Assembly: GCA_964642165.1 (NCBI GenBank)
Contig: CAZXOC010000003.1
Coordinates: 784 to 64,783 of the forward strand
Direction: 5' to 3'
DNA from: an uncultured Planctomycetaceae bacterium
GTDB lineage: Bacteria > Planctomycetota > Phycisphaerae > SM23-33
Length of the DNA: 64,000 nucleotides
Shown here: in pieces, positions 1-64,000 of the stretch
How the letters are laid out: every line of letters begins with the position of its first letter
How positions within the stretch are numbered: position 1 is the first letter of the stretch
The notes under the pieces: model-generated
The model's input: the letters and a program-made list of their open reading frames with translations, nothing else
The model's database searches: none
Told to the model about the DNA's origin: nothing
Made by a program: the position numbers and the translations under genes

Positions 1-128
1 AACAGTCTGTGGGCCTGGCCGGGCTGCTGCCCGCCGGCGAGGGCGCCGGCTACGCCGGGGGCATCGTCAGCTCCGCCGTCGACGGGCTTCGTGCGGCCGG
101 GAACGTCCCGAAGGCCCGGCGTCGTTGA
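1..128 (+). CDS. 3' end of a FAD-dependent oxidoreductase (partial, C-terminus only)
   Basis: Frame 3 reads ...QSVGLAGLLPAGEGAGYAGGIVSSAVDGLRAAGNVPKARRR* with TGA at 126-128. The GEGAGYAGGI...DG tail is typical of FAD-binding dehydrogenases. The 5' part lies outside the window. Confidence 0.45.
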   Translation, partial: QSVGLAGLLPAGEGAGYAGGIVSSAVDGLRAAGNVPKARRR

Positions 129-145
129 CGGGCCCGGCGGCTGGG

Positions 146-1312
146 TCAGTCGCGCTGGTCCCGGCTGCGCTTGGACGGTTTGTCGGACTTCGCCGGCTGC
201 GGCTGCGGCCGCGGCCGGGCGGGCTGGCGGCGCTGCCGGAGGAGGCGCTGTCGGCGTTGGTTCTCTGTCCGCAGGGCCTCGCGCTCGGCTTCGTGCCGCT
301 TGCGGACCACGTCCGCGCGCTTACCGGAGGTCCGGAGCTCGGCCTTGTGGCGGCGGTCGAGCACCTCGCGTTCAGCCTCGTGCCGCTCCTGGAGCTGCTT
401 GTCCCGGACGGCGTAGCGGCGCTGGAGCTCCTGGCGGTCGGGCGGCCGGGCCGACGGCGGGGCGTCGACCACCCTGGGGCGGAAGATGCGGATGTGGTCG
501 TCGCGCTCGCGGGGCAGTCGGGTGGCCTCGGCGGAGGGCGCGTCGTAGACCTTCACCCGCGTGACGCGCCGCCCGACGGCCTTCTCGACGCGGTCCAGCG
601 GGACGCTGCGAACCGCGATGTGCCCGCGCTCGGCGACCATGCGCGTCACGTCGCGCGTGGCGCCGAAGATCGTGACGTTGCGATGGGGCAGGATCATGCG
701 CTCACGGATCGGATGAAGCAACTGCGCCTCCCGCACGAATACCCATTCGCGCTGGTGGATGTGATTCAGGTCGTAGCCGTGGCGCTCGAGCCGCCCGGCC
801 CAGCGGACCTTCGGCGGCAGCGGCGCCCAGCCGACGTAGCCCCCGCCGTGTCGCCAGGCCACCCACGCCGGGCCCCACTGCGGGTCCGGCAGCCACAACC
901 AACCGTACGACTCGTCGTAGACCCACCGCCCATAGTGGAACGGCGCCCAGCCCCACGCCCAGTTGGACACCCACAGCCAGCCGTCGTCATCCGAGTAGAC
1001 CCAATGGCCGGTGCTGTAGGGCCGCCAGCCGATCGGCACGTTCGCCGGCGTCCACACCCACCCGTGGACGCCGTGGCGCGACCACGTGCCATACGGCGCG
1101 AGCCTGTCGTAGAAGAAGGCGACGTCCACGTTCCGCGGCGCGACGGGAGGAGGCGGAGCGTACTCAACCTCGCGAGGGTGAATCACCACCCGCTCCCTGC
1201 AACCCGACGCCCCCAGCAAAACCCCGGCCGCACACAACACCACCCATCCCGCCTGCCTGATCATGACCGGTCTCCTCTTTGTCGTCGCGGTGCGCACTGT
1301 CCGTTTGAGCAC
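146..1312 (-). CDS. Lipoprotein with tandem Trp/Tyr/Gly-rich repeats and a Lys/Arg/Glu-rich C-terminal tail
   Basis: Lipobox LLGASGC after MIRQAGWVVLCAAGV (alternative start at 1264). Repeats of the type WVWTP..GWRPY..GHWVY..GWLWV..WAWGWAPFHYGRWVY..GWLWLP..WGPAWVAWRHGGGYVGWAP. Charged coiled-coil-like tail (RRYAVRDKQLQERHEAEREVLDRRHKAELR...). Confidence 0.55.
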   Translation of the reverse strand: MLKRTVRTATTKRRPVMIRQAGWVVLCAAGVLLGASGCRERVVIHPREVEYAPPPPVAPRNVDVAFFYDRLAPYGTWSRHGVHGWVWTPANVPIGWRPYSTGHWVYSDDDGWLWVSNWAWGWAPFHYGRWVYDESYGWLWLPDPQWGPAWVAWRHGGGYVGWAPLPPKVRWAGRLERHGYDLNHIHQREWVFVREAQLLHPIRERMILPHRNVTIFGATRDVTRMVAERGHIAVRSVPLDRVEKAVGRRVTRVKVYDAPSAEATRLPRERDDHIRIFRPRVVDAPPSARPPDRQELQRRYAVRDKQLQERHEAEREVLDRRHKAELRTSGKRADVVRKRHEAEREALRTENQRRQRLLRQRRQPARPRPQPQPAKSDKPSKRSRDQRD

Positions 1313-1831
1313 GGTCCTTTGATCCGGGATTTCCCGGATGAACTCCGGTCCACGACCATCGTGGTCCTCTTTAACGATTCTAGCGCTGCTCGGGAGGCCG
1401 ACAAGCCCTTTCCCGGTTCCAGCAAGGCAGCATCCACCTGGCGTCGGACCGGCGGGCAGATGCAGCGGACAGTGTCCCCACCGTTGGGTTCAGGATCTTC
1501 TTCTGCTGGGTGGGCCACCCCGAGAGAGCAGCGCCCGGGTGAGCGGCCCAGGGCATTGCTCGTTCGTCCGCAGCCATCAGGGCACAGGGGGCGTCCGAGC
1601 AGCGTGGAGCGCCCCCCACGGGTCCCGCACGCTCTCACCCTCCTGTCTTCTCCCACGTCGTGAGACGCTTGCCACCGCCGCGGCGGTCGGCGGGGGGAAA
1701 GTCGGGGGAGGTTTCGCCTTCGGCGAGGGGGGGCGATAGAATGCCCCGAGATCGCGCGGAGGCGTGTGACTCCGCGCGGGCGGCGATGGCGGACCTTCCG
1801 GGCCGTCTTGGCGAGACAGCGAGAGGTATCC

Positions 1832-2845
1832 ATGGGCGACAACGACGTGTACGACGTGATCATCGTGGGGGCGGGACCGGCGGGGCTGGCGGCTGGGCTG
1901 TACGCGGCACGCGACCGCTACCGGACGCTGCTGGTGGAGAAGAACGGCCTGCCGGGCGGGCAGATCATGCTCACCGAGCGGATCGAGAACTACCCGGGCA
2001 TCGTGCAGATCGGCGGCTTCCAACTCGTCGAGCAGCAGAAGAAGCAGGTGGAGAACTTCGGCGCGACCATCGCCGTGAACCGCGCGTGCACGGCGCTGCG
2101 GCGGCGCGACGACGGGCTGCTCGAGGTCCAGGCCAACGGCGGCGAGGAAACCTACCTCAGCCGCGCGGTGATCCTGTCCCCCGGCAGCGACTACCGCCGC
2201 CTCGGCGTGCCCGGTGAGGACGAGCTGCGCCAGGCCACACGCGTCAGCTACTGCGCGACGTGCGACGGGGCGTTCTACAAGGACAAGCACGTGCTGGCGG
2301 TGGGTGGGGGCAACACGGCCGTCGAGGACACGATCTACCTGGCCAGCCGCTTCTGCCGGAAGGTGACGATGATCCACCGCCGGCGGGAGTTCCGGGCGCA
2401 GCAGGTGCTGGTGGAGGAGCTGCACAAGGCGGCCGGGGAGCACGACATCGACGTCCGCCTGCCGTACGTGCTGGAGGAGATCGTCGGCACGGAGGACGGG
2501 ACGGAGATCGACCACGCGACGATCAAGAACGTCGAGACGGGCGAGGCCGAGCCGCTGAAGGTCGACGGCGTGTTCCTGTTCGTGGGGATGATCCCGAACA
2601 CGAAGTTCCTCGAGGGCATCGTCGAGATGAACGAGGCCGGGTACGTCGCCTGCGACTGCACGACGCTGAAGACGTCGATGCCGGGCGTGTTCGTGGCCGG
2701 GGACTGCCGCCAGCGCGCGGCGATGCAGCTCGTGACGGCGTGCGCCGACGGCGTGGTGGCGGCGATGATGCTGAAGGACTACTTCCGCGACCCGGACACG
2801 TGGCGGGAGTCGATGGCGGAGGAGGGCGCGTCGACGGGCTGGTAG
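1832..2845 (+). CDS. trxB: Thioredoxin-disulfide reductase
   Basis: MGDNDVYDVIIVGAGPAGLAAGLYAAR (FAD Rossmann fold), redox-active CATCDG motif, second GGGNTAVEDTIYLA NADPH fold. The ATG at 1832 is in frame with the track ORF starting at 1766. Confidence 0.9.
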   Translation: MGDNDVYDVIIVGAGPAGLAAGLYAARDRYRTLLVEKNGLPGGQIMLTERIENYPGIVQIGGFQLVEQQKKQVENFGATIAVNRACTALRRRDDGLLEVQANGGEETYLSRAVILSPGSDYRRLGVPGEDELRQATRVSYCATCDGAFYKDKHVLAVGGGNTAVEDTIYLASRFCRKVTMIHRRREFRAQQVLVEELHKAAGEHDIDVRLPYVLEEIVGTEDGTEIDHATIKNVETGEAEPLKVDGVFLFVGMIPNTKFLEGIVEMNEAGYVACDCTTLKTSMPGVFVAGDCRQRAAMQLVTACADGVVAAMMLKDYFRDPDTWRESMAEEGASTGW

Positions 2846-2858
2846 GCGCGGCGGCTTG

Positions 2859-4124
2859 TCAGTCGGGCACGCGCTGGATGTCGGCCCCGATGCCGCGCAG
2901 CTTGCACTCGATGCGCTCGTAGCCGCGGTCGATGTGGTAGACGCGCTGCACGGTGGTCGTGCCGCGGGCGATGAGCCCGGCCAGGACCAGGGCGGCCGAG
3001 GCCCGCAGGTCGCTGGCCATCACGGGCGCGCCGATCAGCCGCCGGACGCCGGTGACGATCGCGGTGGGGCCTTCCTTGCGGATGTTGGCGCCCATGCGGA
3101 GCAGCTCGGCGACGTGCATGAAGCGGTCGGGGAAGACCTTCTCGGTGATCGCGCTGTTGCCGTCGGCGAGGCACAGGAGCGTCATCACCTGGGCCTGGAG
3201 GTCGGTGGGGAAGCCGGGGAAGGGCTGGGTGGTCACGTCGGCGGGCTCGAGTCGCCGGGTGGAGGAGACGACCAGCCCGCCGTCGGCGGTGTCGATGATC
3301 ACGCCGATCTCGCGAAGCTTGTAGGCCACGGCCATCAGGTGGTCTATCCGGATGTTCCGCAGCGTCACCTCGCCGTTGGTGATGGCGGCGGCGACCATGA
3401 ACGTGCCGGCCTCGATGCGGTCGGGGATCGTGTTGTGCTCGGCGCCGTGGAGCTGCTCGACGCCCTCGATGAGGATTCGGGGCGTCCCCGCGCCCTCGAT
3501 GTGGGCGCCCATGGCGTTGAGGTAGTCGGCGAGGTCGGCGACCTCGGGCTCGCAGGCGGCGGACTCGATCATCGTCCGCCCCTCGGCGAGCACCGCGGCG
3601 GACATGACGTTCGCCGTGCCGAGGACGGTCGAGCCGAAGGGCCCGCCGAGGAAGACGTTGGCCCCGCGGAGCTTCTTGGCGCGGGCGACGATATCGCCCT
3701 CCTCCAGCTCGATATCGCCGCCGAGGGCCCGCAGGCCTCGAAGGTGGATGTCCACGGGTCGCGGGCCGATGGCGCAGCCGCCGGGCATGGCGACGCGGGC
3801 GAACCTGCGTTTGGCGAGGAGGGGCCCGAGGACGCAGATGCTGGCCCGCATCTTGCGCACGCGGTCGTAGCGGGCGTGGGAGGAGCCCTCGTCCTCGACG
3901 TTGACGTGGAGGTCGCCCTCGGGCGTCCGGGAGACGGACGCGCCGAGGTCGATCAGCAGCTCGGTCATGCTGCGGACGTCGGCGAGGTCCGGCACGCCGC
4001 GGAGGACGCTGGGCCCCTCGGCCAGCAGCGACGCCGCCATGATCGGCAGCGCCGCGTTCTTGGCGCCGCTGATGTCCACGGTCCCCTTGAGCCGCGCGCC
4101 GCCCTTGATCGCCAGCTTGTCCAT
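2859..4124 (-). CDS. murA: UDP-N-acetylglucosamine 1-carboxyvinyltransferase
   Basis: MDKLAIKGGARLKGTVDISGAKNAALPIMAASLLAEG... through ...RGIGADIQRVPD, full-length MurA-like (about 421 aa). The long N-terminal extension in the track ORF is spurious. Convergent with trxB. Confidence 0.9.
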   Translation of the reverse strand: MDKLAIKGGARLKGTVDISGAKNAALPIMAASLLAEGPSVLRGVPDLADVRSMTELLIDLGASVSRTPEGDLHVNVEDEGSSHARYDRVRKMRASICVLGPLLAKRRFARVAMPGGCAIGPRPVDIHLRGLRALGGDIELEEGDIVARAKKLRGANVFLGGPFGSTVLGTANVMSAAVLAEGRTMIESAACEPEVADLADYLNAMGAHIEGAGTPRILIEGVEQLHGAEHNTIPDRIEAGTFMVAAAITNGEVTLRNIRIDHLMAVAYKLREIGVIIDTADGGLVVSSTRRLEPADVTTQPFPGFPTDLQAQVMTLLCLADGNSAITEKVFPDRFMHVAELLRMGANIRKEGPTAIVTGVRRLIGAPVMASDLRASAALVLAGLIARGTTTVQRVYHIDRGYERIECKLRGIGADIQRVPD

Positions 4125-4283
4125 GGGTCGTGCCTGCCCTCTGCTCGGTCGCGTCGTGGTCCGCGCGGTACCATACCGCGCGGGCGGGAGCGCCCGCAAC
4201 CGCCGAAGGCCCGGTACCCGGACCGGCCGGGCGACGTTCCACAGCGCGGTGCGCGGCCGGGCCCGCGCCCCGGGAGGCGAGCG

Positions 4284-4925
4284 ATGATCGAGTACGACAA
4301 GCTGTACGACATCTCCATCCTGCTGGGCGTGGAGTCGGCCAGTTGGCCGGGCGACCCGCCCTACACGCGGCGGCTGCGCGCGGCGATCGGCGAGGGCAGC
4401 CTGTCCGACGTGTCGATGGTCGAGATGACCGCCCACACGGGCACGCACGTCGACACGCCGGGGCACTTCGTGGCCGGCGGGAAGAAGCTGGACGACTACC
4501 GGCCGGAGGACTTCATCCTCCCGGCCCGCGTGGTGAACGTGGGCGACGCGACGGTGGTCGCCCCGGACGTCGTCGATGCGGCGGGCCTGCGTGAAGGCGA
4601 GGCCGTGCTGTTCCGGACGGCCAACAGCGCGACCGGGCGCATCGCCGGCGCGCGGTTCTTCGAGGACGGCGTGACCCTGGCCCCGGAGACGGCCGAGCTG
4701 TGCGTGCGGTGCCGCGCACCGCTGGTGGGGATCGACTACTTCACCGTGGACGCCTACGGCGAGGGGGACTTCCCCGTCCACCGAACGCTCCTGCGTGCGG
4801 GCGTGCTCATCCTGGAGACGATCAACCTTCGCGACGTGCCGGCGGGCGAGTACACGCTGATCTGCCTGCCCCTTCGCCTCCACGGCGCCGAGGCCTCGCC
4901 CGTCCGCGCCGTGCTGTTGCGGTGA
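4284..4925 (+). CDS. Putative cyclase / kynurenine formamidase-like hydrolase (PF04199-like)
   Basis: MIEYDKLYDISILL..; signature HTGTHVDTPGHF (HxGTHxDxPxH). Only the last 213 aa of the 689-aa track ORF are credible. Confidence 0.7.
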   Translation: MIEYDKLYDISILLGVESASWPGDPPYTRRLRAAIGEGSLSDVSMVEMTAHTGTHVDTPGHFVAGGKKLDDYRPEDFILPARVVNVGDATVVAPDVVDAAGLREGEAVLFRTANSATGRIAGARFFEDGVTLAPETAELCVRCRAPLVGIDYFTVDAYGEGDFPVHRTLLRAGVLILETINLRDVPAGEYTLICLPLRLHGAEASPVRAVLLR

Positions 4926-4987
4926 GCCCGGCGGCCTGCTACGCTCTACGTAGTGGGTGCTGTCACCGCAGGCACGGGGAACCGGGC

Positions 4988-5893
4988 ATGGTGAGGCGAC
5001 AGGGAAGGAACAATCGGCCCGCGGCGCGGGGACGGCTTGGTTGGGCCGGCGCGTTGGTGCTGTTGGCCGCGGCGAGCGGTCTGGCGGCGAGCGCGGCCGG
5101 GGCGAGCGCGGCATCGCGGCCGACGTCGTCGCCGGTGACGTTCTCCGTCGCGACGTACAACATCCACGGGGCAAACCGCCACCTGCCTCAGGTGGTCGCG
5201 AACATCCGCCGGACGAAGGCCGACCTCGTCTGCCTCCAGGAGGTCAACCGCGGGGCGAGCCCCACGCTCAAGAAGCACCTCCGCGGGCAGTACCCGCACA
5301 TGGTCTTCGGCCTGAACCAGGTGGCCGACGGCTTCGCCCTGCTGGCGAGGAAGCCGATCACGCACCGCGGGTGGGTCCCGGCCGGGCGGATCAATTACCA
5401 CAGCGTCCTGCACGCCCGGACGGAGCTCGGCGGGCGCCAGGTACAGGTGGTGGCCGTCCACCTGATTCCGAATATTCCCAAGCCGCGCGCCGACGTGGGG
5501 GAGCAGTGGAAGCACGTCGCCCGCCAGGAGCGGATCCGCAACCGTGACGTGGCGCGTGTGGCCGGGCTGTTCTCCAAGGATCTGCCGGTCCTGGCGCTGG
5601 GCGACTTCAACTGCCTGTCCTTCCAGGGCGCGGTGACGTACATGGCCTCGCGAGGCTTCGTGGACAGCGCGGCGTCGGTCTGCGAGAGGCCCGATGCGCT
5701 GTACACGTGGCGGGGCCGGTTCGCCGGCCGGCTGCTGCACACGCGGATCGACTACATCTTCCACACCGCACACTTCCGGACGCTCGCCAGCCGGGTCATC
5801 CACGAGGCGGGCAGCGACCATTTCCCCGTCGTCAGCACGTTGGCGTGGGCGAAGCGGCAGGCGGCGGGGGCCCCGCAAGGCGAGCGGGGGTAG
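4988..5893 (+). CDS. Secreted endonuclease/exonuclease/phosphatase (EEP) family protein
   Basis: Signal peptide after MVRRQGRNNRPAARGRLGWAGALVLLAAASGLAASAAGASA. EEP signatures FSVATYNIHG, DLVCLQEV, LGDFNC and C-terminal SDHFPV. Confidence 0.7.
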   Translation: MVRRQGRNNRPAARGRLGWAGALVLLAAASGLAASAAGASAASRPTSSPVTFSVATYNIHGANRHLPQVVANIRRTKADLVCLQEVNRGASPTLKKHLRGQYPHMVFGLNQVADGFALLARKPITHRGWVPAGRINYHSVLHARTELGGRQVQVVAVHLIPNIPKPRADVGEQWKHVARQERIRNRDVARVAGLFSKDLPVLALGDFNCLSFQGAVTYMASRGFVDSAASVCERPDALYTWRGRFAGRLLHTRIDYIFHTAHFRTLASRVIHEAGSDHFPVVSTLAWAKRQAAGAPQGERG

Positions 5894-6082
5894 GTCGGGC
5901 AGGGCGACGGCGCGGCGACAGCTTTTTCGTTGACTCCCTGTTGTACGGCGGCGCGTGGCCGTGGTAGGATGATTGCCGTTGGCTACATCTTGTCTTTCTG
6001 GTTCGCGGTGCTGCCCCTTTGGATCGCCTTTGGATCAGTCTCGCGAGACACAACGGCCAGGCCGCTCGGAGTACCTGACATG

Positions 6083-6328
6083 ATGAACATCTACGTTGGC
6101 AACCTTCCCTACAACATGGGCGACGCGGAGCTGGAAGCGGCCTTCGCGGCGTACGGCGCGGTGGACCGCGCCAAGGTGATCGCGGACCGCGAGACGGGGC
6201 GATCCCGCGGGTTCGGCTTTGTCGAGATGCCCAACGATGACGAGGCCCGCGCCGCCATGGAGGCCCTGAACGGGAACGAGATGGACGGTCGGCGGCTGAC
6301 CGTCAACGAAGCGCGTCCGAGGCACTGA
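6083..6328 (+). CDS. RNA-binding protein with a single RRM domain
   Basis: MNIYVGNLPYNMGDAELEAAFAAYGAV..KVIADRETGRSRGFGFVEMPNDDEA..AMEALNG (RNP-2 IYVGNL, RNP-1 RGFGFVEM). The upstream part of the track ORF is spurious. Confidence 0.8.
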   Translation: MNIYVGNLPYNMGDAELEAAFAAYGAVDRAKVIADRETGRSRGFGFVEMPNDDEARAAMEALNGNEMDGRRLTVNEARPRH

Positions 6329-6821
6329 CCGCCCCGCCGCGCGACAGGTCTCGATCGCTCGCCGAGAGCACGGGGGCTGGTTCGCCTGCTGACTGCTCTT
6401 CGGTCACCCTGGCCTGATCTCCGCTTGCCTTGCCGGGCAGCGCCGTATCCCCGTTCAGCCGGCGGCGCTGCTGCCGGTCGCCGGCGATGGCTGCGGGAGC
6501 CGGACGACGTGGCGGGCATGAGGAAGATCGCGCTGGTCGTCTGCTGCGGGCCGGCCCTGCCCGGATGCGGCAGGGAGGACCGCGCCTCCGCCCCGGCCCG
6601 TCGCGGCAAGAAGGGCGTGCCCTTGTCGCCCCCCGCCGGTTGACGCCGCGAAGCTCGTCGGGGTGCTCCGGGAGATCGCCGCACTCGAGCAGCAGGGCGA
6701 GTTCGCCCGGGCGTGGGAACTCGCGCCGGAGCCCGACCGTGGGCCAAGCAGGCCGTAGCGTTTCGGCGGCGAGCTGCGCCTTCGCATTGCCGACCACCTC
6801 GGCTCGTTTCTCGGCAAAGGG

Positions 6822-6990
6822 TTGACAGCTTTGCGGCCGAGGGAATATCATGGCACCGACGATGAATGCAGGCAGGAGACAACGCGGGACGTGGGCGTCG
6901 ACCGGCGAGGGCCGGTGCGCCGGGTCCCTGTCCGTGCTGCTTGTGGTCGTTGTACTATAGGCCGCTGCGCATCGTTCCCCCGCAGCGGCC
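6822..6990 (+). promoter_or_regulatory. Putative ilvBN leader region: promoter-like TTGACA-N18-TATCAT, a short leader ORF ending in SVLLVVVVL*, and a GC hairpin
   Basis: TTGACA at 6822-6827 and TATCAT at about 6846-6851. A small ORF (ATG 6850 or 6862 to TAG 6958-6960) encodes ...GEGRCAGSLSVLLVVVVL*. It is immediately followed by GGCCGCTGCG-catcgttcccc-CGCAGCGGCC (6960-6990). This lies upstream of ilvB. Confidence 0.45.
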
Positions 6991-7124
6991 GTCACCCCGA
7001 TTCGCCCCGGCGCGGGCGGTTTCCCCTTGGGCCTTCGGTGGTCCGCCCCTGGACGAGGGTTTTTCCCGACGGCCGGTGAGTGTACCGTAGTGGCCGTCAT
7101 CGACGAGAGAGGAAGGATGAAGCC

Positions 7125-8843
7125 ATGACCGACAAGAAGGACGACCCGGGCGGCTCGGGCCACCGCGGCTACGCCGACCTGACCGGCGCGCAGATCTTCA
7201 ACGAGATGCTGCTGGAAGAGGGCGTGGAGGTCCTCTTCGGCTTTCCGGGCGGGGCGGTGATTCCGATTTTCGACGTCCTGTACGACTCGCCGCTGAAGTT
7301 CGTGATGTCGCGGCACGAGCAGGGCGCCTGTCACATGGCCGACGGGTACGCCCGCTCGACGGGCAAGACGGGCGCGGTGATCGCCACCAGCGGGCCCGGG
7401 GCGACGAACCTGATCACCGGGCTGGCGACGGCGAACATGGACTCGGTGCCTCTGGTGGCCTTCACGGGCCAGGTCCGCAGCCAGTTGATCGGCAACGACG
7501 CCTTCCAGGAGGCGGACACGACGGGCATCACGCGCCCGATCACGAAGCACAACTTCCTGGTGACGCGCGTGGAGGACCTCGGCCGGACCGTCAAGGAGGC
7601 GTTCCACATCGCCCGGACCGGTCGGCCCGGGCCGGTCGTGGTGGACATCGCGGTGGACGCGACGGTGAACAAGCCCGGCCGGGAACCGGCGATGGAGCCG
7701 GACCTCCCGGGCTACAAGCCGCGCGGGGGCGGTCACATCCGGCAGGTCCGCGCGGCGGCGGCGGCCATCAACGCCGCCGATCACCCGGTGCTGTACGTCG
7801 GCGGCGGCGTGGTGCTGTCGGGGGCGACGGAGGCGCTTCGCGCGGTGGCGCAGAAGGGGCGCATCCCCGTCACGACCACGCTGCTGGGGCTCGGCACGTT
7901 CGACGAGACGGACCCGCTGTCGCTGAGGATGCTGGGGATGCACGGCACGGCGTACGCGAACTACGCCGTGCAGGAGAGCGACTGCCTGGTCGCGGTGGGG
8001 GCGCGGTTCGACGACCGGGTCACCGGCAAGATCGAGGCGTTCGCCCCGAAGGCGAAGATCATCCACGTGGACATCGACCCGGCGAGCATCTCGAAGAACG
8101 TGCCGGTCGACATCCCCGTGGTGGGCGACGCGAAGTACATCCTGGAGAAGCTGCTGGAGCACCTCGAGGCGAAGGAGCGTCCGGCCTGGCACGAGCAGAT
8201 CGCGCAGTGGAAGAAGCTCTACCCGCTCAAGTACGCCCCGGACGGCGGGATCAAGCCGCAGGAGGTCGTGGAGCTCCTGGGCGAGCTGACGAGGCACGAC
8301 GCGATCGTCGCGACGGGCGTGGGACAGCACCAGATGTGGGCGGCGCAGTTCTACGGATGGCGCCGTCCGCGCCAGATCCTCACGTCGGGCGGCCTCGGCA
8401 CGATGGGCTACGGCTGCCCGGCGGCGATCGGGGCGCAGTTCGGCAACCCGGGCGCCACGGTGCTCGACATCGACGGCGACGGGAGCTTCTCGATGACGAT
8501 GGGGGAGGTGATCACGGCCGTGCAGCACGACCTGCCGGTCAAGTTCATCGTGCTGGACAACGGGTACCTCGGCATGGTGCGCCAGTGGCAGGACCTGTTC
8601 TACCACAAGCGGTACTCGGCGGTGGCGCACCCGTGTCCGGACTTCAAGATGGTGGCGGAGGGCTTCGGCGCTCGCGGCATCCGGATCTCGGCGCGGAGCG
8701 AGTTGGCCGACGGGCTGAACGAGGCGCTCAAGCACCCGGGCCCGGTGGTGGTGGCCGTCGAGGTGGAGCCGGAGGAGAACGTCTACCCGATGGTGGCGGC
8801 CGGCAAGGGCCTCCACGAAATGGACCTCGGCAAACTCGCCTGA
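7125..8843 (+). CDS. ilvB: Acetolactate synthase, large (catalytic) subunit
   Basis: RBS GAGAGGAAGG then ATG 7125. MTDKKDD..IFNEMLLEEGVEVLFGFPGGAVIPIFD..SRHEQGACHMADGYAR..GPGATNLITG; TPP-binding region GGLGTMGYGCPAAIGAQ..; about 572 aa. Confidence 0.9.
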   Translation: MTDKKDDPGGSGHRGYADLTGAQIFNEMLLEEGVEVLFGFPGGAVIPIFDVLYDSPLKFVMSRHEQGACHMADGYARSTGKTGAVIATSGPGATNLITGLATANMDSVPLVAFTGQVRSQLIGNDAFQEADTTGITRPITKHNFLVTRVEDLGRTVKEAFHIARTGRPGPVVVDIAVDATVNKPGREPAMEPDLPGYKPRGGGHIRQVRAAAAAINAADHPVLYVGGGVVLSGATEALRAVAQKGRIPVTTTLLGLGTFDETDPLSLRMLGMHGTAYANYAVQESDCLVAVGARFDDRVTGKIEAFAPKAKIIHVDIDPASISKNVPVDIPVVGDAKYILEKLLEHLEAKERPAWHEQIAQWKKLYPLKYAPDGGIKPQEVVELLGELTRHDAIVATGVGQHQMWAAQFYGWRRPRQILTSGGLGTMGYGCPAAIGAQFGNPGATVLDIDGDGSFSMTMGEVITAVQHDLPVKFIVLDNGYLGMVRQWQDLFYHKRYSAVAHPCPDFKMVAEGFGARGIRISARSELADGLNEALKHPGPVVVAVEVEPEENVYPMVAAGKGLHEMDLGKLA

Positions 8844-8867
8844 GCCGCGAAGGAGCGGAGAGCAATC

Positions 8868-9353
8868 ATGAAACACGTGATCATGGCACTGGTTCAGAAT
8901 CAGCCGGGCGTCCTGGCGCACGTGGCCGGCATGTTCGCCGCCCGCGGGTTCAACATCGATTCGCTCGTCGTCGGGCGGACGGAGGACCCGATGTTGTCGC
9001 GGATGACGATCGTGGCCGTCGGGGACGACCGCGTCCTGGAGCAGATCCGCAAGCAGTTGGAGAAGATCGTCACCGTCGTGAAGGTTCGCGACTTCCAGGA
9101 CGTCCGCTACGTCGAGCGCGACCTGATGCTGGTTCGCGTCCACGCCCCCGCGGAGAAGCGCTCGAAGGTGGTGGACCTGGTGACCCTGTTCCGCGGGCGC
9201 GTGGTGGACGTGTCGCGCAAGAGCCTCATCGTGGAGATGTCGGGCCCCGAAGACAAGCTGGAGGCGTTCGTCGACCTGGCGAAGCCCTACGGCATCGGCG
9301 AGCTGGCCCGCACCGGCGTGATCGCGATGAAGCGAGGCACGCAGGCCGACTGA
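8868..9353 (+). CDS. ilvN: Acetolactate synthase, small (regulatory, ACT-domain) subunit
   Basis: MKHVIMALVQNQPGVLAHVAGMFAARGFNIDSLVVGRTEDPMLSRMTIV (ACT domain), 161 aa, 24 nt downstream of ilvB. Confidence 0.85.
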   Translation: MKHVIMALVQNQPGVLAHVAGMFAARGFNIDSLVVGRTEDPMLSRMTIVAVGDDRVLEQIRKQLEKIVTVVKVRDFQDVRYVERDLMLVRVHAPAEKRSKVVDLVTLFRGRVVDVSRKSLIVEMSGPEDKLEAFVDLAKPYGIGELARTGVIAMKRGTQAD

Positions 9354-9410
9354 GACGAAGGGCGGATCGCCCGGGACGAGCAGCTTGGCAAGGCATAGGG
9401 AGCGACACCC

Positions 9411-10307
9411 ATGGGCGACGAGAAGGTGAAGGTGTTGTTCGACACGGACATCGGCAGCGACATCGACGACGCGGTGGCGCTGGCGTACCTGCTGAGCCAG
9501 GATCGCTGCGAGCTGCTGGGCGTCACGACCGTCACCGGCGAGCCGGAGCGGCGCGCGGAGATGGTATCGGCCATCTGCCGCCACGTCGGGCGCGACGACG
9601 TGCCGATCCACGCCGGCTGCCCGCAGGCGATGCTGATCGAGATGCGCCAGAAGACCGCCCCGCAGGCCGCGGCGCTGGGCGAGTGGGACCGGCGGAGCGA
9701 CTTCGCCGCCGGCACGGCCATCGAGTTCCTCCGCGAGACGATCCGCGCGCACCCGGGCGAGGTGACGCTGCTGGCCGTCGGGCCGCTGACCAACGTCGGC
9801 CTGCTGTTCGCGACGGACCCGGCGCTCCCGGCCATGCTGAAGCAGCTCGTCCTGATGTGCGGGCGCTTCTTCCGCGGCACGGGCGGCGAATGGAACGCCG
9901 GCGGCGACCCGCATGCCACCGCGATCGCCTACGGCAACGGCCAGCAGGCCCGCCCGCCGCGCCAAATCAGCTTCGGGCTCGACGTGACCACCCGCTGCAT
10001 GATGGACGCCGACGCCTGCCGAGAGAAGTTCGCCGCCAAGGCGCTCGAGCCCGTCCGCGACTTCGCCGAGGTCTGGTTCCGGAAGCACGACCGCATCTGC
10101 TTCCACGACCCGCTCGCCGCGGCGTGCGTCTTCCAGGGCGACCTGTGTCGGTACCGCGACGGCTGCGTCACCGTCTCCCTGACGCCGCCGACGATGGGCT
10201 GGACCGTCTTCGACGCCAGCGCCGAGGACGACCGGAAACCCCACACCGTCGCTTGCGAGGTCGATCCCGACGCCTTCTTCGCGCACTACTTCGACGTCGT
10301 GACGTGA
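9411..10307 (+). CDS. Inosine-uridine preferring nucleoside hydrolase family protein
   Basis: N-terminal aspartate cluster VLFDTDIGSDIDDAVALAYLL (DxDxxxDD fingerprint of IU-NH), about 298 aa. Confidence 0.8.
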   Translation: MGDEKVKVLFDTDIGSDIDDAVALAYLLSQDRCELLGVTTVTGEPERRAEMVSAICRHVGRDDVPIHAGCPQAMLIEMRQKTAPQAAALGEWDRRSDFAAGTAIEFLRETIRAHPGEVTLLAVGPLTNVGLLFATDPALPAMLKQLVLMCGRFFRGTGGEWNAGGDPHATAIAYGNGQQARPPRQISFGLDVTTRCMMDADACREKFAAKALEPVRDFAEVWFRKHDRICFHDPLAAACVFQGDLCRYRDGCVTVSLTPPTMGWTVFDASAEDDRKPHTVACEVDPDAFFAHYFDVVT

Positions 10308-10457
10308 CGTGCCCGCGCACGGTCTCGCGGTACTCCGCCTCGGTCGGCTCGTCGCCGGCGCGAAGCCGCCTCGCCGGGGCGTGCTGCCCACATAGGGCTT
10401 GACAGCCGGGAAGGTCTGGGGGACAGTGTGCGGCCTTGCACTCGTTCCCGGCTGGAT

Positions 10458-10988
10458 ATGGGCAAGCAGAAGAAGAAAGACCGGTCCGCTCCGCTGCCGT
10501 ACGTGGCGCTGGTCCTGGCCTGCGCGATTCCCGGGGCGGGGCACGTCTACCTCGGTCGGATCAAGCGGGGGATCATCCTGTTCGTGACGATCACGGCGCT
10601 GTTCTGGTCGGGCGTGGGCATCGGGGGCGTGATGACGGTCGATTCGCAGCGCGAACGGTGGTGGTTCGTCGCGCAGGTGTTCACGGGGGTGCACGGCGTG
10701 ATCGCCTGGCAGCGCCAGCGGCGCGTGCACGACAGACTGGTGTCCGGCAAGCGCCTGGACCTCCGCGACCGGTACGACCAGGACGTCCTGGATGCCAAGC
10801 TCCAGGCGGAGGGCCTCGCGCTGGTCGCCCCGGCGGACACGGTGGCCCGCGCGTACTCGGGCGTGGCCGGGCTGCTGAACCTGATGTGCGTCTTCGACGC
10901 CCTGATGCTCTCGATCATGGGTGTCACGGGCGAAAGCCCGCGCGGGAAGGACGGCTCCGAGCAGTCCGGGAAGGCCAGGGACGCATGA
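10458..10988 (+). CDS. Small integral membrane protein (hypothetical)
   Basis: MGKQKKKDRSAPLPYVALVLACAIPGAGHVYLGRIKRGIILFVTITALFWSGVGIGGV.. gives two predicted TM helices. The start at 10458 is in frame with the track ORF starting at 10428. Confidence 0.45.
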   Translation: MGKQKKKDRSAPLPYVALVLACAIPGAGHVYLGRIKRGIILFVTITALFWSGVGIGGVMTVDSQRERWWFVAQVFTGVHGVIAWQRQRRVHDRLVSGKRLDLRDRYDQDVLDAKLQAEGLALVAPADTVARAYSGVAGLLNLMCVFDALMLSIMGVTGESPRGKDGSEQSGKARDA

Positions 10989-11209
10989 CCGCGTGGAGCC
11001 TGTTCTACAAGCCGATCCTGCTGAGCTTCGACAGCGAGCTGTGGCTGCTGCTGCCGCTGTGCTTCGCCGTCGCCCTGGTCTACAAGACCATCCGGATCGG
11101 CGAGCTGCGGCGGCTGCCGCGCGAGATGGCCTTCGTGATGGCCTACATCGTGGTCGGCCTGATCGCCCTGTGCGTGGGGCTCTGGCTGGTCCAGGAGTAC
11201 TGGCCATGA
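10985..11209 (+). CDS. Small membrane protein (hypothetical), translationally coupled to the upstream gene
   Basis: ATGA start/stop overlap (ATG 10985 / TGA 10986-10988). MTAWSLFYKPILLSFDSELWLLLPLCFAVALVY...MAYIVVGLIALCVGLWLV; 74 aa; two hydrophobic helices. Confidence 0.4.
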   Translation: MTAWSLFYKPILLSFDSELWLLLPLCFAVALVYKTIRIGELRRLPREMAFVMAYIVVGLIALCVGLWLVQEYWP

Positions 11210-11432
11210 TCTGACGCCCCGCCTGCGCCCGGCGCAGCCGCCGCGCGGCGTCCTCCCCGGCCTGTTCGCGAGCCCCGGCCAGCCCGGCCAGCCCCGGCGC
11301 CCCGGCCCCGCTTGCGAGGGTCCCCACCGGCCGGCCGATCCGGCCCGTTTGAATTCCCACTTTTCCCGCACCTAGAATATGGCACGGACGTAGATAGAGA
11401 AGGAGGCCGCTTTCGAGAGCCCGAGGACGTCT

Positions 11433-12095
11433 ATGTACCCGGAACGCATACTCTTAGATGTCGAATCGCAGCGCGATTTCTTCCGCCTCGGCGGGGCCTG
11501 CTACCGCGTCGGCGCCGCGGAAACCGCCCGGCGGATCTATCGGCTGTTCGCCTGGGCCAGGCTCGGGCGCATCCCCGTCATCAGCACGGTCCTGCGCGTT
11601 CGCCCGGGGGAGAGCGGCCTGACCTGTGACTGCTCCCACTGCCTGGAGGGCTCCGAAGGAGAGAAGAAACTCCCCAGAACGGTCCTCCCGCGGCGGATCA
11701 ACCTCGGTCTGCGGCACACCACCGACCTGCCGGACCACATCTTCCGGCGGTACCAGCAGGTCATCTTCGAGAAGCGCCACACGGACATCTTCGCTCACCC
11801 GCGGGCCGAACGCCTCATCACCGAACTGCCGCCCGCGACGTTTGTCCTGTGCGGCGCGGGCGTTTCGGCCGGGATCGTCCAGGCCGCCGTCGGCCTGCGC
11901 AGCCGCGGCTTCCCCGTCATCGTGGCCCGGGACGCCTCGCTGGCGCTGACGCCCGAGGCCGCCCACATGGCCTACCTGAGAATGGAGGCCAAGGGCGTCG
12001 TCCTGGCCCCCACGGTCAAGATCCTCACGCCGCCTCGCCGCCGGCGCCACCGGCTGCTCCGCGCCGCCCACCCGGCCGGAAGGCAGACGCTCTGA
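11433..12095 (+). CDS. Isochorismatase-family (cysteine hydrolase-like) protein
   Basis: ILLDVESQRDFF (cf. the LLVIDMQNDF motif) and C-terminal VLCGAGVSAGIVQAAVGLRSRGFPVIVARDAS (cf. VLCGVxTxVCVxxTAxDAxxxGY.V.VV.DA). Confidence 0.5.
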   Translation: MYPERILLDVESQRDFFRLGGACYRVGAAETARRIYRLFAWARLGRIPVISTVLRVRPGESGLTCDCSHCLEGSEGEKKLPRTVLPRRINLGLRHTTDLPDHIFRRYQQVIFEKRHTDIFAHPRAERLITELPPATFVLCGAGVSAGIVQAAVGLRSRGFPVIVARDASLALTPEAAHMAYLRMEAKGVVLAPTVKILTPPRRRRHRLLRAAHPAGRQTL

Positions 12096-12174
12096 TCGGC
12101 GGGCCCGAATCGCCTTATTCCTGCCGCTTTCGGTATCTGCGTGCTTGCGGCCGCGGCGGCTTTCTGGTACGCCG

Positions 12175-13056
12175 ATGGCCATGGCCGAGCGGGACAAGCC
12201 TTGGACCGTCCTGGGGCTGCTCAACTGGACGAAGGGGTACTTCGCTCAAGCCGCGGTGAACGAACCGCGCCTGGCGGCGGAGATCCTCCTGGCGCATGTC
12301 CTGACGTGTCGCCGCATCGAGCTGTACACGCGGTTCGAGTACTGCCCGAGCCCGGAGGAGCTGGCCGCCTACCGCGCGCTGGTCGCTCGCGCCCAACAGC
12401 ACGAGCCGGTGGCTTATCTCGTCGGTCAGCGGGAGTTCTACTCGATGCGGTTTGAGGTCAGCCCGGAGGTGCTGATCCCCCGGCCGGAGACGGAAATCCT
12501 TGTGGCCGAGGCGATTGCACATTTGCGGGCGCTGGAGCGCCCCTCGCGGATGTGGGATGTCTGCACGGGGTGCGGCTGTGCGGCCATCGCCACGGCGCGG
12601 CACGTGCCGGGCGTGCACGTGCTGGCGACGGACATCTCGGCCCCGGCCGTCGACGTCGCGGCGGCGAACGCCGCGCGGCACGGCCTGTCGCAGCGCGTCG
12701 TCTGCCGCCAGGGGGACCTGCTGTCCCTGCCGAGCGACTGCGAGGAGTGGCGGCAGGTGGACTTCATCTCGGCCAACCCGCCGTACGTCGCCGACGGCGA
12801 GCCGGTCGCCCCGGAGGTCGAGCACGAGCCGGAGATCGCCCTCTACGCCGGCAAGGACGGGCTGGACGTGGCTCGCCGACTGATCCGGTCGGCCCCCGAC
12901 TTCCTCGCGCCGGGGGGACGCTTCGCGGTGGAGTTCGGCATGGGCCAGGCCGAGGCCGTCTGCGACCTCCTCGCCGAGACCGACGCCTTCGACGATCCCC
13001 AGGTCCTCTGCGACCAGCAGGACCTGGAGCGCACCGTCGTCGCCACCCGGCTGTGA
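12175..13056 (+). CDS. prmC: Release-factor glutamine N5-methyltransferase
   Basis: SAM-methyltransferase core (DVCTGCGCAAIA), DIS..A and catalytic NPPY motif (FISANPPYVADGE). The N-terminal helical domain is typical of PrmC/HemK. Confidence 0.8.
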   Translation: MAMAERDKPWTVLGLLNWTKGYFAQAAVNEPRLAAEILLAHVLTCRRIELYTRFEYCPSPEELAAYRALVARAQQHEPVAYLVGQREFYSMRFEVSPEVLIPRPETEILVAEAIAHLRALERPSRMWDVCTGCGCAAIATARHVPGVHVLATDISAPAVDVAAANAARHGLSQRVVCRQGDLLSLPSDCEEWRQVDFISANPPYVADGEPVAPEVEHEPEIALYAGKDGLDVARRLIRSAPDFLAPGGRFAVEFGMGQAEAVCDLLAETDAFDDPQVLCDQQDLERTVVATRL

Positions 13057-13111
13057 GCCCGGCCCGCGCGGGCGGCGAAGTGGATCGCCCGAAGCTCGGC
13101 GGGGAACCGAG

Positions 13112-14515
13112 CTACCTGTACCGAACGGCCGCCCGGCCGGTGGCGCGGAAGTCGATCTCGTTGAGCACGATCGCGCCGGCGTCGCGCTCGGCGGCGTGAT
13201 GCAGCAGCATGCACTCGGCGGACGGCTCGATGCGGCCGCGCCACGCACGGGAGCCGAAGCGCAGCGTCACGGGCCGGGACAGGTCGAACATCCCCTCGGT
13301 GACGTAGATGCGCACGCTGCGGACGCGCGACGTGCGGATGCGCAGCTCGTTTTTCTTCCGGTCGAGGTCGGCCCACATCTTGAAGAGGTACTTCCGGAAG
13401 TAGCTCTCGGCGGCCTTGTCGCCGTTGGGGTCGTCGCCTCGGGGTCGGAACTTGATGCGGATGGGGCGGTCCATGCGCATCGGTTTGCCGGCTAGGTCGA
13501 CCGCCTCCAGGTAGTACCCGCGGCGGTGGTGGTCCAGGTGGAAGACGTGGGTGAGCTTCGGGGGCACGGGCGTTCGGCGTGCGGTGGCGAGGAACGCGAC
13601 GAAGTCGCGGCGGCTGGGCCAGCACCCGCCGTGCCCGACGCCGCGCAGCTCCGCGGGCTTGTAGTTCGTGTTGCCCAGCTCCTTCAGGCGCCGGGTGGCG
13701 GCGCGGCAGAAGTCGACCTGGCCCAGCGCCGGCGGTCGCGGGCGGTCGCGGTCGCCCCAGAGCGCCCAAAACCGCACGTTCGCCAGGTTCTCCAGGTACA
13801 GCGTGTTGGTGTGCGGCGAGCCCTCGAACCACGGCGTGCCGGCCATCGAGACCCCCGCCCCAAAGTGCCGCGCAAACAGCGTCGCCAGGTGCCAGGTGAG
13901 GTGCCCGCCCTGGCTGTAGCCGGCCAGGCAGATCCGCTCGCCGTCGACGTGGAGCCGCCGGCGCGCCCAGCCCAGCGGCTTGAGGTACGCCTGTTCCTGG
14001 TAGGCCCGGCCGCTGAAGTGCCTCGGCCCGGGCAGCGTGGGGGCCAGCAGGAGGTAGTTCTCGGCGTCCCGCCCCAGCAGGCGCAGGACGATCTGGGCGA
14101 TGTGTCTTCCGCTGCTGCCCTGGCCGTGGGCCGCCAGCAGCAGCGGGTGCGCCCGCTCCGGCCGGTACGAGCGCGGCACGTGCAGCACGAACGGCACGTC
14201 GTAGGTCTTCGCCCCGTCGGCGACCCGAACCTTGGCGCTGTGCCAGCCGGCGCCGATCGGCGAGTAGGCCGTCTCTGTCCGGAGGAGCTTCCCCAGCGAG
14301 TTGGCGTCGTGGCCGGACTCGCGCAGGCGCCGAAGGGCGGCCTGCACGGCGGCGGGCTTGGGCGGCTCGGCGAAGTCGCGGCCCCACAGGTCGCGCAGGG
14401 CGTCCTGGTCGGGTGCGTCCCGAGGGGCCCCGGGGCGTTCTCCCGCGGCCGCAGCGCCCTGCGCACAAGCCGCGGCGAGACACAACGCGAGTCCAAGACG
14501 GCTATCCCAACTCAT
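13112..14515 (-). CDS. Secreted alpha/beta-hydrolase (esterase / depolymerase-like)
   Basis: Signal peptide MSWDSRLGLALCLAAACAQGAAAAG; nucleophile elbow GYSQGG; LLAAHGQGSS. Start chosen at MSW (the track ORF starts 8 codons earlier). Palindrome cccgcgcggg at about 13066-13075 between this gene and the convergent prmC. Confidence 0.6.
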   Translation of the reverse strand: MSWDSRLGLALCLAAACAQGAAAAGERPGAPRDAPDQDALRDLWGRDFAEPPKPAAVQAALRRLRESGHDANSLGKLLRTETAYSPIGAGWHSAKVRVADGAKTYDVPFVLHVPRSYRPERAHPLLLAAHGQGSSGRHIAQIVLRLLGRDAENYLLLAPTLPGPRHFSGRAYQEQAYLKPLGWARRRLHVDGERICLAGYSQGGHLTWHLATLFARHFGAGVSMAGTPWFEGSPHTNTLYLENLANVRFWALWGDRDRPRPPALGQVDFCRAATRRLKELGNTNYKPAELRGVGHGGCWPSRRDFVAFLATARRTPVPPKLTHVFHLDHHRRGYYLEAVDLAGKPMRMDRPIRIKFRPRGDDPNGDKAAESYFRKYLFKMWADLDRKKNELRIRTSRVRSVRIYVTEGMFDLSRPVTLRFGSRAWRGRIEPSAECMLLHHAAERDAGAIVLNEIDFRATGRAAVRYR

Positions 14516-14522
14516 CGCCTGC

Positions 14523-15605
14523 TCATTGTACGTCATCACCGGCGTGCGGGTCGCCCCCGGCGCGCAGGACGTCGGAGGCCCAGGCGTCCCAGAGGGCTAC
14601 GCCCAGCGGGGAGCCGTCGCTGTGGTAGGGCCGCCAGGCGGCCAGCAGGGCCTCGCGGAGCTCCTCGTCGTCGAGGTGCGGGCGGGCCAAGAGCGTCGCG
14701 ACCAGCAGGAGGCTCACGTAGCTCAGCGGCAACGTCTGTTCGAGGACGTTTGAGGCCCAGAAGCGCCGGCGCCGGGCCTCGCCGTCGCCGTCGTCCTGGT
14801 CGCCGCCGGCGCCGCTGCCGCTTCGCAGGATGGCCGCCTGCATGATGCCCACCAGCCCGCCGTGGGAGAAGTGCGACAGGTTGTCGTAGCAGGGGTACAG
14901 CAGCAGGGCGAGGCGCTTGTGGGTCGCCCCGGTCAGTTCCTGGAGGCAGCGCCCCGGCGTGGGCATGTCGGCGATGAACCACTGCCGGAAGCGCGGGTCC
15001 GGCTCGTCGCCGGTGACCTGCACGCGCAGCGTCTGGAACTCGTCCTCGCTGACGTCCATCTCGTGAGCGAACTGGCGCAGGAGGCGCACGCCCTCGCCGC
15101 TCGGGCCGAAGTACTCGCCGTACGGCTCGAAGTGCCCCAGCGTGCGCTGGTCGCGAAAGAACTTCTCCGCGAAGGCCTTCCAGGCGTTCTTGCGGTAGCG
15201 CCCGTGCCAGCGAGCGGGGTTGTCCGCCAGCAGCAGCGCCAGGAAGCACCGCTCCAACTGCACGCGCGTCAGCGGCAGGGCGTCGAGCGACAACTCCATC
15301 TCGTCGCCGCCGACCAGCCGGCGGATCGACCGGTGCGTGCCCTTCATCGCCAGGAGCATCTGCCACTGCGTGCCGAGACGGCGGAGGTCGTCCAGCGACG
15401 TGGACTGCTCCACCGCGCCGGCGATCCGGGCGACCACCGCGTCGACGGCCGCGAACGTCCGCTTGTCCAGCTCGTCGGCGCGGGCCGCCAGGTCCGTCCG
15501 CGGCGGGCGCTTCAGCGGCGTCGGCGGCGGAGCGTACACCAGCCGCTGCCGCCGGCGGGGAGGCCTCGCGTCCCTGTGCTTGCGTCGTTTCATCGTCGTC
15601 CGCAA
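14523..15605 (-). CDS. Hypothetical protein (no recognised domain)
   Basis: 360-aa ORF co-directional with and tightly spaced (8 nt) from the esterase gene. Basic N-terminus (KRRKHRDARPPRRRQR), otherwise mostly helical composition. Supported mainly by operon context. Confidence 0.4.
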   Translation of the reverse strand: MRTTMKRRKHRDARPPRRRQRLVYAPPPTPLKRPPRTDLAARADELDKRTFAAVDAVVARIAGAVEQSTSLDDLRRLGTQWQMLLAMKGTHRSIRRLVGGDEMELSLDALPLTRVQLERCFLALLLADNPARWHGRYRKNAWKAFAEKFFRDQRTLGHFEPYGEYFGPSGEGVRLLRQFAHEMDVSEDEFQTLRVQVTGDEPDPRFRQWFIADMPTPGRCLQELTGATHKRLALLLYPCYDNLSHFSHGGLVGIMQAAILRSGSGAGGDQDDGDGEARRRRFWASNVLEQTLPLSYVSLLLVATLLARPHLDDEELREALLAAWRPYHSDGSPLGVALWDAWASDVLRAGGDPHAGDDVQ

Positions 15606-15740
15606 GGCGAGCCGACTCGCTCGCCCTCCCTTCTCTACCCGATCATAGGTCCGGATGCCGCGCGGATGGATGACAAAAGCCCCCGTGATGGTGCGGCGGC
15701 ACGGCGGCTCGCCTCGCGGCAGGCGGGACGTCCGGCCAAC

Positions 15741-16328
15741 CTACCCTTGTGCGGCGGGGTCCGAGCCGGGCGGCTGGGGCGTCGGGGGCGGCTGGGCGGG
15801 AGGCAGGACGACGAGAGGCGGCGGGCCCGCCCGCGGCCTGCGAAGGGCGAGGAAGAAGACCACCCACGCGCCCGCGCCGGTCAGGAACATCGGAATGCCC
15901 GGGAGGACCTGGAGATAATCCTGGCGCGTGGGGCCGGGCTGAAGGACGCACCGCGAGGCGTCGGCGGGGTCGTAGAAGACCCGGACGCGCTTGCCGACGG
16001 GCAGAGACAGGGCGATCTGCTCGGCGGCCTCCCATTCGTTGTGGGCCCAGACCTTGGCCCGGACCCGCTCGCCGACGTACCACCGCGTGCCGACCCGGAA
16101 GCGGTAGCGCACGTTCACCTGGAAGGCCGGGGCGTCCGTCGAGCCCCCTTCCGTCACGCCGGACTCGGTGATGGTTCCGGGGGCCGACGGCCAGTTTCTC
16201 GAGGCCCGCGCCTCGAGCAGCGCGGCGACGGCGACGTAGCACGAGAGCGGACCCATGATCGCAAAGAGCGTCCCGTACACCACCAGGCCGATCTTCAGGA
16301 TCACGGAGCGGCGGATGAAGCCCAGCAT
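15741..16328 (-). CDS. DUF3592-like membrane protein
   Basis: N-terminal TM helix (VILKIGLVVYGTLFAIMGPLSCYVAVAALL), beta-rich core (VNVRYRFRVGTRWYVGERV...VGKRVRVFYDPADASRCVL), C-terminal TM helix and a Pro-rich tail. Confidence 0.5.
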   Translation of the reverse strand: MLGFIRRSVILKIGLVVYGTLFAIMGPLSCYVAVAALLEARASRNWPSAPGTITESGVTEGGSTDAPAFQVNVRYRFRVGTRWYVGERVRAKVWAHNEWEAAEQIALSLPVGKRVRVFYDPADASRCVLQPGPTRQDYLQVLPGIPMFLTGAGAWVVFFLALRRPRAGPPPLVVLPPAQPPPTPQPPGSDPAAQG

Positions 16329-16384
16329 GGTCCCACCCCTTCACGTGTTGGTGCCGCAGGCGCCGGCTCGTCGCGCGCCCGGGC

Positions 16385-17551
<1,167 letters not shown>

Positions 17552-17652
17552 GGGCTACCCGTGCATTGGGGTGCAACGTTCCGGTACCGCTCGCCGACGC
17601 CGGACGTTACAATGAGATGGGCCGGCCCGGCGCACCGCGCCACCGGAAGGAC

Positions 17653-19911
17653 ATGATACGCATGCCCGGGAAAACGCACAAGCCCCTGGTTGTGCTGCTG
17701 CTTGCGGCGGCGACCTTGGGGGCGGTCCGCCCGGCCGCCGGGGCCGTCCGAAACGAGGACGTCAAGCGGGCGATCCAGCGGGCCCTGGCCTACCTGCGCC
17801 AGACGCAGCGGGCCGACGGGAACTGGGCCGGCGGCGGGCATCGCGGCGGGGTGACGTCCCTGGCGCTGCTGGCGCTGCTGCACGCGGGGGTGCCGGCGAA
17901 CGACCCGGCGGTTCAGCGCGGCCTGCGGGCGCTGGACGGCGTGCCGAACGAGGCGACGTACGTCGTCGGCCTGAAGGCCCAGGTCTACGCCCTCCTGGAG
18001 GACCCCAAGTACATCCCGAAGCTCCAGGCGGCGGCGACCTTCCTCATCGAGGCCCAAAACGACAACGGCATGTGGTCGTACGGGCGGATCCCGGGGCGCT
18101 CCCTCGGACGCGGCGACAACTCCAACACGCAGTTCGCGCTGCTGGGCCTCCACGAGGCGGCCAAGGCCGGCATCAAGGTCCCCGACGAGGTCTGGACGCG
18201 GTCGCGGGCCCACTTCGTCAATGTCCAGACGAACGACGGCGGGTGGGGCTACCGCAACGAGAACCGCGCGTACGGCTCGATGACCACCGCCGGGCTGGCC
18301 AGCCTCTACATCGTGGGCCTGCGCCTCAACGTCCCCGGCGAGCGGGTCTTCATCAGCGGGGCGTATCCCGCCTGCGGGTTCTACCAGCAGAACGTCGTCC
18401 TCGCGGCGGGGCTGAGGTGGATGGCCGACAACTTCTCCGTCCGCGAGAACCCGGGCAAGGGGCGGGGCACGTGGCTGTACTACTACCTCTACGGCATGGA
18501 GCGTGTCGGGATGATTTCCGGCATGCGGAACTTCGGGCGCCACGACTGGTACCGCCAGGGCGCGGAGTTTCTGGTCGACCGCCAGGGGCGGGGCGGCTCC
18601 TATGGCGGCGTGCTGGACACGTCCTTCGCGCTGCTGTTCCTGTCGAAGGGCAACCGCCCGGTGCTGATCCAGAAGCTCCGGTGGAAGGGCTCGCGCGAGC
18701 CGAGCTGGAACCGCAACCTCCACGACCTGGAGAACCTGACGGCGTGGATCGGGGAGAAGTTCGGCAAGCGGGTGGCGTGGCAGACGGCCTCGCTGGAGCT
18801 GCCTCTCCAGGAGTTGCGGGTCGCGCCGATCGTGTTCATCACGGGGCACGAGTTTCCCCCCGGCCTGACCGGCGCGGAGAAGAAGAAGCTCCGCGCGTTC
18901 GTCGAGAGCGGGGGCACGCTGCTGTGCGAGGCCTGCTGCGGGAAGAAGGCGTACGACACGGGTTTCCGGCAGTTCGCCGTCGAGGCGTTCCCGGAGTACC
19001 GCCTCCGGCGGCTGGATAAAACGCATCCGGTCTTCCGCAGCTATTACAAGATGACCGAGCTGTACGACCTGCACGGCATCGAGGTCGGGTGCCGGACGGG
19101 CGTGTTCTACTCCCCGAGGGCGCTGAGCTGCCTGTGGGAGCTCCAGACGATCCCGAAGTGGTCGGACCTGTCGTTCAAGCTCGGGACGAACATCGCCGCC
19201 TACGCGACCGGCAAGGAGCTGCTCCGCGACAAGCTCGACCTGGTGGAGCTGCCCGCCCGCCGCAAGGAGGAGCAGCTCCGCGAGGTCCCGCGGGGCGCGA
19301 TTCGCATCGCCCGGCTCATCCACCAGGGCGACTACAAGGCCGACATCCACTGCGAGGCCAACCTGGCGGCCATGCTGCGCGACCAGGCCAAGGTCGACGT
19401 CGTCGCCCGCGGGCGGCACCTGCGCCCGAACGACGAGAAGATCTTCGAGTACCCGGTCGTCTTCATGACCGGGCACTTCACCTTCGAGTGGTCCGAGGAG
19501 GAGATCGCCGCGCTGCGGGTGTACCTCAATCGCGGCGGGTGCCTCATCGCCGACTCCTGCTGCGGGCGCAAGGCGTTCGACAAGAGCTTCCGGGCGATGG
19601 TCGCCAAGCTCTATCCCGCCAAGTCGCTGAAGCCCCTGCCGGCCAATCACCCCATCTACACCGGGCAGGTGGGCGTGCCGCTCGGGGAGCTGCGATACCG
19701 GCGGATCCTGGCCGACCAGTTGAAGTCCCGCGGCACGACGCACCCGCCCATCGAGGCCGTCACCGTCCAGGGGCGCACCGTCATCCTCTACAGCAAGTAC
19801 GACTGGAGCTGCGCCCTGGAGGGCGACAACCCGTACTCCTGCAGGGGCTACGTCGATGCCGATGGCAAGAAGCTCGCATTGAACCTGTTTCTCTATGCGA
19901 TCAGTTACTAA
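17653..19911 (+). CDS. Secreted prenyltransferase/squalene-oxidase-repeat protein with two C-terminal DUF4159-like modules (paralog 1)
   Basis: Signal peptide MIRMPGKTHKPLVVLLLAAATLGAVRPAAG. Terpenoid-cyclase-type repeats (ADGNWAGGG..TSLALLALLHAG; NDNGMWSY; TQFALLGLHEA; NDGGWGYR). Two repeats of ..ITGHEFPPGL..EKKKLRAFVESGGTLLCEACCG.. / ..MTGHFTFEWSEEEIAALRVYLNRGGCLIADSCCG.. (glutamine-amidotransferase-like DUF4159 pattern). Confidence 0.6.
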   Translation: MIRMPGKTHKPLVVLLLAAATLGAVRPAAGAVRNEDVKRAIQRALAYLRQTQRADGNWAGGGHRGGVTSLALLALLHAGVPANDPAVQRGLRALDGVPNEATYVVGLKAQVYALLEDPKYIPKLQAAATFLIEAQNDNGMWSYGRIPGRSLGRGDNSNTQFALLGLHEAAKAGIKVPDEVWTRSRAHFVNVQTNDGGWGYRNENRAYGSMTTAGLASLYIVGLRLNVPGERVFISGAYPACGFYQQNVVLAAGLRWMADNFSVRENPGKGRGTWLYYYLYGMERVGMISGMRNFGRHDWYRQGAEFLVDRQGRGGSYGGVLDTSFALLFLSKGNRPVLIQKLRWKGSREPSWNRNLHDLENLTAWIGEKFGKRVAWQTASLELPLQELRVAPIVFITGHEFPPGLTGAEKKKLRAFVESGGTLLCEACCGKKAYDTGFRQFAVEAFPEYRLRRLDKTHPVFRSYYKMTELYDLHGIEVGCRTGVFYSPRALSCLWELQTIPKWSDLSFKLGTNIAAYATGKELLRDKLDLVELPARRKEEQLREVPRGAIRIARLIHQGDYKADIHCEANLAAMLRDQAKVDVVARGRHLRPNDEKIFEYPVVFMTGHFTFEWSEEEIAALRVYLNRGGCLIADSCCGRKAFDKSFRAMVAKLYPAKSLKPLPANHPIYTGQVGVPLGELRYRRILADQLKSRGTTHPPIEAVTVQGRTVILYSKYDWSCALEGDNPYSCRGYVDADGKKLALNLFLYAISY

Positions 19912-19939
19912 GGGCTCGATGGAACGTCCCGGCCGCCGT

Positions 19940-22480
19940 ATGGAATCGCGTGATCCCCTGATCCCCCGGCGTGCTCTGCGCGCCGGGCTGTGCGTCCTGG
20001 CGGGCGCGGTGCTCTGGACGCCGCCGGGGGCCCCGCCGGAGCGGTCGCGTGCCGCGTGGGCACAAAGCCGGCCGGTCGGCCCGCCGTTCTTCGAGCGTTC
20101 CGGCAAGAAGAAGGGCCGCAAGCCCAAGGGCAAGCGGCGCAGGAGGAGGTCGGCGGAGTCCAGGCCGGCGAGCCGGCCGGGCGCAGCCGCGACGCAGCCG
20201 GCCTCCCGCCCCGCCCTGACCGTCGTGTGGCCGAAGGAGGACCTCGACCTCCGCGCCGAGCGCGCCGTGCGCCGCGGGCTGAGCTTCCTCTATCGGGCCC
20301 AGAAGCCCGACGGCTCGTGGGACAGCCGCTACGCCCAGCAGCATCCCGGCGGGGTGGAGTCGCTGGCGGTGCTGGCGGCCCTGTCGGCCGGGGAAGACCC
20401 CAAGCACCCCAAGCTCGCCGCCGCGCTGGTGTACCTCCAGCCGCTCGAGCCCCGGACGGCCTACGTGCGCGCCGTCCGCGCGATGCTCTACGCCCGCCTC
20501 GGCGGGGCGGACTACGCCGACCGGCTCCAGGAGGACGCCACCTGGCTGGCGCGGTACCAGTTGCGGTCGGGCGGCTGGGGCTACGGGCCCGGGTACCGCA
20601 CGACGCGCGACAACCCCATGTGGACCGACGTGTCCAACACGTTCCTGGCGATACGGGCCTTGCGGGACGCCGAGGCCGCCGGGGCGAAGGTGCCCCCCAA
20701 CACCTGGACCCGCTGCCGGTTCTACTGGTCGCGCGTCGCCAACGCCGACGGCGGGATCAGCTACCAGCCGACCGGGACGACGGGCTTCCGCCTTCGCGCC
20801 AGCAGCTACGGGTCGATGACCGCCGCGGGCATCTCGGCGCTGGGGATCCTCTCCGACCGGTGGGCGGCGCTGGACGAGCCGAACTTCGCCACGACCGGCC
20901 CGCGCCGCGCCAACCCGTCGCCGTACCAGAAGACCCTCGACGGCGCGCTGAAGTGGCTGGCGGCGAACCTCGACGTCGAGAGGAACCCCAAGTGGGTCTG
21001 GGGCGCCGGCGAGGCCTACGAGTACTACTACCTGTACGTCCTCCAGCACGTCGCCGGCGAGGGCGGCCGGGGAAGGCTCGGCGGAAGGGACTTCGTCCGC
21101 GAGTCGGCGGACGTGATCTGCTCGCGCCAGGGCCCCGACGGCAGTTGGTGCGACCCGCAGCTCCAGCCGGGCGCCGACGACGACCTCCTCGTCATCCGCA
21201 CGTGCTTCGCCCTGCTGGCGCTGGTCCGCGCGCGCGGGCCGGTCGTCGTCCACCGCCTGGCCCTGGCCGACGGGCCGCCCAACGACCCGCGCGACGCCGC
21301 CAACCTGACGCGGTGGATCGCCCGGCGGTTCCGCTGGTCGGCGGGTTGGCGTCACGTGACGCTCGACACCCCCGACGACGTGCTGCGCCGGGCGCCGCTC
21401 CTGTACGTCCACGCCGCCGCCAAGCAGTTCCCCCCGCCGCTGGGCCCGAAGCTCCGCGCGTTCGTCGCGGCCGGCGGCACGCTCGTCGTCCAGCCGTTCG
21501 CCGGCGAGGCCCAGACGGTCACGGCCGCGAAGGACTACCTCGTCCCGCTCTTCCCCGAGTACCAGCCGATCGACGTGCCCGACAGCCACCCCGTCTACTC
21601 GCTGTACTTCAAGGTGCCGTTGGCGGGGCGGCCGAAGCTGTTCGGCCTGGGCGACGGCTGCCGCACGCGCGTCTTCCTGTTCGCCTCGGACGTCAGCGGC
21701 GCGTGGCACCAGGACCGCGCGGAGCAGCACCCGGGCCTCTTCCAGTTGGGCGCGAACCTGCTGCTGTACACCACCGACCTCGCACCGCCCGTGGGGCAGC
21801 TCCGCGCCGGCGCGAAGCGGGCCGAGGGCCCCAAGCCCTTCCGGAGTCTCAAGCTGGCCCGCCTCCGGCACGGGGGGGACTGGAACGTCTGCCCGGGCGC
21901 GCTGCGGCGCCTGGGCGACGTGCTCAACGAGGCCGTCAGCCTCGGCGTGGCCGAAGCGCCCGCCGTCGATCCGACCGAGGCCGTCGACCACGGCATCGCC
22001 CTGCTGTGGCTGACGGGCACGCGCCCGCCGGTGCTGCTGCCCAGCCAGAAGACGGGGCTGAAGGCCTACCTCGAGGCCGGCGGGATGCTCCTCGTCGATT
22101 CGGCGATGGGTGACGAGGCCTTCACGCGCAAGGCCATCGGCCTGCTGACGGACCTGTTCGGCCCCGGCGCGGTCCGGGAGCTGCCGGGCGATCATCCGCT
22201 CCTGACCGGCTCGTTCGCCGGCGGGATGGGCAGCGACGTCACCCGGGTCGCGTACACCCGCGCGGCGAAGGCCGATCACCGCGAGGGGAAGGCCCCCACG
22301 CTGATGGGCCTGGTCCTGAACGGGCGCGTCGCGGCCGTGCTCAGCCCCGTCTCGGTGACCGGCCCGCTGGCGGGGCATCCCATCTACGGCTGCAAAGGCC
22401 TCAGCGGCCCCGACGCCGCGCGTCTCGCGGCCAACGTCGTCCTGTACGCCGCGACGCGCCGTCCGGGCGGCGGGACGTAG
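19940..22480 (+). CDS. Secreted prenyltransferase-repeat / 2x DUF4159-like protein (paralog 2)
   Basis: Signal-like MESRDPLIPRRALRAGLCVLAGAVLW (track ORF starts at 19895; start uncertain). Lys/Arg-rich linker. Repeats PDGSWDSRY, SGGWGYGP, NADGGISYQ, PDGSWCD. Two modules LLYVHAAAKQFPPPLGPKLRAFVAAGGTLVVQPFAG / LLWLTGTRPPVLLPSQKTGLKAYLEAGGMLLVDSAMG. Confidence 0.6.
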   Translation: MESRDPLIPRRALRAGLCVLAGAVLWTPPGAPPERSRAAWAQSRPVGPPFFERSGKKKGRKPKGKRRRRRSAESRPASRPGAAATQPASRPALTVVWPKEDLDLRAERAVRRGLSFLYRAQKPDGSWDSRYAQQHPGGVESLAVLAALSAGEDPKHPKLAAALVYLQPLEPRTAYVRAVRAMLYARLGGADYADRLQEDATWLARYQLRSGGWGYGPGYRTTRDNPMWTDVSNTFLAIRALRDAEAAGAKVPPNTWTRCRFYWSRVANADGGISYQPTGTTGFRLRASSYGSMTAAGISALGILSDRWAALDEPNFATTGPRRANPSPYQKTLDGALKWLAANLDVERNPKWVWGAGEAYEYYYLYVLQHVAGEGGRGRLGGRDFVRESADVICSRQGPDGSWCDPQLQPGADDDLLVIRTCFALLALVRARGPVVVHRLALADGPPNDPRDAANLTRWIARRFRWSAGWRHVTLDTPDDVLRRAPLLYVHAAAKQFPPPLGPKLRAFVAAGGTLVVQPFAGEAQTVTAAKDYLVPLFPEYQPIDVPDSHPVYSLYFKVPLAGRPKLFGLGDGCRTRVFLFASDVSGAWHQDRAEQHPGLFQLGANLLLYTTDLAPPVGQLRAGAKRAEGPKPFRSLKLARLRHGGDWNVCPGALRRLGDVLNEAVSLGVAEAPAVDPTEAVDHGIALLWLTGTRPPVLLPSQKTGLKAYLEAGGMLLVDSAMGDEAFTRKAIGLLTDLFGPGAVRELPGDHPLLTGSFAGGMGSDVTRVAYTRAAKADHREGKAPTLMGLVLNGRVAAVLSPVSVTGPLAGHPIYGCKGLSGPDAARLAANVVLYAATRRPGGGT

Positions 22481-22606
22481 CCCCTGCCGGGCGCCGCCCG
22501 GGGGCCTGCCGCAGGAACCCGAGCCGGGCGCCGACCGCGCCCGATTCCGCATTCCCGGCGGAAAACCCGCGCCGCCGCGGCGTCTTAGTTGTGGTCCGAG
22601 CGAGCC

Positions 22607-23110
22607 ATGGCCTCCATTGATCCGGCAACCCTGGGCGGCTGGTACGACGCGCACGCCGCGGCGCTGGTGCTCTACGCACGCCAGTTCGTTTCCCCGGGCG
22701 AGGCCGAGGACATCGTCCAGGACGTCTTCGTCCGCCTGATGGCGCAGCGCGGGCGGCCGGACAACGCCAGGGCCTGGCTGTTCCGCTCCGTGCGGAACGC
22801 CGCGGTGTCCAGGCTGCGGGCCGGGCACCGCCGGCGCCGGCGGGAGCAGGCCCGGGCCGCCGGGCGCCGCGAGGCGTTCGAGAGCCGCCCGGAAGACCTG
22901 ATCGACGCCCGGGTGGCACGACAGCTTCTGGCGTCGCTGCCTCAGGACCAGCGCGAAGTGGTCGTCCTGCGGGTCTGGTCGGGCCTGACGCTGCGGGAGA
23001 TCGCCGAGACGACGGACGCCGGCATCACGAGCGTGTTCCGGCGGTATCGGGCGGGTCTGGCCGCCCTGCGGAAAGGAATGGAATCGTCATGCCACAAGAA
23101 GAGCGTCTGA
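22607..23110 (+). CDS. ECF-type RNA polymerase sigma factor (sigma-70 family)
   Basis: Region 2 (AEDIVQDVFVRLM..ARAWLFRSVRNAAVS) and region 4 HTH (VVVLRVWSGLTLREIAETTDAGITSVFRRYRAGL). ATG at 22607 in frame with the TTG-initiated track ORF. Confidence 0.8.
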   Translation: MASIDPATLGGWYDAHAAALVLYARQFVSPGEAEDIVQDVFVRLMAQRGRPDNARAWLFRSVRNAAVSRLRAGHRRRRREQARAAGRREAFESRPEDLIDARVARQLLASLPQDQREVVVLRVWSGLTLREIAETTDAGITSVFRRYRAGLAALRKGMESSCHKKSV

Positions 23111-23604
23111 CACCCGCGGAGGAGGAGTTGGCCGCAGCGCTCGGCCGGCTCGCCCCCGCACGGCCGCGCATCGACCGCGACCGGCTCCTGTTCCTCGCCG
23201 GGCGGGCCTCGGCCCGTCGGGCCCTGCGCGGCTGGCAGGGCGCGGCGGCGGCGATGGCGGCCTGCCTTGCGGCGGCGATCGCGCTGCGTCCGGCCGCGCC
23301 CGGGGTGCCTCCCGTCGTCCCGAGCCCCGCGGCGCCCGTGGTTGCCCGTCACCCCGCCGCGCCGGAGGCCGAGCCCTGGCCCGCGCTGGCGGCGGCCGTG
23401 GCGCCGCGCGGCGGCTACGCCCGCCTGCGCGACGACGTGCTCCGCCGCGGCGTGGCGGCCCTGCCCCCCATGGGCGAGTCCCGCCGCGAGGGCGACCCGC
23501 TGACGCTGGCCGATGCCCGGCAGGCCCCGGCGCTGCGCCGGGCCGACCGGGCCGGCCTGTCCATCGTGTGGAGCTTCCTTCTTCCCGGGAGGGCGAACCC
23601 ATGA
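23089..23604 (+). CDS. Putative anti-sigma factor (single-pass membrane protein)
   Basis: Overlaps the sigma gene 3' end by 22 nt. N-terminal cytoplasmic segment, central hydrophobic helix AAAMAACLAAAIAL, Pro/Ala-rich periplasmic tail. The call is by position and topology only. Confidence 0.4.
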   Translation: MPQEERLTPAEEELAAALGRLAPARPRIDRDRLLFLAGRASARRALRGWQGAAAAMAACLAAAIALRPAAPGVPPVVPSPAAPVVARHPAAPEAEPWPALAAAVAPRGGYARLRDDVLRRGVAALPPMGESRREGDPLTLADARQAPALRRADRAGLSIVWSFLLPGRANP

Positions 23605-24992
23605 AACGAAGCGTGACTTGCATTCTGGCCGTCGTGCTGCTGCTGGTCGCCGCGGCCGGACCGGCATCGGCCGGCAAGGACGACTCCCCGAACGTCATCC
23701 GCATGACGGTGCGCCCGGCCGGCGAGCCGGTCCCGGCGCTGAAGTACCGGCTCCTGCCGGAGCTGCTGGAGCAGACGCCCGGCAACGCGGCGCTGCTGTA
23801 CTACCGCATGCTCGACCGCATCGACGGCAAGGACGACGCCGAGCAGCTCGAGGAGTGGCTCGAGATGCCGCCGGGCGAGCTGCCGCGCAAGGAGGTGAAG
23901 GCCCTGCTCGGCAGGTACCGCGCCGTGCTGGACGAGACGCGGCGCGCCGCCCGCCGCGACCACTGTGACTGGGCGTTTCCCTTCCGCGAGGAGGGCTTCG
24001 CCCTGACGCTCCCGCCGTTGACGAAGCTCCGCCATCTCGGCTGGCTGCTGGCCCTGCGGGCGCGCCTCCAGATGGCGGAAGGCGACACCGACCAGGCCGT
24101 CCACACGCTCCAGACGGGCTTTGCCTTCGCCCGCCACCAGGCCGACGGGACGCTCCTCGTCAACGGGCTGGTGGGCGTGGGCATCGCCAATCGAATGCTC
24201 CAGCAAGTCCAGCAGCTCAGCCAGATGCCCGACGCACCCAATCTCTACTGGGCCCTGGCGACGATCCGGCCCCCGGCCATCGACCTCCAGAGGGGCGTCC
24301 AATACGAAATGGACGGGATCTACCTCTGGTCCCCCGCCCTGCGGAACGTCCGAACGGGCAGAGGCCTCACCGAGGAGCAGTGGCAGGACTTCCTCGGTCT
24401 GGCCCTCGGCGCCGGCAAGGACACCCACCGGAAGCTGCAGGCCGTCGCCCTGTCCATCAAGCTCTATCCGCACGCCAAGCAGTACCTGGCGTCCCGCGGG
24501 TACAGCCGCCGGCAGATCGACGAAATGCCCGTTCGCAGGGCGCTGGCCACCTACGTGGTCGAGACCTCCCAGCGGATCAGCCACGACGTCTACAAGTGGT
24601 TCCTCCTGCCCTACCGGGAGGCCCACCCGGGCATCCGCGAGGGAGAGAAGGTCATCCGCCGGGCGGCCGTGGACCCGGCCATGCCCGGCTTCCCCCTGAC
24701 CATGCTGCTGCCCGCGCTGGGGCGGGCGTACTTCCTGCAGGTTCGGCTGGACCGGCGGATCGCGGCGCTGCGCTGCGTCGAGGCGGTGCGGATGTATGCC
24801 GCTGCCCATGACGGCAAGCTGCCGGCAAAGCTGCTCGACGTCCGCGAGCCGCCGATCCCCCTGAACCCGGCCACCGGCGAGCCGTTCGCCTACCAGGCCG
24901 CCGGAAACAAGTTCACGCTCATCGCCGGCGCGCCGCCGGACATGTCGCCCCGGGAGACCGACCGGTACGAAGTGACCGTGATCGCGAAGTAG
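23601..24992 (+). CDS. Secreted hypothetical protein (ECF-sigma cassette member 1)
   Basis: ATGA overlap with the upstream gene. Signal peptide MKRSVTCILAVVLLLVAAAGPASAG. C-terminal segment CVEAVRMYAAAHDGKLPAKLLD...TLIAG resembles the DUF1559-type motif (xNYHDxxGxLPP) common in Planctomycetes. Confidence 0.5.
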   Translation: MKRSVTCILAVVLLLVAAAGPASAGKDDSPNVIRMTVRPAGEPVPALKYRLLPELLEQTPGNAALLYYRMLDRIDGKDDAEQLEEWLEMPPGELPRKEVKALLGRYRAVLDETRRAARRDHCDWAFPFREEGFALTLPPLTKLRHLGWLLALRARLQMAEGDTDQAVHTLQTGFAFARHQADGTLLVNGLVGVGIANRMLQQVQQLSQMPDAPNLYWALATIRPPAIDLQRGVQYEMDGIYLWSPALRNVRTGRGLTEEQWQDFLGLALGAGKDTHRKLQAVALSIKLYPHAKQYLASRGYSRRQIDEMPVRRALATYVVETSQRISHDVYKWFLLPYREAHPGIREGEKVIRRAAVDPAMPGFPLTMLLPALGRAYFLQVRLDRRIAALRCVEAVRMYAAAHDGKLPAKLLDVREPPIPLNPATGEPFAYQAAGNKFTLIAGAPPDMSPRETDRYEVTVIAK

Positions 24993-25003
24993 GCCCTCCG
25001 CCC

Positions 25004-26404
25004 GTGAGGAGAATCCCCATGCGAACCCTTGCCGTCCTCTTCGGCGTCCTGATGGCGACGGGGGCCGCCGCCGAACCGGCCCGAGCGTCCGATCCCGACG
25101 CCCTGGCCAAGGCCGTCGCCCCGTTCATCGACGAGCAGACCCTCGCCGTGGTGCACGCCGACCTGACGCGGATCGACCCGAACGCCGCCTTCGGGCGCCT
25201 GGCGAAGCTCCTCGGCCCGCTGGGGCCCCGCGAGGCGGCGGAGCTACCCGGCGTCCGGGGCGTCGTCTGCCAGGTGGCCGCCGACCTGCTCAAGGCCGGG
25301 GCACGCGACGCGTTCCTCGTCGTCAGCCTCGCCGACGTCCCCGCCGAGCCGCTGCTGATCGTCATCCCGCTCGCGCCCGGGGCGAACGAGCGGGCGCTCC
25401 GCGGGCTGCTCTACAGCGGCCGGGCCGACGGGCCGACCGAGCGCCCGGACAATCCCCCCGGCCGCGGCCACGCCCGCACGCAGGTCCGCGTGGTCCGCAA
25501 CGCCGTGGTGCGCTGCGAGTGGCCGATCCTCCAGCGCGTGCTGAAGATGAAGCCGCACGCGCGGCCGGAACTGGCGAAGGCCTTCGCCGCCGCGGGGGAC
25601 ACGGCCGTCCACGGGCTGCTGCTGCCGACGGCGGACAACCGACGCGTCATCGAGGAGATGATGCCCGAGCTGCCCAAGGAGATCGGCGGCGGGCCCAGCA
25701 CGGCGCTGACCCGGGGGCTGCTCTGGGCCGCCGTGGGCGTCAACGCGCCGCCGAAGCCCTCGCTTCGCCTGGTGATCCAGTCGGCCGACGCGGATTCGGC
25801 CAAGGCCATGGCCGGCGTGCTCGGCGGCGTCTACCGGATGCTCGCCACCCTGGACGAGGCCCGGCGCGTCGTGCCCCAGATCGACAAGCTCCTCGCCGCG
25901 CTGACGCCCCGCGTCGCGCGCGACCGCCTCGTGCTCGACCTGCCGCCCGAGAAGCTCGACGCCCTGCTGGACGGCCCGGTGGCCTCCGCCGTCCGCGCCG
26001 AGCGGGATCGGCAGCGCGCCCACGCCTCGTCGACGCACCTCCGCGTCATCGGCGCGGCCGTCAACACCTACAAGGGCAGGCACGACGGCACCTACCCGCC
26101 CGACCTCGCGGCGCTGATCCGGGAAGGGATCCTGGGCAAGCGGTCGCTGGTGAGCCCGCTGACCGGCAAGCGGGGCTATGTCTACATCCGCCCGCCGGCC
26201 GGGCTAGGCCCCGAGAAGGCCGGGCGGACACCGATGGCCTACGAGGACCCCGCCACGCACGGCCGCAAACAGACCCACGTGCTCTTTGTCGACCCCCACG
26301 TCGAGCGCGTGACCGTTGACGAGCGCTTTGGCGATCTGGTAGAGCAGGCGAAGGCGGCCTCGGCGAAGGCGTACGCCCCGCAGCGCGAGAAGATCAGGGA
26401 CTAG
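25004..26404 (+). CDS. Secreted hypothetical protein with a DUF1559-like C-terminal module (ECF-sigma cassette member 2)
   Basis: Signal peptide MRTLAVLFGVLMATGAAA. C-terminal THLRVIGAAVNTYKGRHDGTYPPDLAALI ... THVLFVDPHVERV resembles the DUF1559 / H-X9-DG motif pair. Confidence 0.5.
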   Translation: MRRIPMRTLAVLFGVLMATGAAAEPARASDPDALAKAVAPFIDEQTLAVVHADLTRIDPNAAFGRLAKLLGPLGPREAAELPGVRGVVCQVAADLLKAGARDAFLVVSLADVPAEPLLIVIPLAPGANERALRGLLYSGRADGPTERPDNPPGRGHARTQVRVVRNAVVRCEWPILQRVLKMKPHARPELAKAFAAAGDTAVHGLLLPTADNRRVIEEMMPELPKEIGGGPSTALTRGLLWAAVGVNAPPKPSLRLVIQSADADSAKAMAGVLGGVYRMLATLDEARRVVPQIDKLLAALTPRVARDRLVLDLPPEKLDALLDGPVASAVRAERDRQRAHASSTHLRVIGAAVNTYKGRHDGTYPPDLAALIREGILGKRSLVSPLTGKRGYVYIRPPAGLGPEKAGRTPMAYEDPATHGRKQTHVLFVDPHVERVTVDERFGDLVEQAKAASAKAYAPQREKIRD

Positions 26405-26450
26405 CGGCGGACTGCCCGCCGATCGCCGCCGGTACTCGGGAGGTTCCGAC

Positions 26451-29033
26451 ATGCGGAACGCGGGAATCGCGGCGGCGGGCGTGGTGGTCTGTGCGGTCTT
26501 CGGCCTGCCGGCAGCGGCGGGTGAGCCGGGGGGTACGAGCATCCGCTGTGCCGACCTGCCGGCGTCGAAACAGGGCCGGTTCCCCGTCCACGTGCCGACC
26601 TGCGACGGCGTCGAGCAGCTCCTCGTGCTGTCCAGCCGCTGGGTCGTCGTGGTCACCACCGACGTCGCCGAGGTGGTGCGCAAGATCGGCGACCTCTCGG
26701 GCGGCGAGCTGATGCGGATGGTGGACACCTGGGAGACGAGCTCCAAGGCGGGGCGGCCGAACTGGACCGCCTACCGCGGGCGCGGCCGGGTCCGCGACCG
26801 GTTCATCGCCCGGGCCCGGGAACTCGTGGGGGAGCGCAAGCTGGGCGATCCGGCGTTCTTCTCAGTGACGAGCGGGGACGACCCGGCCTATGCCCGGGCG
26901 CGCCATCCCTCGCGCGCGACGCGCGTGCTGGTGAGCCTCGGCGGGGGGAGGGTCCGCGGCTCCCACGCCATCCACTACGCCCACTACTCGTACCTCCAGA
27001 TGCCCGCGGCGCTGCGGAGCGGGCGGCACTACGCGATTGCCCTCGGCAGCGGCAAGCGGGTGGCGTTTCTCTACGACGAGATGCGGACCGTCTCGCGGGC
27101 GATCAAGGTCAACCAGGTGGGCTACCTGCCGGGCGCGCCCGCCAAGTACGCCTACCTCGGCTGCCACCTCTACGAGCACGGGCCGATGGACTTCTCCTAC
27201 GCCAAGGAGTTCAAGGTCGTCTCGGCGGCGACGGGCAAGGTCGTCCTGACGGGACCGATCCGCCTCCGCGAGAAGGACCCGCGCTTCGCGCCGCACGACA
27301 AGGCGCCGGACGCGGCCAAACGCCCGCCGACCTGCGGCGAGGACGTCTACGAGATGGACCTGTCCGCCCTGGCCGAGCCGGGTGAGTTCTTCCTCAGCGT
27401 CCCCGGCGTGGGGCGGTCGTGGACGTTCCGCCACGCGGCGGACGTCTACGGCGAGGCGTTCTACGTGGCCTGCCGCGGGCTGTACCACCAGCGCTGCGGC
27501 ATCGCCCTGACGCCGACGTACACGCCCTGGACGCGGATCAAGTCCGACATGCACGCCACCGTGTACGAGTCGGAGCACGTCGTCTTCCCGCCGCACCTGG
27601 TCGAGCGCCCGAAGGGGTACGCCGTCTTCGACGTCATCGGCGGCAGCACCGACACGTCCCGCAAGACCACCGGCGTCGTCGGCGGCTGGCACGACGCCGC
27701 CGACTGGGACCGCAACCTCTACCACTACTCCTGCATCTTCGACCTGCTGAACGCCTACGAGGCCGCCCCGGCCAAGTTCGCCGACGGGCAGCTCCACATC
27801 CCCGAGTCCGGCAACGGCGTCCCGGACATCCTCGACGAGGCGGAGTTCGGCCTGCGGGTCTGGCGGCACAGCCAGGACGCTCGCGGCGGCGTCTCCGGCA
27901 TGGTCGAGACGTGGACGCACCCGAAGATCGACGACCCGAAGTGCACGTACTCCTTCTCGCGGCGGACGCGGTGGAGCTCGCTGATCTACGCGGCCGCGGC
28001 AGCACAGCTCGCCCAGCACGTGAAGGCCTTCGATCGGAAGCTGGCGGAGACGTACGCGGCCTCGGCGGAGAAGGCGTATCGCTTTGGGGCCGACCCGGCG
28101 AACTCGCTGGGGAAGGTCGTGTTCCACGCGAAGAAGAACCGCGGCCGCGGCGAGCCGTACACGTTGCCATGGGAGGAGAAGGACGAGCACAGCCGTCCGT
28201 ACCTGGTCCACGCGAAGCTGCGGCTGTACCTGCTCACGGGGGACAAGGCGTACCTGTCGGGCCTGGCCGCGCTGGCCGGCGACTCCCACCCGCCGTTCCA
28301 GTGGCGTTTCTCGCAGAAGGACTACTCGTGCTGGCTGTACGTCGATATCGTCCGCGGCGCGGCGGCGGCGCTGCCGAGGGAGCTGGTCGACACGTGGCGG
28401 CGGTTCTACTTCGGCAAGGCCGACGAGCTCGAGGCGCTGTTCGAGAGGATGCCGTACCGGCGGACCTGGCCGCGGCACCAGGACTTCTGGGCGGGGTGGG
28501 GCGCGTCGGACGTGACGAACCACAATCGCCCGCTGCTGACGGCGTACCACCTGACGGGCGACCGCAAGTATCTCGCCGCGGCGGTCGGCAACGCCGACTT
28601 CATGCTCGGGGCCAACCCGATGGGCATGTGCTGGACGACGGGCCTGGGCTTCGTCTATCCCATCGACATCCAGCACGCCAACAGCGAGACGGACGGCATC
28701 GCCGACCCCGTCCCGGGCATCACGCTCTACGGCATCACGGGCGGGCCCATCTACCACACGTTTCGCAACACCGTCTGGCAGTCGCCCGCGCCCGGCGGCG
28801 GGACCGTGGACTTCATCACGCCGGCCAACAGGAACGTCCCGTTCTGGCGGCGCTGGGCGTGCCATCCGCACCAGAACGTCGCGCAGTGCGAGTTCACCGT
28901 GCACGAAACCATGGCCTCGACGATCTTCACCTGCGCCATGCTCATGCCCGACCGCTGGATGCCGAGCGAGCAACTCAAGCGCCGCCGCCCCCGCCGCGAC
29001 GAGCTGCTCTTCGGCACCTGGTACCTGCCGTAG
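26451..29033 (+). CDS. Secreted large protein, putative six-hairpin glycoside hydrolase (GH9-like)
   Basis: Signal peptide MRNAGIAAAGVVVCAVFGLPAAAG. GGWHDAADWDRNLYHY resembles the GH9 GGWYDAGDHVKF motif. N-terminal Ig-like region. 860 aa. Family assignment is tentative. Confidence 0.45.
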   Translation: MRNAGIAAAGVVVCAVFGLPAAAGEPGGTSIRCADLPASKQGRFPVHVPTCDGVEQLLVLSSRWVVVVTTDVAEVVRKIGDLSGGELMRMVDTWETSSKAGRPNWTAYRGRGRVRDRFIARARELVGERKLGDPAFFSVTSGDDPAYARARHPSRATRVLVSLGGGRVRGSHAIHYAHYSYLQMPAALRSGRHYAIALGSGKRVAFLYDEMRTVSRAIKVNQVGYLPGAPAKYAYLGCHLYEHGPMDFSYAKEFKVVSAATGKVVLTGPIRLREKDPRFAPHDKAPDAAKRPPTCGEDVYEMDLSALAEPGEFFLSVPGVGRSWTFRHAADVYGEAFYVACRGLYHQRCGIALTPTYTPWTRIKSDMHATVYESEHVVFPPHLVERPKGYAVFDVIGGSTDTSRKTTGVVGGWHDAADWDRNLYHYSCIFDLLNAYEAAPAKFADGQLHIPESGNGVPDILDEAEFGLRVWRHSQDARGGVSGMVETWTHPKIDDPKCTYSFSRRTRWSSLIYAAAAAQLAQHVKAFDRKLAETYAASAEKAYRFGADPANSLGKVVFHAKKNRGRGEPYTLPWEEKDEHSRPYLVHAKLRLYLLTGDKAYLSGLAALAGDSHPPFQWRFSQKDYSCWLYVDIVRGAAAALPRELVDTWRRFYFGKADELEALFERMPYRRTWPRHQDFWAGWGASDVTNHNRPLLTAYHLTGDRKYLAAAVGNADFMLGANPMGMCWTTGLGFVYPIDIQHANSETDGIADPVPGITLYGITGGPIYHTFRNTVWQSPAPGGGTVDFITPANRNVPFWRRWACHPHQNVAQCEFTVHETMASTIFTCAMLMPDRWMPSEQLKRRRPRRDELLFGTWYLP

Positions 29034-29116
29034 CAATCGCCAAGCCCGATCGCGCCGCCTTGTGTTTCATGAATGGACCGGCCGGCCGAATGGCTCGCCA
29101 GGGAGGACGACACACG

Positions 29117-30349
29117 ATGAGAACGCTTGGCTTGGCGGCGGGGGCGGCGCTGCTGGCGGCGTGCCCGCTCGCGGCGCCGGCGGAGGAATGGCCCTGTTGG
29201 CGCGGGCCGCGCGGCGACGGCACCAGCCGCGAGACCGGCATCCCCGTCCGCTGGAGCGCGACGGAGAACGTCCGCTGGAAGGTCCCGATTCCCGGCCGGG
29301 GGTACTCCTCGCCGATCGTCTGGGGCGACCGCATTTTCCTGACGACGTGCGAGGAGCGCAAGAAGGAGCGCCTCCTGCTGTGCCTGGCGCGGGCCGACGG
29401 CAAGCTGCTCTGGCAGCGCATGGTGCTGCGCTCGGCGCTGGAGAAGAAGAACCGCCTCAACTCCTACGCGAGCAGCACGCCGGCGACAGACGGCAAGCAC
29501 GTCTGGGTGACGTTCATGGAATGGCCGAGCCAGCGCATCCAGGTGGTCTGCTACGACGTGGCGGGCAAGGAGGTCTGGCGGCGCTCGCCGGGCGAGCTGC
29601 GCTCGATGCACGGCTACTGCAGCTCGCTGCTGCTGCACAGGGACACCGTGATCCTCAACGCCGACCAGGACGCCGTGGCGTACATCGTGGCGTTCGACCA
29701 GGCCACGGGCGCCGAGCGCTGGCGGATCGACCGTCCGAACCGCACGCGGAGCTACTGCCCGCCGGTGATCTACGACCTGGCCGGGAAGAAGCAGCTCGTG
29801 CTGAGCGGCTCGAAGTGCGTCGCCTCCTACGACCCCGACACGGGCAGGCAGCACTGGATCATCGACGGCCCGACCGAGCAGTTCTGCGCGAGCCTCGTCC
29901 ACACGCGGGGCATCCTGTTCCTCACCGGGGGCTGGCCGACGCTGCACCTGCTCGGCATCCGCCCGGACGGGGCGGGCAACGTCACGAACAGCCACGTCCT
30001 CTGGCACGTCCGCAAACACGCGTCCTACGTGCCGTCGCCCATCGCCGAGGGCGAGCACTTCTTCGTCGTCTCCGACAGGGGCAAGGCGAGCTGCCTGGCC
30101 GCCCGGACCGGCACGTACCTCTGGACCGAGCAGCTCGGGCGGCACCACAGCGCCAGCCCCGTCTCGGCGGAGGGGCGGCTGTACTTCCTTGACGACGACG
30201 GCCGGACCCACGTCGTCCGCGCCGCGGCCAAGTTCGAGCTCCTGGCGACCAACCCCCTCGGCGAGAAGTGCTTCGCCAGCCCGGCCATCTCCCGCGGGCG
30301 GGTCTTCCTCCGCGCGAGCAGGCACCTGTACTGCATCGGCAAGCCGTAG
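29117..30349 (+). CDS. PQQ-like beta-propeller repeat protein (BamB/PQQ-repeat family)
   Basis: RBS GGGAGGA. Signal peptide MRTLGLAAGAALLAACPLAAPA. WPCWRGPRGDG..SPIVWGDRIFLTT and repeated W/G blade motifs (LLWQR, EVWRR, ERWRI, QHWII, YLWTE). Confidence 0.7.
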   Translation: MRTLGLAAGAALLAACPLAAPAEEWPCWRGPRGDGTSRETGIPVRWSATENVRWKVPIPGRGYSSPIVWGDRIFLTTCEERKKERLLLCLARADGKLLWQRMVLRSALEKKNRLNSYASSTPATDGKHVWVTFMEWPSQRIQVVCYDVAGKEVWRRSPGELRSMHGYCSSLLLHRDTVILNADQDAVAYIVAFDQATGAERWRIDRPNRTRSYCPPVIYDLAGKKQLVLSGSKCVASYDPDTGRQHWIIDGPTEQFCASLVHTRGILFLTGGWPTLHLLGIRPDGAGNVTNSHVLWHVRKHASYVPSPIAEGEHFFVVSDRGKASCLAARTGTYLWTEQLGRHHSASPVSAEGRLYFLDDDGRTHVVRAAAKFELLATNPLGEKCFASPAISRGRVFLRASRHLYCIGKP

Positions 30350-30412
30350 CGGCGCCTGCCGGCCCGCCGCGCCCGCGACTCGGCGCCCGCGCAACGGCCG
30401 ACGAGCCCGCTC

Positions 30413-32755
30413 TCAGACGGTCAGGCGCACGTAGAGGCTCGGCAGCACGCGCGGAAGCTGCCGGATGTCCGGCAGGATGACGAACCGCCGCCGGGGAAAC
30501 ATGATCTCCATGTCGGGAAGGCTGTTCTCCTCCGTCGAGATGCCGAACGTGTGGATCGTCTTGCGGTCGTTTTCCTCGCAGGCCATGCGGACGTCGTACT
30601 GGGCGTGGCGAGTGTTGGGGTCGTAGCGGTCGTCCATCGGCCGCCCGTCGGTGATGAGGATGATCAGGCGCTGCCTGGCGTCGACGCGGCCGAGGCGGAA
30701 GCCCGCGTGCCGCAGGGCGGGCCCGATCCGCGTGCAGTTCAGCGGGTACGCCGACAGGACGCGCCCGATGCTGTCTCGTCCCCACGCTTCGTCGAAGTCT
30801 TTGTAGACGAAAAACGCGCAGTTCTCCGGCCCGTTGGAGTGGAACCCGCAGATGCTGAAGCGGTCCCCCAGGCTCGCCAGCCCCTGCCCGAGGATCAGCG
30901 CGGCGTGCTTCTCGATCTCGATGATGCGTTTGCGGTCGGACAGCTCTTCCGCCGTCGAGCCGCTGGCGTCGAGGACGATCTCCACGGCCAGGTCGCGGCG
31001 GTTGATGCGGGGCTTCTCGTAGAAGCGGACCTTCGGGGAGGGCTCCTTGCGGCGCTGCACGAGGTAGTCGACCAGCAGGTCGGCGTTGATCTGCTCGCCT
31101 TCCTGGAGGTACTTCTCGCGGCGGGTCAGGTCCGGCTTGAGGCGCTCGAAGACGCGCCCGACGCGGCGGGCCTCGCTGGTGATGTCCGGCGGGATGGGCT
31201 GCTCGCCGGCCTGCTCGGGCACCTTCTCGTAGACGAAGCAGTAGTCGCGGTAGTAGTCGCCCTCCTCGTGGCTCCATTCGTCGTAGACGTAGCAGACCCG
31301 GGCCGCCTCGGCGCGATCCGCCTCCTCCTGCTCGCCCGAGCCCTCGCGGGCCTCGTCGGCTGCCTGGGCGGCCGCGTCCTCCCCGGCGCCCTCATCCCGG
31401 CGCCTGTGGTGCTGTTCCGCCGCACGCTTGAGATCAGCCACCAGGCTCCCACGCGGGGCCGCCGAAACGCCCCCGGGAAAGAGGAAGTCCGGCAGGAACG
31501 CGAACGGCCGAAGGAGATCGCCCGCCAGGCCCGGACAGTCCCGGGCGACCTGCTCGGCCAACTCGCCGTCGAGCTGCCGGACCGTGTCAAAGAAGTTCAC
31601 CGACCCGTCCGCCAGGCGCAGCAGCGCGGCGACGCCCGGGGCCTGTGCCGCATCGGACCTCGCCGCGTCATGGAACAGGCGCTCCGCCGCGGACGCCGGC
31701 GGGCGCCACCGGAACTCCTCCCGCAGGGCGAAGTCGATCAGCCGCCGGGAGCCCGGCCAGCGGGCCCGCACGCGACGCAGCACGCGCACGTACTCGGCGA
31801 TCTGGAAGAGGTTCAGGCGAAGCGAATCGCTCCCGACGACCTCCCGGCACGTGCGGTGGCCTTGCAGGCCGTGCACGCGGCAGAAGCTGTCCTCGGCGAT
31901 CATCCCCGCCGCGACCACGCTCGCCAGCAGGTACCACTTCCGGTTCACCGCCGCGTCGTCGAAGTAGCGGATGCGGCTGGGCACGTACAGCCACTTGTAG
32001 AGACATACCAGCGAGCAGCCGCGCTCGATCAGGTCGTCGGAGTCCAGCCGCCCCAGCTCGCAGACCTCGATCTCGCGCCCGGTGAGGGCCTTGAGCAGGG
32101 CCGACATGATCGGATGAACGTCGTCGAGGCGGCACTCCCGCGTGATGCGCAGGATGTACGTTTCGGACGTCTTGAGCCTGCCCTCCAGGAAGGCCAGGGC
32201 CTTGGGCTTGCTCCTGCGGAAGATCTCGAGGCCCGCGTCGATGTAGAGGCCGATCTCCTCGGGGCGCAGGCGGTCGATCAGGCGGCGGTAGCCCTTGATG
32301 AAGGCCACGGCGAGGTCATCGTCGGTTTCCCGCAGGCGGCGCGCGTGGGTGACGAGGTCGCGGACCTGGTCGGGGCGCTCTCCCAGCCCGCCCGTCCCCA
32401 GCGTGCGGAACAGCGTGATGCCGTAGTGCAGGCGGGCGTTGGCGAGTTCCTGGCCGAGGTCGACGATGTCGACGAAGACGCCGGGCAGGTCCAGCAGCCA
32501 GCGCATGCGCGGGTTGAGCGCCGCGAGGAATTCCTTCAGGACGTGGTCGAAGCAGCGCTGGTCGGCCTGCTTCATCAGCTCGAAGAAGCGCCGCGTGACC
32601 TCCTGTCGCTCCGGGCCGATGAGCCCCTGTCGCAGGAGCCCGTCGATCGCCCGGGCGAAGATCTCGCGGTAGCCCCAGCAGACGCTCCGCAGCGTGAAGC
32701 CGTGGTACCCGTCGCCGCCTCGCGCGGGCGGCGTGCTAGGGCTCGGCGGGTCCAT
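30413..32755 (-). CDS. CbbO/NorD-like protein with a C-terminal von Willebrand A (VWA) domain
   Basis: 780 aa. Long helical N-terminal region, acidic linker, C-terminal VWA with MIDAS DASGS (VLDASGSTAE) and ..LIILITDGRP.. Start overlaps the upstream AAA+ gene by 20 nt. Confidence 0.7.
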   Translation of the reverse strand: MDPPSPSTPPARGGDGYHGFTLRSVCWGYREIFARAIDGLLRQGLIGPERQEVTRRFFELMKQADQRCFDHVLKEFLAALNPRMRWLLDLPGVFVDIVDLGQELANARLHYGITLFRTLGTGGLGERPDQVRDLVTHARRLRETDDDLAVAFIKGYRRLIDRLRPEEIGLYIDAGLEIFRRSKPKALAFLEGRLKTSETYILRITRECRLDDVHPIMSALLKALTGREIEVCELGRLDSDDLIERGCSLVCLYKWLYVPSRIRYFDDAAVNRKWYLLASVVAAGMIAEDSFCRVHGLQGHRTCREVVGSDSLRLNLFQIAEYVRVLRRVRARWPGSRRLIDFALREEFRWRPPASAAERLFHDAARSDAAQAPGVAALLRLADGSVNFFDTVRQLDGELAEQVARDCPGLAGDLLRPFAFLPDFLFPGGVSAAPRGSLVADLKRAAEQHHRRRDEGAGEDAAAQAADEAREGSGEQEEADRAEAARVCYVYDEWSHEEGDYYRDYCFVYEKVPEQAGEQPIPPDITSEARRVGRVFERLKPDLTRREKYLQEGEQINADLLVDYLVQRRKEPSPKVRFYEKPRINRRDLAVEIVLDASGSTAEELSDRKRIIEIEKHAALILGQGLASLGDRFSICGFHSNGPENCAFFVYKDFDEAWGRDSIGRVLSAYPLNCTRIGPALRHAGFRLGRVDARQRLIILITDGRPMDDRYDPNTRHAQYDVRMACEENDRKTIHTFGISTEENSLPDMEIMFPRRRFVILPDIRQLPRVLPSLYVRLTV

Positions 32756-33614
32756 CGCCCGCGCCCTCCATCAGCTCGCCGAAGTAGAGCTTGACGATGT
32801 GGTTGATGGACTCGGCGACCTCGGCCTCTTCGGTGAGCGTCTGGGTGATGGCGGCGTTGCAGGCCTTCAGCGGGTCCAGGCCCGCCTTCATCAGCCGGCC
32901 GACGTAGACCAGCAGCCGCGTGCTGACCCCCTCGTCGAGGCCGAAGCCCTTCAGCTCCCGCGTCTTGGCGCCCATCTCGGCGAGTCGGCGGCCCTCGGCC
33001 TCCGACAACCCGGTCTCCGTTTGTATGATTCGCGACTCGACGTCGATCGCCGGGTGCGTGAAGGTCAGGCTGGCGAAGCGCTGCTTGGTGGAGTGCTTCA
33101 GGTCCTTGACGATGCTCTGGTAGCCCGGGTTGTAGCTGAGCACCATCATGAAGTCCGGCGCGGCGCGGATCACCTCGCCCGTCTTGTCGACGTAGAGGAT
33201 CCGCCGGTCGTCCGTCAGCGAGTGGATGATGACGGTGGTGTCCTTGCGGGCCTCCACGATCTCGTCGAGGTAGCAGATGCCCCCGTAGCGCACGGCGAGC
33301 GTCAGCGGGCCGTCCTGCCAGACCGTCTGCTCGTCCTTGAACAGGTACCGCCCGACGAGGTCCCCGGCCGTCAGGTCCTCGTGGCACGAGACCGTCACCA
33401 GCGGCAGATCCAGCACGTGGGCCATGTACTCGATGAACCGCGTCTTGCCGCAGCCGGTCGGGCCCTTGATGATCAAGGGGATGTCGCTGTCGAAGGCCGT
33501 CCGGAAGACCTCTTCCTCGTCGTTCTGGGGGATGTAGTTGGGCCGGGCCCGCACGCGGAACTGGTCGATCGTCTTCCGTGCGTCGCTGGTGGGTTGTGTC
33601 TTACGGTTCGTCAC
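32736..33614 (-). CDS. CbbQ/NorQ/MoxR-type AAA+ ATPase (AAA_5)
   Basis: Walker A GPTGCGKT, Walker B ICYLDEI, sensor motifs. About 292 aa if the GTG at 33614 is the start (no in-frame ATG; it lies 9 nt after the radical-SAM stop). The rest of the 580-aa track ORF is a spurious extension. Confidence 0.65.
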   Translation of the reverse strand: MTNRKTQPTSDARKTIDQFRVRARPNYIPQNDEEEVFRTAFDSDIPLIIKGPTGCGKTRFIEYMAHVLDLPLVTVSCHEDLTAGDLVGRYLFKDEQTVWQDGPLTLAVRYGGICYLDEIVEARKDTTVIIHSLTDDRRILYVDKTGEVIRAAPDFMMVLSYNPGYQSIVKDLKHSTKQRFASLTFTHPAIDVESRIIQTETGLSEAEGRRLAEMGAKTRELKGFGLDEGVSTRLLVYVGRLMKAGLDPLKACNAAITQTLTEEAEVAESINHIVKLYFGELMEGAGDGPAEP

Positions 33615-33622
33615 GATGCCAC

Positions 33623-34555
33623 CTATTCCGAGGCCGCTTCGGCCGCGCTGTAGTACACCTCGGCGCCCATCTGCGTCCCCACGAGCAGGCCCAGGCCGTC
33701 GAGCTTCTCCAGGTACTTCAGCACCTCGACCCGCCTCATGCTCAGGCCCTCGGCGACGTCGCGCACGCGGCAGGGGCGCCTGCGGAGCAGCGCGAGGACC
33801 TGCTGCTCGTCGACGTCGTCCGCCTCGGCGGCCTCGTCCTCGGTGGCCGAGTCCCAGATCACCTCCGCCGTCGGGTGGAACAGCTCGGCCAGCCGGCGGA
33901 GCTCCTCCCGAGGCACGGGGCGCGCGAAGTCCTCCGCGGGCGGGCGGGTCACCGTGTTCAACTGGACGCGGTCCGGGCGGATGGCCTCGACGCACTCGGC
34001 GATCTGCTCCACCTCCGACTCGATGCCCGTGTGCCCGCCCAGCAGCATCACCTCCAACCAGTACTCGCCGGGAAACTCGGCGCGGAAAGCTGCCAGGCCG
34101 CCGACGACCCGCTCGAACGACAGCCCCTCGGCCGGCCGATTGACGGCCTGGAACATGCCCTCGCCGCCGGCGTCGAGCGACGGGACGATCAGGTCGGCGC
34201 CCATCAACTCCGCACGGACGTCCTCGCGCCACAGCAGCGAGCCGTTGGTCAGGACCGCCACGGGCGTTTCGCCCATTGCCTGGATGCCCTCGATCAGCTC
34301 GCCGGTCCGGGAATACAGCGTCGGCTCGCCCGAGCCGCTCAGCGTGACGTAGTTGGCCCCGCACCCGATGCGGGCCTCCACGTCGGCCAGCACGTCCGCC
34401 AGCGGCACCCACTCCTTTCGCTCGGTCGTCCGGCACGTCGTGCGCCCGAGCTGGCAGTAGATGCAGTCGTACGTGCACGTCTTGAACGGCACCAGGTCGA
34501 CGCCCAGCGACCGGCCGAGCCGCCGCGAGGGTACGGGGCCAAAAACGTGACTCAT
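33623..34555 (-). CDS. Radical SAM protein (COG0731-like, NifB/MoaA-related Fe-S enzyme)
   Basis: N-terminal GPVPSRRLGRSLGVDLVPFKTCTYDCIYCQ (CxxxCxxC cluster motif), SGSGEPT glycine-rich SAM motif, 310 aa. Confidence 0.75.
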   Translation of the reverse strand: MSHVFGPVPSRRLGRSLGVDLVPFKTCTYDCIYCQLGRTTCRTTERKEWVPLADVLADVEARIGCGANYVTLSGSGEPTLYSRTGELIEGIQAMGETPVAVLTNGSLLWREDVRAELMGADLIVPSLDAGGEGMFQAVNRPAEGLSFERVVGGLAAFRAEFPGEYWLEVMLLGGHTGIESEVEQIAECVEAIRPDRVQLNTVTRPPAEDFARPVPREELRRLAELFHPTAEVIWDSATEDEAAEADDVDEQQVLALLRRRPCRVRDVAEGLSMRRVEVLKYLEKLDGLGLLVGTQMGAEVYYSAAEAASE

Positions 34556-34594
34556 CGCGAGATCCCGTCGAGTTCGGTGGCGCGGACGCCCGCG

Positions 34595-34834
34595 TCAGCC
34601 GTCCAGGTCACACTGGCCGCAGGGCGTGTCGCGCCCGCAGCAGGTCGTATCGCGCCCGCAGCGGATTGCCGAGGAACCGCCGGCGCCTTTCACGATCACG
34701 GCACCGCCCGTGCCGATCAGGCGCCGGACGCGCCCGCCGCACTCGCTGCACGTCCGGACCGGCTTGTCGGTCATGTTCTGGAACTGCTCGAAGCGCCGGC
34801 CGCACTTCGTGCACTCGTAGTCATATGTCGGCAT
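34595..34834 (-). CDS. FmdB-family zinc-ribbon protein
   Basis: MPTYDYECTKCGRRFE...PVRTCSECGG (CxxC...CxxC zinc ribbon), 79 aa with a Gly/Cys-rich tail. Confidence 0.6.
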   Translation of the reverse strand: MPTYDYECTKCGRRFEQFQNMTDKPVRTCSECGGRVRRLIGTGGAVIVKGAGGSSAIRCGRDTTCCGRDTPCGQCDLDG

Positions 34835-34890
34835 TCTTCCTGCTCTCCTGCGCTCGCGCGTCGGCTGCCGGTCGCCCGCCGGGCGCGAGG

Positions 34891-36144
34891 TCAGTGGTCA
34901 CAGAGGTTCCCGCCCGTCGTCAGCGTGCCGCCGAGGTAGGCCGCGACCAGTTCCGCCGGTTCCTGCGCCGAGGCGCCCACGACGACCGCGATCCCGCTGG
35001 CGGCGAAGAGCTGCTGGGCCCGGCTGCCCATCCCGCCGGCGATGATCACCTCGGCGCCCATTTCGTGAAGCCAGCGGGGCAGCGCGCCGGGCTCGTGCCC
35101 CGGCGGCGTGTGCTTCGTCGTCTCAAGGACTTGCCCGGTCGACGCGTCCACCTCGATGATGGCAAATTCCTCGCAGTGCCCGAAGTGGGCACTCAGCCGC
35201 CCCGCCGCCAAGGGAATCGCGATCTTCATGCGATGGTTCTCCTGCTGGGGTTTCTCCAGGTCGGTTGATCCCCCCTCCTTCGGCTCGTCCGGTGCGATCT
35301 TGCGCACGATCTCAGCGAAGGCGGCCGCGGCCGCCGAACCGTCAGATGCCTCGATGAACGGCGCGCCTGCATCGCCCGCGGCGACGATGGCCGGATCGAT
35401 GGGGATGCGCCCGAGGAACGGCACGCCCGCCTCGCGGGCCAGCGCCTCGCCCCCGCCGGACCGGAACAGGTCCACGCGGTGGCCGCACTGCGGGCAGACG
35501 TACCCGCTCATGTTCTCCACGATGCCCGCCACCGGCAGCGACAGCGCCCGGCAGAACGACACGCAGCGGCGCACGTCGGAGATCGCCAGGTCCTGCGGCG
35601 TGGTGACGACGACGGCGCCGGCGGGCTGACCGACGAGCTGGGCGACCGTGAGCGGCTCGTCGCCCGTGCCCGGCGGGGAGTCGATGACGAGGTAGTCCAG
35701 CCGCCCCCACGTCACGTCGGTGAGGAACTGGCGGATCGCGCCGAACTTGCGAGGCCCGCGCCAGATGATCGCCTCGTCGCCGTTGGCCAACAGGAACCCG
35801 ATGGACATGACGGCGAGATGGTCATCGACCTGGACGGGCACCATCTCCCCCTCCTTGAGGCCGACCGGCCGGCCCGTCAGCCCCAGCAACTGCGGGATGC
35901 TCGGCCCGTGCACGTCGACGTCGAGGAGCCCGACCTTCCTGCCCGCGCGGGCCAGTGCCACGGCCAGATTCGCCGCCACCGTGCTCTTGCCCACGCCCCC
36001 CTTGCCCGACAGCACCAGCAGCTTCTGCCCGATGCGTTCCATGCGGCTGCGCAGCATCAACTGCTGCCTCTCGCGTTCGGCCGGGTCCGGGCCCTGCGCC
36101 GACGGGCGCGAAGGCGGGGGCTGTTTCGGAGACGAGTCCGTCAT
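34891..36144 (-). CDS. Mrp/ApbC/NBP35-family Fe-S cluster carrier ATPase fused to a C-terminal NifX/NafY-type (Nitro_FeMo-Co, PF02579-like) domain
   Basis: RBS AGGAG 11 nt upstream of the ATG at 36144 (MTDSSPKQ..). Walker A VLSGKGGVGKST, ferredoxin-like CPQCGHRVDLF Cys pair. C-terminal MKIAIPLAAGRLSAHFGHCEEFAIIEVD...IIAGGMGSRAQQLF matches dinitrogenase FeMo-cofactor-binding-domain proteins. Confidence 0.75.
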   Translation of the reverse strand: MTDSSPKQPPPSRPSAQGPDPAERERQQLMLRSRMERIGQKLLVLSGKGGVGKSTVAANLAVALARAGRKVGLLDVDVHGPSIPQLLGLTGRPVGLKEGEMVPVQVDDHLAVMSIGFLLANGDEAIIWRGPRKFGAIRQFLTDVTWGRLDYLVIDSPPGTGDEPLTVAQLVGQPAGAVVVTTPQDLAISDVRRCVSFCRALSLPVAGIVENMSGYVCPQCGHRVDLFRSGGGEALAREAGVPFLGRIPIDPAIVAAGDAGAPFIEASDGSAAAAAFAEIVRKIAPDEPKEGGSTDLEKPQQENHRMKIAIPLAAGRLSAHFGHCEEFAIIEVDASTGQVLETTKHTPPGHEPGALPRWLHEMGAEVIIAGGMGSRAQQLFAASGIAVVVGASAQEPAELVAAYLGGTLTTGGNLCDH

Positions 36145-36175
36145 GTGATTTACAACTCCTGGGGGCCCGAGGTCC

Positions 36176-37087
36176 TCAAGTTTCATCGAACAGCCGGGCC
36201 GAGACGGCTTGCCAGAGCCCGCGCACATCGGACGCGGCCCCATCGCGGGCGTACTCCACGATGGACTGCCTGTGGACCTGGGCTTCCGTCACGCCCGGAT
36301 CATACCGCACGCGTCCCAAGGCCGACACGCCTCGGTCCGCCGCCGCCGCCTCGACCTGGGCGGCGACGTCGTCGTTCAGGTCCCACTTGTTCACGCACAC
36401 CGCCGCCGGGATGCCGAAGTGCTTCGCCAGGTCCGCGACGCGAGAGAAGTCGTGCAGGCCGCTCAGCGTCGGCTCCGTCACGATCAACACGAAGTCCGCC
36501 GCCGAGATCGAGGCGATCACCGGGCAGCCGATCCCCGGCGAGCCGTCGATCAGGACGAGCTTCTTGTGGTTCCGGTCGGCGATCTTCTTGGCCTCCGTCC
36601 GCACGAGACTGACCAGCTTGCCGGAGTTCTCCTCGGCCACGCCGAGCTTCGCGTGCACCATCGGCCCGTGCCGCGTGTCCGAGACGAACCACTCGCCGTT
36701 CACGACCGGCGCGAACTCGACGGCGTCGTACGTGCAGAAGTACGCGCAGACACCGCAGCCCTCGCAGGCGATCGGGTCGACGCGGAACGTCCGGTCGACG
36801 CGGCCGTTGCCGGGGCCGTCATAGAAGACGGCGTCGAACCGGCACACCTCCTCGCACTTCCCGCAGGCCGTGCAGTGACCCGGCATGATCCGCGCACGCG
36901 AGCCGCCCGAGAACTTCTCCCGCCGGCGGACCGTCGGGGCAAGCACGAGGTGCAGGTCGGCCGCGTCCACGTCGCAGTCCGCCAGCACCACCTCTTCCGC
37001 CAGCGCCGCGAAGGACGCGACCAGAGACGTCTTGCCCGTGCCCCCCTTGCCGCTGATGACGACCAGTTCCTTCATCCGATCAGACAC
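36176..37087 (-). CDS. MinD/CooC/ParA-like P-loop ATPase with an inserted 2x[4Fe-4S] ferredoxin domain
   Basis: Deviant Walker A ISGKGGTGKTS. Cys motifs CTACGKCEEVC and CEGCGVCAYFC. Second nucleotide-binding half IDGSPGIGCP. Confidence 0.7.
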   Translation of the reverse strand: MSDRMKELVVISGKGGTGKTSLVASFAALAEEVVLADCDVDAADLHLVLAPTVRRREKFSGGSRARIMPGHCTACGKCEEVCRFDAVFYDGPGNGRVDRTFRVDPIACEGCGVCAYFCTYDAVEFAPVVNGEWFVSDTRHGPMVHAKLGVAEENSGKLVSLVRTEAKKIADRNHKKLVLIDGSPGIGCPVIASISAADFVLIVTEPTLSGLHDFSRVADLAKHFGIPAAVCVNKWDLNDDVAAQVEAAAADRGVSALGRVRYDPGVTEAQVHRQSIVEYARDGAASDVRGLWQAVSARLFDET

Positions 37088-37105
37088 CTCCGGGGTGCCG
37101 GCCGA

Positions 37106-37963
37106 TCATGGCTCAGCCGTGCCCGTCAGGTCGCGCAGTTGCGACAGCAGTTTCTCGAACAGCGCCGCGTAGCCGTCGACGGCGCGGCAGGCCAGCTCGC
37201 CGCGCGAGTACGCCTCGGCGATCCGCCGGTCGTCGGGAATCTCCGCCAGCACGTCGATGCGATGCGTCCGGCAGAATGCCGTCGTCTCGGCGTCCCCGAC
37301 GTCCGCGCGGTTGATCACCACGCCGAACGGCATCTTCAACGCCCGCGTCATCTCGACCGCCAGCTTCAGGTCGTTCAGGCCGAACGGCGTCGGCTCCGTC
37401 ACGAGGAGCACGTAATCGCAGCCGCGCACGCTCTCGATCACCGGGCAGGACGTCCCCGGCGGGACGTCGTAGATCATGACGTCCCCGTCGGAGGCGGCCG
37501 CCTTCGTCGCCCGGATCAGCGGCGGGCTCATTACTTCGCCCACGTTCAGCAGCCCCTGAACGAACTGCACGTCGCCGGCGCGCCCGGTCTCGACGCGCCC
37601 GGTCACGCGCTGCGTTTCCGTGATGGCGTTCACGGGGCAGACCAGCCAACAGCCGCCGCACGAATGGCACAGCTCGGGGAACACGAGCACCTTCTCGCCC
37701 ACGCAGACGATCGCGCTGTACTGACAGATCTCGCCACACTTGCCGCAGAGGATGCACGTGTCCGCCGCCACCTCGGGCACGCTGCCGCCCACGGGCTGAC
37801 TGGTCGCGATCTCCGGCTTGAGGAACAGGTGGCCGTTGGGTTCCTCGACGTCGCAGTCGAGATAGCCGACGCTCCGGCCCGCCCCGGCGGCCACGAACGC
37901 GAGGTTGGTGGCCACCGTGGTCTTGCCGGTGCCGCCCTTTCCGCTGGCGACGGCAATTCTCAT
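37106..37963 (-). CDS. MinD/CooC/ParA-like P-loop ATPase with inserted 4Fe-4S ferredoxin domain (paralog)
   Basis: VASGKGGTGKTT; CILCGKCGEIC and CHSCGGCWLVC; YDVPPGTSCP. Adjacent to and 19 nt from its paralog. Confidence 0.7.
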   Translation of the reverse strand: MRIAVASGKGGTGKTTVATNLAFVAAGAGRSVGYLDCDVEEPNGHLFLKPEIATSQPVGGSVPEVAADTCILCGKCGEICQYSAIVCVGEKVLVFPELCHSCGGCWLVCPVNAITETQRVTGRVETGRAGDVQFVQGLLNVGEVMSPPLIRATKAAASDGDVMIYDVPPGTSCPVIESVRGCDYVLLVTEPTPFGLNDLKLAVEMTRALKMPFGVVINRADVGDAETTAFCRTHRIDVLAEIPDDRRIAEAYSRGELACRAVDGYAALFEKLLSQLRDLTGTAEP

Positions 37964-37993
37964 AGCTGACTCATCTGTTCGGGGGCTGTGGCG

Positions 37994-38581
37994 TCAGCGG
38001 TTTTGGCCGCCACCGCCCATGCCGCCGCCACCGCCCATGCCGCCGCCGCGGCCCATGCCGCCGCCACGACCCATGCCGCCGCCACGACCCATGCCGCCGC
38101 CGCGGCCCATGCCGCCGCCGCGTCCCATACCGCCGCCGCCCATGCCGCCGCCCATGCCCGGCGTGCCGCCGGGCGGCATGGGCTGCTGGGCGGGCGGGGC
38201 CTGGGCGGCCCCGGGCTGGGCGATGCCGAAGTGGCTCGGCACGTTCGGCTGATCGGTGGCCTGAAGCTGGTCGCTCTTGAACTGCTCCACCACCGCCAAG
38301 ACCGGCCCCATGCAGCCCACGATGACGCCAATCCCCGCCGCGCTCAACGTCTGGTAGGCATTGGGCCCGCAGTTGCCGGTCAGCAGCACCTGTACGCCCT
38401 TTTCGGCCATCAACTGCGCCGACTGGATCCCCGCGCCGCTGCCGGCAGTGATGCTCGGGTTCTCGATCGCCTCGTGCTCCATCGTGTCTGTCTCCACGAT
38501 CAGGAAGCACGGGCACCGCCCGAACCGGGGGTCAACGTCGGCGTCCATCGACGGAGCCGTAGCTGTCACCGCGATCTTCAT
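37994..38581 (-). CDS. NifB/NifX-type (Nitro_FeMo-Co) domain protein with a C-terminal Gly/Met-rich repeat tail
   Basis: MKIAVTATAPSMDADVDPRFGRCPCFLIVETD...GVQVLLTGNCGPNAYQTL (PF02579-like), followed by (GGGMGR)n: ...MGGGMGGGGMGRGGGMGRGGGMGRGGGMGRGGGMGRGGGMGGGGGMGGGG, encoded by an 18-nt DNA repeat at about 38030-38150. Confidence 0.65.
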   Translation of the reverse strand: MKIAVTATAPSMDADVDPRFGRCPCFLIVETDTMEHEAIENPSITAGSGAGIQSAQLMAEKGVQVLLTGNCGPNAYQTLSAAGIGVIVGCMGPVLAVVEQFKSDQLQATDQPNVPSHFGIAQPGAAQAPPAQQPMPPGGTPGMGGGMGGGGMGRGGGMGRGGGMGRGGGMGRGGGMGRGGGMGGGGGMGGGGQNR

Positions 38582-38666
38582 TTGCTGTCTCCTTGCCCGG
38601 CCGCGCGGCGCAGCCTGGGCGTTCTGTTGTGCCGTCCGTGCGTCTCGGGAAACCCCGCCGCCGGCG

Positions 38667-39053
38667 TCACGGTTCCTTCGCCTGGCCCTGAAGCTCCTCG
38701 ATACGCTTCTTGATCCCGTCGAGCGCGTCCTCGAAGTACTCCACCTGGCCCTGGAGCGCCGCGAGCTCTTGCTCCTTGCTCATGGCCGCCCCTGCCGGTG
38801 CCGCCGGCCAGGCGCCCGCCGGCATGGGCGCGGCGCCTCCGTAGGCCGGCCAGCCCGCCGCGGCACGCTGCCAGCCAGGCATCCCGGTTGCGTAGAACCA
38901 GTTCCGCCGGCCTCGCCCGCCGCCGCCCCAGCCGAAGCCTCGCCCCCCCACGGGGTTCATGTACCCGGGCATGGGATAGCCCGCGCAGTACCCGGCCGCA
39001 CGTCCTGTCATGGGACCCATTCCCCCCGGGCCCGTTCCATCACCACCTGGCAT
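38667..39053 (-). CDS. DUF5320-like protein (Gly/Pro/Met-rich N-terminus plus C-terminal coiled coil)
   Basis: MPGGDGTGPGGMGPMTGRAAGYCAGYPMPGY... N-terminus typical of DUF5320. C-terminal SKEQELAALQGQVEYFEDALDGIKKRIEELQ coiled coil. Confidence 0.55.
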   Translation of the reverse strand: MPGGDGTGPGGMGPMTGRAAGYCAGYPMPGYMNPVGGRGFGWGGGGRGRRNWFYATGMPGWQRAAAGWPAYGGAAPMPAGAWPAAPAGAAMSKEQELAALQGQVEYFEDALDGIKKRIEELQGQAKEP

Positions 39054-39067
39054 CTTCTTGCTCCTTG

Positions 39068-39952
39068 TCAGTTTGCTTGCGGGGACCCGTTCACCGGTGC
39101 CCGGGCCGATCGCCGCGCGACCAGGCTATTCACCTCGCAGCCCAAGTCTTGGGCGATCACCGGACACTTCGCCTTAAGAATGAAGAAGATCTCCCTCGGC
39201 ACGTCGCTGAGGGTTTCGTAGTTGCCTTGGCCCTTGGCGACGATCAGGTCGGCCCGGTCGAACCGGCGGCGGAAGGCCTCGCTGCAATCGCCCAGGATCG
39301 TCCCCGGCGCGTCGCTGCCGTTGTCGATCACCTCGACCAGGCCGGTCAGTCCGGCGGCCTCGGCGTCGGCTCGCGTCGCGTCGTTGATGACCGGTGCGCC
39401 CTTGACGGCGACGGCGACCTTTTCGGTCGGAAGCCGCTCCAGCAGCAGCCGGTCGAAGACCAGCTCTCCCGCGTTGTCGCCCAGGTAGAGGACCTCCTCC
39501 GCCCGCGCCACGGCGCTGCCGAAGCCGTCCAGGTCCGCCTCCAGCGGGGCGGCCAGCGCGTGCGCCACGCCGTCCCGGACCTTGGCTTCGTCCATCTCGC
39601 CATCGACGCCGAAGTCGATCACGTTGCCCGCGATGGCCAGGCGGACGGCCGTCTCCAACGGGGCCGGCGAGGCGTCCACCTTCGCCTTGAGTCCGGGATA
39701 CATCGCCAGCGCAACGCGCGTGAAGTGGTCCTTGATGTCGCGATACGGGTCGTTTACGCCGGTCAGTCGGCGGATCATGCGCTGGATCCGCTGGCCCATA
39801 GCCGGGGGAGACTGCCGGAGGTCCATCTCCGCCGCGGCGCGGAGCACCTCCCGGAGCACCTGCTCGTGGACGGCCTCGTCGTCGGTCACCAGTCGGGCCG
39901 CGTCCAGGGCCTGACGGACGAAACACGGGATGCAGTCGAAAAACGTCCTCAT
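39068..39952 (-). CDS. DUF89 (ARMT1-like, metal-dependent damage-control phosphatase fold) protein
   Basis: MRTFFDCIPCFVRQ N-terminus, conserved DNAGE motif (LYLGDNAGELVFD) and KGQGNYE motif (LIVAKGQGNYETL). Confidence 0.65.
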   Translation of the reverse strand: MRTFFDCIPCFVRQALDAARLVTDDEAVHEQVLREVLRAAAEMDLRQSPPAMGQRIQRMIRRLTGVNDPYRDIKDHFTRVALAMYPGLKAKVDASPAPLETAVRLAIAGNVIDFGVDGEMDEAKVRDGVAHALAAPLEADLDGFGSAVARAEEVLYLGDNAGELVFDRLLLERLPTEKVAVAVKGAPVINDATRADAEAAGLTGLVEVIDNGSDAPGTILGDCSEAFRRRFDRADLIVAKGQGNYETLSDVPREIFFILKAKCPVIAQDLGCEVNSLVARRSARAPVNGSPQAN

Positions 39953-39961
39953 GCCTGTTCC

Positions 39962-40324
39962 TTACAGCCAGTGGCCTTCCACGTCGGGCTTGTCGACGAG
40001 CGACAGCCGGCCGGCCTTCAGGGCCTCCACCGCGTCTCGGACCGAGCCCTGCGCACCGACGTAGACCTTGACGCCGCCGGCCTGAAGCGTACGGAACGCC
40101 TTCGGGCCGACGTGGCCCGTCACGATCGCCTCCGCGCCCAGGTCGATGACGTTCTGCGCCGCCTGGATGCCGGCGCCCTGGAGGGCGTTGAGGTTCTGCG
40201 AGTTGTCGTGCGCCGTGGCCTGGCCCGTGTCGGTGTCCACGAGCACGAACGCCTTGGCCCGCCCGAATCGCGGGTCGACGGGGCTTGCCAAGTCGGTCCC
40301 TTGAGCCGTGATTGCCGCTTTCAT
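39962..40324 (-). CDS. NifB/NifX-type (Nitro_FeMo-Co) single-domain protein
   Basis: MKAAITAQGTDLASPVDPRFGRAKAFVLVDTDTGQ...AIVTGHVGPKAFRTLQAGGVKVY. The start at MKAAI is in frame 15 codons into the track ORF, whose upstream ATG is at 40369. Confidence 0.65.
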   Translation of the reverse strand: MKAAITAQGTDLASPVDPRFGRAKAFVLVDTDTGQATAHDNSQNLNALQGAGIQAAQNVIDLGAEAIVTGHVGPKAFRTLQAGGVKVYVGAQGSVRDAVEALKAGRLSLVDKPDVEGHWL

Positions 40325-40394
40325 CTTCCATATCTCCAGCAATAGTTTGCTGTTGCGCCGCTGCCTCACGCCGCCCGGGGCGGCGCCTTGCCGG

Positions 40395-40775
40395 CTAGAG
40401 GCCGCCGCGCCAGCCGCGACCGCGACGCCCGCCGCCGCGCTGCCGGCGGCCGAAGCCCCGACCGAAGCCCATGCCGCCCGAAGCCGCGCCGACCACCGGC
40501 CCGCCCTGGATGGCCAGGGCCTGCCCGTCCACGAGGGCGCGGGCGACCTTCGATCGCCCCGACGCCAGGATCCGCGTCACGGTCGGGCGGGAGACGCCCA
40601 TCCTCGCCGCCACCGCCTCCTGGTCCAGGCCCTCGCCGTCGACCAGGCGGATCGCCTCGAACTCGTCCAGCCCCAGGGTCGTCCACTGAAGCTGGCGTGC
40701 GGGCACGCCAGCGGGCTTGTAGACCGTCACGCCGGGCCGGCCGGCGATTATGCGTTGTTTCGGGGGGCGGGACAT
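40395..40775 (-). CDS. DUF134 (UPF0251) family predicted DNA-binding regulator
   Basis: MSRPPKQRIIAGRPGVTVYKPAGVP...LGLDEFEAIRLVDGEGLDQEAVAARMGVSRPTVTRILASGRSKVARAL (sigma-70 region-4-like HTH). Gly/Arg-rich tail. First gene behind the promoter/operator. Confidence 0.7.
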   Translation of the reverse strand: MSRPPKQRIIAGRPGVTVYKPAGVPARQLQWTTLGLDEFEAIRLVDGEGLDQEAVAARMGVSRPTVTRILASGRSKVARALVDGQALAIQGGPVVGAASGGMGFGRGFGRRQRGGGRRGRGWRGGL

Positions 40776-40782
40776 CGCGGCC

Positions 40783-40830
40783 TCATTATGAACCTACGTT
40801 CATAATAGCATCGGCTGGAAATCAGGTCAA
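40783..40830 (-). promoter_or_regulatory. Sigma-70-like promoter (TTGACC-N17-TATTAT) with an overlapping perfect inverted repeat ATTATGAAC-N4-GTTCATAAT (candidate operator) and a GAGG RBS
   Basis: Minus strand reads TTGACCtgatttccagccgatgcTATTATGAACgtagGTTCATAATGAGGccgcgATG. The -35 lies at plus 40825-40830 and the -10 at 40802-40807. The 9-bp arms are at 40785-40793 and 40798-40806. The ATG of the DUF134 gene is at 40775. Confidence 0.5.
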
Positions 40831-41348
40831 GCGCTGCGGAAAAAAGACTTGGTTCAAGTCAGGGCAACGTTCTCGCATCTGGCCTCCGGGCTTGGCGAAA
40901 CGCTATATCTTTATTATAATGTTGCTTACGACTAACGTGGCTGGTGCAGGCTCCCTCGAAGGCGTTCCCCACTCGGAAACAGGGCCGACAAGCGTTGATC
41001 CAATAAACCGGAACTCCGGAATCCGTGCGACGCAAAGCTCTTTCAGAAAGAACCTTACGTCTGCCCGCTACGGGCTGGACCGTTACGTGGACGGCGCGTT
41101 CGTCACTCTGAGGCGCCCGACAGGTCCAGGATCTCCTACTGCTTTATATGAGTTTGCGGGGGGCGAAATGTTTTGTATAGGGGTCGGGGAAAGGACATAA
41201 TGAAATAGAGATATAAAGTTCTGGATAGCAAAGGAGTATGGCGTTTTCCCTATTATTTTAATGGGCAAATGAACCTACACAAAACGACACATTGGTTGAT
41301 CTCGTCGCCATCGAATCGCCCATTGGCGAATGAAGATTTGCGGCCCGG

Positions 41349-41786
41349 TCAGTCCCTCGGCGGCAGGGCGGCGACGTGGAGCCAGAAGTGATCGATGGCC
41401 TGGATCACCCGCATGAACTCCTCCAGGTCCACGGGCTTGGCGACGTAGCAGTTGCAGTTGAGGTCGTAGGCCTGGAGGATGTCCTGCTCGGCCTCGGACG
41501 TGGTCAGGACGATAACGGGAATCCTCCGCAGCTTCCTGTCGGCCTTGATCTCGACGAGGACCTCGCGCCCGTCCTTCCTGGGGAGGTTCAGGTCCAGCAG
41601 GACCAGGTCGGGTGTCGGGGCATGCCGGTGCGGGCCCTCTCGCCGCAGGAACTGCAGGGCCTCCTCCCCGTTGGCGACCACGTGGAGGTGGTTGACCAGC
41701 CCTCCCTCGCGGAAGGACTCCCGCACCAGGCGAACGTCGCCGGGGTTGTCCTCCACCAACAGGATCTCAACGGACTTGCTGCTCAT
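41349..41786 (-). CDS. Receiver-only response regulator (CheY-like)
   Basis: ILLVEDNPGDVRLVRE (phospho-acceptor pocket), [14 protein letters not shown] (D phosphorylation site), VIVLTTSEAEQD, AYDLNCNCYVAKP. The start at MSSKSVE is in frame inside the 174-aa track ORF. Confidence 0.75.
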   Translation of the reverse strand: MSSKSVEILLVEDNPGDVRLVRESFREGGLVNHLHVVANGEEALQFLRREGPHRHAPTPDLVLLDLNLPRKDGREVLVEIKADRKLRRIPVIVLTTSEAEQDILQAYDLNCNCYVAKPVDLEEFMRVIQAIDHFWLHVAALPPRD

Positions 41787-41880
41787 GGGCGGCTCCGAGT
41801 CACCGGGCCGGGCGCGGGGCGTGCGCCGGCCGCGGCGGGGGGATCGCCCGGCCCGGCACGCGGGCAGGATCACCCGACGG

Positions 41881-42327
41881 TCAGCCCTCGGGCTGCTCCA
41901 CGATTCCCGACCAGTAGCCCTTCAGCAGCGTGACGATGCCGATGAGCTGCTCGATGTCCACCGGCTTGGTGATGTAGGACTTCGCGCCCAGGTCGAAGGT
42001 CTGGAGGATGTCGGCGTCCTCGTGAGACACCGTCAGGATGACGACCGGGATCTGCTTGAAGTCCTGGTCGGCGGCGATCTCGGCGAGGACCTCGCGCCCG
42101 TCCTTCCTGGGCAGGTTCAGGTCCAGCAGGATCAGGTCCGGGCGGGGCGCATCGGCGTGGGGGTCTTCTCGGCGCAGGAAGGCCATGGCCTCGATCCCGT
42201 CCTGGACGATGTGGAGGTGGTTGGCGATCCGGCCGGAGTTCAGCGCCTCCTGCGTCAGGCGGACGTCGCCGGCATTGTCCTCGACCAGGAGGATCTCGGC
42301 CGGCCTGCCCATCATGTGCTCAGTCAT
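41881..42327 (-). CDS. Receiver-only response regulator (CheY-like), paralog
   Basis: [56 protein letters not shown] overlaps the histidine-kinase stop (ATGACTGA). Confidence 0.75.
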
Positions 42328-44608
42328 GGCTGGTTGGCTCCTTTTTCGGCAAGGTGAAGTAGAAGGTGGCCCCCTGGCCGGGCTCGGACTCGACCCAGAT
42401 GCGCCCGCCGTGGCGCTCGACGATCCTCTTGCAGACGGCCAGCCCGATCCCGGTCCCGGGGCACTCGTCTCGTCCGTGCAGGCGCTGAAAGATGACGAAG
42501 ATGCGCTCGTGGTACTTCGGCTCGATGCCGATGCCGTTGTCGCGGACGGCGAAGCGCCACATGTCGCCGGCCGGCTCCGCCGAGAGATGCACCTTCGGCG
42601 GCGCGTTGCCTCGGTACTTGATGGCGTTGCTGAGGACGTTCTGCAGCAACTGCCCGAGCTGCGTGGCGTCGGCCATCACCTCGGGCAGCTCGCCCCGGGT
42701 CACCTCGGCGCCCGCCTCGCGGATCGACGGCCGCAAGTCGGCCAGCACGCCGTCCAGGACGCCGCCGGAGTCGGTGGGTTCGAGCCGGTGGCCGCGCGTC
42801 CGCACGCGGGAGTAGGCCAGCAGGTCGGTGATGAGCACCTGCATGCGCTTGGCGCCGTCCACGGCGAAGTGGATGAAGTCGTCCGCGTCGGGGTCGAGCT
42901 TGCCCCGGTAGCGCCGGGCCAGGAGCTGCACGTAGCTCGACACCATGCGGAGCGGCTCCTGGAGGTCGTGGCTCGCCACGTAGGCGAACTGCTCCAGCTC
43001 CGCGTTGGATCGGGCCAGCTCCGTCTCGGCTTCCTTCCGCTTGGCGATGTCGCTCGCCACGCAGACGATGCCCTGAAGGTCGCCCTGCTCGTCCCGCATG
43101 ACGGAGGCCGAGAACGACACCGGGATCGCCCGCCCGTCCCGGGTCCGGTAGTCCGTCTCGAAGTCCGCGACGGCGCGTTCCTCGAGGATCGTTTCCAGCC
43201 CGGGGCCCCCGAAGGGGTCGTCGCCCGCCAGGATGCTCGCGAAGGGCCGGCCCACCAGCTCGTCCTCCTCGTAGCCCAGCAGCGCGCACGCGGCGGCGTT
43301 GGCCCGCTCGATGACGCCTTCCGGGGAGACGATCATCAGCGTGTCGACCATGCTCCGCAGGATGTTCTCCATGTAGGAGCGGGAGACGGTGGTCTCCTGG
43401 AGGCGTCCGGCCATCTCGTTGAAGTACCGCCCGAGCTGCCCGATCTCGTCGCGAGAGCGGTCCCGCGTCCGCGCGCCCAGGTGGCCCTCCCCGATCTCGA
43501 CCGCGGCGTTTCTCAGGCGGCTGAGACGCCGCGAGATCGATACCGACATCAGCGTCCCGAGCGTCAGGCCGGCGCCCGTCACCGCCACGGCGAGGAACAG
43601 GATCTCGTCCCGCAGGCGCGTGACGGGCGCGAAGATCTCCTCCATGCGATACTCCAGGGCGATCCGCCACTTCGGCGCGCGGTAGCGGACCTCCCCGCCG
43701 CCCCGCGAGAAGGCGCAGACGGCCAGAACCTCGCCCAGCCTGTCGTCGTGCCGCAGGAACGTCCGCACGCCGCCCTCGGCACGCCGGGCCAGGCCCTCCA
43801 GGTACGGCGAGCCGTCGCGCGGGCCCGTGAAGGGCTGGTCCGAGGAGAACAGGATCTTGTCGTCGGCGGTGAACAGCCGCAGGCACGGGTGGGTCGGGTC
43901 CTCGAGGGAGGAGCCCGCCTGCGCGACCCGGGCCTCCAGGACGCGGATGATGCCCTGGATGTCGAAGACGGCCTTCAGCACGCCGAGGAACTCGCCGTCC
44001 TCGCTGTCCACGCGCAGGCAGATGTCCGTGGCGTACACGCCGGCGCTGAGGTCGTAGGCGAAGTCGCGGACGTAGATGCCCTGGTCTCTCGCCCGCTGCC
44101 ACCACTCCTCGTCGTCCTGGCGGTAGTCGGACGTCCGCCCGGACAGCGACACCGTCGCGCCGTACCGGTTCGTGACGAAGACCTCGCCGAAGACGCGGTA
44201 CCCATGGATGCGCTCCAACGCCGCCAGCCGCCTCTTCAGGTCGACCGAAAGCTCGTTGAGCAGCAGGCTGCTCATGTGGGGCGTGAGGACCCCTCGCCCG
44301 GCCGTCTGCCACTCGCGGTCCTGGCGCTCGATGTACCCCTGGACGTCGGGCAAGTCGTCGAACAGGCGGTTGGACTGCTCCAGGCTCCCCCGCAGCAGCG
44401 GGTCGGTGCAGTAGACCCGCCACTCGTCGATGGCGGAATAGACCGTCCGGTCCACCTCGTCGAGGATCTCGTAGACCAGGCTGGCGGACGTCCTCTCGAT
44501 GGACCGGCGCAGCGCCCGCCGGCTGACGGCCACGGCATACAAGCCCACCGCCCAGATCAGCAGGGCCAGCACGACCGACACCAGGAACAACTTGTGCGCG
44601 GTCTTCAT
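42320..44608 (-). CDS. Membrane sensor histidine kinase (periplasmic sensor, HAMP, PAS, HisKA, HATPase_c)
   Basis: TM helix [21 protein letters not shown], a second TM before the HAMP-like region, PAS ([36 protein letters not shown]), H-box [14 protein letters not shown] boxes (NAIKYRG.., [15 protein letters not shown]). Confidence 0.8.
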
Positions 44609-44783
44609 GCCCGAAGCTCCCACCGGACGAACGACTTCCAGGCACGGCCAAACGACATCCCGGCACGAGGCCCGGCGCCCGGCGCCTCCTTCGCACCTGC
44701 TCCCCCGATGCGCGGGGCCCAGTATGGATGCCGCCGCGGCGTTCGTCAACGGCGTCGGCGCGCGCCGGCGGGGGGCGTCGGCC

Positions 44784-46133
44784 CTAGAGCCCCGCCACCT
44801 CCCAGCCCTTGCGGTAGGTGCGGCGAAGGAGCTTCTGGGCGTCGGCGCTGTTGGCGATCTTCATCTTCGCCGCGTCCCACGCCAGCGTGGTGTTCGGCAC
44901 GCGAATGGCGACCGTGCCCAGCAGGACCGTCTCGGCCATCGGGCCCGTGACGCCGAAGTGCGACTCGCACATCTCCCCGCCCAGGCAGGCGTCGACGAAG
45001 TGATGGTAGTGGTTCCGGCCGGGCAGCTTGGGGTACTTGTAGCCCTTGAACTTCTCGCTCGGGAGCAGGCGCGGGCCGCCCCCGTGGCGCAGCAGCATCG
45101 CGCCTTCGGTGCCGATCAGCATGGCCGACTCCGGCGGGTAGTTCGTCGTCTCGGCCATCTTCCGGACGTCCTCGGGCGGGTAGAAATCGCCGTCGAACCA
45201 CTCGGCGGTCAGCTCGCCGTCGGTCTTCTCGCTGGCGGGGAAGGTCCACGTGATGTGGTCGCCCTGCGGCCAGGTGTCCGCGCGGCGCTTCGGCGAGAGC
45301 CGCCACGAGCGCTGGACCTCGGCGACGACGCTCGTGGGTGCCGTCAGGCCGAGGCCCTTCCAGACGGCGTCGAGGATGTGGCAGCCGATGTCGCCCGACC
45401 AGCCCGTGCCGAAGTCCTGCCAGGCCCGCCAGATGGTCGGGTGGTAGATGCGCGGCGCGAACTCGCGCATCGGCGCGGTGCCGATCCACAGGTTCCACGC
45501 CAGGTGCGCCGGCGGCGGGGTGCCCTTCTCCGGGCGCGGGCCCTTCAGGCGATAGTGCTCGACGGCGCCGGGGCGGTTCGAGCAGAGGATCGCCCGCTTG
45601 ATCTTCCCGATGACGCCCTTCCTCATGAGCTGGACGCCCATGCGGTCGCCGATCCCGCTGGCGGCCTGCGTGCCGAGCTGCGTGACGACGCCGGCCTGCT
45701 TCGCCGCCTGGGCGACGGCGCGGCACTCGGAGACGTCGTGGCACAGCGGCTTCTGGCAGTAGACGTGCTTCTTGCGCTTCAGGGCGCCGAGGGTGATCGC
45801 CGCGTGCATGTGGTCCGGCACGGTGACGTTGGCCGAGTCGATCCGGTCGCCCTCCTTGGCCAGCAGCTCGCGCCAATCGGTGTACGTGCGGACGCCGGGG
45901 ACGAGCTTCGCCGCCCGCTCGAGGTGGTTGCGGTCGACGTCGCACATCGCGACGATCTGGACCCTCTTGTGCGACTTCAAGTTGTGCAGGTCGCCCCAGC
46001 CCATTCCCCCGACGCCGATGCAGGCGTGGTTCAGCTTCTCGTTCGCGCCGAGCACGTCCCGACCGACCGCCGCCACGGCCAGCCCGGCCGCCGCGCCCTT
46101 CAGCATCCTCCGCCGACTGATCCGCTTCGTCAT
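44784..46133 (-). CDS. Gfo/Idh/MocA-family NAD(P)-dependent oxidoreductase with a Tat signal
   Basis: Twin-arginine signal [24 protein letters not shown]. Rossmann [33 protein letters not shown]. About 449 aa. Confidence 0.75.
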
Positions 46134-46264
46134 GAGTCGCCCTTTCGCCTGGCCGCGTCTCGGTGGCTTCCGGGCAGGCACGCAGCCTGCCCCGCAGACC
46201 ACAGCGTACCATGCACGAGCTTTCCCGCAAGGGGCCTCTTCGCCCGCCCGCCTCGGCGCCGACC

Positions 46265-48475
46265 CTACGGCGCGCCCGGCAGCACGATGTTTCGCAGGAG
46301 CCGGTACGCCGACTCCGGCGCGTAGCCGTCGACCGCGTGGGACGGGAAGCCGACCAGCCCGGCCGTGAGGTCCTCGGCGCTGAAGAACACGGCGACGCGG
46401 CCGCCGACCGTCGCGGCGTAGAGGTTGGGCTGCTTGGTGCGGCCCAGGCGGATCCTCGTGCGGCGGCGGAAGCGCACGCGGTCGATCTCGCGCCCCCGGA
46501 GGCGGTAGACCGCCGCCTTCGTGCCCAGCCGCCGCAGGCTCCGCCGACCCCAGAGTTGGCGGATCAGCTCTCGGGCGGAGTCGGCGAACTCGCGGTCGCC
46601 CCCGGCGGCGTCGACCACCAGCGTGCCGCCCGCGGCGACGAACTGCTTCAGGGCGGTTTGCTCGCCGTCGCTGAGCCGGAGGGGGCCCGTGCCCGTCAGG
46701 TGGGCGATCCTCGGGCGGCTGCCGGCCAGCTCGGCGATGTCAACGGGCCCGACGCGAAGCTGCACGTTCGTCTCGGCCAGCAGCAGCCGGGCGAAACGCT
46801 CGTACGCCAGCGGCTCGGGGTCCCAGTTGCCGCCGTGGCGCAGGTGCGCCAGGGAGATCGTCCTCTGCGGCTGGACCTCCGGCGGGTCGGGCCAGCGCGG
46901 AAGCCGGTACGCCCCGCTGTCGACGGCGCCGAGGCCGTAGGGGTTCGTGACGTACAGCAGGATGTTCTCGGCGAGGTGGAACGCCTGCTGGTGAGTGTGC
47001 ACCTGGTTGAGCTGCCAGACCTTCGCCAGGTCCTCTCGGCAGTGGATCGCCAGCGGGCGGGCACCGTTGGAGAGGACCTCCAGGGCCGGCGGTGGCGGGG
47101 CCCGGTGGTGGATGCTGTACAACTCGTGCTGTGCCGGGCAGGCAGCGAGCCTGTAGTCCGGCCAGAGCCGCGCGTAGAGGTTGCGGATGCTCGCGTCGAA
47201 GGCCTGACCGTTGCCCTCGGCGAGGCTGACGATCGTCCCGCCGCGGTGGACGAACGTCCGCAGGGCGTTGCTCTCGGCCGGGTCGAGCGAGATCGGCTGG
47301 TCGCCTGTGACCACCAGCACCTGGGCTCCCGGCCAGGAGTCCACCGGCCGCGCGGCGTCCACGATGCGCCACGCGCCGCCGTGCCAGGGCATCCCGCGCT
47401 GCCGCCCCAGCCAGCGAAGCAGGCTCCCCGCCGCGTGCGGGCGGTTGTTCCAGTGGCCGGCGTAGCGAAGGCGCAGCAGCAGGACGGGTCGGCGGACCTC
47501 GGCGAGGAACCGCAGGGCGCGGGCGGTGGCCGCCTCGGGCGAGCGCCCCGGCCAGGAACCGTCGGCCTTCTGCTGCCGCAGCACCGCGGCCGTGCCCGCC
47601 CGGGCCCAGTCGATCCCGCCGAAGCTCGGCTCGCCGGCGGCCTGTCCGAGGCGCGCGACGTCGTGCAGCCAGGCGGGACGTTCCGCGGCCCCGGCGGGGC
47701 CGACCAAGTTCGCGCGGAAGTGGCGGTCCAGCCACGTCCGGCCGGCCTCGACGGCCGGGCGGCGGTCGCTCCGTCCGCACTGGATGAAGCGGCCCGGGAA
47801 CAGGTTGTCTCCGCACAGCCGCAGGGCGAGAAGCGCTCGCGTGGTGGCCCGGGCGTCGCTCGCCTGCCCGGGCGCGCCCCAGCCGCCGTCGGCGTTCTGC
47901 GAGGCCTCGAGCCGCCGCAGGGCCAGGACCCAGAATTGCTGTGGGACTTCCTCGTTGGCGCGGGCGGCGGCCTCGACTCCGGCGACGGCGGCGGGCAGCT
48001 CTTCGTCGCGCCACGTCGCCTTGAGGACCGCCACGGCGTCGTTCCGCATCGGCTTGCGGTACTTCGCGTCCGCAACGCGCGCGGCGGCCCACACGCGGCA
48101 GCGGAGCGCCGCGTGCTCGACGGAGGCGAGCTTCCGCTGGCCGAGCCACTTCAGCAGCTTTGCCATCGGCGGCTGGTCGGCCCGGGCCGCGCCGGTCTCC
48201 AGCAGCGCCAGCGCGGCCAGCAGGCTCGGGCCGATCGCGTCCGGACCGTCGGCGGGGAAGTGGCCCTGGGGCAACTGCGCCGACTTCAGGTACGCCGCGC
48301 CCTTCCGGATGGCCTCCGCCACCTCGGCGTCCCGGACGGGGGGCTGCGGGACGGGCGGCCGGGCGCGGCGGGCCTGCTCGTCGTCTGGCCGGGCCGGCGG
48401 GGGCGTCCGGACCGGGGCCTCCCGGCAGCCACACAACGCCGCCGCGGCGAGGAACACAACGCACAGTCGACGCAT
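46265..48475 (-). CDS. Lipoprotein, prenyltransferase-repeat / 2x DUF4159-like protein (paralog 3)
   Basis: Lipobox MRRLCVVFLAAAALCGCRE. Repeats (LPQGHFPADG, NADGGWGAPG, ADGSWPGR). Modules VLVVTGDQPISLDPAESNALRTFVHRGGTIVSLAEGNG and IAHLTGTGPLRLSDGEQTALKQFVAAGGTLVVDAAGG, the same architecture as 17653-19911 and 19940-22480. Confidence 0.6.
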   Translation of the reverse strand: MRRLCVVFLAAAALCGCREAPVRTPPPARPDDEQARRARPPVPQPPVRDAEVAEAIRKGAAYLKSAQLPQGHFPADGPDAIGPSLLAALALLETGAARADQPPMAKLLKWLGQRKLASVEHAALRCRVWAAARVADAKYRKPMRNDAVAVLKATWRDEELPAAVAGVEAAARANEEVPQQFWVLALRRLEASQNADGGWGAPGQASDARATTRALLALRLCGDNLFPGRFIQCGRSDRRPAVEAGRTWLDRHFRANLVGPAGAAERPAWLHDVARLGQAAGEPSFGGIDWARAGTAAVLRQQKADGSWPGRSPEAATARALRFLAEVRRPVLLLRLRYAGHWNNRPHAAGSLLRWLGRQRGMPWHGGAWRIVDAARPVDSWPGAQVLVVTGDQPISLDPAESNALRTFVHRGGTIVSLAEGNGQAFDASIRNLYARLWPDYRLAACPAQHELYSIHHRAPPPPALEVLSNGARPLAIHCREDLAKVWQLNQVHTHQQAFHLAENILLYVTNPYGLGAVDSGAYRLPRWPDPPEVQPQRTISLAHLRHGGNWDPEPLAYERFARLLLAETNVQLRVGPVDIAELAGSRPRIAHLTGTGPLRLSDGEQTALKQFVAAGGTLVVDAAGGDREFADSARELIRQLWGRRSLRRLGTKAAVYRLRGREIDRVRFRRRTRIRLGRTKQPNLYAATVGGRVAVFFSAEDLTAGLVGFPSHAVDGYAPESAYRLLRNIVLPGAP

Positions 48476-48531
48476 GGTCCTACCTCCCCTGGCGCGATGG
48501 CCCTCGGGCCGTCTTGCCCGGGCGGAGCGAT

Positions 48532-49998
48532 CTACGAGGGCGGCCTGGTCCGCCCGGCCTTACGCTGCCTCTCGAGCAGCTTCGTGAGCCGCTCGACGAT
48601 GTCGGGGTGCTTGGCGTAGACGTTCTTTGTCTCGCCGACGTCGGCCGCCAGGTCGTAGAGCTGGCCCTTCGGCTCGCCCGCGGTCGGCTTCCTGCGCCGG
48701 GGCTTGGTGAACCCGCCGGAGCCGAGGCCGAGGATGAGCTTCCAGCGCCCGTGGCGGATGCCGGTCAACCCGGCCGGGTGGATCATCGTGTCGCGGGTCG
48801 GTTTGTCGAGCTTCCTGCCCAGCAGGACGGGCAGGAAGCTGAAGCTGTCCTCGCCGGCGCCGTCGGGCAGCGTGGCGCCGAGGATGTCGGCGAAGGTGGC
48901 CATCACGTCGGTGAAGCCCACGAGCGCGTCGCTGGTGGTGCCGGGCTTGACGCGCCCGGGCCAGCGGGCGATCAGCGGCATGCGGTGCCCGCCTTCCCAG
49001 ACGTCGCCCTTCATGCCCCGCAGCGGGCCGACGGAGCGGTGGCCGAAGCGCCGCACGTCCTGCGGGTACCAGACCGGGCCGTTGTCGCTGGAGAACAGCA
49101 CCAGCGTCTCGTCGCGGACGCCGAGATCGTCGAGCGCGGCGAGGACCTGCCCGACCGACGCGTCGACCTGGGCGACGAAGTCGCCGTAGTCGCTCGCCTT
49201 GCTGACGCCGCGGAACGTGCCCGTCGGCAGCCACGGCGTGTGCGGGGCCGCCAGGGCGAGGTACAGGAAGAAGGGCTTGTCGCGCGCCGTCTTCCTGTGC
49301 TGGCGGAGCCAGGCGATCGACCTCCGGGCGAAGGTCGGGAGGACCTCGTCGTGCCGGAAGCCCGGCGCGATGCGCCCCGCGCGCCAGAAGGCGCCCTGGA
49401 TCCTGGTCCAGCCGGGCGAGTTGCTGGCGGCGACGGTCTCCGTGGGCGGCGCGACGGGGCGGTCGTTCTCGATGTAGTAGTACGGCGGGCTGTCCAGCGA
49501 CGCGTGGATGCCGAAGTAGCTGTCGAAGCCCCGGTCGATGGGCCCGCCGCGCAGGGGCTTGCCGGGCGGGGGGTTCTTCTCGCCCTCGAGGCCCAGGTGC
49601 CACTTGCCCACGCACGCCGTGGCGTAGCCGCGGCTCTTCAGCAGCGAGGCGATGGTCAGGCGGCCCGGCTCGATGCGATGGCGGTTCGCGCGAAACGGGT
49701 ATCGCCCGGTCATCAGCCCGTAGCGGCTGGGGACGCACCAGCTCCCCGGCGCGTGGGCGTCGGTGAAGCGCAGGCCGTCGGCGGCCAGCCGATCGATGTT
49801 CGGCGTGGAAGTCTTGGAGCTGGGGTTGTAGCAGCCCGCATCGCCGTAGCCCATGTCGTCGGCGAAGAGGATGACGATGTTGGGCCGCGATGCGCCGCGA
49901 GGCGCTTCGCCGGTGCAGAGGCGCGGGCAGGCGAGGCCCGCGGCGCCGAGTCCCATCGCCTTCAGGAAGCCGCGGCGGCTGGAGCGTTTGCTGGACAT
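48532..49998 (-). CDS. Arylsulfatase-family sulfatase (formylglycine-dependent) with a Tat-like signal
   Basis: MSSKRSSRRGFLKAMGLGAAGLA. N-terminal metal-binding ILFADDMGYGD. FGly motif CVPSRYGLMTGRYP. GKWHLG. About 488 aa. The N-terminal part of the 835-aa track ORF is spurious. Confidence 0.8.
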   Translation of the reverse strand: MSSKRSSRRGFLKAMGLGAAGLACPRLCTGEAPRGASRPNIVILFADDMGYGDAGCYNPSSKTSTPNIDRLAADGLRFTDAHAPGSWCVPSRYGLMTGRYPFRANRHRIEPGRLTIASLLKSRGYATACVGKWHLGLEGEKNPPPGKPLRGGPIDRGFDSYFGIHASLDSPPYYYIENDRPVAPPTETVAASNSPGWTRIQGAFWRAGRIAPGFRHDEVLPTFARRSIAWLRQHRKTARDKPFFLYLALAAPHTPWLPTGTFRGVSKASDYGDFVAQVDASVGQVLAALDDLGVRDETLVLFSSDNGPVWYPQDVRRFGHRSVGPLRGMKGDVWEGGHRMPLIARWPGRVKPGTTSDALVGFTDVMATFADILGATLPDGAGEDSFSFLPVLLGRKLDKPTRDTMIHPAGLTGIRHGRWKLILGLGSGGFTKPRRRKPTAGEPKGQLYDLAADVGETKNVYAKHPDIVERLTKLLERQRKAGRTRPPS

Positions 49999-50015
49999 GG
50001 TCGTCTCCTGGTTGT

Positions 50016-51500
50016 CTACGTCTTGGGCCGGGCGGCGCGCCAGCCGGCCTTCATCATGCCCGCCAGCTCCCGCACGAGCTCGGCGTGCTCGGGCTGGTCC
50101 ACGACGTTCGCATGGGCGAACGCGCCCTTCGCGTGGTCGTACAGCTCGCGAGCCACGACCCTCTTCGTGCGGCGCTCGATCCACTCCGTGTAGCGCCAGC
50201 GCGGGGTCCGCAGGCTGTAGCCCATCGCGCCGCGGCGCGGGTACTGGCTGAACGCCGCCGTCTTCCACTCGCGGTCCGGATCGGCCAGCAGCGGCACCAT
50301 GCTCGTGCCCTCGCAGTGCCCGGGGACCGCCAAGCCGCACAGCTCCGCCAGCGTCGGATAGATGTCGACGTACTCGGTCAGGGCCACGCAGCGGCGGCCG
50401 GCCTTGCGCCCGGGCACGCTGAGCAGCATCGGCACGTGCGTGTCCAGCTCGAAGTTGGTGTGCTTGCACCAGTCGCCGTACTCGCCGAGCTTCCAGCCGT
50501 GGTCGCCCCACAGGATGACGACGGTCTTGCGGCGGAGGTCCAGGCGGTCGAGCTCGGCGAGGATGCGCCCGATCTGGGCGTCGACGAAGCTCACGCAGGC
50601 GTGGTAGCCGTGGATGAGGCGCCGGGTGTGCGCCTCGTCGAGATCGCCGGTGGCGGGGATGTCGCTGTAGGCCCGCAGCTCGCCCCAGTTGGTCAGGGCC
50701 ATCCGCGGGGCGTTCCTGGGCTCGGCGGCGTTGGGCAGCCGGATCCGGGCGCGGTCGTACCGGTCCCAGTACTTCTTCGGCGCGGTGAAGGGCAGGTGGG
50801 GCTTCTTGAAGCCGGCGGCGAGGAAGAAGGGCCCGGCCTTGTGCTTGCGGATCGCCTCGACGGCCTTGTCGGCGATCACGCCGTCGTCGTAGGCGTTGTC
50901 CGGCACGTCGAGGCACTCGGTGCTCGGCCCCGCGGCGAAGTTGTACAGCCGCGAGCCGGTGTAGCCCTTCTGGCGGCCCTCGGCGAAGCGGCGCCTTCGC
51001 TGGGCCTCGGTGTCCCGGCTGGCGTACATGCCCTTCCACGTCGCAGGGCGCTCGGTCCAGCCGGGCTTGTCGTCGCTGTGGTGGTGGTAGATCTTGCCCA
51101 GCGAGATCGTCGTGTAGCCGCTCTTGCGGAAGTGCTGCGGCAGCGTCAGGACGTCGGGCAGGTACTGGCTGACGGGGTGGCGAAGGTCGTAGATCTTCGT
51201 GGAATCCGGACGGAGGCCTGTCAGCAGGCTCGCGCGCGACGGCGCGCAGACTGCCTGCTGGCAGTAGGCCCGCGTGAAGAGCGTGCCGCTCGCCGCGAGC
51301 TTGTCGATGTGGGGGCTCCGGACCATCGGGTGGCCGTAGCAGCCCAGCTCCGGGCGCAGGTCGTCCACGGCGATGAACAGGACGTTGAGCTTCTCGCGTC
51401 GGCGTGCGAGTGCCGCCAGGCTCGCGGCGGGGCTCAGCGCCACCGCCGCCGCGCCGCCGAACGCGAGGGTTAGGAAGTCACGGCGATCCAGGGCGTTCAT
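50016..51500 (-). CDS. Sulfatase (iduronate-2-sulfatase-like), signal peptide
   Basis: MNALDRRDFLTLAFGGAAAVALSPAASLA. LFIAVDDLRPELGCYG. FGly motif CAPSRASLLTGLRP. GKIYHH. 494 aa. Confidence 0.8.
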   Translation of the reverse strand: MNALDRRDFLTLAFGGAAAVALSPAASLAALARRREKLNVLFIAVDDLRPELGCYGHPMVRSPHIDKLAASGTLFTRAYCQQAVCAPSRASLLTGLRPDSTKIYDLRHPVSQYLPDVLTLPQHFRKSGYTTISLGKIYHHHSDDKPGWTERPATWKGMYASRDTEAQRRRRFAEGRQKGYTGSRLYNFAAGPSTECLDVPDNAYDDGVIADKAVEAIRKHKAGPFFLAAGFKKPHLPFTAPKKYWDRYDRARIRLPNAAEPRNAPRMALTNWGELRAYSDIPATGDLDEAHTRRLIHGYHACVSFVDAQIGRILAELDRLDLRRKTVVILWGDHGWKLGEYGDWCKHTNFELDTHVPMLLSVPGRKAGRRCVALTEYVDIYPTLAELCGLAVPGHCEGTSMVPLLADPDREWKTAAFSQYPRRGAMGYSLRTPRWRYTEWIERRTKRVVARELYDHAKGAFAHANVVDQPEHAELVRELAGMMKAGWRAARPKT

Positions 51501-51562
51501 GGGTGCTCCTTGTCACGGGAATCACCTCGTGGTCGTGGCGTCTACATGATACCGCATCCCGC

Positions 51563-51650
51563 GCCGGCGAACACGCGGCGGCGAACGCACGCGGGGAACA
51601 CGGCGCGGGGAACACGGCGCGGGGAACACGGCGCGGGGAACACGGCGGGC
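51563..51650. repeat. Tandem 14-nt repeat (gcggggaacacggc, four perfect plus about two degenerate copies) in an intergenic region
   Basis: Perfect copies at 51591-51604, 51605-51618, 51619-51632 and 51633-51646. Degenerate copies (cggcgaacacgcgg / cggcgaacgcacg) at about 51563-51590. Confidence 0.7.
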
Positions 51651-51719
51651 AAGCCCGCCCGCTAAACGATGCGGTTGCGTCGCGGCGCTTGGCGGCGAGT
51701 TTAGCGGCGGGGCTTGCCC
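51647..51719. terminator. Long imperfect inverted repeat (21-bp arms, about 31-nt loop) followed on the plus strand by a polypyrimidine tract; candidate terminator for the minus-strand gene ending at 51775
   Basis: Arm gggcaagcccgcccgctaaac (51647-51667) pairs with gtttagcggcggggcttgccc (51699-51719). A CT-rich tract follows at 51725-51770. Function is inferred only from position. Confidence 0.35.
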
Positions 51720-51774
51720 CGCGCTTCCTTCTTTCCCCTCCCCGCGCTTTCTTCTTCCCCCCCTCCGCGCGTCG

Positions 51775-52863
51775 CTACGAGACGCGCGTCAGGCGGTACT
51801 TCCCGTCGCCCAGACCGACCTTGATGCACTCGGCGACCTGGATGTACGGGTCCTTGCCGTGGATCTGCCGGAGCAAATGGCCCGTGCCGCTGCGCGTCAG
51901 CGGCGGGGTCAGCGAGCCCTCGATGAAGTCCTCCTCCCGGATGAGGTCCAGGGCGGCCGTCTCGACGGCCGTGACGTCGTCCCCCGCCACGATGCCGATG
52001 TCCGGCACGACGGACGGCGTGGTGAAGCCCCAGCAGTCGCAGAACGGCGTGACGTTCAGCAGGACGGTGACGTGCAGCACGCGCCCGGGCTCGAACGTCT
52101 CCAGGCACTCGCGGACGGTCAGCGCCATGCCGTGCTGGAAATAGCGATAGCCCCGCTGGTCGATGGTGATCGCGTCGTTGGGGCAGGCGAGCTGGCAGTG
52201 CATGCAGTACTTGCAGGCGTGGTCGAAGATGCTGATCTTGCCGTCCTTGAACGAGATGGCCTCGTTGGGGCAGTTGTCGCGGCAGAGCAGGCACCCGGTG
52301 CACTTGCTGGCGTCCCACTGGAACGCCGCGCTCATGAGGCGGTGGATCTTCCCCCGCGTGGGGGCGTCGACGCAGCCCATGGCGATGTTCTTGATCGCCC
52401 CGCCGAAGCCGCTGTGCCCGTGGCCCTTGCCGTGGCTCAGCACGATCATCGCGTCGGCGTCGACGATGTTCCCGCCCAGGTTCACCGTCTTCATCGTGCG
52501 GTAGTTCGTCCGGCGCGGGTAGACGTACTTGTCCGCGACGCCCGCGACGGGCACCAGCGGCGCGCCGAGCACCTCCTCGGTGTAGCCGCGGTCCTTGGCG
52601 GTCGGCACGGCCCCGGGCACGTCGGTGAGGAAGGGCTTCCCGCCGGCGTCCCGGACGGCCTGCACCACGCGGGCCACCAGCAGCGGCGGGATCGTCGTGT
52701 ACCCGACGTGGTAGCCCAGGTGCATCTTGATGGCCACACGCTTCTTCGCGAAGCGTTTCTTCAGGCTCCACCGCGCGAGCATCTTGTCCAGCAGCTTGGG
52801 CAGCGTGGCGTCGGCGCGAAGCTCCTTCGGCCGGGCCGAGGCGAACGTCACTCTCGCGGGCAT
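51775..52863 (-). CDS. DUF362-domain iron-sulfur protein with an inserted 4Fe-4S dicluster ferredoxin motif
   Basis: CTGCLLCRDNCPNEAI and CKYCMHCQLACPNDAI (two CxxCxxCxxxCP motifs) embedded in a DUF362-like scaffold (..VAIKMHLGYHVGYTT..; ..SHGKGHGHSGFGGAIKNIAMGC..). Confidence 0.65.
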   Translation of the reverse strand: MPARVTFASARPKELRADATLPKLLDKMLARWSLKKRFAKKRVAIKMHLGYHVGYTTIPPLLVARVVQAVRDAGGKPFLTDVPGAVPTAKDRGYTEEVLGAPLVPVAGVADKYVYPRRTNYRTMKTVNLGGNIVDADAMIVLSHGKGHGHSGFGGAIKNIAMGCVDAPTRGKIHRLMSAAFQWDASKCTGCLLCRDNCPNEAISFKDGKISIFDHACKYCMHCQLACPNDAITIDQRGYRYFQHGMALTVRECLETFEPGRVLHVTVLLNVTPFCDCWGFTTPSVVPDIGIVAGDDVTAVETAALDLIREEDFIEGSLTPPLTRSGTGHLLRQIHGKDPYIQVAECIKVGLGDGKYRLTRVS

Positions 52864-52988
52864 CGGGCACTCCTCTTGAAGGGGTCGGTTGTCCGGGGTG
52901 ACCTACAGTGCCAACGATGCCCGCGCCGTGCAAGGGGAAAGGCCGCGCCCCGAGGCATGCCGCCCCGGGGCGCCACGGTCCGTCGCCG

Positions 52989-53366
52989 CTACTCCCGTGA
53001 GAGCTTCTCCGCCAGCTCGGCGATGCGGATCTCCAGACGCTTCACCTCGCGCTGGACGGCGTTGCGGTTGATGAGCATCCAGTACCAGATCTTGGTGATC
53101 GCCGCGACGATCACCGCCGTCACGAAGACCGTCGCGTAGAGGAGCATCTGCCGGTCGCCTTCCACCTGGAAGAACCGCACGGCCGCGAAGACGGCCAGGC
53201 CGCTGAACAGCAGGATGTAGATCCAGGCGACGAGGCTCATCCACCACGTCCGCCCGCGGAAGGTGCTCAGGAGCATCCCGCGGAGGGTGTCCTCGCGATC
53301 GGGGTCGTAGTCGCCGCCGTTGGCCCGGCGAAGCTCGTCTCGAAGGTCTTTCTCGAACTCGCTCAT
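52989..53366 (-). CDS. Small two-TM membrane protein downstream of the ECF sigma (possible anti-sigma / regulatory partner)
   Basis: MSEFEKDLRDELRR.. cytoplasmic N-terminus, then TM helices WWMSLVAWIYILLFSGLAVFAAV and LLYATVFVTAVIVAAITKIWYWML, then a C-terminal coiled coil. 25 nt downstream of the sigma gene. Confidence 0.45.
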   Translation of the reverse strand: MSEFEKDLRDELRRANGGDYDPDREDTLRGMLLSTFRGRTWWMSLVAWIYILLFSGLAVFAAVRFFQVEGDRQMLLYATVFVTAVIVAAITKIWYWMLINRNAVQREVKRLEIRIAELAEKLSRE

Positions 53367-53391
53367 GGTCTGTCTCCTTACCTCGAGGCCC

Positions 53392-53946
53392 TCAGCCGTC
53401 GCGCGACTGCCGGGCCTGCCAGATTCGTCTCAGCTCGTTCCGCGCGGTATGCAGACGGGACTTCACCGTCCCGGCCGGGATCGACAGAATCGCCGCGATC
53501 TCCGCGACGCCGAAGCCCTCCAGGTAGCGCAGGGACAGGATGGTTCGCTGCGGGCGGGGCAGACGTCGCAGCGCGGCCTGGAGGTCCTCGGCCTGCTCGC
53601 CGGAGTCGTCGGCGTCATCGGCCCGGGGCTCGACGGGCAGCCCCTGCTGCGAGGCCCGCCGGCGCCGGCGGTCTCGGATCCAGTTCGAGGCCTTGTTCGT
53701 GACGATGCGGAACGCCCAGCCGGCAAACCGCGCCGGGTCGTCCAGGCGACGGATGCCGCGGACGATGCTCAGCCAGGCCTCCTGGGCCACCTCCCAGGCG
53801 CCCTCCGCGTGCCCGGTCAGGCGGTAGGCGTGACGCCAGAGCCGGCGCTGCCACCGCGAGACCAGCTCGGCCAGCGCGTCGGCCTCGCCGTCCTGGCACC
53901 GCATGACGAGCAGTTCGTCGGCGAGTTGTTCCGCGGGCGTTTTCAT
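53392..53946 (-). CDS. ECF-type RNA polymerase sigma factor
   Basis: Start at MKTPAEQL (the track ORF is N-terminally extended). Region 2 (ALAELVSRWQRRLWRHAYRLTG..AWEVAQEAWLSIVRG..), region 4 HTH (LSLRYLEGFGVAEIAAILSIPAGTVKSRLHTAR). Confidence 0.75.
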   Translation of the reverse strand: MKTPAEQLADELLVMRCQDGEADALAELVSRWQRRLWRHAYRLTGHAEGAWEVAQEAWLSIVRGIRRLDDPARFAGWAFRIVTNKASNWIRDRRRRRASQQGLPVEPRADDADDSGEQAEDLQAALRRLPRPQRTILSLRYLEGFGVAEIAAILSIPAGTVKSRLHTARNELRRIWQARQSRDG

Positions 53947-54087
53947 CGTTCCAGGATGCCAGTCCGTTCCGGGGGGTCGGCGGTTCAGCCATTTTCGGCG
54001 AAATCCGCCCGGCTTGCATCCGGCGGGGGGCGCTCGCATAATCGCCCGCGCACCCGCAATCGGCTTCGGGTCAAGAGGAAGGGCGTT

Positions 54088-57000
54088 ATGTCACACGTGC
54101 GGTTATCCCATGCAGCGGCATTTGCGGCGGCGATCGGCCTCGCCGCGCGGGTCCCCGGCCCGGCGGCGGGCGCGGACGTCAAGCCGCGGATCCCCATCGG
54201 CGAGTTCACGGCCCGGCGGCTGGCCAAGGCGCCGACCGTCGACGGGCGCATCGCACCCGGCGAATGGGACGAGGCGCTGATGACGTCGGGCCTGGTCACG
54301 CCCTTCGGCCACCGGATGCACGAGGCCGAGACCACCTTCGCCTTCGGCTTCGACGACGAGCGGTTCTACTTCCTGGCCGACTGCACGCGCGGCAACCGCG
54401 AGTGGAAGCTCCACAAGAGCGCCCGCGAGAACGACGCCTACAACTTCGGCGACCCGTCCATCGAGGTCTGGGTCAGCCCGCCGACGCCCGTGGCGGAGAC
54501 GTACCAGAGCATCATCAACACGTTCCCCGCCGTCATGGACATCCGGTTCATTCCCAGCCGCGGCTACTCGGCGATGGGCTGGACCGGCCGATGGAAGCTC
54601 GGTGTGACGGAGAGCGACACGCGGTACGCCATCGAGGCGTCGATCCCGATCCGGGACTTCGGCTTCGACCGGGTTCGCGACGGCGACGTCTGGCGGCTGC
54701 TGCTGTGCCGCACCTCGCCGGGCACGAAGCCGCGCGCCCAGGCGTCGTGGTCGATCACGCAGGGCTTCAGCGAGATTGTCCAGCACCCGAAGGTGCACCT
54801 GCGGGACGACGCCCCGCTGCTCCAGCTCCACGGCGCGATCTCCATCTTCACGGGGACGTTCGACTTCCCGATGGCCGTCGCCGCGCCGCGCGGCAAGCCC
54901 GCCAAGGTCAACGTGACCCTGCGCATCCAGGCGGGGGCGCTGCCGGGCGCCGGCGACGAGGTCCTCCGCAAGTCCTGCTCGCTGAAGGCGGGCGAGCGGA
55001 AGACGTTCCGCTTGGCCGGCGACGTGACGGCGCGGAAGCGGGGGGTCTTCACGATCGCGGCCGCCACGGCCGGCGGGGAGGAGTTCTTCCGCCAGTCCTG
55101 GCCGTTCGAGGTCAACGGCTTCGTGCACCGCAAGCCCGTGCGGCCGCCGCAAGCCCCCGAGCCCGAGCCGCTGGCCCTCCGCGTCCAGTACGGCCCGGAG
55201 AGCAACGTCCTGCTGGCGAAGGCGGACATCCTGGACCTGCCCGGCCGGGAGCGGGCCGCCTCGGCCGTCCTGCGCGTCCTCGACGCGACGTCCCGGAAGG
55301 TGATCCAGGAGGCGCCGATGCCCGCCTTTCGGAACTGGCATGCCAGCGGGCACCTGGTCCTGAAGAAGCTGCGCGTGCCGGTGCTGAACGCCCCGGCCGT
55401 CGACCGGGCCGAGCGCTACAACGCGACGCTGCCCGAGGAGAACCGGCGGCGCGCGAAGAAGGGCCAGCCGCCGCTGAAGCCGCGGCCCGTCCCGGCGCCC
55501 CGGCCGCTGCCCGTCCTCGTCGAGGTCGCCGTCCGGGACGCCGACGGGAAGACCCTCCGGACCGCGTCGAAGCCGGTGGACCTGCTGCGCTACCGCTTCG
55601 AATGGTCGGACAACGACGCGGGCATCACCGACGAGGTCATCCCGCCGTGGACGCCCGTGACCTACGAGCCCCCCGGCACCGTCGGCGTGTGGAACCGCCG
55701 GATGCGCGTCAACGGCCTGGGGCTGCTGGAGGCGATCGACAACGGCGGCGCGAGCCAGGTCGAGCGGATGCGCCTCGTGGCGGTCGCCGGGGGCAAGGCG
55801 GTCGAGATCCAGCCGTCTGGCCCGTCGCTCGTCCGCCAGGTGGGCAATGCCGTGACGCTCGCCGGGACGGGTCACGGCGCCGGGCTGAGGCTCTCGGCCC
55901 GGACGCGGTTCGAGTTCGACGGCTTCGCCCTGAGCGAACTGACGATCGCCCCGGCCAACGGCGCGGGGAAGGCCCAGGTGGAGGGGCTCTACCTGGAGGT
56001 CGTCCTGCCGGAGTCGGAGGCGACGCACTTCTGCACGACGGCGGGCGGCTGGGCGGCCGTCCACGACGAAACGCCCAAGTACTGGTCCAGCCGGCAGACC
56101 GGCTCGGGGCTGCTCATCGGCGACTTCGTGCCGTACGTCTGGCTGACCAACTCGGACCGGGCCCTCGCGTGGTTCGCGGACAGCGACCGAGGCTGGATCA
56201 CCGACGACGACCGCTCGCACCCCACGCAGGAGATCGTCCGCGCCGGCGGCAAGGTCACGCTGCGCGTGCACTTCATCGAGCGTCCGGCCGAGCTGCGGCG
56301 CCCGACGACGCTCACCTACGGCTACCAGACGTTCCCATCCCGCCCGCTGCCGCCGGGGTGGCGGTCGGTCGTCTGCTCGTCGGGGCGATCCAGGTACCTG
56401 CCCAGCGGGCGGCACACGTACTTCTGGTTCGACAGCCAGGCCGACTGGGCGGTCCTCTGGCCGTACTACTGCTCGCCGTACCCCTGGAGCATGGACAAGA
56501 GCCGCCAGGCCTTCTCGCGCTTCCCGCCGGAGACGACTCACCGCCCGATGGTCGGCTCGATCGCCCACGCCGTCGCCCGCTACCGCGACTACGCCGGCCA
56601 CGAGTTCCCCGGCTACGTCGTCGACTGGGGCGCGACCCCGGGCGACCGGTCCAACGGCAACTGCACCCAGGGCCGCGGACCGAACGACTTCCGCGTCTGG
56701 CACTACCGGCAGTGGGTCCGCGAGGCGGGCTTCCGCGGGCTCTACATCGACGAGAACTACCTCTCCGCGGAGACCAACTCCCTGACCGGCGGGGCGTACC
56801 TCCGGCCGGACGGGCGGGTCCAGCGCGGCTACTCCTACCTCGGCCTGCGCGAGTACTACAAGCGGATGAAGGTGATGTTCCACCGCCACCGCGTGCCGGC
56901 GCCGAACCTGTGGATGCACGTCTCGTCGGGCGCGGCCTACCACGCCTGGCTGGGCGACGTCTTCTTCGAGGGCGAGAACGTCGAGCCGACGGACCTGGCG

Positions 57001-58128
57001 CAGGACTACCTGGCGGTCCTTCCGGCGGCGCGAATGCGGGCGATCGGCTCGGCGCGGTGCGCCGGCGGCGTGATGACCATGATGTGCCAGTCGCAGCGCC
57101 ACCGCACCGTCCACGAGCCGAAGCACACCCACCAGTTCGTCGGCTGGGTCATGGCCCACGACATCCTGCCCGAGCAGGTGCGGTTCTACGAGGTCCTCGC
57201 GCAGGAGGGGCGGCTCTACGAGGACGACGTGGAGTTCGTCGGCTACTGGAGGCCGGACTGCCCGGCCCGGACGGAGACGCCCGAGTGCCTCGTCTCCGTG
57301 CACAAGACGCCGCATCGGGCCTTGCTGTGGGTCGTCAACACGGCACGCAGGGACCAGACGGCGCACGTGAAGCTGGACTTCGCGAAGCTCGGCCTGAAGC
57401 CAGGCGGCACGGTCGCCCTGAACGCCGAGACGGGCGAGAGGCTCCCCCTCGAGGGCGACGCGCTTCGCGCGGCCGTGCGGAAGCGCGACTTCGCGGCCGT
57501 GCATCTGATCGAGCGGCGCCGGCTGAAGGCGGGCGAGAGCTTCCTCGCCACGTTCGACCACAACAGCAACGAGGCCGACGAGGCATTCGGCTCGGGCGTG
57601 TTCCAGGCGGCGGGGCGCGGGGCGAGCCGGCTCGTCCGCGTCGGCGGCCTGCGCGGCGCGGCGCTGGCGGCGGGCTTTGCGTTCTCCCCGCACCTGAGCC
57701 TCGCCGACGACGAGGGGAGCCTGAGCTTCCACGCCAAGCTGCCCGCCGAGGCGAGGGGCACGATCCTCGACGCCGGGCGCGTGCGGATCGAGATCAAGGG
57801 CGGGCGGCCGCGACAGATCGTCCTGACCGCCAACCTCACCCCCGCGAAGCGCGACCGCCGCGGGCGGCTCGTCGTCGGCAGGGACAAGGCGTTCGTCCGG
57901 ACGGTGGCCGCCGGCGCCCCGCCCGCGGGATGGCGCCGATTCCGGCTCGACTGGAAGGATGCCAAGCTGCGCCTCCGGATCGACGGAGCGGACGCCGCGA
58001 GCTGTGACTTCAAGGGCTTCGGCATCGGGCGGCCGCTCGGCAGGGACGTGACCGCCGTGCCGCCGTTCGTCTTCGAGCGCGGCGCGGAGGCCTGCGACGA
58101 GATCCGCTGCCGCCGGGACGCCGAATAG
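54088..58128 (+). CDS. Very large secreted protein (1346 aa), N-terminal CBM9/DOMON-like region; hypothetical
   Basis: RBS AAGAGGAAGG, ATG 54088. Signal peptide MSHVRLSHAAAFAAAIGLAARVPGPAAGA. Then RIPIGEFTARRLAKAPTVDGRIAPGEWDEA (CBM9-like start). Transcribed divergently from the ECF sigma 142 bp away. Confidence 0.55.
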   Translation: MSHVRLSHAAAFAAAIGLAARVPGPAAGADVKPRIPIGEFTARRLAKAPTVDGRIAPGEWDEALMTSGLVTPFGHRMHEAETTFAFGFDDERFYFLADCTRGNREWKLHKSARENDAYNFGDPSIEVWVSPPTPVAETYQSIINTFPAVMDIRFIPSRGYSAMGWTGRWKLGVTESDTRYAIEASIPIRDFGFDRVRDGDVWRLLLCRTSPGTKPRAQASWSITQGFSEIVQHPKVHLRDDAPLLQLHGAISIFTGTFDFPMAVAAPRGKPAKVNVTLRIQAGALPGAGDEVLRKSCSLKAGERKTFRLAGDVTARKRGVFTIAAATAGGEEFFRQSWPFEVNGFVHRKPVRPPQAPEPEPLALRVQYGPESNVLLAKADILDLPGRERAASAVLRVLDATSRKVIQEAPMPAFRNWHASGHLVLKKLRVPVLNAPAVDRAERYNATLPEENRRRAKKGQPPLKPRPVPAPRPLPVLVEVAVRDADGKTLRTASKPVDLLRYRFEWSDNDAGITDEVIPPWTPVTYEPPGTVGVWNRRMRVNGLGLLEAIDNGGASQVERMRLVAVAGGKAVEIQPSGPSLVRQVGNAVTLAGTGHGAGLRLSARTRFEFDGFALSELTIAPANGAGKAQVEGLYLEVVLPESEATHFCTTAGGWAAVHDETPKYWSSRQTGSGLLIGDFVPYVWLTNSDRALAWFADSDRGWITDDDRSHPTQEIVRAGGKVTLRVHFIERPAELRRPTTLTYGYQTFPSRPLPPGWRSVVCSSGRSRYLPSGRHTYFWFDSQADWAVLWPYYCSPYPWSMDKSRQAFSRFPPETTHRPMVGSIAHAVARYRDYAGHEFPGYVVDWGATPGDRSNGNCTQGRGPNDFRVWHYRQWVREAGFRGLYIDENYLSAETNSLTGGAYLRPDGRVQRGYSYLGLREYYKRMKVMFHRHRVPAPNLWMHVSSGAAYHAWLGDVFFEGENVEPTDLAQDYLAVLPAARMRAIGSARCAGGVMTMMCQSQRHRTVHEPKHTHQFVGWVMAHDILPEQVRFYEVLAQEGRLYEDDVEFVGYWRPDCPARTETPECLVSVHKTPHRALLWVVNTARRDQTAHVKLDFAKLGLKPGGTVALNAETGERLPLEGDALRAAVRKRDFAAVHLIERRRLKAGESFLATFDHNSNEADEAFGSGVFQAAGRGASRLVRVGGLRGAALAAGFAFSPHLSLADDEGSLSFHAKLPAEARGTILDAGRVRIEIKGGRPRQIVLTANLTPAKRDRRGRLVVGRDKAFVRTVAAGAPPAGWRRFRLDWKDAKLRLRIDGADAASCDFKGFGIGRPLGRDVTAVPPFVFERGAEACDEIRCRRDAE

Positions 58129-58167
58129 ACGGCGCGCCGTCGTGGCGCTTCGGGAAGGAGACTCCGG

Positions 58168-58581
58168 ATGGAAGACGTGGCACGCGTGAGGAAGCACTTC
58201 GAGACCGACGCCCTGGCGAAGCTGCTGGGCATGGAGCTGCTGGACGTCGCGCCCGGCCGCGCGACGGTCCGCATGGAGGTCCGGCCGGAACACCTCAACA
58301 CGTTCGGCACGGCCCACGGCGGGACGATCTTCGCCCTGGCGGACTACGCCTTCGAGGTCGCGGGCAACTCGCACGGCACGGTCGCCGTCGCGCTGAACGT
58401 CGACATCAGCTTCCTGAAGGCGGTCGGCCTGGAGACCATCACCGCCGAGGCGAAGGAGGTCTCCGCGGGCAACCGCGTCCGCCACTACGACATCACCGTG
58501 ACGAACGAGGCCGGCGAGGCCGTCGCCTTCTTCCACGGCATCGTCTACCGCAAGCGCGACCAGATCGCCTGGCCGGAGTGA
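58168..58581 (+). CDS. PaaI/YbgC-type hotdog-fold acyl-CoA thioesterase
   Basis: LLGMELLDVAPGRATVRMEVRPEHLNTFGTAHGGTIFALADYAFEVAGNSHG (hotdog HGG motif), 137 aa. Confidence 0.75.
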   Translation: MEDVARVRKHFETDALAKLLGMELLDVAPGRATVRMEVRPEHLNTFGTAHGGTIFALADYAFEVAGNSHGTVAVALNVDISFLKAVGLETITAEAKEVSAGNRVRHYDITVTNEAGEAVAFFHGIVYRKRDQIAWPE

Positions 58582-58609
58582 CCGCCGGCGGGGGCCGGGT
58601 CGGTCGGCA

Positions 58610-61600
58610 TCACGGGCCTTCGGGCGGGGCTGCGGGTCGGGCCGGCGGGCCCGACGGGAACGCCACGCGCACCTTCTCGCCGGCGGGGCGCCCGGTCGGG
58701 TTGGGGACCTCGAGCTCCACGGGCACGCGCCCAGTCTTGGCGTCCACCGTCGCCGAGACGCGGAGCACCTTGCCGCGAGCCGCCGGCCCCCGCCCCTCGA
58801 AGAGGACCAGGACGACCTGCCCGGGCTTGCAGTTCATGGCCCACGTGATGGGCAGGTGAGCCTGGACGCGAAGGGGGTCGTTGCCGGCCTTGACGATGCG
58901 GACGACGGGCGTCAGGGCCCGGACGGCCTCGCCGACGGAGACGAGCACGCGCTCCACGCGCCCGTCGATCGGGCTGGTCAGGCGCGTCGCCTCGAGGCGG
59001 ATCTCCGCCTCGCGGGCGCGGTGACGGCTGGCCAGGAGGTTGGCCTTGGCCAGCTCGATCTCGAGCTGGGCTGCCACGACGACGGCCTCGGCCTTCGCCA
59101 CGTCGGCCGCCGAGACCGCGGCCCTGTCGGCAAGCATCTGGACCCGCTTCAGCTCGGCGCGCGCGGCCTCAGATTTCCTGTCGGCGGCCTGAAGGTGGAT
59201 GGTGTTCTTGGCGTCGGCCATCAGGCGCGCCAGCTCCTCCCGCTGGGCTGCGTCGTCCAGGCGGACCAGCACCTGCCTCGCCTTGACGACGCTGCCCTCC
59301 CGCACGAGCACCGCGGCGACGCGACCGTCGCAGAGGAACGACAGGCTGCGCGAGTGGCCCGGCGGCAGGGCGGTGAGGGCCTCGAACCACTGCGTGCTCC
59401 AGGCGGCGACGGCCCGCCGCCGAAGGTCGCTCAACGTGGAGACGATCACCGCGCCGTTGTTGATGGCGTAGACCGGCACGTCGCCGCCTTCCTTGCCCGA
59501 CCCCGCGCCGTGGGCGTGCCGGAGGATCGTCTCGATGAGCTTGCCGGCGGGAAGGTTCCGGGCCCGAAAGGTCACACGCGTGTCGGGCCGGATACCCAGG
59601 GGCTCCAGGGCGCCCCAGACGACCTGAACGGTCACGCCGGCGTACTTGCCCACGCCTTCCAGGGCGGTCTTCAGCGGGATGTCGTCCAGGACCAGCTTGT
59701 CCGCCTTGGCATCGAGCTTCAGGCGGGTCACGGCGTCCGCCTTCGTTTTCGGAAGGGCCGTCAGCCTAACCCGGCTGCCCGGGCGGACGACCGGCGCGCG
59801 GGCGGTGCGCGGCCAGACGTCCGAGACGAACGGGGCGCTGTCGCGCTGCCCGGCGCCGGCTCCTGAGGCCGCCACCTCGCTCCGCGTGGAGACGGTCAGC
59901 ACGCCGTCCTCGACGGTGTACACCGGCTGGTCGCGTTCGTTCTTGATGTCTGCGCTGACGTACCGCAGGATCAATTCCAGCGCCTGCCGGACCGTCACCT
60001 TCCGCACGTCCACGGTGACCGGGGTGTCCGGGTCGCCGCCGGCAGCGACCAGCGCACGCCAGTTCACGTGGATATTGGCGTCCGAATACTCGCGCAGGAA
60101 CTGGAGGACGTCCTTCAGCGGGATGTCCGCGAAGCTCAGGCGGGGGATCTCCCGCGTGAGCTTCTTGCGGAGGGCGGCGTCGACCTGATGCCCCTTCCCC
60201 GGCCGGGCCGGGACTTCCCGGCCGACCCACGCTCGCTCGGGTGAGAGGTCAGACCGTGTGGATACGACGACCACGCCGTCCTCGATCGCATACCCCAGCC
60301 GGGCGTGCTTGTCCTTGATGCCGGTGCTGACGTCGCGCAGGACCAGCTCCAGCGCCCGCCGGACCGTGACCTTCCGCACGTCCACGGTGACCGGGGTGGC
60401 CGGGTCGACGCCGGCGGCGACGAGGGTCCGCCAGCGGACGTGGAGATTCGTGTCGGAGTACTCGCGCAGGAACTGGAAGACGTCCTTCAGCTCGATGTCC
60501 GCGAAGCTGAGCCTCTCGATCTCCTTGTCGAGCTTTGCGCGTGCGACGGCGTCGGGATCGGTCTTGCCCCCGCTCGGGGCCTTCGGCGTCGATGCCGTCT
60601 TGCCGCGCTTGGGCCTGGCCGCCGCCGGCTTGCCCCCGCCGGACCGACCGCCCTGGGCATTCGTCAGCGTCACCAGCCCCAAGCCGCCCAACAGCACGAT
60701 CCCCACCGCCGACCAGCGGCGCCGCTTCTGTCCGAACTGCGCGATCATCCGGATTCTCCTTCGCATCTGGTGGGTGTCTTCCGCCACCCCGACCACCCCT
60801 GCCAGGCGGGCTGGCCGGGCCAGCGACTCCAGCATCTTCAGCATCGTTCGACCGTAGCCCCGGGCATCCCGCCCGCGCGTCCGTGCCAGGACCGTCTCGT
60901 CGCAAGCCAGCTCCCGGTCGCTCCGCATTCGCCGCAGCGCCAGCCAGACCAGCGGGTTGAACCAGTGCAGCAGCGCCAGCATCGTCGCCACGTAGTCCAC
61001 CGGCACGTCCCGGCGCTTCAGGTGGGCCAGCTCGTGACGGAGAACGTGCCGCAACTCCTCAGTGCCCAGCGCGTCGGCCAAGCCCGCCGGCAGCAGCAGC
61101 CTGCGCCGCAGCAGGCCGAACAGGGCCGGAATCTCCACCGCCGTGGTCTCCAGGGCAGTCACGTGCCCCCGGACGCCCATCGCCGCCCTGCATTCCTCCA
61201 GCAGCTTGATCACCTCCGGCCGCGCGGGCGACGAGTGCCGACGCAGCCTCCGGTGGAAGCGTGCATTGGTGAGGATCAGCCGACCCAGCAGCACCGCCGC
61301 CCCGCCGGCCCACGCCAGGACCAGCAGCTCCAGCAGCGGCGCCGTCCAGGGCCGGGCTTCGCGCCCCGGCCGCGCCGGGACGGGACGGGCTCGCGGCGGG
61401 CTCGCGGCGGGTGAGGGCGCGCTATACGTTGGGGCGGCCGCCGCGCGAGGCGGCGGCAGCGGCTCCCGCGCCGCCGGCGGCTCGGGCGCCGCGGGGGACG
61501 CCAGCGCCGCCTCGGCCGCCCCCGGCGGCGGGGTGCCCTCGGTGCGCCCCTGCCGGGCCGGGGCATCGCCGTCGGCGAGCCGTACGTCCGGAGCCGCGGC

Positions 61601-61825
61601 CGAGAGCGCCGGTAGGTTGAAGACGCTCCACGGCGCCCGCGGCGCCGTCGGCAGCGCCAGCCGAATCAGCACGAGCAGCCACAGCGCGTAGCGCCAGCGG
61701 CCGGGCAGCCGCCGGCCCAGAAGCCCCTGCACCGCCAGCACCAGCACGATCAGCACCGACGCCTGGAGCGACGACTGCCCCAGCCACGCCATCCATCCCC
61801 GCGAGTAGTCCCATAGGTCGGCCAT
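58610..61825 (-). CDS. M56-family (BlaR1/MecR1-like) membrane metallopeptidase fused to three STN domains and a C-terminal HlyD/membrane-fusion-protein-like domain
   Basis: RBS AGGAG before ATG 61825 (MADLWDYS..). N-terminal TM helices (SLQASVLIVLVLAV.., RWRYALWLLVLIRLALP). Zinc motif HELAHLKRRD (HExxH). Three repeats of ..LSFADI(E/P)LKDV(F/L)QFLREYSD.N.HV.WR..VTVDVRKVTVR.ALEL(V/I)LR.. (STN-like). A coiled coil plus LTSPIDGRVERV (HlyD beta-barrel-like). The first 70 codons of the track ORF are spurious. Confidence 0.65.
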   Translation of the reverse strand: MADLWDYSRGWMAWLGQSSLQASVLIVLVLAVQGLLGRRLPGRWRYALWLLVLIRLALPTAPRAPWSVFNLPALSAAAPDVRLADGDAPARQGRTEGTPPPGAAEAALASPAAPEPPAAREPLPPPRAAAAPTYSAPSPAASPPRARPVPARPGREARPWTAPLLELLVLAWAGGAAVLLGRLILTNARFHRRLRRHSSPARPEVIKLLEECRAAMGVRGHVTALETTAVEIPALFGLLRRRLLLPAGLADALGTEELRHVLRHELAHLKRRDVPVDYVATMLALLHWFNPLVWLALRRMRSDRELACDETVLARTRGRDARGYGRTMLKMLESLARPARLAGVVGVAEDTHQMRRRIRMIAQFGQKRRRWSAVGIVLLGGLGLVTLTNAQGGRSGGGKPAAARPKRGKTASTPKAPSGGKTDPDAVARAKLDKEIERLSFADIELKDVFQFLREYSDTNLHVRWRTLVAAGVDPATPVTVDVRKVTVRRALELVLRDVSTGIKDKHARLGYAIEDGVVVVSTRSDLSPERAWVGREVPARPGKGHQVDAALRKKLTREIPRLSFADIPLKDVLQFLREYSDANIHVNWRALVAAGGDPDTPVTVDVRKVTVRQALELILRYVSADIKNERDQPVYTVEDGVLTVSTRSEVAASGAGAGQRDSAPFVSDVWPRTARAPVVRPGSRVRLTALPKTKADAVTRLKLDAKADKLVLDDIPLKTALEGVGKYAGVTVQVVWGALEPLGIRPDTRVTFRARNLPAGKLIETILRHAHGAGSGKEGGDVPVYAINNGAVIVSTLSDLRRRAVAAWSTQWFEALTALPPGHSRSLSFLCDGRVAAVLVREGSVVKARQVLVRLDDAAQREELARLMADAKNTIHLQAADRKSEAARAELKRVQMLADRAAVSAADVAKAEAVVVAAQLEIELAKANLLASRHRAREAEIRLEATRLTSPIDGRVERVLVSVGEAVRALTPVVRIVKAGNDPLRVQAHLPITWAMNCKPGQVVLVLFEGRGPAARGKVLRVSATVDAKTGRVPVELEVPNPTGRPAGEKVRVAFPSGPPARPAAPPEGP

Positions 61826-61913
61826 GCTCGGCACTCCTACAGCTTCTCGACCTGTCCGCCTCTCGCCGGCCGGGGGCGATGCGGTCACGCCCCGGTCGGC
61901 GTCCCGTGGCCGC

Positions 61914-64000
61914 TCAGAAGGCGGCCTTCCCTTTCTCCTCCGAGGAGACCACCCTCGGCTTGATGAGCAGCAGCGTCTCGTCGCCGCGGCGTGCGGCATC
62001 GGCCTGGCCCCAGTCGGGCAGGCCGCGCAGCGCAAAGGTCGCCCCGTCCCGGACGCGAACGGTCGTGCAGACCTGCCGGGTCTCGATCGTCGGGAGGGCG
62101 AGCTTCAGCCCGGTGTCCGTTCCATCCGGCGCGCGGTAGGGCGGCCGCTCGACGCCGACCACCCTCGACAGGGCCGGTTGCGCCAGCAGCGTCATGTACC
62201 GGCGATCGGGCGGGAGCGTGACCCGCACGGTCAGCTCCATGCCCACCATCGAGTGCTTCACGATCGGCTCGTAGGTCGTCTTGCCTTCCTTGTCGCGCCG
62301 GGCGGCATAGTCCGTGATGTAGGGGATCTCGCTGCCGACGGTGATGGTGGCCGGCTCGCCGTTCAGGACGATCACGCGCGGCGAGGAGAGCACGCGGACC
62401 TGCTTGTCCCGCTTCGCCTGGGCCACCAGCCGGCCGACCTGCTCGTCGGTCAGCATCGCCCAGCGGACGGCCAGCGGGCGCCGGACCGCCGATTCCGCCG
62501 TGCCGACGGCCCGTCCCTCCGCCGGCGAGCGCTTCGGCTCGGCGGGGAGCTTGAACTCCCTGCCGGGCGGGTCGAGGCCTTGCCACCTCGCCCCGATGGC
62601 GTCGAAGACCTTCGCCCGCGACGCGACGAACCTCGCGTCGATCAGGATCTGGAGACGGGCCGACCTCCGCAGGTTCCAGAGCGCCCGGGCGACCTTCCGG
62701 TGTCCGGCCGCCGTCTGCGTGACGATGACTTGGCCGTCGTGGGTCGTGAGGATGCCCGGACCGGCGGGCCTCCAGGCCTCCTCGCCGGCGGCCTCGCGGG
62801 CCGCGGCGACGAGTTCCGCCAGGCGCCGCCGCCCGGCCGCGCCTCCCGCCGCCGGACGGGTCTCCGCCGGGCTCGTCAGCAGGTCGACGACGTCGTAGAG
62901 CCGGGTGGTCAGCGTGGTGTCGTCCTCCGCCGGCGCCGGGGCCGGCGGCAGCGCCCCGCGCATCGCGCCGACCGTAAAGCCGTGCGGCAACGTCCCCTGT
63001 GGCGAATCGCAGCGGGCGTTGGTCAGGGCGGCGGCCGCCAGCAGCAGCATCACGGCGGTCCCCAGGATGCCGCGCCACCGCGAGGCGGGACGGAACGAGG
63101 CGATCATCTGGATTCTCCTTCGGATCTGCCGGGTGTCCTCGGCCACGCCGATGACGCCCGCTGGCCGCGCACGTCGCGCCGGGCTCGCCAGCAGCTCGAG
63201 GACGGTCTGCCCGTACGCCCGGGCGTCGCGGGCGCCGCGGCGCGCCAGGACGGTCTCGTCGCAGGCCGGCTCGCGGTCGCTCCGCATCCGCCGCAGCGCC
63301 AGCCACACCAGGGGGTTGAACCAGTGCACGGCGGCCAGCACGGCCGCCAGCCAGTCGATGGCGGCGTCGCCGCGCTTCACGTGCGCGAGCTCGTGACGCA
63401 AGACGTGGCGAAGCTGCGGCTCGGTCAGGGCCTCGCCCAGGCCCGGCGGCAGCAGCAGTCTCGTCCGGAGCAGCCCGAACAGCGCGGGGGTCCGGACCGC
63501 GTCCGTCTCGACCGCCTCCACGCGCCGGCGCACGTGCATCTCCGCCCGGCAGCTCGCCAGGACGGAGAGCAGCTCCCGCGGCGGGCGACGCGAGCTGCGC
63601 CGCAGCCGCCGGTGGAACCGCACGTTGCACGCCAGCAGCCTCAGGAGCAGCGCCGCGGCCCCCGCGCCCCACAAGATCATCAGCGCCCCGACGAGCTGCG
63701 GCCGCCACGCTCCGCCCGCATGGTGGCGCGGAACTTGGGCGGCGGGGGCGGGGGCAAAGCCCCCCAGCGGCAGACGGCCTGCCCGCACGGTCACCGGCTC
63801 GCCCGTGCCTGTCGCCGCGCTTCCCGGTGCGGCATCGCCGTGCGCCGCGCCCAGGTGGGCCAGCGCCGCCTCCGTCAGGTTGGACAGGCTCCACGAGGCC
63901 CCCGGGGCGGCCGGCAGCACCAGCCGCACCCACACCAGCAGCCACAGCGCGTGCCGCCACCGCGCCGAGCCTCGCCGCCCGAGCAGGCCCTGCGCCGCCA
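61914..64000 (-). CDS. Second M56-family (BlaR1-like) peptidase fused to a C-terminal secretin-like domain; 5' end beyond the window
   Basis: ..QGLLGRRGSARWRHALWLLVWVRLVLP.. (TM region) continues to the window edge. HELAHVKRGD zinc motif. C-terminus QVRVLSSPRVIVLNGEPATITVGSEIPYITDY...ETLLLIKPRVV resembles the secretin (GspD/PilQ) C-terminal domain. Stop at 61914-61916. Confidence 0.6.
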   Translation of the reverse strand, partial: AAQGLLGRRGSARWRHALWLLVWVRLVLPAAPGASWSLSNLTEAALAHLGAAHGDAAPGSAATGTGEPVTVRAGRLPLGGFAPAPAAQVPRHHAGGAWRPQLVGALMILWGAGAAALLLRLLACNVRFHRRLRRSSRRPPRELLSVLASCRAEMHVRRRVEAVETDAVRTPALFGLLRTRLLLPPGLGEALTEPQLRHVLRHELAHVKRGDAAIDWLAAVLAAVHWFNPLVWLALRRMRSDREPACDETVLARRGARDARAYGQTVLELLASPARRARPAGVIGVAEDTRQIRRRIQMIASFRPASRWRGILGTAVMLLLAAAALTNARCDSPQGTLPHGFTVGAMRGALPPAPAPAEDDTTLTTRLYDVVDLLTSPAETRPAAGGAAGRRRLAELVAAAREAAGEEAWRPAGPGILTTHDGQVIVTQTAAGHRKVARALWNLRRSARLQILIDARFVASRAKVFDAIGARWQGLDPPGREFKLPAEPKRSPAEGRAVGTAESAVRRPLAVRWAMLTDEQVGRLVAQAKRDKQVRVLSSPRVIVLNGEPATITVGSEIPYITDYAARRDKEGKTTYEPIVKHSMVGMELTVRVTLPPDRRYMTLLAQPALSRVVGVERPPYRAPDGTDTGLKLALPTIETRQVCTTVRVRDGATFALRGLPDWGQADAARRGDETLLLIKPRVVSSEEKGKAAF

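Follow-up and report, generated by a model that had tools for sequence, protein, structure and literature searches.

In the enterobacteria, the ilvBN (ivbL), ilvGMEDA (ilvL) and leu (leuL) leaders carry runs of Val and Leu codons, and rare codons serve as their sensitive sites; the leu leader relies on rare CUA codons. These leaders combine a leader ORF led by a Shine-Dalgarno (SD) sequence with the canonical 1:2/2:3/3:4 structures and a strong intrinsic terminator. Leader ORFs of the tnaC and mgtL type control Rho-dependent termination and sense free Trp, or Pro and Mg2+, via the nascent peptide or proline codons. For ilvB itself, attenuators based on an upstream ORF (uORF) have been studied experimentally in Corynebacterium and Mycobacterium (PMC10272879, PMC11857589, PMC13236596), where CUU and GUA are the control codons of the Corynebacterium uORF (PMC11857589, PMC10272879, PMC13236596). 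Such attenuators have also been predicted in other Actinobacteria (PMC1262725), and ilvB uORFs have been predicted in Leptospira and in the ilvB-OMG motif (PMC10272879). Thus, the view of the initial annotation, that leaders of this kind are little documented outside Proteobacteria and Firmicutes, does not hold. Our literature search found no description of a leader-peptide attenuator for Planctomycetota.

The leader ORF and hairpin upstream of ilvBN

The genes that the putative leader would control are ilvB (7125-8843), encoding the AHAS large subunit (Pfam TPP_enzyme_N/M/C), and ilvN (8868-9353), encoding the AHAS small subunit (Pfam ALS_ss_C and ACT). Together they occupy 7125..9353 of the window, which is the whole 64,000-nt stretch of DNA analysed here, and both lie on the + strand, as do all the features described below. 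The ilvB-ilvN synteny is also present in the relatives. A small ORF is placed, on the same strand, between ilvB and a sigma-70-type promoter (6822-6851), and this ORF and ilvB are probably co-transcribed. The promoter, TTGACA-N18-TATCAT, is present as had been claimed, with the -35 hexamer at 6822-6827, an 18-nt spacer and the -10 hexamer at 6846-6851; it matches 11 of 12 positions, and shuffles of the region gave 0.0 matches. Moreover, TTGAC(A/T/C)-N16-19-TAnnnT occurs at the equivalent site in all 14 leaders of the set presented below and in the diverged leader L036. The position of the promoter would set the transcription start at about 6857-6860, so the 5' UTR of the leader ORF would be only 2-5 nt long. 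The nearly leaderless geometry proposed from the outset was retained: the ATG stands 7-10 nt past the -10 hexamer, and this distance is also conserved in the relatives. The window has a GC content of 71%.

The leader ORF (6862..6960) has 32 codons plus TAG and encodes MNAGRRQRGTWASTGEGRCAGSLSVLLVVVVL*, and its frame, start and stop are conserved. Translation confirmed that it ends in ...GEGRCAGSLSVLLVVVVL*, with the TAG at 6958-6960 as originally reported. Either ATG 6850 or ATG 6862 had been suggested as the start. Both are in the leader frame, but the start shared with the relatives is ATG 6862, whereas ATG 6850 lies inside the -10 hexamer, is not conserved and was discarded as a start. Two overlapping ORFs, 6866-7090 (+1 frame) and 6822-7079, were set aside because their starts are missing from the relatives.

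The ORF closes with eight consecutive Val/Leu codons, not the seven first counted: GTG CTG CTT GTG GTC GTT GTA CTA (6934..6957), which encode VLLVVVVL and would be the regulatory codons. To place this run in context, we examined every stop codon, in any of the six frames of the window, that follows 8 open codons (1282 in total). Just one, that of the leader ORF, has at least seven V/L/I codons among the eight before the stop. Several codons of the run are rare by their share of synonymous usage: GTT (2.8%), GTA (2.4%), CTA (0.6%) and CTT (3.5%). A profile search of three leader peptides against Pfam and NCBIfam returned no family even at E up to 10.

The hairpin said to adjoin the leader stop was also found. 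This hairpin, P1 (6960..6990), has a 10-bp stem, GGCCGCTGCG/CGCAGCGGCC, with its 5' arm at 6960-6969, its loop at 6970-6980 and its 3' arm at 6981-6990. It begins with the G of the TAG stop codon and lies 164 nt before ilvB. P1 has a predicted energy of -21.3 kcal/mol (z -4.08), and none of 200 shuffles was as stable. P1 directly adjoins the stop codon and so should be affected by where the ribosome sits. A further hairpin is predicted inside the ORF (6894..6921; core CCGGC 6902-6906 / GCCGG 6911-6915; -20.8 kcal/mol, z -2.3), and the mapped ensemble of 13 leaders again shows a hairpin within the ORF; it could possibly act as a pause or synchronising hairpin. The fold of the whole leader is no more stable than that of shuffles (z -0.64).

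Conservation of the leader in relatives

Conservation upstream of ilvB had been named as a check on the proposal. Thirteen other distinct leaders were found on related metagenome contigs, all of them upstream of ilvB (14 leaders including that of the window), and diverged versions exist beyond this set. The IlvB proteins of these relatives are 72-98% identical to that of the window. In the metagenome sequence Ga0114922_10030443, the leader region does not differ from that of the window at any of the 431 nt compared. Common to the leaders are the promoter, the near-leaderless ATG (7-10 nt after the -10 in the relatives), the ORF, the branched-chain amino acid (BCAA) run and P1. Most of the leader ORFs have 30-37 codons (30-34 in 10 leaders), those of L090 and L092 having 41 and 44, and one of them was annotated by its source as a 31-aa gene. 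The TAG stop is at the conserved position in 13 of the 14 leaders (12 of the 13 relatives). Note that in L081, a 98%-identical relative, both ATGs are lost, the -10 is changed and only an 8-codon mini-ORF is present.

The codon run and P1 show different forms of constraint. At codon positions -7 to -2, BCAA codons fill 73 of 78 cells (13 leaders), with several codons per position. BCAA identity is kept via synonymous changes and V/L/I interchange; codon -3, for instance, is GTT, CTT, ATT or GTG. P1 begins on the stop-codon G in 13 of the 14 leaders, and 99.3% of its cells are paired across 13 leaders. Of its base pairs, five are the same in all of them, four differ on one side only and one differs on both sides. 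The near-invariance of the stem sequence leaves P1 with weak covariation, which was not significant (88 of 500 shuffles reach the same level). P1 was the only helix recovered in the RNAalifold consensus on the MAFFT alignment. The covariance model scored 78.5 bits on the window and 20.4 bits on L004.

The invariance of the P1 stem, with its two conserved G-U pairs and a loop that varies freely, is not accounted for by a simple hairpin role. It would suit an alternative in which no amino acid is sensed. The ORF would then be incidental, or code for a small hydrophobic peptide with a function of its own, or P1 would be an RNA element for protein binding, processing or ligand binding that regulates ilvBN whether or not the leader is translated. 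GUAC and UAGG point the same way, as these nucleotides stay constant even where the peptide changes between Leu and Arg, and 30-codon open frames are common in a 71% GC genome. However, the codon changes described above maintain BCAA identity, the element is always upstream of ilvB, and the low-GC relative L087, like the others, keeps the frame, the start position, the length, the BCAA run and the stop. In addition, the hydrophobic tail has only 8 residues, too few to form a membrane helix, and none of the ilvB-controlling riboswitches in Rfam gave a match. We therefore regard a leader without amino-acid sensing as very improbable.

More distant loci, in Tepidisphaerales and Phycisphaeraceae, have shorter, diverged leaders with the same layout. 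The Tepidisphaerales leader encodes MMTTLRPSTPLPVVVR* and reads GUC GUA CGA UAG G, followed by a hairpin; the Phycisphaeraceae leader encodes MFASTHLLLVVAVS* behind a TTGACC-N17-TATACT promoter. The diverged leaders include those at L004 and L036. The leader is absent in L105 and in most loci with IlvB identity of 61% or less; the matches listed in one contig scan were all relatives in this identity range. Because the ORF, the Val/Leu run, the promoter and P1 are all conserved in the relatives, we consider that the Val/Leu leader peptide and adjacent hairpin before ilvBN are well supported, on sequence grounds, as a BCAA-sensing leader.

The spacer and the candidate outputs

The reading that we prefer, with a probability of roughly 60%, is that this is a ribosome-mediated, BCAA-sensing leader of ilvBN, the likeliest output of which is premature termination in the spacer, relieved by stalling. 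In this model, transcription would start a few bases 5' of ATG 6862 and the leader ORF would be translated from an almost leaderless mRNA. The sensor would be the eight terminal Val/Leu codons, the last of which (GTT GTA CTA) are very rare. When charged Val- or Leu-tRNA is scarce, the ribosome would dwell at the last codons, and its footprint, reaching about 12 nt past the A site, would cover the 5' arm of P1 and leave the 3' arm free. When supply is good, the ribosome would terminate at the TAG and depart, and P1 (-21 kcal/mol) would form. Where the ribosome sits would thus decide which of two folds the 164-nt spacer adopts. Under BCAA repletion, transcription would end early within the spacer, either at an irregular hairpin with its U5 run (7024-7064) or through Rho acting on a C-rich tract (6991-7067), and stalling would relieve this termination. 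A ribosome stalled at the first Val/Leu codons would not reach P1.

The transcription start, the stalling, the identity of the 'on' fold and the nature of the output are what we infer here. The logic may also be the opposite one, with P1 as the 'on' fold that is melted by the terminating ribosome, by analogy with what has been proposed for M. tuberculosis. Intrinsic termination, Rho-dependent termination and translational control are all possible outputs.

The candidate for intrinsic termination is a terminator-like element at 7024..7064, in which CCCUUG (7024-7029) would pair with CGAGGG (7054-7059), followed by UUUUU (7060-7064). The U-run element reported before the ilvB ribosome-binding site, GGGTTTTTCCC, was located at 7057-7067; T5 runs are rare, with 8 per 128 kb on both strands of the window. 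In 11 of 13 leaders, the corresponding site has a stem followed by at least three U, two relatives being without a U-run, and the stem and U-run of L082 resemble a good terminator. The hairpin of the window is irregular (-15.0 kcal/mol, z +0.6), and shuffles are equally stable. A second candidate terminator, formed by the small hairpin P2 (7003-7007/7014-7018) and the CU-rich tract UUUCCCCUU (7020-7028), was rejected: its tail is C-rich, not U-rich, in most relatives, and the stability of P2 is ordinary (z +0.6).

Downstream of the U-run lies element f (GACGGCCGGUGAGUGUAC, 7068-7085), part of a region (7068..7098) that is predicted to fold into the local hairpin P4 (7068-7074/7092-7098; -17.1 kcal/mol, z -2.8). 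A CGGCCGAU-type motif is conserved about 45-58 nt upstream of the ilvB ATG. The alternative partners of element f are the P1 3' arm (6983-6993) and the end of the leader (6952-6964). Pairing with the 3' arm (6983-6993 : 7068-7078) is strong in the window (-20.4 kcal/mol) and is not conserved, and the leader end outranks the other partners of element f in 6-7 of 14 leaders, with significance only in L098, where 12 of 13 bases pair. Both helices were therefore rejected. An internal promoter near element f, considered by eye, was also rejected, its -35/-10 spacing being inconsistent among relatives.

RNA folding for alternative structures had been proposed as the test of a terminator/antiterminator attenuator, and it revealed no clean equilibrium switch, neither for termination nor for SD masking. 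With the P1 5' arm masked, changes in the terminator were small or inconsistent, and in the window the probability that its 3' arm is paired went from 0.89 to 0.76. The same masking led, in 6-7 of 13 leaders, to predicted pairing of the loop and 3' arm of P1 with the 5' half of the terminator stem before the 3' half of that stem has been transcribed. In the window, the CU tract is predicted to form an antiterminator-like helix with the P1 3' arm, but only transiently (0.56 at 7040, 0.00 at 7053). Across the leaders, the P1 3' arm has no conserved alternative partner: its best partners scatter from P2 to element f, and the duplexes equal those of shuffles. With a weak and irregular hairpin, no genome-wide enrichment of canonical terminators, no conserved partner for the 3' arm and so little effect of masking, a terminator/antiterminator attenuator as first described is not well supported.

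The same sensor could instead act through Rho, in the manner of tna or mgtA. Rho would load between P1 and element f after release of the ribosome and terminate transcription before or within ilvB, and a stalled ribosome, or the refolding that it causes, would hinder loading. The C-rich spacer (6991..7067), which comprises the linker CACCCCGAUUC, P2 and the CU-rich tract, has more C than G and is a candidate rut region. From P1 to element f, over about 77-105 nt, the C/G ratio exceeds 1 in 11 of 13 leaders, and it is below 1 in the flanks (the leader ORF, the segment from element f to the ATG and the 5' end of ilvB); the CU-rich linker and tract are conserved among the leaders. Rho is also favoured by the counts of canonical intrinsic terminators, which show no enrichment in this genome of 71% GC (10 were found where 6.8 were expected, and 8 where 5.5 were expected). 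However, the tract is predicted to be largely base-paired, the C/G ratio of the window is only 1.15, and a stalled ribosome would reach no further than the edge of the tract. We consider Rho-dependent control by this sensor unlikely.

Translational output would also keep the sensor of the preferred model. Here, a fold of the spacer would mask the ilvB ribosome-binding site (AGGAAGGA, 7110-7117; start codon ATG 7125-7127) under repletion, and the stalled ribosome would open it. The candidate masks are U5CC (7060-7066), pairing with AGGAAGGA via P4, and the V/L run, pairing with the ilvB start. Blocking the V/L run raised SD/AUG accessibility specifically in 8 of 14 leaders (from 0.24 to 0.57 in the window), and a helix joining the run to the ilvB start appears repeatedly in the mapped ensemble. 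In several leaders, the tail of the U-run is complementary to the SD region (CGUUCC:GGAACG in L086, UUUGGCC:GGUCAAA in L098, -7.5 kcal/mol in the window), and translational attenuation by leaderless uORFs has been reported in mycobacteria, according to work cited in PMC13236596. However, although recurrently predicted, the duplex between the run and the ilvB start has an ordinary energy: -22 kcal/mol compared to a mean of -23.1 for random genomic 44-mers, with shuffles alike, and ordinary also against 33 other putative start regions. We therefore rejected it as a specific pairing. Comparison of matched with mismatched pairs gave p = 0.057 for the run and the ilvB start and p about 0.07 for the tail and the SD, and masking the P1 5' arm alone had no effect on SD accessibility (mean 0.46 vs 0.48). 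A translational output is, on this balance, doubtful.

Finally, the CGGCCGAUGGUAC of element f is complementary to the last codons, the stop and the base of the hairpin. A tentative reading, less probable than our preferred one, is that the leaderless uORF is a sensor with a non-classical output, in which P1 and element f would form a long-range switch acting via Rho, translation or RNA stability. Canonical intrinsic terminators appear scarce in Planctomycetota. If such a long-range switch is true, it would represent a distinct architectural class of amino-acid attenuator.

Comparison with known leader systems

Since cis-regulation in Planctomycetota is almost unexplored, the ilvBN leader provides a concrete, conserved and easily testable example. 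It would extend to another phylum the control by ilvB uORFs suggested by Narunsky et al. (PMC10272879). In a genome without obvious intrinsic terminators, its output would be informative on the control of termination and translation in high-GC bacteria. For annotation, it adds an unannotated small ORF and an RNA family missing from Rfam: the Rfam 15 covariance models gave no match in 6850-7124, nor in 6000-8000, at E up to 10, and at gathering score no match anywhere in the window.

As occurs with the enterobacterial leaders, the window combines Val/Leu runs and rare codons with the control of AHAS, here a putative one; unlike them, it matches no leader-peptide family of Pfam or NCBIfam and no leader family of Rfam. 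The ilvB-OMG and Leptospira ilvB motifs (PMC10272879) are, like this leader, lineage-specific RNAs with an in-frame start and stop and BCAA-rich codons, their function being inferred, but they come from different phyla and differ in sequence and structure, and the window matches none of them in Rfam. With tnaC and mgtL, the leader may share ribosome arrest at the end of the leader ORF, next to a C-rich untranslated spacer; in the window, a link to Rho is suggested from the C>G tract only.

The closest likeness is to the actinobacterial ilvB(N)C attenuators, namely the Corynebacterium ilvB-II motif and three-hairpin attenuator and the M. tuberculosis ilvB1 uORF. As in these, a short uORF rich in Leu, Val and Ile precedes ilvB in a high-GC genome, at or near the 5' end of the transcript, in a leader of about 160-170 nt, with rare CUU and GUA among the control codons. 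In both, a hairpin lies near the uORF stop, and by analogy its fate would be set by the position of the ribosome. The two have no similarity in sequence or covariance model. For the actinobacterial cases, a Rho-independent terminator with a U-tract has been demonstrated, together with an antiterminator that overlaps it, whereas the terminator-like element of the window is weak and no conserved antiterminator could be defined. Moreover, the peptide of the window is longer (about 32 aa), its BCAA run is at the extreme C-terminus, and its hairpin, which begins within the stop codon, hardly varies in sequence. Taken at the level of sequence, this putative leader is a lineage-specific Phycisphaerae version of a familiar amino-acid-sensing type.

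Organisation of the leader upstream of ilvBN

The region preceding ilvBN contains, on the + strand, the promoter, leader ORF, adjacent hairpin and GGGTTTTTCCC (7057-7067, in the spacer before ilvB) described in the initial annotation. The sigma-70-type promoter TTGACA-N18-TATCAT (6822-6851) matches at 11 of 12 positions; none was obtained when the region was shuffled. The leader ORF runs from an ATG at 6850 or 6862 to the TAG at 6958-6960 and has the C-terminus ...SLSVLLVVVVL; the reported Leu/Val run is thus present, and comprises eight consecutive codons, not seven. A perfect 10 bp hairpin, P1 (5' arm 6960-6969, 3' arm 6981-6990), has as its first base the G of the stop codon. When the stop codons preceded by eight open codons were examined in the six frames of the window, only 1 of 1282, that of the leader ORF, had at least seven Val/Leu/Ile codons among the eight before it, so the run is no chance product of composition.

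ilvB (7125-8843) and ilvN (8868-9353), both identified with Pfam, are followed directly by an inosine-uridine nucleoside hydrolase gene (Pfam IU_nuc_hydro, 9411-10307), which also lies directly after ilvN in several relatives (loci L081, L082, L085 and L089). Since no ilvC is found downstream, the operon is ilvB-ilvN-nucleoside hydrolase, not ilvBNC. These genes are overlapped on the - strand by a 1685-codon open frame (6303-11360); rather than a gene it is most likely a shadow ORF, such as 71% GC DNA commonly contains. Just upstream of the ilvB promoter there is a small terminator-like hairpin (GCCGACCACCTCGGC then TCGTTTCTCG, 6789-6803), and at 11329-11378 a promoter-like TTGAAT-N18-TAGAAT comes immediately after a GC hairpin (GGCCGGCCGATCCGGCC), an arrangement that may represent a terminator/promoter junction downstream of the ilv cluster. 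Note that IlvB itself carries a low-complexity N-terminal extension of ~18 residues (MTDKKDDPGGSGHRGY..., 7125-7180) ahead of the conserved AHAS fold, differing in sequence between relatives yet remaining rich in D, K, Q, E, N and T. Val/Leu codons are complementary to its GAC, AAG and CAG codons; the pairing predicted between these and the leader run was no better than in genomic controls.

Conservation of the leader in related genomes

IlvB is closest to metagenomic proteins whose labels place them in Phycisphaerae or Planctomycetota (98% to ~72% identity). The upstream DNA of several of these, together with a single scan of metagenomes for the conserved core TTGTACKWTAGGYCGYTRCGC, gave 14 distinct leaders (the window, L081, L082, L085, L086, L087, L089, L090, L092, L093, L097, L098, L103 and L104), all with ilvB downstream. 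In a further locus, L094, the leader region was identical to that of the window across the 431 nt compared. The promoter TTGAC(A/T)-N16-19-TAnnnT is present in 14/14 leaders and an in-frame ATG lies 7-10 nt past the -10 hexamer in all except L081. This start, common to the relatives, corresponds to 6862; the alternative ATG at 6850 falls inside the -10 hexamer and is not conserved. If transcription begins, as predicted, 6-8 nt past the -10, almost no 5' UTR would precede the ORF, in agreement with the near-leaderless arrangement proposed earlier. The similarity between the window and L081 begins only ~20 nt before the -35, which places the start of the conserved block at the promoter.

The leader peptides are mostly 30-37 residues long (exceptions being L090 with 41, L092 with 44 and L081 with an 8-codon mini-ORF) and have in common the C-terminal motif [SA]xLL(V)4[LR] and a hairpin beginning on the stop codon, which is TAG in 13/14; the frame of L090 continues into the hairpin. 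Across 13 leaders, Val/Leu/Ile occupied 73 of the 78 cells at codon positions -7 to -2, with seven distinct codons at each of positions -7 to -5. Position -3 was GTT, CTT, ATT or GTG, first- and third-base changes that retain a branched-chain amino acid (BCAA). Codon usage counted in 27 high-GC3 ORFs from the window, with 16,325 codons in total, put GTT (2.8%) and GTA (2.4%) among the uncommon Val codons and CTT (3.5%) and CTA (0.6%) among the uncommon Leu codons; the last seven sense codons of the leader therefore include four very rare ones. The control codon of the enterobacterial leu leader is likewise rare (CUA). Those of the C. glutamicum ilvB leader are the rare CUU and GUA (PMC11857589). 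The nucleotides GUAC and UAGG are invariant even with the last residue alternating between Leu and Arg, which points to an additional RNA-level constraint. A box with nucleotide-level conservation, G(C/G)GACA(A/G), encoding R/G-Q, also lies ~15-25 nt past the leader ATG (6877-6890 in the window); its predicted partner is a GUCCC immediately ahead of the Leu/Val run, and the two would make up the base of an ORF-internal hairpin.

L081, whose IlvB is 98% identical to that of the window, has an altered -10 (TATCAT to TACTAG; L081:340-480, equivalent to 6822-6960) and retains neither of the leader ATGs. In place of the GTG directly ahead of LLVVVVL it has an ATG, which leaves the ORF MLLVVVVL, and the remainder of the leader is almost identical. 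These changes could reflect decay, an assembly error or a compensated start; the mini-ORF suggests that translation of the Val/Leu run itself is what matters.

Outside this group, a covariance model of the leader core retrieved a diverged copy in a Tepidisphaerales MAG (L004:2700-2760), encoding MMTTLRPSTPLPVVVR and ending ...GUC GUA CGA UAG G, with a hairpin right after the stop. A Phycisphaeraceae MAG (L036:2740-2835) has TTGACC-N17-TATACT, an ATG 10 nt on (again a near-leaderless geometry), MFASTHLLLVVAVS and a hairpin right after the stop, and a Sedimentisphaerales locus (L003:2700-2790) has a candidate leader ORF ending ...VLVLVLLWFK. These ORFs from other Phycisphaerae orders are BCAA-rich and upstream of ilvB, and are different and shorter. 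The leader was absent upstream of ilvB in L105 (75% IlvB identity) and in most loci at 61% identity or below. It thus appears to characterise Phycisphaerae at class level, in versions that differ between lineages.

Hairpin P1 and the candidate outputs

P1 has a free energy of -21.3 kcal/mol (z -4.08; 0/200 shuffles as stable), was the sole helix returned by RNAalifold on the MAFFT alignment, and is paired in 99.3% of cells in 13 leaders. Of its pairs, five are invariant, four show one-sided changes (G-U to G-C or A-U) and a single pair changes on both sides, and the loop is free to vary in length and sequence; formal covariation was not significant in the 13 leaders (reached by 88/500 shuffles). 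The two conserved G-U pairs fit an RNA functioning on the + strand. Protection by a ribosome extends ~12 nt 3' of its A-site codon, and unwinding up to ~+11 from the P site. By this geometry, a ribosome whose A site holds GUU, GUA or CUA would extend to 6961-6967, and one on the UAG to ~6970, so P1 is placed to report ribosome position.

After P1, the order of elements is common to the relatives (coordinates are those in the window): a C-rich linker (CACUCCGAUUC-like), a small GC hairpin P2 (7003-7007/7014-7018), a CU-rich tract UUCCCCUU, a variable hairpin ending in a G-run and then a U-run (at least three U in 11/13 leaders), the conserved element f (CGGCCGAUGGUAC-like, 7068-7085; 45-58 nt upstream of the ilvB ATG), a local hairpin P4 (7068-7074/7092-7098; z -2.8 in the window, beyond chance stability) and the SD (7110-7117). 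C exceeds G between P1 and f in 11/13 leaders, with G-rich flanks. In the window, which is 71% GC and where T5 runs number 8 per 128 kb (both strands), an irregular hairpin leads into the U5 run at 7060-7064; its closing strands are CCCUUG (7024-7029) and CGAGGG (7054-7059), and at -15 kcal/mol (z +0.6) it is no better than shuffles. Canonical hairpin-plus-T-run terminators were not enriched over shuffles (10 vs 6.8, 8 vs 5.5; window, first 40 kb).

The initial annotation had envisaged alternative terminator/antiterminator structures; folding supported P1 and predicted no clean switch. Masking the P1 5' arm, as by a stalled ribosome, produced only small predicted changes in terminator occupancy, and the freed 3' arm had no conserved partner, with energies no better than shuffles; the strong pairing 6983-6993 : 7068-7078 of the window is lineage-specific. 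The leader end (GUACUAUAGGUCG) had f as its best partner in 6-7/14 leaders, with 12/13 bases paired in L098 and some changes compensatory by eye, and this long-range helix was overall not significant across the 14 leaders. With the P1 5' arm masked and the 3' half of the terminator stem still unmade, the 5' half of that stem pairs with the P1 loop/3' arm in 6-7/13 leaders (probability 0.99 in L082, 0.77 in L085, 0.74 in L092 and 0.67 in L089), and only transiently in the window. Masking of the SD by the Val/Leu run or the U-run tail was predicted recurrently, as translational control would have it; this was indistinguishable from compositional complementarity (matched-pair p ~0.06-0.07), and masking the P1 5' arm alone left predicted SD accessibility unaffected. 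From the comparison of five switch possibilities, the sensor is well supported and the expression platform is predicted only at candidate level. We give premature termination, intrinsic (7024-7064) and by Rho on the C-rich tract combined, a probability of about 0.45-0.5, ranking the intrinsic form slightly ahead; translational control comes well below this, and other outputs take the remainder.

Relation to known attenuators

The leader is a real, conserved and unannotated cis-regulatory element. Rfam gave no match at E up to 10 over 6000-8000, nor at gathering score across the whole 64 kb; the leader-peptide families of Pfam and NCBIfam did not match any of three leader peptides at E up to 10, and no such element in Planctomycetota was described in the literature searched. 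Its novelty for this phylum stands. The view that documentation of such attenuators hardly extends beyond Proteobacteria and Firmicutes was incorrect, given the actinobacterial ilvB uORF attenuators and the ilvB-OMG and Leptospira motifs, which are inferred uORFs (PMC10272879, PMC11857589, PMC13236596, PMC1262725; the motifs, PMC10272879). The element described here is a putative lineage-specific leader-peptide attenuator, not previously described, with some unusual traits: a near-leaderless uORF, a rare-codon BCAA run at the extreme C-terminus, an almost invariant hairpin starting on the stop codon, and no clear canonical terminator. Its closest functional analogues are the actinobacterial systems, namely the Corynebacterium ilvB-II attenuator, for which three hairpins are modelled, and M. 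tuberculosis ilvB1, where a Rho-independent terminator comes after a uORF with LVVI control codons (PMC10272879, PMC11857589, PMC13236596, PMC1262725).

What the first reader, a model, noticed from the sequence alone, without database searches (positions are those of the whole stretch)
30413..40830. Twelve-gene, single-promoter cluster that looks like an uncharacterised metallocofactor assembly/insertion system
Seen in sequence: twelve co-directional minus-strand genes. Their gaps range from -20 to +86 nt, with several start/stop overlaps, behind one strong promoter/operator. The order is: DUF134 HTH regulator; NifX-like (Nitro_FeMo-Co) protein; DUF89 (DNAGE/KGxxNYE motifs); DUF5320; a second NifX-like protein with a (GGGMGR)n tail; two MinD/CooC-like P-loop ATPases each carrying a 2xCxxCxxCxxxC ferredoxin insert; an Mrp/ApbC Fe-S carrier fused to a third NifX-like domain; an FmdB zinc ribbon; a COG0731-like radical SAM enzyme; a CbbQ/NorQ AAA+ ATPase; and a CbbO/NorD-like VWA protein. 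From established knowledge: NifX/NafY/NifB-C domains bind FeMo-co precursors. Mrp/NBP35 and CooC/MinD-type ATPases deliver Fe-S or Ni clusters. CbbQO/NorQD AAA+/VWA pairs remodel client enzymes and insert metal (Rubisco activation, Fe insertion into NorB). The DUF134 / NifX-like / MinD-ferredoxin core recurs in anaerobes without a known function. Inference: here that core is joined to a radical SAM enzyme and a NorQD-type insertion module in a Planctomycete-like genome with no nitrogenase, NOR or Rubisco nearby. This suggests a self-contained pathway that builds and inserts a complex Fe-S or heterometal cofactor into an unknown client.
Basis: partly seen in the sequence, partly recalled or inferred. 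Interest (0 to 1): 0.85.

Follow-up and report, generated by a model that had tools for sequence, protein, structure and literature searches.

The report
Expanded Orange-Protein (orp) operon with AAA+ chaperone
This twelve-gene operon is a Planctomycete version of the Desulfovibrio "Orange Protein" metal-cluster complex, whose function is still unknown, and it is joined to a radical SAM enzyme and a NorQ/NorD-like ATP-driven chaperone, a linkage that recurs in related anaerobes and gives a testable clue to what the complex does.

Summary
Twelve co-directional minus-strand genes (30413-40775) lie behind one strong sigma-70 promoter and a palindromic operator. Every domain call holds.

The Mrp-NifX fusion passes NCBI's MrpORP equivalog cutoff. 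Both NifX-like proteins hit the D. gigas Orange Protein structure best. The function of ORP is still unresolved in the literature.

The accessory modules appear undescribed:
- **AAA+/VWA pair.** In 78 genomic loci of this pair, orp-type genes are the only protein families that recur nearby. They occur in 18 of 47 loci with enough flank: 18 of 30 PVC loci and 0 of 17 non-PVC loci. At least six gene orders are seen.
- **VWA protein.** It is NorD-like only in its C-terminal ~300 residues. Its 470-residue N-terminal domain is family-specific.
- **Radical SAM enzyme.** Together with a Cys-tailed zinc ribbon, it is independently an orp-cluster accessory.

Best reading: an expanded orp operon in which a NorQD/CbbQO-type motor remodels an Orp component or its unknown client for metal-sulfur cluster transfer.

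Verdict: a new variant of a known kind. Interest is moderate to high.

The parts
40802..40830 (-). Sigma-70-type promoter: TTGACC (-35), 17-nt spacer, TG-extended TATTAT (-10)
   Evidence: 10 of 12 matches, and the only minus-strand hit in 11.4 kb. Sequence read directly. No sigma-54 -24/-12 match lies upstream.
40785..40806 (.). Candidate operator: perfect 9-4-9 palindrome ATTATGAAC-GTAG-GTTCATAAT overlapping the -10 box, about 10 nt upstream of the DUF134 start codon
   Evidence: unique in the window. Similar palindromes (TTATGAGC-ATAT-GCTCA.. and TTATGCAC-GATG-GTTCATAA) sit just after the -10 box upstream of DUF134 genes in L034, L144 and L158. Binding by DUF134 is inferred.
40395..40775 (-). 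DUF134 helix-turn-helix protein (126 aa) with an RGG-rich C-terminal tail. Occupies the position of orp7. Probable autoregulator.
   Evidence: Pfam PF02001, 80.8 bits. The operator motif is conserved upstream of DUF134 genes elsewhere.
39962..40324 (-). NifX-fold (Nitro_FeMo-Co / MTH1175-like) protein, Orange Protein (Orp8) type
   Evidence: Pfam PF02579, 80.9 bits. Best PDB hit is 2WFB, the D. gigas ORP, at E = 3.8e-21.
39068..39952 (-). DUF89 / ARMT1-like metal-dependent phosphatase-family protein (294 aa)
   Evidence: Pfam PF01937, 227.6 bits. The NCBIfam damage-control phosphatase models score below cutoff. Recurs in orp-linked loci.
38667..39053 (-). DUF5320 small Gly-rich / coiled-coil protein (128 aa), in the position of orp5
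   Evidence: Pfam PF17253, 75.7 bits. It lies next to the MinD-ferredoxin genes in divergent OrpR-type loci. Equivalence to Orp5 is inferred from gene position only.
37994..38581 (-). Second NifX-fold Orange-Protein-type protein (195 aa) with a (GGGMGR)n tail encoded by an 18-bp tandem repeat at 38006-38152
   Evidence: Pfam PF02579, 86.4 bits. PDB 2WFB at E = 9.5e-21. Tandem Repeats Finder gives 8.3 copies. The L001 allele is 201 aa.
37106..37963 (-). MinD/ParA-type P-loop ATPase with an inserted 2x CxxCxxCxxxC ferredoxin module (Orp3/Orp4 type)
   Evidence: Pfam CbiA, ParA and Fer4. Motifs read in the translation. PMC6345978 describes Orp3/Orp4 as carrying two [4Fe-4S] motifs.
36176..37087 (-). 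Second MinD/ParA-ferredoxin ATPase (Orp3/Orp4 type). The start is GTG at 37087 or ATG at 37075.
   Evidence: Pfam CbiA and Fer4_7. 30% identical to its neighbour.
34891..36144 (-). MrpORP (Orp9): Mrp/NBP35 Fe-S carrier ATPase fused to a NifX-like domain. The CPQC cluster-bridging motif is present.
   Evidence: NCBIfam NF041136 MrpORP equivalog, 529.7 bits against a cutoff of 450, full length. Pfam ParA 327 bits plus Nitro_FeMo-Co 73.8 bits.
34595..34834 (-). FmdB-type zinc ribbon (79 aa) with a Cys-rich tail (CGRDTTCCGRDTPCGQC)
   Evidence: Pfam PF09723, 61.1 bits. The tail motif CGRDxPCCGRDTPCDxxPC is conserved in homologues directly upstream of the radical SAM gene in many loci.
33623..34555 (-). 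Radical SAM enzyme (CX3CX2C at C27/C31/C34) with a C-terminal ArsR-like winged helix. It belongs to no curated subfamily.
   Evidence: Pfam PF04055. NCBIfam gives only weak MoaA, viperin and TYW1 hits plus HTH_metalloreg. Invariant residues come from alignment A2. Its neighbourhoods are rich in orp genes.
32736..33614 (-). CbbQ/NorQ-type MoxR AAA+ ATPase (292 aa)
   Evidence: Pfam AAA_5 109.6 bits plus CbbQ_C 87.7 bits. PDB CbbQ 5c3c at E = 1e-95 and NorQ 9qhd at E = 3.5e-87.
30413..32755 (-). 780-aa adaptor: a family-specific all-alpha N-terminal domain (about residues 20-450) followed by a NorD-type VWA domain with finger and intact MIDAS. Overlaps the CbbQ gene by 20 nt.

Best explanation
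The locus is an expanded orp (Orange Protein complex) operon of an uncultured, anaerobic Planctomycete.

The core is homologous to the Desulfovibrio ORP system:
- two NifX-fold Orange-Protein-type carriers, which hold a labile metal-sulfide cluster non-covalently;
- two MinD-type ATPases, each with two [4Fe-4S] sites (Orp3/4);
- a DUF5320 protein in the orp5 position;
- MrpORP, which in Desulfovibrio loads Fe-S clusters onto Orp3/4/8 in vitro;
- a DUF134 helix-turn-helix protein in the orp7 position.

Control here appears to differ from Desulfovibrio. Instead of sigma-54 with the redox sensor OrpR, the whole unit probably depends on one sigma-70 promoter whose -10 box overlaps a palindrome. 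The first gene product, DUF134, probably binds that palindrome as an autorepressor (inferred).

Three accessory modules are attached:
- a DUF89 phosphatase-family protein;
- a zinc ribbon with a Cys-rich tail, paired with a radical SAM enzyme that carries a winged helix;
- a CbbQ/NorQ AAA+ hexamer with a NorD-type VWA adaptor.

Proposed mechanism, by analogy with NorQD and CbbQO. The adaptor's VWA finger plugs the AAA+ pore. Its MIDAS site and its family-specific N-terminal domain grip a target. That target is either an Orp component or the still-unknown apo-client of the ORP complex. ATP hydrolysis then twists the target open so that a metal-sulfur cluster carried by the NifX-fold or Mrp proteins can be inserted or released.

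Shown here: homology, operon structure and recurrent gene linkage. Inferred: physical coupling, the identity of the client, the nature of the cluster, and the chemistry of the radical SAM enzyme.
For: Identity of the core:
- MrpORP equivalog above cutoff.
- Both NifX-like proteins hit Orange Protein 2WFB best.
- The two MinD-ferredoxin proteins and DUF5320 and DUF134 are confirmed by Pfam.
- Related loci reproduce the Desulfovibrio layout: (MinD-Fd, MinD-Fd, DUF5320) divergent from a Cys-containing PAS sigma-54 activator, followed by NifX and MrpORP. This matches orp5-4-3 / orpR / orp7-8-9 in PMC8359166.

One transcription unit:
- A single promoter, gaps of 85 nt or less, a 20-nt CbbQ/VWA overlap, and no internal terminator-like site.

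Coupling of CbbQ-VWA to orp:
- Unbiased clustering of all ORFs in 78 CbbQ-VWA loci found orp-type genes and their regulator to be the only specific recurrent neighbour families.
- 18 of 47 loci with at least 5 kb of upstream flank carry an orp core gene. About 0.5% is expected by chance. The binomial p is 3e-29, or 2e-7 if only six independent events are counted.
- There are at least six different gene orders. In a Brocadiaceae MAG (L034) CbbQ-VWA sits in the middle of the orp genes.
- Linked and unlinked loci are interleaved in the VWA tree.

Chaperone features:
- CbbQ at E = 1e-95 to solved CbbQ and NorQ structures.
- NorD-type VWA with finger, invariant MIDAS and a conserved C-terminus.
- The NorQD mechanism is taken from PMC13036017 and PMC9976466. 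The latter notes that the unrelated N-domains of NorD and CbbO bind different targets.

Radical SAM and zinc ribbon:
- Of 25 metagenome loci of the radical SAM family with flank on both sides, 13 carry MinD-Fd, 12 MrpORP, 16 an MBL-fold gene and 10 the zinc ribbon.

Operator:
- A similar palindrome follows the -10 box upstream of DUF134 genes in three other loci.
Against: - No experiment links CbbQ-VWA or the radical SAM enzyme to Orp proteins. Gene linkage can reflect shared regulation under low redox potential rather than physical interaction.
- The CbbQ-VWA pair stands alone, with no orp gene within 10 kb, in 29 of 47 loci. This includes all 17 non-PVC loci with enough flank (Anaerolineae, Spirochaetota, Moduliflexota and one Clostridiaceae MAG). 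Its target therefore need not be encoded by orp genes.
- None of the 80 orp-rich radical SAM loci has CbbQ-VWA, so the modules are separable.
- The published suggestion for ORP is a role in cell division, not cofactor insertion (PMC6345978, PMC8359166).
- The Mo-Cu cluster of purified Orange Protein may not be physiological (own knowledge).
- The radical SAM enzyme has no auxiliary-cluster cysteines of the NifB type, and its structure model was poor.
- No client was identified.
Confidence: 0.6

Rival explanations
1. Co-regulated neighbours without functional coupling. The orp core, the radical SAM / zinc-ribbon pair and the CbbQ-VWA pair are separate anaerobiosis-induced functions. They have drifted into one operon in some PVC bacteria. 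CbbQ-VWA serves a different client encoded elsewhere.
For: CbbQ-VWA occurs alone in 29 of 47 loci, including all non-PVC loci. The radical SAM / orp loci never contain CbbQ-VWA. The radical SAM family also occurs in unrelated contexts (L085 and L087).
Against: Orp genes and their regulator are the only specific families that recur near CbbQ-VWA. The linkage survives at least six rearrangements and spans several PVC lineages (Planctomycetota including Brocadiaceae and Phycisphaerae, Kiritimatiellae, Lentisphaerae/Victivallales and Verrucomicrobiota), including an embedded arrangement. No alternative conserved client gene was found.
Confidence: 0.2
2. The ORP proteins are mainly a MinD/ParA-like positioning or cell-division system, as first proposed for Desulfovibrio. 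Their Fe-S clusters act as redox sensors. The AAA+/VWA pair would then remodel a cytoskeletal or divisome-type assembly rather than insert a cofactor.
For: Published observations report morphological defects when orp expression is lost and polar localisation of MrpORP (PMC6345978, PMC8359166). The ATPases belong to the MinD/ParA class.
Against: Three NifX-fold cluster-binding domains, an Fe-S carrier, a radical SAM enzyme and a metal-insertion-type chaperone are hard to explain by positioning alone. No min or div genes are nearby. The Desulfovibrio authors themselves call the role unclear (PMC8359166).
Confidence: 0.1
3. Thiometallate or metal(loid) buffering and detoxification. In sulfidic habitats the NifX-fold proteins would sequester Mo/W/Cu-sulfide species. 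The accessory enzymes would process or export them.
For: Purified Orange Protein carries a non-covalent [S2MoS2CuS2MoS2] cluster (cited in PMC6345978). The radical SAM enzyme ends in an ArsR/SmtB-like winged helix. One homologue sits next to an ArsP_2 permease. An FmdE-family gene occurs in one locus.
Against: There is no transporter in the operon. No Moco riboswitch or any other Rfam element was found. Desulfovibrio regulates orp by redox potential, not by metal (PMC8359166). The evidence for this reading comes from single loci.
Confidence: 0.08
4. A cryptic nitrogenase-type FeMo-co, or nitrogenase-like, cofactor pathway.
For: NifX-fold domains, a radical SAM enzyme and SIMIBI-class Fe-S ATPases resemble NifX/NafY, NifB and NifH respectively.
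Against: No NifD/K/E/N/B/H equivalog was hit. The radical SAM enzyme lacks the cysteines for NifB-type auxiliary clusters. No nitrogenase-like genes occur in the scanned part of the window or as recurrent neighbours.
Confidence: 0.02

Closest known systems
Orange Protein (ORP) complex and orp operons of Desulfovibrio vulgaris Hildenborough (Orp3/4/5, Orp7/8/9 = DVU2103-2109, regulator OrpR)
   Same: The same core protein families are present: MrpORP at equivalog level, Orange-Protein-type NifX-fold proteins, and two MinD-type ATPases with 2x[4Fe-4S]. DUF5320 and DUF134 sit in the orp5 and orp7 positions. The distribution is anaerobe-restricted. Related PVC loci even keep the divergent orp2 / orpR / orp1 layout.
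   Different: All genes are fused here into one co-linear operon under a sigma-70 promoter with a DUF134-type operator. There is no OrpR and no sigma-54 promoter. There are two free NifX-fold proteins, one with a (GGGMGR)n tail. Added genes are DUF89, a Cys-tailed zinc ribbon, a radical SAM enzyme with a winged helix, and a CbbQ/NorD-like pair.
NorQ/NorD (FeB insertion into cNOR) and CbbQ/CbbO (Rubisco activase): the CbbQ/GvpN/NorQ branch of MoxR AAA+ ATPases with VWA partners
   Same: The AAA+ subunit is very close to solved CbbQ and NorQ structures (E = 1e-95 and 3.5e-87). The partner has a NorD-type C-terminal VWA domain with finger, a complete MIDAS and a conserved C-terminus. The two genes are adjacent and overlapping.
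   Different: The 470-residue N-terminal domain shows no detectable similarity to the NorD proteins in the PDB or on plasmids, and canonical NorD and CbbO are absent from its 100 matching clusters. No NOR or Rubisco is nearby. The hosts are anaerobic heterotroph-like PVC, Anaerolineae and Spirochaetota MAGs. Its recurrent neighbours are orp genes.
Nitrogenase cofactor assembly proteins (NifB, NifX/NafY, NifH, NifEN)
   Same: Both use NifX-fold cluster carriers, a radical SAM enzyme and Fe-S-containing SIMIBI ATPases.
   Different: There are no Nif equivalogs. The radical SAM enzyme lacks NifB-type auxiliary-cluster ligands. There is no scaffold or catalytic NifEN/DK-type protein.
CoxD/CoxE/CoxF maturation of the Mo-S-Cu site of aerobic CO dehydrogenase (own knowledge, not tested here)
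   Same: A MoxR-class AAA+ ATPase and a VWA protein are dedicated to assembling a Mo/Cu/S metal centre. Orange Protein binds a Mo-Cu-S cluster.
   Different: CoxD belongs to a different MoxR branch. No CO dehydrogenase genes are present here. The resemblance is conceptual only.
Mrp/NBP35/ApbC and CooC-type P-loop metallochaperones
   Same: They share the deviant Walker A motif, the CxxC bridging-cluster motif in MrpORP, and ATP-dependent Fe-S or Ni delivery as the family function.
   Different: Here the Mrp domain is fused to a NifX-like domain. The MinD-type paralogues carry an inserted two-cluster ferredoxin module that classical Mrp and CooC proteins lack.

Membership tests
ORP (Orange Protein) complex gene cluster | MrpORP: Mrp/NBP35 P-loop domain fused to a Di-Nase (NifX-like) domain | tested here: met
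   NCBIfam NF041136 equivalog, 529.7 bits against a cutoff of 450, covering profile positions 1-365. The CPQC motif is present in the translation.
ORP (Orange Protein) complex gene cluster | Orange-Protein-type (Orp8) NifX-fold small protein | tested here: met
   Both candidates hit PDB 2WFB (D. gigas ORP) as best match, at E = 3.8e-21 and 9.5e-21. Pfam PF02579 is above cutoff.
ORP (Orange Protein) complex gene cluster | Two paralogous MinD-like ATPases, each with two [4Fe-4S] ferredoxin motifs (Orp3/Orp4) | tested here: met
   Pfam CbiA/ParA plus Fer4 families in both proteins. The 2x CxxCxxCxxxC motifs are read in the translations. The paralogues are about 30% identical.
ORP (Orange Protein) complex gene cluster | Small Orp5 protein and an Orp7 gene in the operons | tested here: inconclusive
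   DUF5320 and DUF134 occupy the corresponding positions in the window and in DvH-like divergent loci. No Desulfovibrio sequence was available for direct comparison. Orp5 is described as homologous to a [2Fe-2S] protein (PMC6345978), whereas the window's DUF5320 has a single Cys.
ORP (Orange Protein) complex gene cluster | Sigma-54 promoter with the redox-sensing activator OrpR | tested here: not met
   There is no OrpR homologue in the window and no -24/-12 match upstream. A sigma-70 promoter with a palindrome is present instead. OrpR-like activators are present in 12 related loci. This is a regulatory feature of the Desulfovibrio cluster, not of the proteins.
ORP (Orange Protein) complex gene cluster | The proteins form a physical complex, and MrpORP transfers Fe-S clusters to Orp3/4/8 | not testable with these tools
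   This is known only for Desulfovibrio (PMC6345978).
CbbQ/NorQ-type MoxR AAA+ ATPase | AAA_5 core plus the CbbQ/NirQ/NorQ C-terminal domain, Walker A/B motifs, and close similarity to solved CbbQ and NorQ structures | tested here: met
   Pfam 109.6 and 87.7 bits. PDB 5c3c at E = 1e-95 and 9qhd at E = 3.5e-87. GPTGCGKT and the DE Walker B motif are read in the translation.
NorD/CbbO-type VWA adaptor | C-terminal VWA domain with a complete MIDAS (DxSxS...T...D), a pore-inserting finger and a conserved C-terminus | tested here: met
NorD/CbbO-type VWA adaptor | N-terminal target-binding domain homologous to that of NorD or CbbO | tested here: not met
   Residues 1-476 have no match to NorD in the PDB or on plasmids. 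phmmer of residues 1-470 against 1.84 billion representatives finds only 100 clusters, which are proteins of about 770-820 aa, shorter fragments and a few weak longer hits; the ten looked up come only from metagenomes or MAGs. CbbO itself was not compared directly.
NorD/CbbO-type VWA adaptor | Genetic association with the client (norCB or Rubisco genes) | tested here: not met
   There are no NOR or Rubisco genes in the scanned part of the window, and none among the recurrent neighbour families of the 78 loci.
NifB-type radical SAM cofactor synthase | Radical SAM cluster plus Cys/His ligands for two auxiliary [4Fe-4S] (K) clusters | tested here: not met
   Only C27, C31 and C34, plus C262 (in the winged helix) and near-invariant C188, are conserved. 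There is no NifB hit in NCBIfam.
TYW1 / COG0731 radical SAM | Equivalog-level match to TYW1 | tested here: not met
   TIGR03972 scores 28.3 bits against a cutoff of 318. The PDB TYW1 hits are only E = 2e-3. JGI's 'wyosine synthetase' label on homologues is a COG-level name.

The most novel reading that the evidence does not exclude
The ORP complex, enigmatic for some two decades, is a metal-sulfur cluster delivery machine. In PVC bacteria its insertion step is powered by a dedicated CbbQ/NorQ-type AAA+ motor. The motor's NorD-like adaptor carries a previously unrecognised N-terminal client-binding domain. This would define a third client class for CbbQ/NorQ-type chaperones, after Rubisco and cNOR. 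It would also give a handle for fishing out the unknown ORP client: pull down with the N-domain. The Cys-tailed zinc ribbon and its radical SAM partner would act as a further cluster-handling or cluster-modifying step.
Probability: 0.35. Interest if true: 0.8.

Novelty: new variant of a known kind. Interest (0 to 1): 0.6.

Why it matters
The role of the ORP complex is still called unclear. It is conserved in strict anaerobes, expressed only at low redox potential, and binds unusual metal-sulfide clusters. In several PVC lineages its genes are repeatedly wired to a NorQD/CbbQO-type remodelling motor and to a radical SAM enzyme. That points away from a purely cell-division role and towards ATP-driven cofactor insertion. 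It also supplies concrete reagents for finding the client: the adaptor's N-domain, the zinc-ribbon tail and the DUF134 operator. For the AAA+ field it adds a NorD/CbbO-like adaptor subfamily with a new targeting domain, known so far only from uncultured anaerobes.

Tried and rejected
- **Nitrogenase / FeMo-co pathway:** rejected. There are no Nif equivalogs and no NifB-type auxiliary ligands.
- **Known client in the window:** none among the ORFs scanned.
- **Sigma-54 / OrpR control in this window:** not found.
- **Riboswitch or other RNA element in 30000-42000:** none, including no Moco riboswitch.
- **Radical SAM structure:** the AF2 model was too poor (pLDDT 60.5) to justify a fold search. 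Sequence and profile searches against the PDB gave only weak viperin, TYW1 and SmtB hits.
- **Fievet et al. 2011 (PMC3133258), the original comparative orp paper:** not held. I could not check whether it already lists radical SAM or AAA+ neighbours.
- **Literature searches:** four searches of the held library, combining Orange Protein/orp, DUF134, DUF5320 or NifX with CbbQ, NorQ, NorD, MoxR or DUF89, found no paper that connects them.
- **The window's palindrome as an exact motif in other loci:** no exact match. Related but non-identical palindromes were then found by direct inspection.
- **Names for distant N-domain homologues:** none informative.

Full report
**Observation.** The region 30413-40830 contains twelve co-directional minus-strand ORFs. 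The same twelve genes were called independently on identical metagenome contigs (ENA ERZ25073477 NODE_579 and two JGI samples: L001-L003).

With the L001 gene starts, the gaps are 70, 9, 14, 85, 30, 30, 31, 56, 39, 8 and -20 nt. The only minus-strand sigma-70-like promoter in 11.4 kb is TTGACC-17-TATTAT at 40830-40802. Shuffles give 0.4 sites. A perfect palindrome, ATTATGAAC-GTAG-GTTCATAAT (40785-40806), overlaps the -10 box and is unique in the window. No minus-strand terminator-like site lies within the operon.

**What the core is.** The Mrp-NifX fusion scores 529.7 bits on the NCBIfam equivalog model "iron-sulfur cluster carrier protein MrpORP", whose cutoff is 450. Both free NifX-like proteins have the Desulfovibrio gigas Orange Protein structure (2WFB) as their best PDB match, at E of about 1e-21.

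In Desulfovibrio vulgaris Hildenborough the ORP complex consists of:
- Orp3 and Orp4, two paralogues each with two [4Fe-4S] motifs;
- Orp5;
- Orp8, the Orange Protein type, which binds a non-covalent Mo-Cu-sulfide cluster;
- Orp9, also called MrpORP.

These are encoded by the divergent operons orp5-4-3 and orp7-8-9, which flank the sigma-54 activator OrpR. MrpORP transfers Fe-S clusters to Orp3/4/8 in vitro. Expression requires a low redox potential. [quoted passage not shown]

**Regulation differs here.** The window has no OrpR homologue and no -24/-12 element upstream. It has the sigma-70 promoter and the palindrome instead.

DUF134 genes in three other loci have related palindromes upstream. 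These are a Brocadiaceae MAG (L034) and two metagenome contigs (L144 and L158). The palindromes are TGAGCATATGCTCA, TTATGCAC-GATG-GTTCATAA and ATTATGAGCATATGCTTATAAT. Each lies immediately after a good -35/-10 pair and 10-25 nt before the start codon. I infer that DUF134 is an autoregulatory repressor that binds a TTATGARC-N4-GYTCATAA operator.

**Is the AAA+/VWA pair part of the system?** The 780-aa VWA protein has more than 160 full-length homologues at 50-72% identity. A scan of species-representative genomes returned 78 loci. All are from MAGs of Planctomycetota, Kiritimatiellia, Lentisphaerota, Verrucomicrobiota, Anaerolineae, Spirochaetota, Moduliflexota, Sumerlaeota and one Clostridiaceae. 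In nearly all loci that retain upstream sequence, a CbbQ gene sits directly upstream.

I clustered all ORFs of these loci without prior labels. Apart from the pair itself and its shadow ORFs, the recurrent families were:
- DUF89, MrpORP, NifX-fold, MinD-ferredoxin and DUF5320;
- a Cys-containing PAS sigma-54 activator of the OrpR type (12 loci);
- an MBL-fold hydrolase (10 loci);
- a zinc-finger hotdog thioesterase, usually directly upstream of CbbQ (9 loci);
- the radical SAM enzyme (7 loci).

The only other recurrent clusters were generic ABC-ATPase and response-regulator domains.

Among the 47 loci with at least 5 kb of upstream flank, 18 carry an orp core gene within 10 kb: 18 of 30 PVC loci and 0 of 17 non-PVC loci. 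The chance expectation is about 0.5%. The binomial p is 3e-29, or 2e-7 if only six independent events are counted.

At least six gene orders occur:
- the co-linear order of the window (also L007, L011 and L078);
- the Desulfovibrio-like divergent order, extended by CbbQ-VWA (L016, L033, L035, L053, L055, L067, L074 and L075);
- CbbQ-VWA embedded between DUF134-DUF5320-NifX and MinD-Fd-MinD-Fd-MrpORP in the Brocadiaceae MAG (L034);
- OrpR-CbbQ-VWA-NifX-MrpORP in a Kiritimatiellae MAG (L013);
- other orders in L017, L025 and L029.

Linked and unlinked loci are interleaved in a neighbour-joining tree of the VWA proteins. This is strong evidence of selection for linkage, which is the usual signature of functional coupling. 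The many stand-alone pairs mean that coupling to orp is not obligatory at the level of gene order.

**What kind of AAA+/VWA pair is it?** The ATPase is very close to solved CbbQ and NorQ structures (E = 1e-95 and 3.5e-87). The partner aligns with NorD only over residues 477-773. The MIDAS residues D596, S598, S600, T675 and D703 and the C-terminal residues are invariant in 20 homologues.

phmmer of residues 1-470 against 1.84 billion cluster representatives finds just 100 clusters. They are proteins of about 770-820 aa, shorter fragments and a few weak longer hits, and the ten I looked up come only from metagenomes or MAGs. Canonical NorD and CbbO are therefore not detectably related in this domain.

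The NorQD literature assigns target binding to the N-domain and MIDAS, and motor coupling to the finger and the C-terminus (PMC13036017, PMC9976466). This is therefore a new adaptor subfamily of a known motor type, with an unknown target.

**The radical SAM enzyme and zinc ribbon.** The radical SAM protein has the CX3CX2C motif and a C-terminal ArsR/SmtB-like winged helix. It matches no curated subfamily. The best NCBIfam hits (MoaA, viperin, TYW1, W-maturase) all lie far below their cutoffs. It lacks conserved cysteines for NifB-like auxiliary clusters.

The family is large and highly conserved, at about 60% identity across Planctomycetota. In 80 metagenome loci, 25 have at least 2.5 kb on both sides. 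Of those 25, 16 carry the MBL-fold gene, 13 MinD-Fd, 12 MrpORP, 10 the zinc ribbon and 6 the thioesterase. None has CbbQ-VWA. A Pirellulales MAG has NifX, zinc ribbon and radical SAM next to an OrpR-type activator (L086).

The zinc-ribbon proteins share a conserved Cys-rich tail, CGRDxPCCGRDTPCDxxPC. The tail could be a small cluster-binding site or the substrate of the radical SAM enzyme.

The radical SAM / zinc-ribbon (/MBL) set is thus a second, separable orp accessory module. The window, L007, L011 and L078 combine both modules with orp core genes, and several other loci (L008, L017, L025, L042) carry both with a partial set.

**Mechanism.** Established for homologues:
- Fe-S loading by MrpORP;
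- non-covalent metal-sulfide binding by the Orange Protein;
- finger-in-pore coupling and ATP-driven twisting by NorQD, which allows metal insertion into cNOR.

Inferred here: the CbbQ hexamer and its adaptor act on an Orp component, or on the unknown ORP client, to open it for insertion or release of a metal-sulfur cluster. DUF134 sets expression through the operator. The radical SAM / zinc-ribbon pair and DUF89 carry out an accessory modification or ligand-processing step.

I put 0.9 on "expanded orp operon", about 0.65 on functional coupling of CbbQ-VWA with ORP, and about 0.35 on the specific insertion mechanism.

**Rivals.** The alternatives considered are:
- co-regulated but functionally independent modules;
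- a MinD-like positioning or division role;
- thiometallate or metal buffering;
- a cryptic Nif-like pathway.

The last is rejected at the sequence level. The others are not excluded.

**Context.** The scanned part of the window holds no nitrogenase, NOR, Rubisco or hydrogenase. The neighbours are a PQQ/BamB-like beta-propeller, a GH9 glycosidase, a histidine kinase with two response regulators, a sulfatase, DUF4159 giants and a separate MoxR ATPase. No Rfam element lies in 30000-42000. Base composition is uniform at about 70% GC, so nothing suggests a recent island.

**Novelty and limits.** Searches of the held literature found no paper connecting Orange Protein/orp with CbbQ, NorQ, NorD, MoxR or DUF89. 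The 2011 paper that first compared orp clusters could not be read.

The finding is a new variant of a known kind. The core is known. The NorD-like adaptor subfamily, its recurrent linkage to orp genes in PVC bacteria, the radical SAM / zinc-ribbon accessory module and the DUF134 operator appear undescribed.

All of the evidence is comparative. No interaction, metal content or transcript was measured.

Noticed in passing
window 38006-38152 (also 40395-40480 and 38950-39053): Three proteins of the operon carry Gly/Arg/Met-rich low-complexity tails: the DUF134 C-terminus (GGMGFGRGFGRRQRGGGRRGRGWRGGL), the DUF5320 N-terminus, and the (GGGMGR)n tail of the second NifX-like protein. The last is encoded by an 18-bp tandem repeat (8.3 copies). 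Its copy number differs in the otherwise near-identical contig L001 (201 aa against 195 aa). A shared RGG-like tail could mediate co-assembly.
   Followed up: partly
window 40785-40806; L034, L144 and L158 upstream of their DUF134 genes: A related palindrome (about TTATGARC-N4-GYTCATAA) sits just after the -10 box upstream of DUF134 genes in four independent loci. This is a candidate operator for the uncharacterised DUF134 (UPF0251) family.
   Followed up: partly
window 34595-34660; zinc-ribbon genes upstream of the radical SAM gene in L007, L092, L099, L103, L117, L120 and others: FmdB-type zinc ribbons next to the radical SAM gene share a conserved Cys-rich C-terminal motif, CGRDxPCCGRDTPCDxxPC. 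It may be a small metal-cluster site or the substrate of the radical SAM enzyme.
   Followed up: partly
window 40846-41348: A non-coding spacer of about 490 bp, less GC-rich than its surroundings, separates the upstream response-regulator gene from the orp promoter. It contains a terminator-like hairpin (40846-40860, minus strand) and a plus-strand promoter-like site (TTGGCG-17-TATAAT, 40892-40920). There is no Rfam match and no convincing ORF.
   Followed up: partly
window 41349-44749: A PAS/HAMP histidine kinase and two single-domain response regulators lie directly upstream on the same strand. The arrangement is the same on L001. A regulatory link to the orp operon was not tested.
   Followed up: no
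window 15744-22477 and 46268-48559: There is a second, unrelated AAA+ system: a MoxR AAA_3 ATPase (16388-17554, minus strand) next to a DUF3592 protein. Close by are two large DUF4159 proteins (17527-22477, plus strand). Another DUF4159 protein lies at 46268-48559.
   Followed up: no
window 51778-52902: A DUF362 protein with an inserted 2x[4Fe-4S] ferredoxin module. It is another Fe-S protein of unknown function and a possible Fe-S client in the neighbourhood.
   Followed up: no
window 58613-63998: Two adjacent large BlaR1/M56-peptidase fusion proteins. One carries HlyD-like domains and the other a secretin domain.
   Followed up: no
L085 8001-9986; L051 15588-16259: A close homologue of the radical SAM enzyme is followed by an ArsP_2-family permease in one long contig. 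An FmdE-family (Mo/W formylmethanofuran dehydrogenase operon) protein lies near CbbQ-VWA in a Victivallales MAG. Both are weak hints of a metal(loid) or Mo/W connection.
   Followed up: no
L016, L028, L033, L035, L046, L067, L074, L075, L078 (directly upstream of CbbQ in most): A hotdog-fold (4HBT) thioesterase with an N-terminal CxxC zinc-finger-like motif lies upstream of CbbQ in nine loci, directly adjacent in eight. It may form a three-gene module with CbbQ-VWA. It is absent from the window.
   Followed up: partly

What the first reader, a model, noticed from the sequence alone, without database searches (positions are those of the whole stretch)
30413..33614. CbbQ/NorQ-type AAA+ ATPase (GTG start, 9 nt after the radical-SAM stop) translationally coupled to a NorD/CbbO-like VWA protein, with no known client nearby
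The AAA+ gene has no in-frame ATG. The only plausible initiator is GTG at 33614, right behind the TAG of the radical SAM gene. Its 3' end overlaps the 780-aa VWA gene by 20 nt (MIDAS DASGS). Known Q/D pairs act on Rubisco, nitric-oxide reductase or nitrite reductase, none of which is present here. The client is therefore probably a product of, or a partner of, this cluster.
Basis: partly seen in the sequence, partly recalled or inferred. Interest (0 to 1): 0.55.

Follow-up and report, generated by a model that had tools for sequence, protein, structure and literature searches.

The report
Orphan CbbQ/NorQ-type chaperone pair
These two overlapping genes encode an ATP-driven motor and its adaptor, related to the pairs that repair Rubisco or load iron into nitric-oxide reductase; they form a separate, unstudied branch found in uncultured anaerobes, often beside genes that handle iron-sulfur and other metal clusters, and the protein they act on is unknown.

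Summary
Window 32736-33614 (-) encodes a 292-aa AAA_5 + CbbQ_C ATPase ("Q"). GTG 33614 is its only workable start. It overlaps by 20 nt a 780-aa protein ("D", 30413-32755) that carries a NorD-type VWA domain, pore finger and complete MIDAS. No Rubisco, NOR or nitrite reductase lies in the 64 kb.

The pair is neither CbbQO nor NorQD. Q is about 50-52% identical to both, and its family splits from 8 references in 60/60 bootstraps. Only the last ~300 residues of D align well with NorD or CbbO. D's N-terminal domain defines a small family of 100 representative clusters, found only in MAGs of anaerobes.

Q-D is always paired. It is the last unit of a Desulfovibrio "orange protein" (ORP)-type cluster (MrpORP, two MinD-ferredoxins, NifX-like, DUF89, radical SAM). 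The same adjacency occurs in 20/52 related loci: 20/35 in Planctomycetota-Verrucomicrobiota-Chlamydiota (PVC) lineages and 0/17 elsewhere. Only 1/80 MrpORP-anchored loci carries Q-D.

Best reading: a third client-specific branch of Q/D remodelling chaperones. Its client is probably tied to the ORP-type metal-cluster system but is not identified. I rate it a new variant of a known kind, of moderate interest.

The parts
32736..33614 (-). Q: 292-aa CbbQ/NorQ-type MoxR AAA+ ATPase with a GTG start. Motifs: Walker A GPTGCGKT (51-58), Walker B CYLDE (114-118), helix-2 insert GRYLFKDEQT (88-97), and C55/C77, which correspond to the redox pair C46/C68 of Paracoccus NorQ.
   Evidence: Pfam AAA_5 and CbbQ_C. 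PDB 5c3c 1e-95 and 9qhd 3.5e-87. Motif conservation. Start-codon analysis. NorQ motif and cysteine positions from PMC13036017.
30413..32755 (-). D: 780-aa adaptor. The layout is an all-alpha N-terminal domain (about 20-460), a low-confidence acidic linker (466-483), a beta-hairpin (489-511), finger helices (523-570), and a VWA domain (589-779) with MIDAS D596/S598/S600/T675/D703 and a conserved C-terminal tail LPxLYxRLT.
   Evidence: Homologues. Alignments. Profile match to NorD 9qhd_G at 8e-51 over residues 476-776. AlphaFold model with pLDDT 89. Foldseek match to NorD VWA, E 1.4e-17, TM 0.78.
31346..32755 (-). The N-terminal 470 residues of D, which define the family and presumably bind Q and the client. 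A core (about residues 90-400) is remotely related to the CbbO N-domain; residues 1-90 and 400-470 are family-specific.
   Evidence: No BLAST match to NorD or CbbO. hhalign P 4e-5 to 7e-5. phmmer found only 100 representative clusters among 1.84 billion. Bridging proteins link it to CbbO. The N-domain model (pLDDT 90.9) has no PDB fold match.
32736..32755 (-). The 20-nt overlap between the end of Q and the start of D (ATGGACCCGCCGAGCCCTAG). A GGAGGG lies 8 nt upstream of the D start codon.
   Evidence: Overlap is seen in 38 of 59 related loci.
33615..33625 (-). Junction between the radical SAM gene and Q: the radical-SAM TAG stop (33625-33623), an AGGTGG Shine-Dalgarno-like element (33624-33619), and an 8-nt spacer before GTG 33614.
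33623..34555 (-). Radical SAM protein of 310 aa, with CX3CX2C at residues 27-34 and a C-terminal ArsR-like winged helix (252-306). It belongs to the ORP-type cluster rather than to Q-D.
   Evidence: Pfam Radical_SAM 9.7e-16. NF033788 match at residues 252-306. Orthologues follow MrpORP in loci that lack Q-D.
34595..34834 (-). Small FmdB-family zinc-ribbon protein (79 aa) with a Cys-rich tail, located between the MrpORP gene and the radical SAM gene.
   Evidence: Read from sequence. TIGR02605, 65.8 bits. Conserved only in L001.
34891..36243 (-). MrpORP: an Mrp/NBP35 P-loop domain fused to a NifX-like domain. The true start is probably ATG 36186.
   Evidence: NF041136 MrpORP 529.7 bits against a cut-off of 450. 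Pfam ParA and Nitro_FeMo-Co. Translation.
36176..37963 (-). Two MinD/CbiA-type ATPases with inserted 2x[4Fe-4S] ferredoxin motifs (36176-37087 and 37106-37963), resembling Orp3 and Orp4.
   Evidence: Pfam CbiA and Fer4 families. Description of Orp3/Orp4 in PMC6345978.
37994..38581 (-). NifX-like (Nitro_FeMo-Co) protein of 195 aa, similar to ORP/Orp8.
   Evidence: Pfam PF02579, 1.6e-24.
38667..39952 (-). DUF5320 protein (38667-39053) and ARMT1/DUF89 phosphatase-like protein (39068-39952).
   Evidence: DUF89 recurs next to Q-D in 16 of the related loci.
40395..40830 (-). DUF134 helix-turn-helix protein (40395-40775), with a sigma-70-like promoter match upstream (40830-40802; 10 of 12 positions plus an extended TG). 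This is a possible start of the transcription unit.
   Evidence: The promoter is only a consensus match.

Best explanation
Q and D form a MoxR-type remodelling chaperone built like NorQD and CbbQO.

Inferred from those systems: six Q subunits form a ring. D plugs its VWA finger into the pore, anchors its C-terminal tail on the post-sensor-1 loops, and holds a client through its MIDAS site and its N-terminal domain. ATP hydrolysis then twists or pulls the client so that a buried metal site opens.

Shown here: every part needed for that mechanism is present and conserved. The pair is a separate third branch, not CbbQO or NorQD, and its adaptor has its own N-terminal domain. In this genome it is the last, translationally coupled unit of an ORP-type metal-cluster gene cluster.

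Inferred from adjacency only: the client is a protein of that ORP-type system, or the apo-protein that system serves, and Q-D helps insert or release a metal or metal-sulfur cluster under anoxic conditions.

My estimates: about 0.85 that this is a working Q/D remodeller of a distinct branch, and about 0.4 that the client is ORP-linked.
For: Machine parts:
- AAA_5 and CbbQ_C domains.
- About 51-52% identity (BLASTP) to a Rubisco-associated CbbQ (the carboxysome-cluster gene of N. hamburgensis) and to NorQ, and E 1e-95/3.5e-87 to the solved CbbQ and NorQ structures.
- Walker A and B, helix-2 insert GRxLFxxxxT, post-sensor-1 region and the C55/C77 pair are at least 90% conserved in the family. 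The equivalent NorQ residues are described in PMC13036017.
- The C-terminal 300 residues of D match NorD in sequence (8e-51) and in fold, finger included. MIDAS is invariant and the C-terminal tail is conserved.

Pairing: Q lies directly upstream of D in essentially all 78 loci, usually overlapping it.

Distinct branch:
- NJ split of the family from the references in 60/60 bootstraps. Median identity is 71.5% within the family, 52% to CbbQ-type references and 50% to NorQ.
- The N-domain of D finds only 100 representative clusters among 1.84 billion proteins. The full-length ones are mostly 740-830 aa.

Context in the window: genes run from DUF89 to D with gaps of at most 85 nt or with overlaps. 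MrpORP scores above NCBI's equivalog cut-off.

Context elsewhere:
- 20 of 52 loci (20 of 35 PVC loci) have ORP-type genes within 10 kb. These loci span D identities down to about 45% and show varied gene orders.
- OrpR-like sigma-54 activators with the C-x8-C-x3-C motif occur in 12 loci.
- Other Fe-S assembly neighbours appear: SufC-like and SufBD-like genes in L064 and NifU_N in L087.
Against: - Adjacency is the only evidence for the client.
- About half of the loci, and all 17 outside PVC, have Q-D alone among unrelated genes.
- Only 1 of 80 MrpORP-anchored loci has Q-D. The Desulfovibrio ORP complex as described has five proteins and no Q/D (PMC6345978).
- The PVC loci may partly reflect one inherited arrangement rather than independent associations.
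- The function of the ORP system itself is unknown, so linking Q-D to it says little about chemistry.
- The reference set for the Q tree is small: 8 sequences, mostly Alphaproteobacteria, with no NirQ or GvpN.
- No expression data exist.
Confidence: 0.5

Rival explanations
1. Q-D serves a client encoded elsewhere in the genome, for example a common metalloenzyme of fermentative anaerobes. Its position next to ORP-type genes in PVC bacteria reflects shared regulation under low redox potential, not a shared pathway.
For: Q-D stands alone with variable neighbours in Anaerolineae, Spirochaetota, KSB3, Clostridia and many Planctomycetota. Only 1 of 80 MrpORP loci has Q-D. In many PVC loci the cluster includes an OrpR-like redox-sensing activator, which could simply co-regulate neighbouring genes.
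Against: A rate of 20 in 52 loci within 10 kb of a small set of genes is far above what random placement in multi-megabase genomes would give. The adjacency persists across D identities of 45-72% and across rearranged gene orders. In the window and in many loci Q-D is in the same orientation as the preceding ORP-type gene and tightly spaced behind it.
Confidence: 0.3
2. Radical SAM, Q and D form a three-gene functional unit. The client is the radical SAM enzyme or its substrate, as the 8-nt junction suggests.
For: The radical-SAM stop and the Q start are 8 nt apart in the window. The same order occurs in L001, L002, L005, L072 and L104.
Against: The radical SAM gene adjoins Q-D in only 7 of the 78 related loci, all Planctomycetota or Victivallales. 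Its orthologues (54-65% identity) follow MrpORP in loci without Q-D, for example L094, L097 and L112. In 9 loci a 4HBT thioesterase occupies the position directly upstream of Q, and in others MrpORP does.
Confidence: 0.08
3. It is an ordinary NorQD or CbbQO pair whose nitric-oxide reductase or Rubisco is encoded elsewhere in the genome.
For: Databases label some homologues 'nitric oxide reductase activation protein NorD'. Q is about 51-52% identical to both CbbQ and NorQ.
Against: Q is equidistant from CbbQ and NorQ and separates from them in 60/60 bootstraps. The N-terminal 490 residues of D have no BLAST similarity to NorD or CbbO. None of the 78 loci was seen next to norCB or Rubisco genes, whereas the reference pairs are. 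The family occurs only in MAGs of anaerobic lineages. The database names are automatic.
Confidence: 0.04
4. It is a MoxR-VWA conflict or anti-phage module.
For: MoxR-VWA modules occur in some defence-type systems. Q gives a weak hit to IetA (25.7 bits).
Against: The IetA hit covers only the P-loop. D has no PADLOC hit. No mobile-element or defence-island context was seen. The family is conserved at 50-70% identity across phyla with stable synteny.
Confidence: 0.02

Closest known systems
CbbQ-CbbO Rubisco activase (Acidithiobacillus, Halothiobacillus, Nitrobacter carboxysome clusters)
   Same: Q has the same domain pair (AAA_5 + CbbQ_C). It is 51% identical to N. hamburgensis CbbQ and matches 5c3c at 1e-95. 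D has the CbbO architecture and length (780 against 786 aa), with a C-terminal VWA/MIDAS. Profile alignment is colinear over residues 152-779 against CbbO 138-785. The N-domain core is remotely homologous through intermediate proteins.
   Different: Q lies outside the CbbQ group. D is only 26% identical to CbbO, and only over the last 300 residues, by BLAST. No Rubisco or carboxysome genes are nearby in any locus examined. The hosts are anaerobic heterotroph-type lineages.
NorQ-NorD, the chaperone that inserts Fe_B into cytochrome c nitric-oxide reductase (Paracoccus, Jhaorihella; PDB 9qh4-9qhg)
   Same: This is the best structural template. The VWA domain, finger and C-terminal tail of D match NorD (8e-51; Foldseek E 1.4e-17, TM 0.78). 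Q keeps the helix-2 insert contact residues (R89, Y90, T97) and the C55/C77 pair, equivalent to NorQ C46/C68.
   Different: D is 150 residues longer and its N-domain is only marginally alignable (81 columns, P 3.7e-5). The helix-2 insert has F where NorQ has L or I. There are no norCB genes. Q separates from NorQ in the tree.
ORP (orange protein) complex gene cluster of Desulfovibrio vulgaris (Orp3, 4, 5, 8, 9 with OrpR)
   Same: The genes upstream of Q-D match it: an MrpORP equivalog, two MinD-like proteins with ferredoxin motifs, and a NifX-like protein. Related loci also carry an OrpR-like PAS-sigma-54 activator with the same cysteine spacing.
   Different: The published complex has no AAA+/VWA pair. 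The window has no OrpR and no sigma-54 promoter signal above chance. The PVC clusters add DUF89, DUF5320, a 4HBT thioesterase, an MBL-fold protein and a radical SAM enzyme.
Other AAA+/VWA metal-insertion motors: CobS-CobT and BchI-BchD chelatases, CoxD-CoxE of aerobic CO dehydrogenase, RavA-ViaA
   Same: They share the general logic of an AAA+ ring plus a VWA/MIDAS partner acting on a metal site. There are weak sequence hits to CobS and CobT. My statement that CoxD/E mature a Mo-S-Cu site rests on memory, not on a test here.
   Different: These are different AAA+ subfamilies (E about 1e-5 only) with different partners and clients.

Membership tests
CbbQ/NorQ-type (CGN) MoxR AAA+ ATPases | An AAA_5 ATPase core followed by the CbbQ/NirQ/NorQ C-terminal domain | tested here: met
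   PF07728 1.5e-31 and PF08406 6.3e-25, both above the gathering scores.
CbbQ/NorQ-type (CGN) MoxR AAA+ ATPases | Intact Walker A, Walker B and helix-2 insert motif GRxL(L/I)xxxxT | tested here: met
   GPTGCGKT, CYLDE and GRYLFKDEQT. The family consensus has F at the L/I position. Most of the motif positions are at least 90% conserved within the family.
CbbQ/NorQ-type (CGN) MoxR AAA+ ATPases | A VWA/MIDAS partner encoded directly downstream | tested here: met
   D overlaps Q by 20 nt. Q-D pairing is seen in essentially all 78 loci.
CbbQO Rubisco activase | Q groups with Rubisco-associated CbbQ sequences | tested here: not met
   Family-versus-reference split in 60/60 NJ bootstraps. Median identity to CbbQ is 52% against 68.5% within CbbQ. 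The reference set is small.
CbbQO Rubisco activase | Encoded in a Rubisco or carboxysome gene cluster | tested here: not met
   No Rubisco in the 64-kb window and none among recurrent neighbours in the 78 loci. The rest of the genome could not be checked.
CbbQO Rubisco activase | A CbbO-type adaptor with a homologous N-terminal region (residues 1-444 bind CbbQ) | tested here: inconclusive
   No BLAST similarity in the N-terminal 490 residues. hhalign is colinear over 152-400 against CbbO 138-378 at P 6.6e-5, probability 64%. Bridging proteins match both.
NorQD Fe_B-insertion chaperone | A NorD-type VWA domain with pore finger, MIDAS DxSxS-T-D and a hydrophobic C-terminal tail | tested here: met
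   Profile against 9qhd_G at 8e-51. Foldseek TM 0.78. MIDAS invariant. Tail LPxLYxRLT conserved.
NorQD Fe_B-insertion chaperone | Q groups with NorQ, and the pair is encoded with norCB | tested here: not met
   NorQ forms its own group in 60/60 bootstraps without the window family. No norC or norB in the window or in related loci, unlike references L085, L091 and L092.
ORP (orange protein) complex cluster | MrpORP, two MinD-like ferredoxin-motif ATPases and NifX-like small proteins clustered together | tested here: met
   NF041136 at 529.7 bits against a cut-off of 450. CbiA and Fer4 in two genes, Nitro_FeMo-Co in one.
ORP (orange protein) complex cluster | Control by sigma-54 and the OrpR activator | tested here: not met
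   No OrpR-like gene in the window, which instead has DUF134 and a two-component pair upstream. The -24/-12 pattern is not above chance. OrpR-like genes are present in 12 related loci.
ORP (orange protein) complex cluster | Q and D physically belong to, or act on, the ORP complex | not testable with these tools
   Only adjacency statistics are available. The published complex lists five proteins without Q/D.

The most novel reading that the evidence does not exclude
This Q-D branch is the dedicated ATP-driven insertion or release chaperone of the ORP-type system. It would load a complex metal-sulfur cluster (Fe-S or Mo/W-Cu-S), assembled on MrpORP and NifX-like carriers, into a target protein. 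That would extend the NorQD 'twist-to-insert' mechanism from a single iron ion to a preformed cluster, and would give the first functional handle on the enigmatic ORP complex of anaerobes.
Probability: 0.2. Interest if true: 0.7.

Novelty: new variant of a known kind. Interest (0 to 1): 0.45.

Why it matters
Q/D pairs are the best-understood examples of AAA+/VWA machines that open finished enzymes to repair an active site or load it with metal. Only two client classes, Rubisco and nitric-oxide reductase, are established for them.

This family would add a third branch. It is discrete and well conserved, it has its own adaptor domain, and it is restricted to uncultured anaerobes. It is tied by gene order to a metal-cluster-handling system whose function is still unknown.

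That combination offers a concrete way to find a new client: pull down D. It also offers a way to probe what ORP-type clusters do.

It also corrects automatic annotation, since many members are labelled 'NorD, nitric oxide reductase activation protein' without any NOR context.

Tried and rejected
- Sigma-54 promoter. I searched for TGGCAC-N5-TTGCW with up to 2 mismatches. There were 21 matches against 18.5 expected, none placed upstream of the cluster. No evidence for OrpR-type control in this window.
- Riboswitch or other RNA (for example Moco) upstream of the operon. Rfam found nothing at gathering scores in the whole window, and nothing at E <= 1 in 33400-41500.
- Defence-system reading. 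PADLOC gave only a P-loop-level IetA hit for Q and nothing for D.
- First bootstrap run with Biopython timed out. I repeated it with my own distance code.
- NifB-like role for the radical SAM. It has only the CX3CX2C motif and few other cysteines, and only weak family hits: MoaA-type 35 bits, viperin-type 31 bits.
- Zinc-ribbon gene as a conserved linker. It is conserved only in L001.
- Window 4HBT thioesterase at 58129-58581 as a displaced orthologue of the thioesterase that precedes Q elsewhere. Similarity is only 34% over 44 residues. Rejected.
- ABC ATPase fused to DUF1893 directly after D in Spirochaetaceae. The ATPase part is generic with no specific family, and the adjacency is limited to 4 loci.

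Full report
**Observation**

The window is 71% G+C. On the minus strand, 32736-33614 encodes a 292-aa protein with Pfam AAA_5 (1.5e-31) and CbbQ_C (6.3e-25). It matches the solved CbbQ structure 5c3c at 1e-95 and NorQ 9qhd at 3.5e-87.

The start is GTG 33614, 8 nt after the TAG of the upstream radical SAM gene. An AGGTGG lies 5-10 nt upstream of it. The nearest alternative in-frame starts are GTG 33995, 127 codons upstream inside the radical SAM gene, and GTG at codon 21. The alignment to CbbQ begins at residue 13-14, and most orthologues start at the position equivalent to residue 6-10. GTG 33614 is therefore the only workable start.

There are six, but all lie after the Walker A motif.

The Q stop codon overlaps by 20 nt the ATG (32755) of a 780-aa ORF, D, which has its own GGAGGG 8 nt upstream. 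With heuristic start calls, a Q/D overlap is seen in 38 of 59 related loci, most often 26 nt.

D carries DASGS at residues 596-600. Together with T675 and D703 this forms a full MIDAS, invariant in 116 homologues.

Pfam scans of about 45 ORFs across the window found no Rubisco, nitric-oxide reductase or nitrite reductase.

**What the two proteins are**

By BLASTP, Q is 51% identical to a carboxysome-cluster CbbQ (Nitrobacter hamburgensis plasmid, L084), 52% to a norCB-linked NorQ (Sinorhizobium meliloti pSymA, L085) and 51% to an orphan proteobacterial Q (L086).

I built a neighbour-joining analysis of 63 family members and 8 references. The family separates from all references in 60 of 60 bootstraps. 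Median identity is 71.5% within the family, 52% to CbbQ-type references and 50% to NorQ; CbbQ against NorQ is 51%. The reference set is small, so this shows a distinct branch relative to the characterised systems, not a complete phylogeny.

All working parts of Q are conserved in the family: Walker A and B, the helix-2 insert GRxLFxxxxT, the post-sensor-1 segment, and the cysteine pair C55/C77. That pair corresponds to the C46/C68 disulfide shown to switch off Paracoccus NorQ (PMC13036017).

D aligns with NorD only over residues 476-776 (profile E 8e-51). By BLASTP that region is 33% identical to NorD and 26% to CbbO. Residues 1-489 have no BLAST similarity to either.

An AlphaFold model built on 116 homologues (pLDDT 89) shows five elements:
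- an all-alpha N-terminal domain (about 20-460);
- a low-confidence acidic linker;
- a beta-hairpin;
- two finger helices;
- a VWA domain.

The C-terminal part superposes on the NorD VWA-plus-finger structures (Foldseek E 1.4e-17, TM 0.78). The N-domain modelled alone (pLDDT 90.9) has no PDB fold match.

The N-domain is not wholly unrelated to known adaptors. hhalign gives a colinear match of residues 152-400 to CbbO 138-378 (P 6.6e-5) and of 206-286 to NorD 31-122 (P 3.7e-5). Weak hits from the exhaustive search (P0215, P0217, P0218) match both this N-domain and that of CbbO. Published work states that CbbO residues 1-444 bind the CbbQ ring (PMC5437159). I therefore read the shared core as the Q-binding part, and the family-specific parts as candidate client-binding surfaces. 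That reading is inference.

**Size and spread of the family**

A word-indexed search gave more than 120 full-length homologues of 740-806 aa at 49-72% identity.

An exhaustive phmmer search of the N-domain against 1.84 billion representatives found only 100 clusters at E <= 1e-3, 67 of them at E <= 1e-30. The full-length ones are mostly 740-830 aa, so the domain occurs in essentially one architecture.

The 78 loci found in species-representative genomes are all MAGs. They come from Planctomycetota, Kiritimatiellia, Lentisphaeria, other Verrucomicrobiota, Anaerolineae, Spirochaetota, Sumerlaeota, KSB3 (Moduliflexus/Vecturithrix) and one Clostridiaceae.

**Context in the window**

Upstream of Q-D, on the same strand, the genes run in this order:

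| Gene | Window coordinates |
|---|---|
| DUF134 HTH protein | 40395-40775 |
| ARMT1/DUF89 | 39068-39952 |
| DUF5320 | 38667-39053 |
| NifX-like protein | 37994-38581 |
| MinD/CbiA ATPase with 2x[4Fe-4S] motifs (first) | 37106-37963 |
| MinD/CbiA ATPase with 2x[4Fe-4S] motifs (second) | 36176-37087 |
| MrpORP (NCBIfam equivalog, 529.7 bits against a cut-off of 450) | 34891-36243 |
| FmdB zinc-ribbon gene, previously unnoticed, 79 aa | 34595-34834 |
| Radical SAM gene | 33623-34555 |

From DUF89 to D the gaps are at most 85 nt or the genes overlap. A sigma-70-like promoter match lies upstream of DUF134, and the genes downstream of D are convergent.

The set MrpORP, two MinD-ferredoxin proteins and NifX-like proteins is the signature of the Desulfovibrio vulgaris 'orange protein' (ORP) complex, whose function is unresolved (PMC6345978).

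**Context elsewhere**

Q lies directly upstream of D in essentially every locus.

Of 52 loci with at least 8 kb of flank, 20 have MrpORP, NifX-like or MinD-ferredoxin genes within 10 kb. All 20 are in PVC lineages: 20 of 35 there, 0 of 17 elsewhere. Gene orders vary, and D identities in these loci go down to about 45%.

Recurrent extra neighbours are:
- an OrpR-like PAS-sigma-54 activator (12 loci) with the C-x8-C-x3-C spacing of the Fe-S-binding OrpR PAS domain (PMC8359166);
- a 4HBT thioesterase directly upstream of Q (9 loci);
- an MBL-fold protein (10 loci, including a spirochaete);
- DUF89 (16 of the related loci).

A Q-D-less relative (L097) has the order MrpORP, 4HBT, MBL, radical SAM, FMN reductase, pyridine-nucleotide-disulfide reductase with rhodanese domain. 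The thioesterase, MBL-fold protein and radical SAM are therefore part of an extended ORP-type neighbourhood. Counting them, 25 of 52 Q-D loci touch that neighbourhood.

Isolated further hints of Fe-S assembly are SufC-like and SufBD-like genes after D in L064 and NifU_N beside MrpORP in L087.

Against this, Q-D is a free-standing pair among unrelated genes in many loci. In the reverse test, only 1 of 80 metagenome loci anchored on MrpORP relatives carries Q-D (L104, arranged like the window), and none of about 27 with long flanks does.

Q-D is thus an occasional add-on at the end of ORP-type clusters, not a core component.

**Mechanism**

Shown here: the sequence and predicted fold contain every element that the NorQD cryo-EM work identified as necessary. 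These are the AAA+ ring contacts in the helix-2 insert, the VWA finger, the C-terminal tail that binds the post-sensor-1 loop, and MIDAS.

Inferred: Q6-D1 works as NorQD is proposed to. The ring turns the finger and VWA domain relative to the N-domain, which strains a bound client so that a metal site opens.

Inferred from gene order only: the client belongs to, or is served by, the ORP-type metal-cluster system.

I put about 0.85 on the first inference and about 0.4 on the second. The main rival, at about 0.3, is a client encoded elsewhere with the adjacency reflecting co-regulation under low redox potential.

**Comparison and novelty**

The pair works like NorQD and CbbQO and belongs to the same superfamily. 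It fails the defining tests for either named system: clade membership, client gene context and adaptor N-domain. No paper in the searchable library describes this branch or links a Q/D pair to ORP-type clusters. Orphan Q/O-like pairs in proteobacteria have been noted before. I class it as a new variant of a known kind.

**Limits**

- No expression or interaction data exist.
- The rest of the genome is unknown.
- The reference set for the tree is small.
- The PVC adjacencies are not phylogenetically independent.
- Two fold libraries were unavailable.

Noticed in passing
window 34595-34834 (-): An unannotated small gene between the MrpORP gene and the radical SAM gene. It encodes a 79-aa FmdB-family zinc-ribbon protein (TIGR02605, 65.8 bits) with a Cys-rich C-terminal tail (CGRDTTCCGRDTPCGQC). 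It is conserved only in the closest relative, L001.
   Followed up: partly
window 33623-34555 (-), residues 252-306: The radical SAM protein ends in an ArsR/SmtB-like winged helix (NF033788, 5e-6; PDB NmtR, 1.8e-3). Fusion of an enzyme to a putative DNA-binding or metal-sensing domain is unusual. Orthologues follow MrpORP in many loci.
   Followed up: partly
window 16385-22480 and 46265-48559: A second, unrelated MoxR ATPase (AAA_3, 7e-63) lies at 16385-17554 next to DUF3592. Three large DUF4159 proteins with squalene-cyclase-like repeats are also present (17527-19911, 19883-22480, 46265-48559). This is a separate MoxR system in the same window.
   Followed up: no
window 29062-30192 (+): The ORF convergent with D is clearly coding by third-position G+C (0.95) but matches no Pfam family. 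The same is true of 13112-14596 (-) and 14523-15740 (-).
   Followed up: partly
L097 9983-16377 and other MrpORP-anchored loci (L094, L112): ORP-type clusters in Planctomycetota-like metagenome contigs carry a conserved extension: 4HBT thioesterase, MBL-fold protein, radical SAM, FMN reductase, and a CoA-disulfide-reductase-like protein with a rhodanese domain. This hints at sulfur trafficking in this poorly understood system.
   Followed up: partly
L033 12276-13379, L034 3614-4705, L037 12317-13390: In Spirochaetaceae the gene directly after D is a fusion of a DUF1893/TM1506 domain with an ABC-type ATPase. In the verrucomicrobial locus L064, D is followed by SufC-like and SufBD-like genes.
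   Followed up: partly
window 34891-36243 (-): The longest ORF for MrpORP overlaps the preceding MinD-ferredoxin gene by 68 nt, and the family model aligns only from residue 68. The real start is probably ATG 36186 (MKLEDLG...).
   Followed up: partly
window 58610-63998 (-): Two adjacent large proteins combine a BlaR1-type M56 peptidase domain with HlyD-like or secretin domains. These are unusual architectures that I did not examine further.
   Followed up: no
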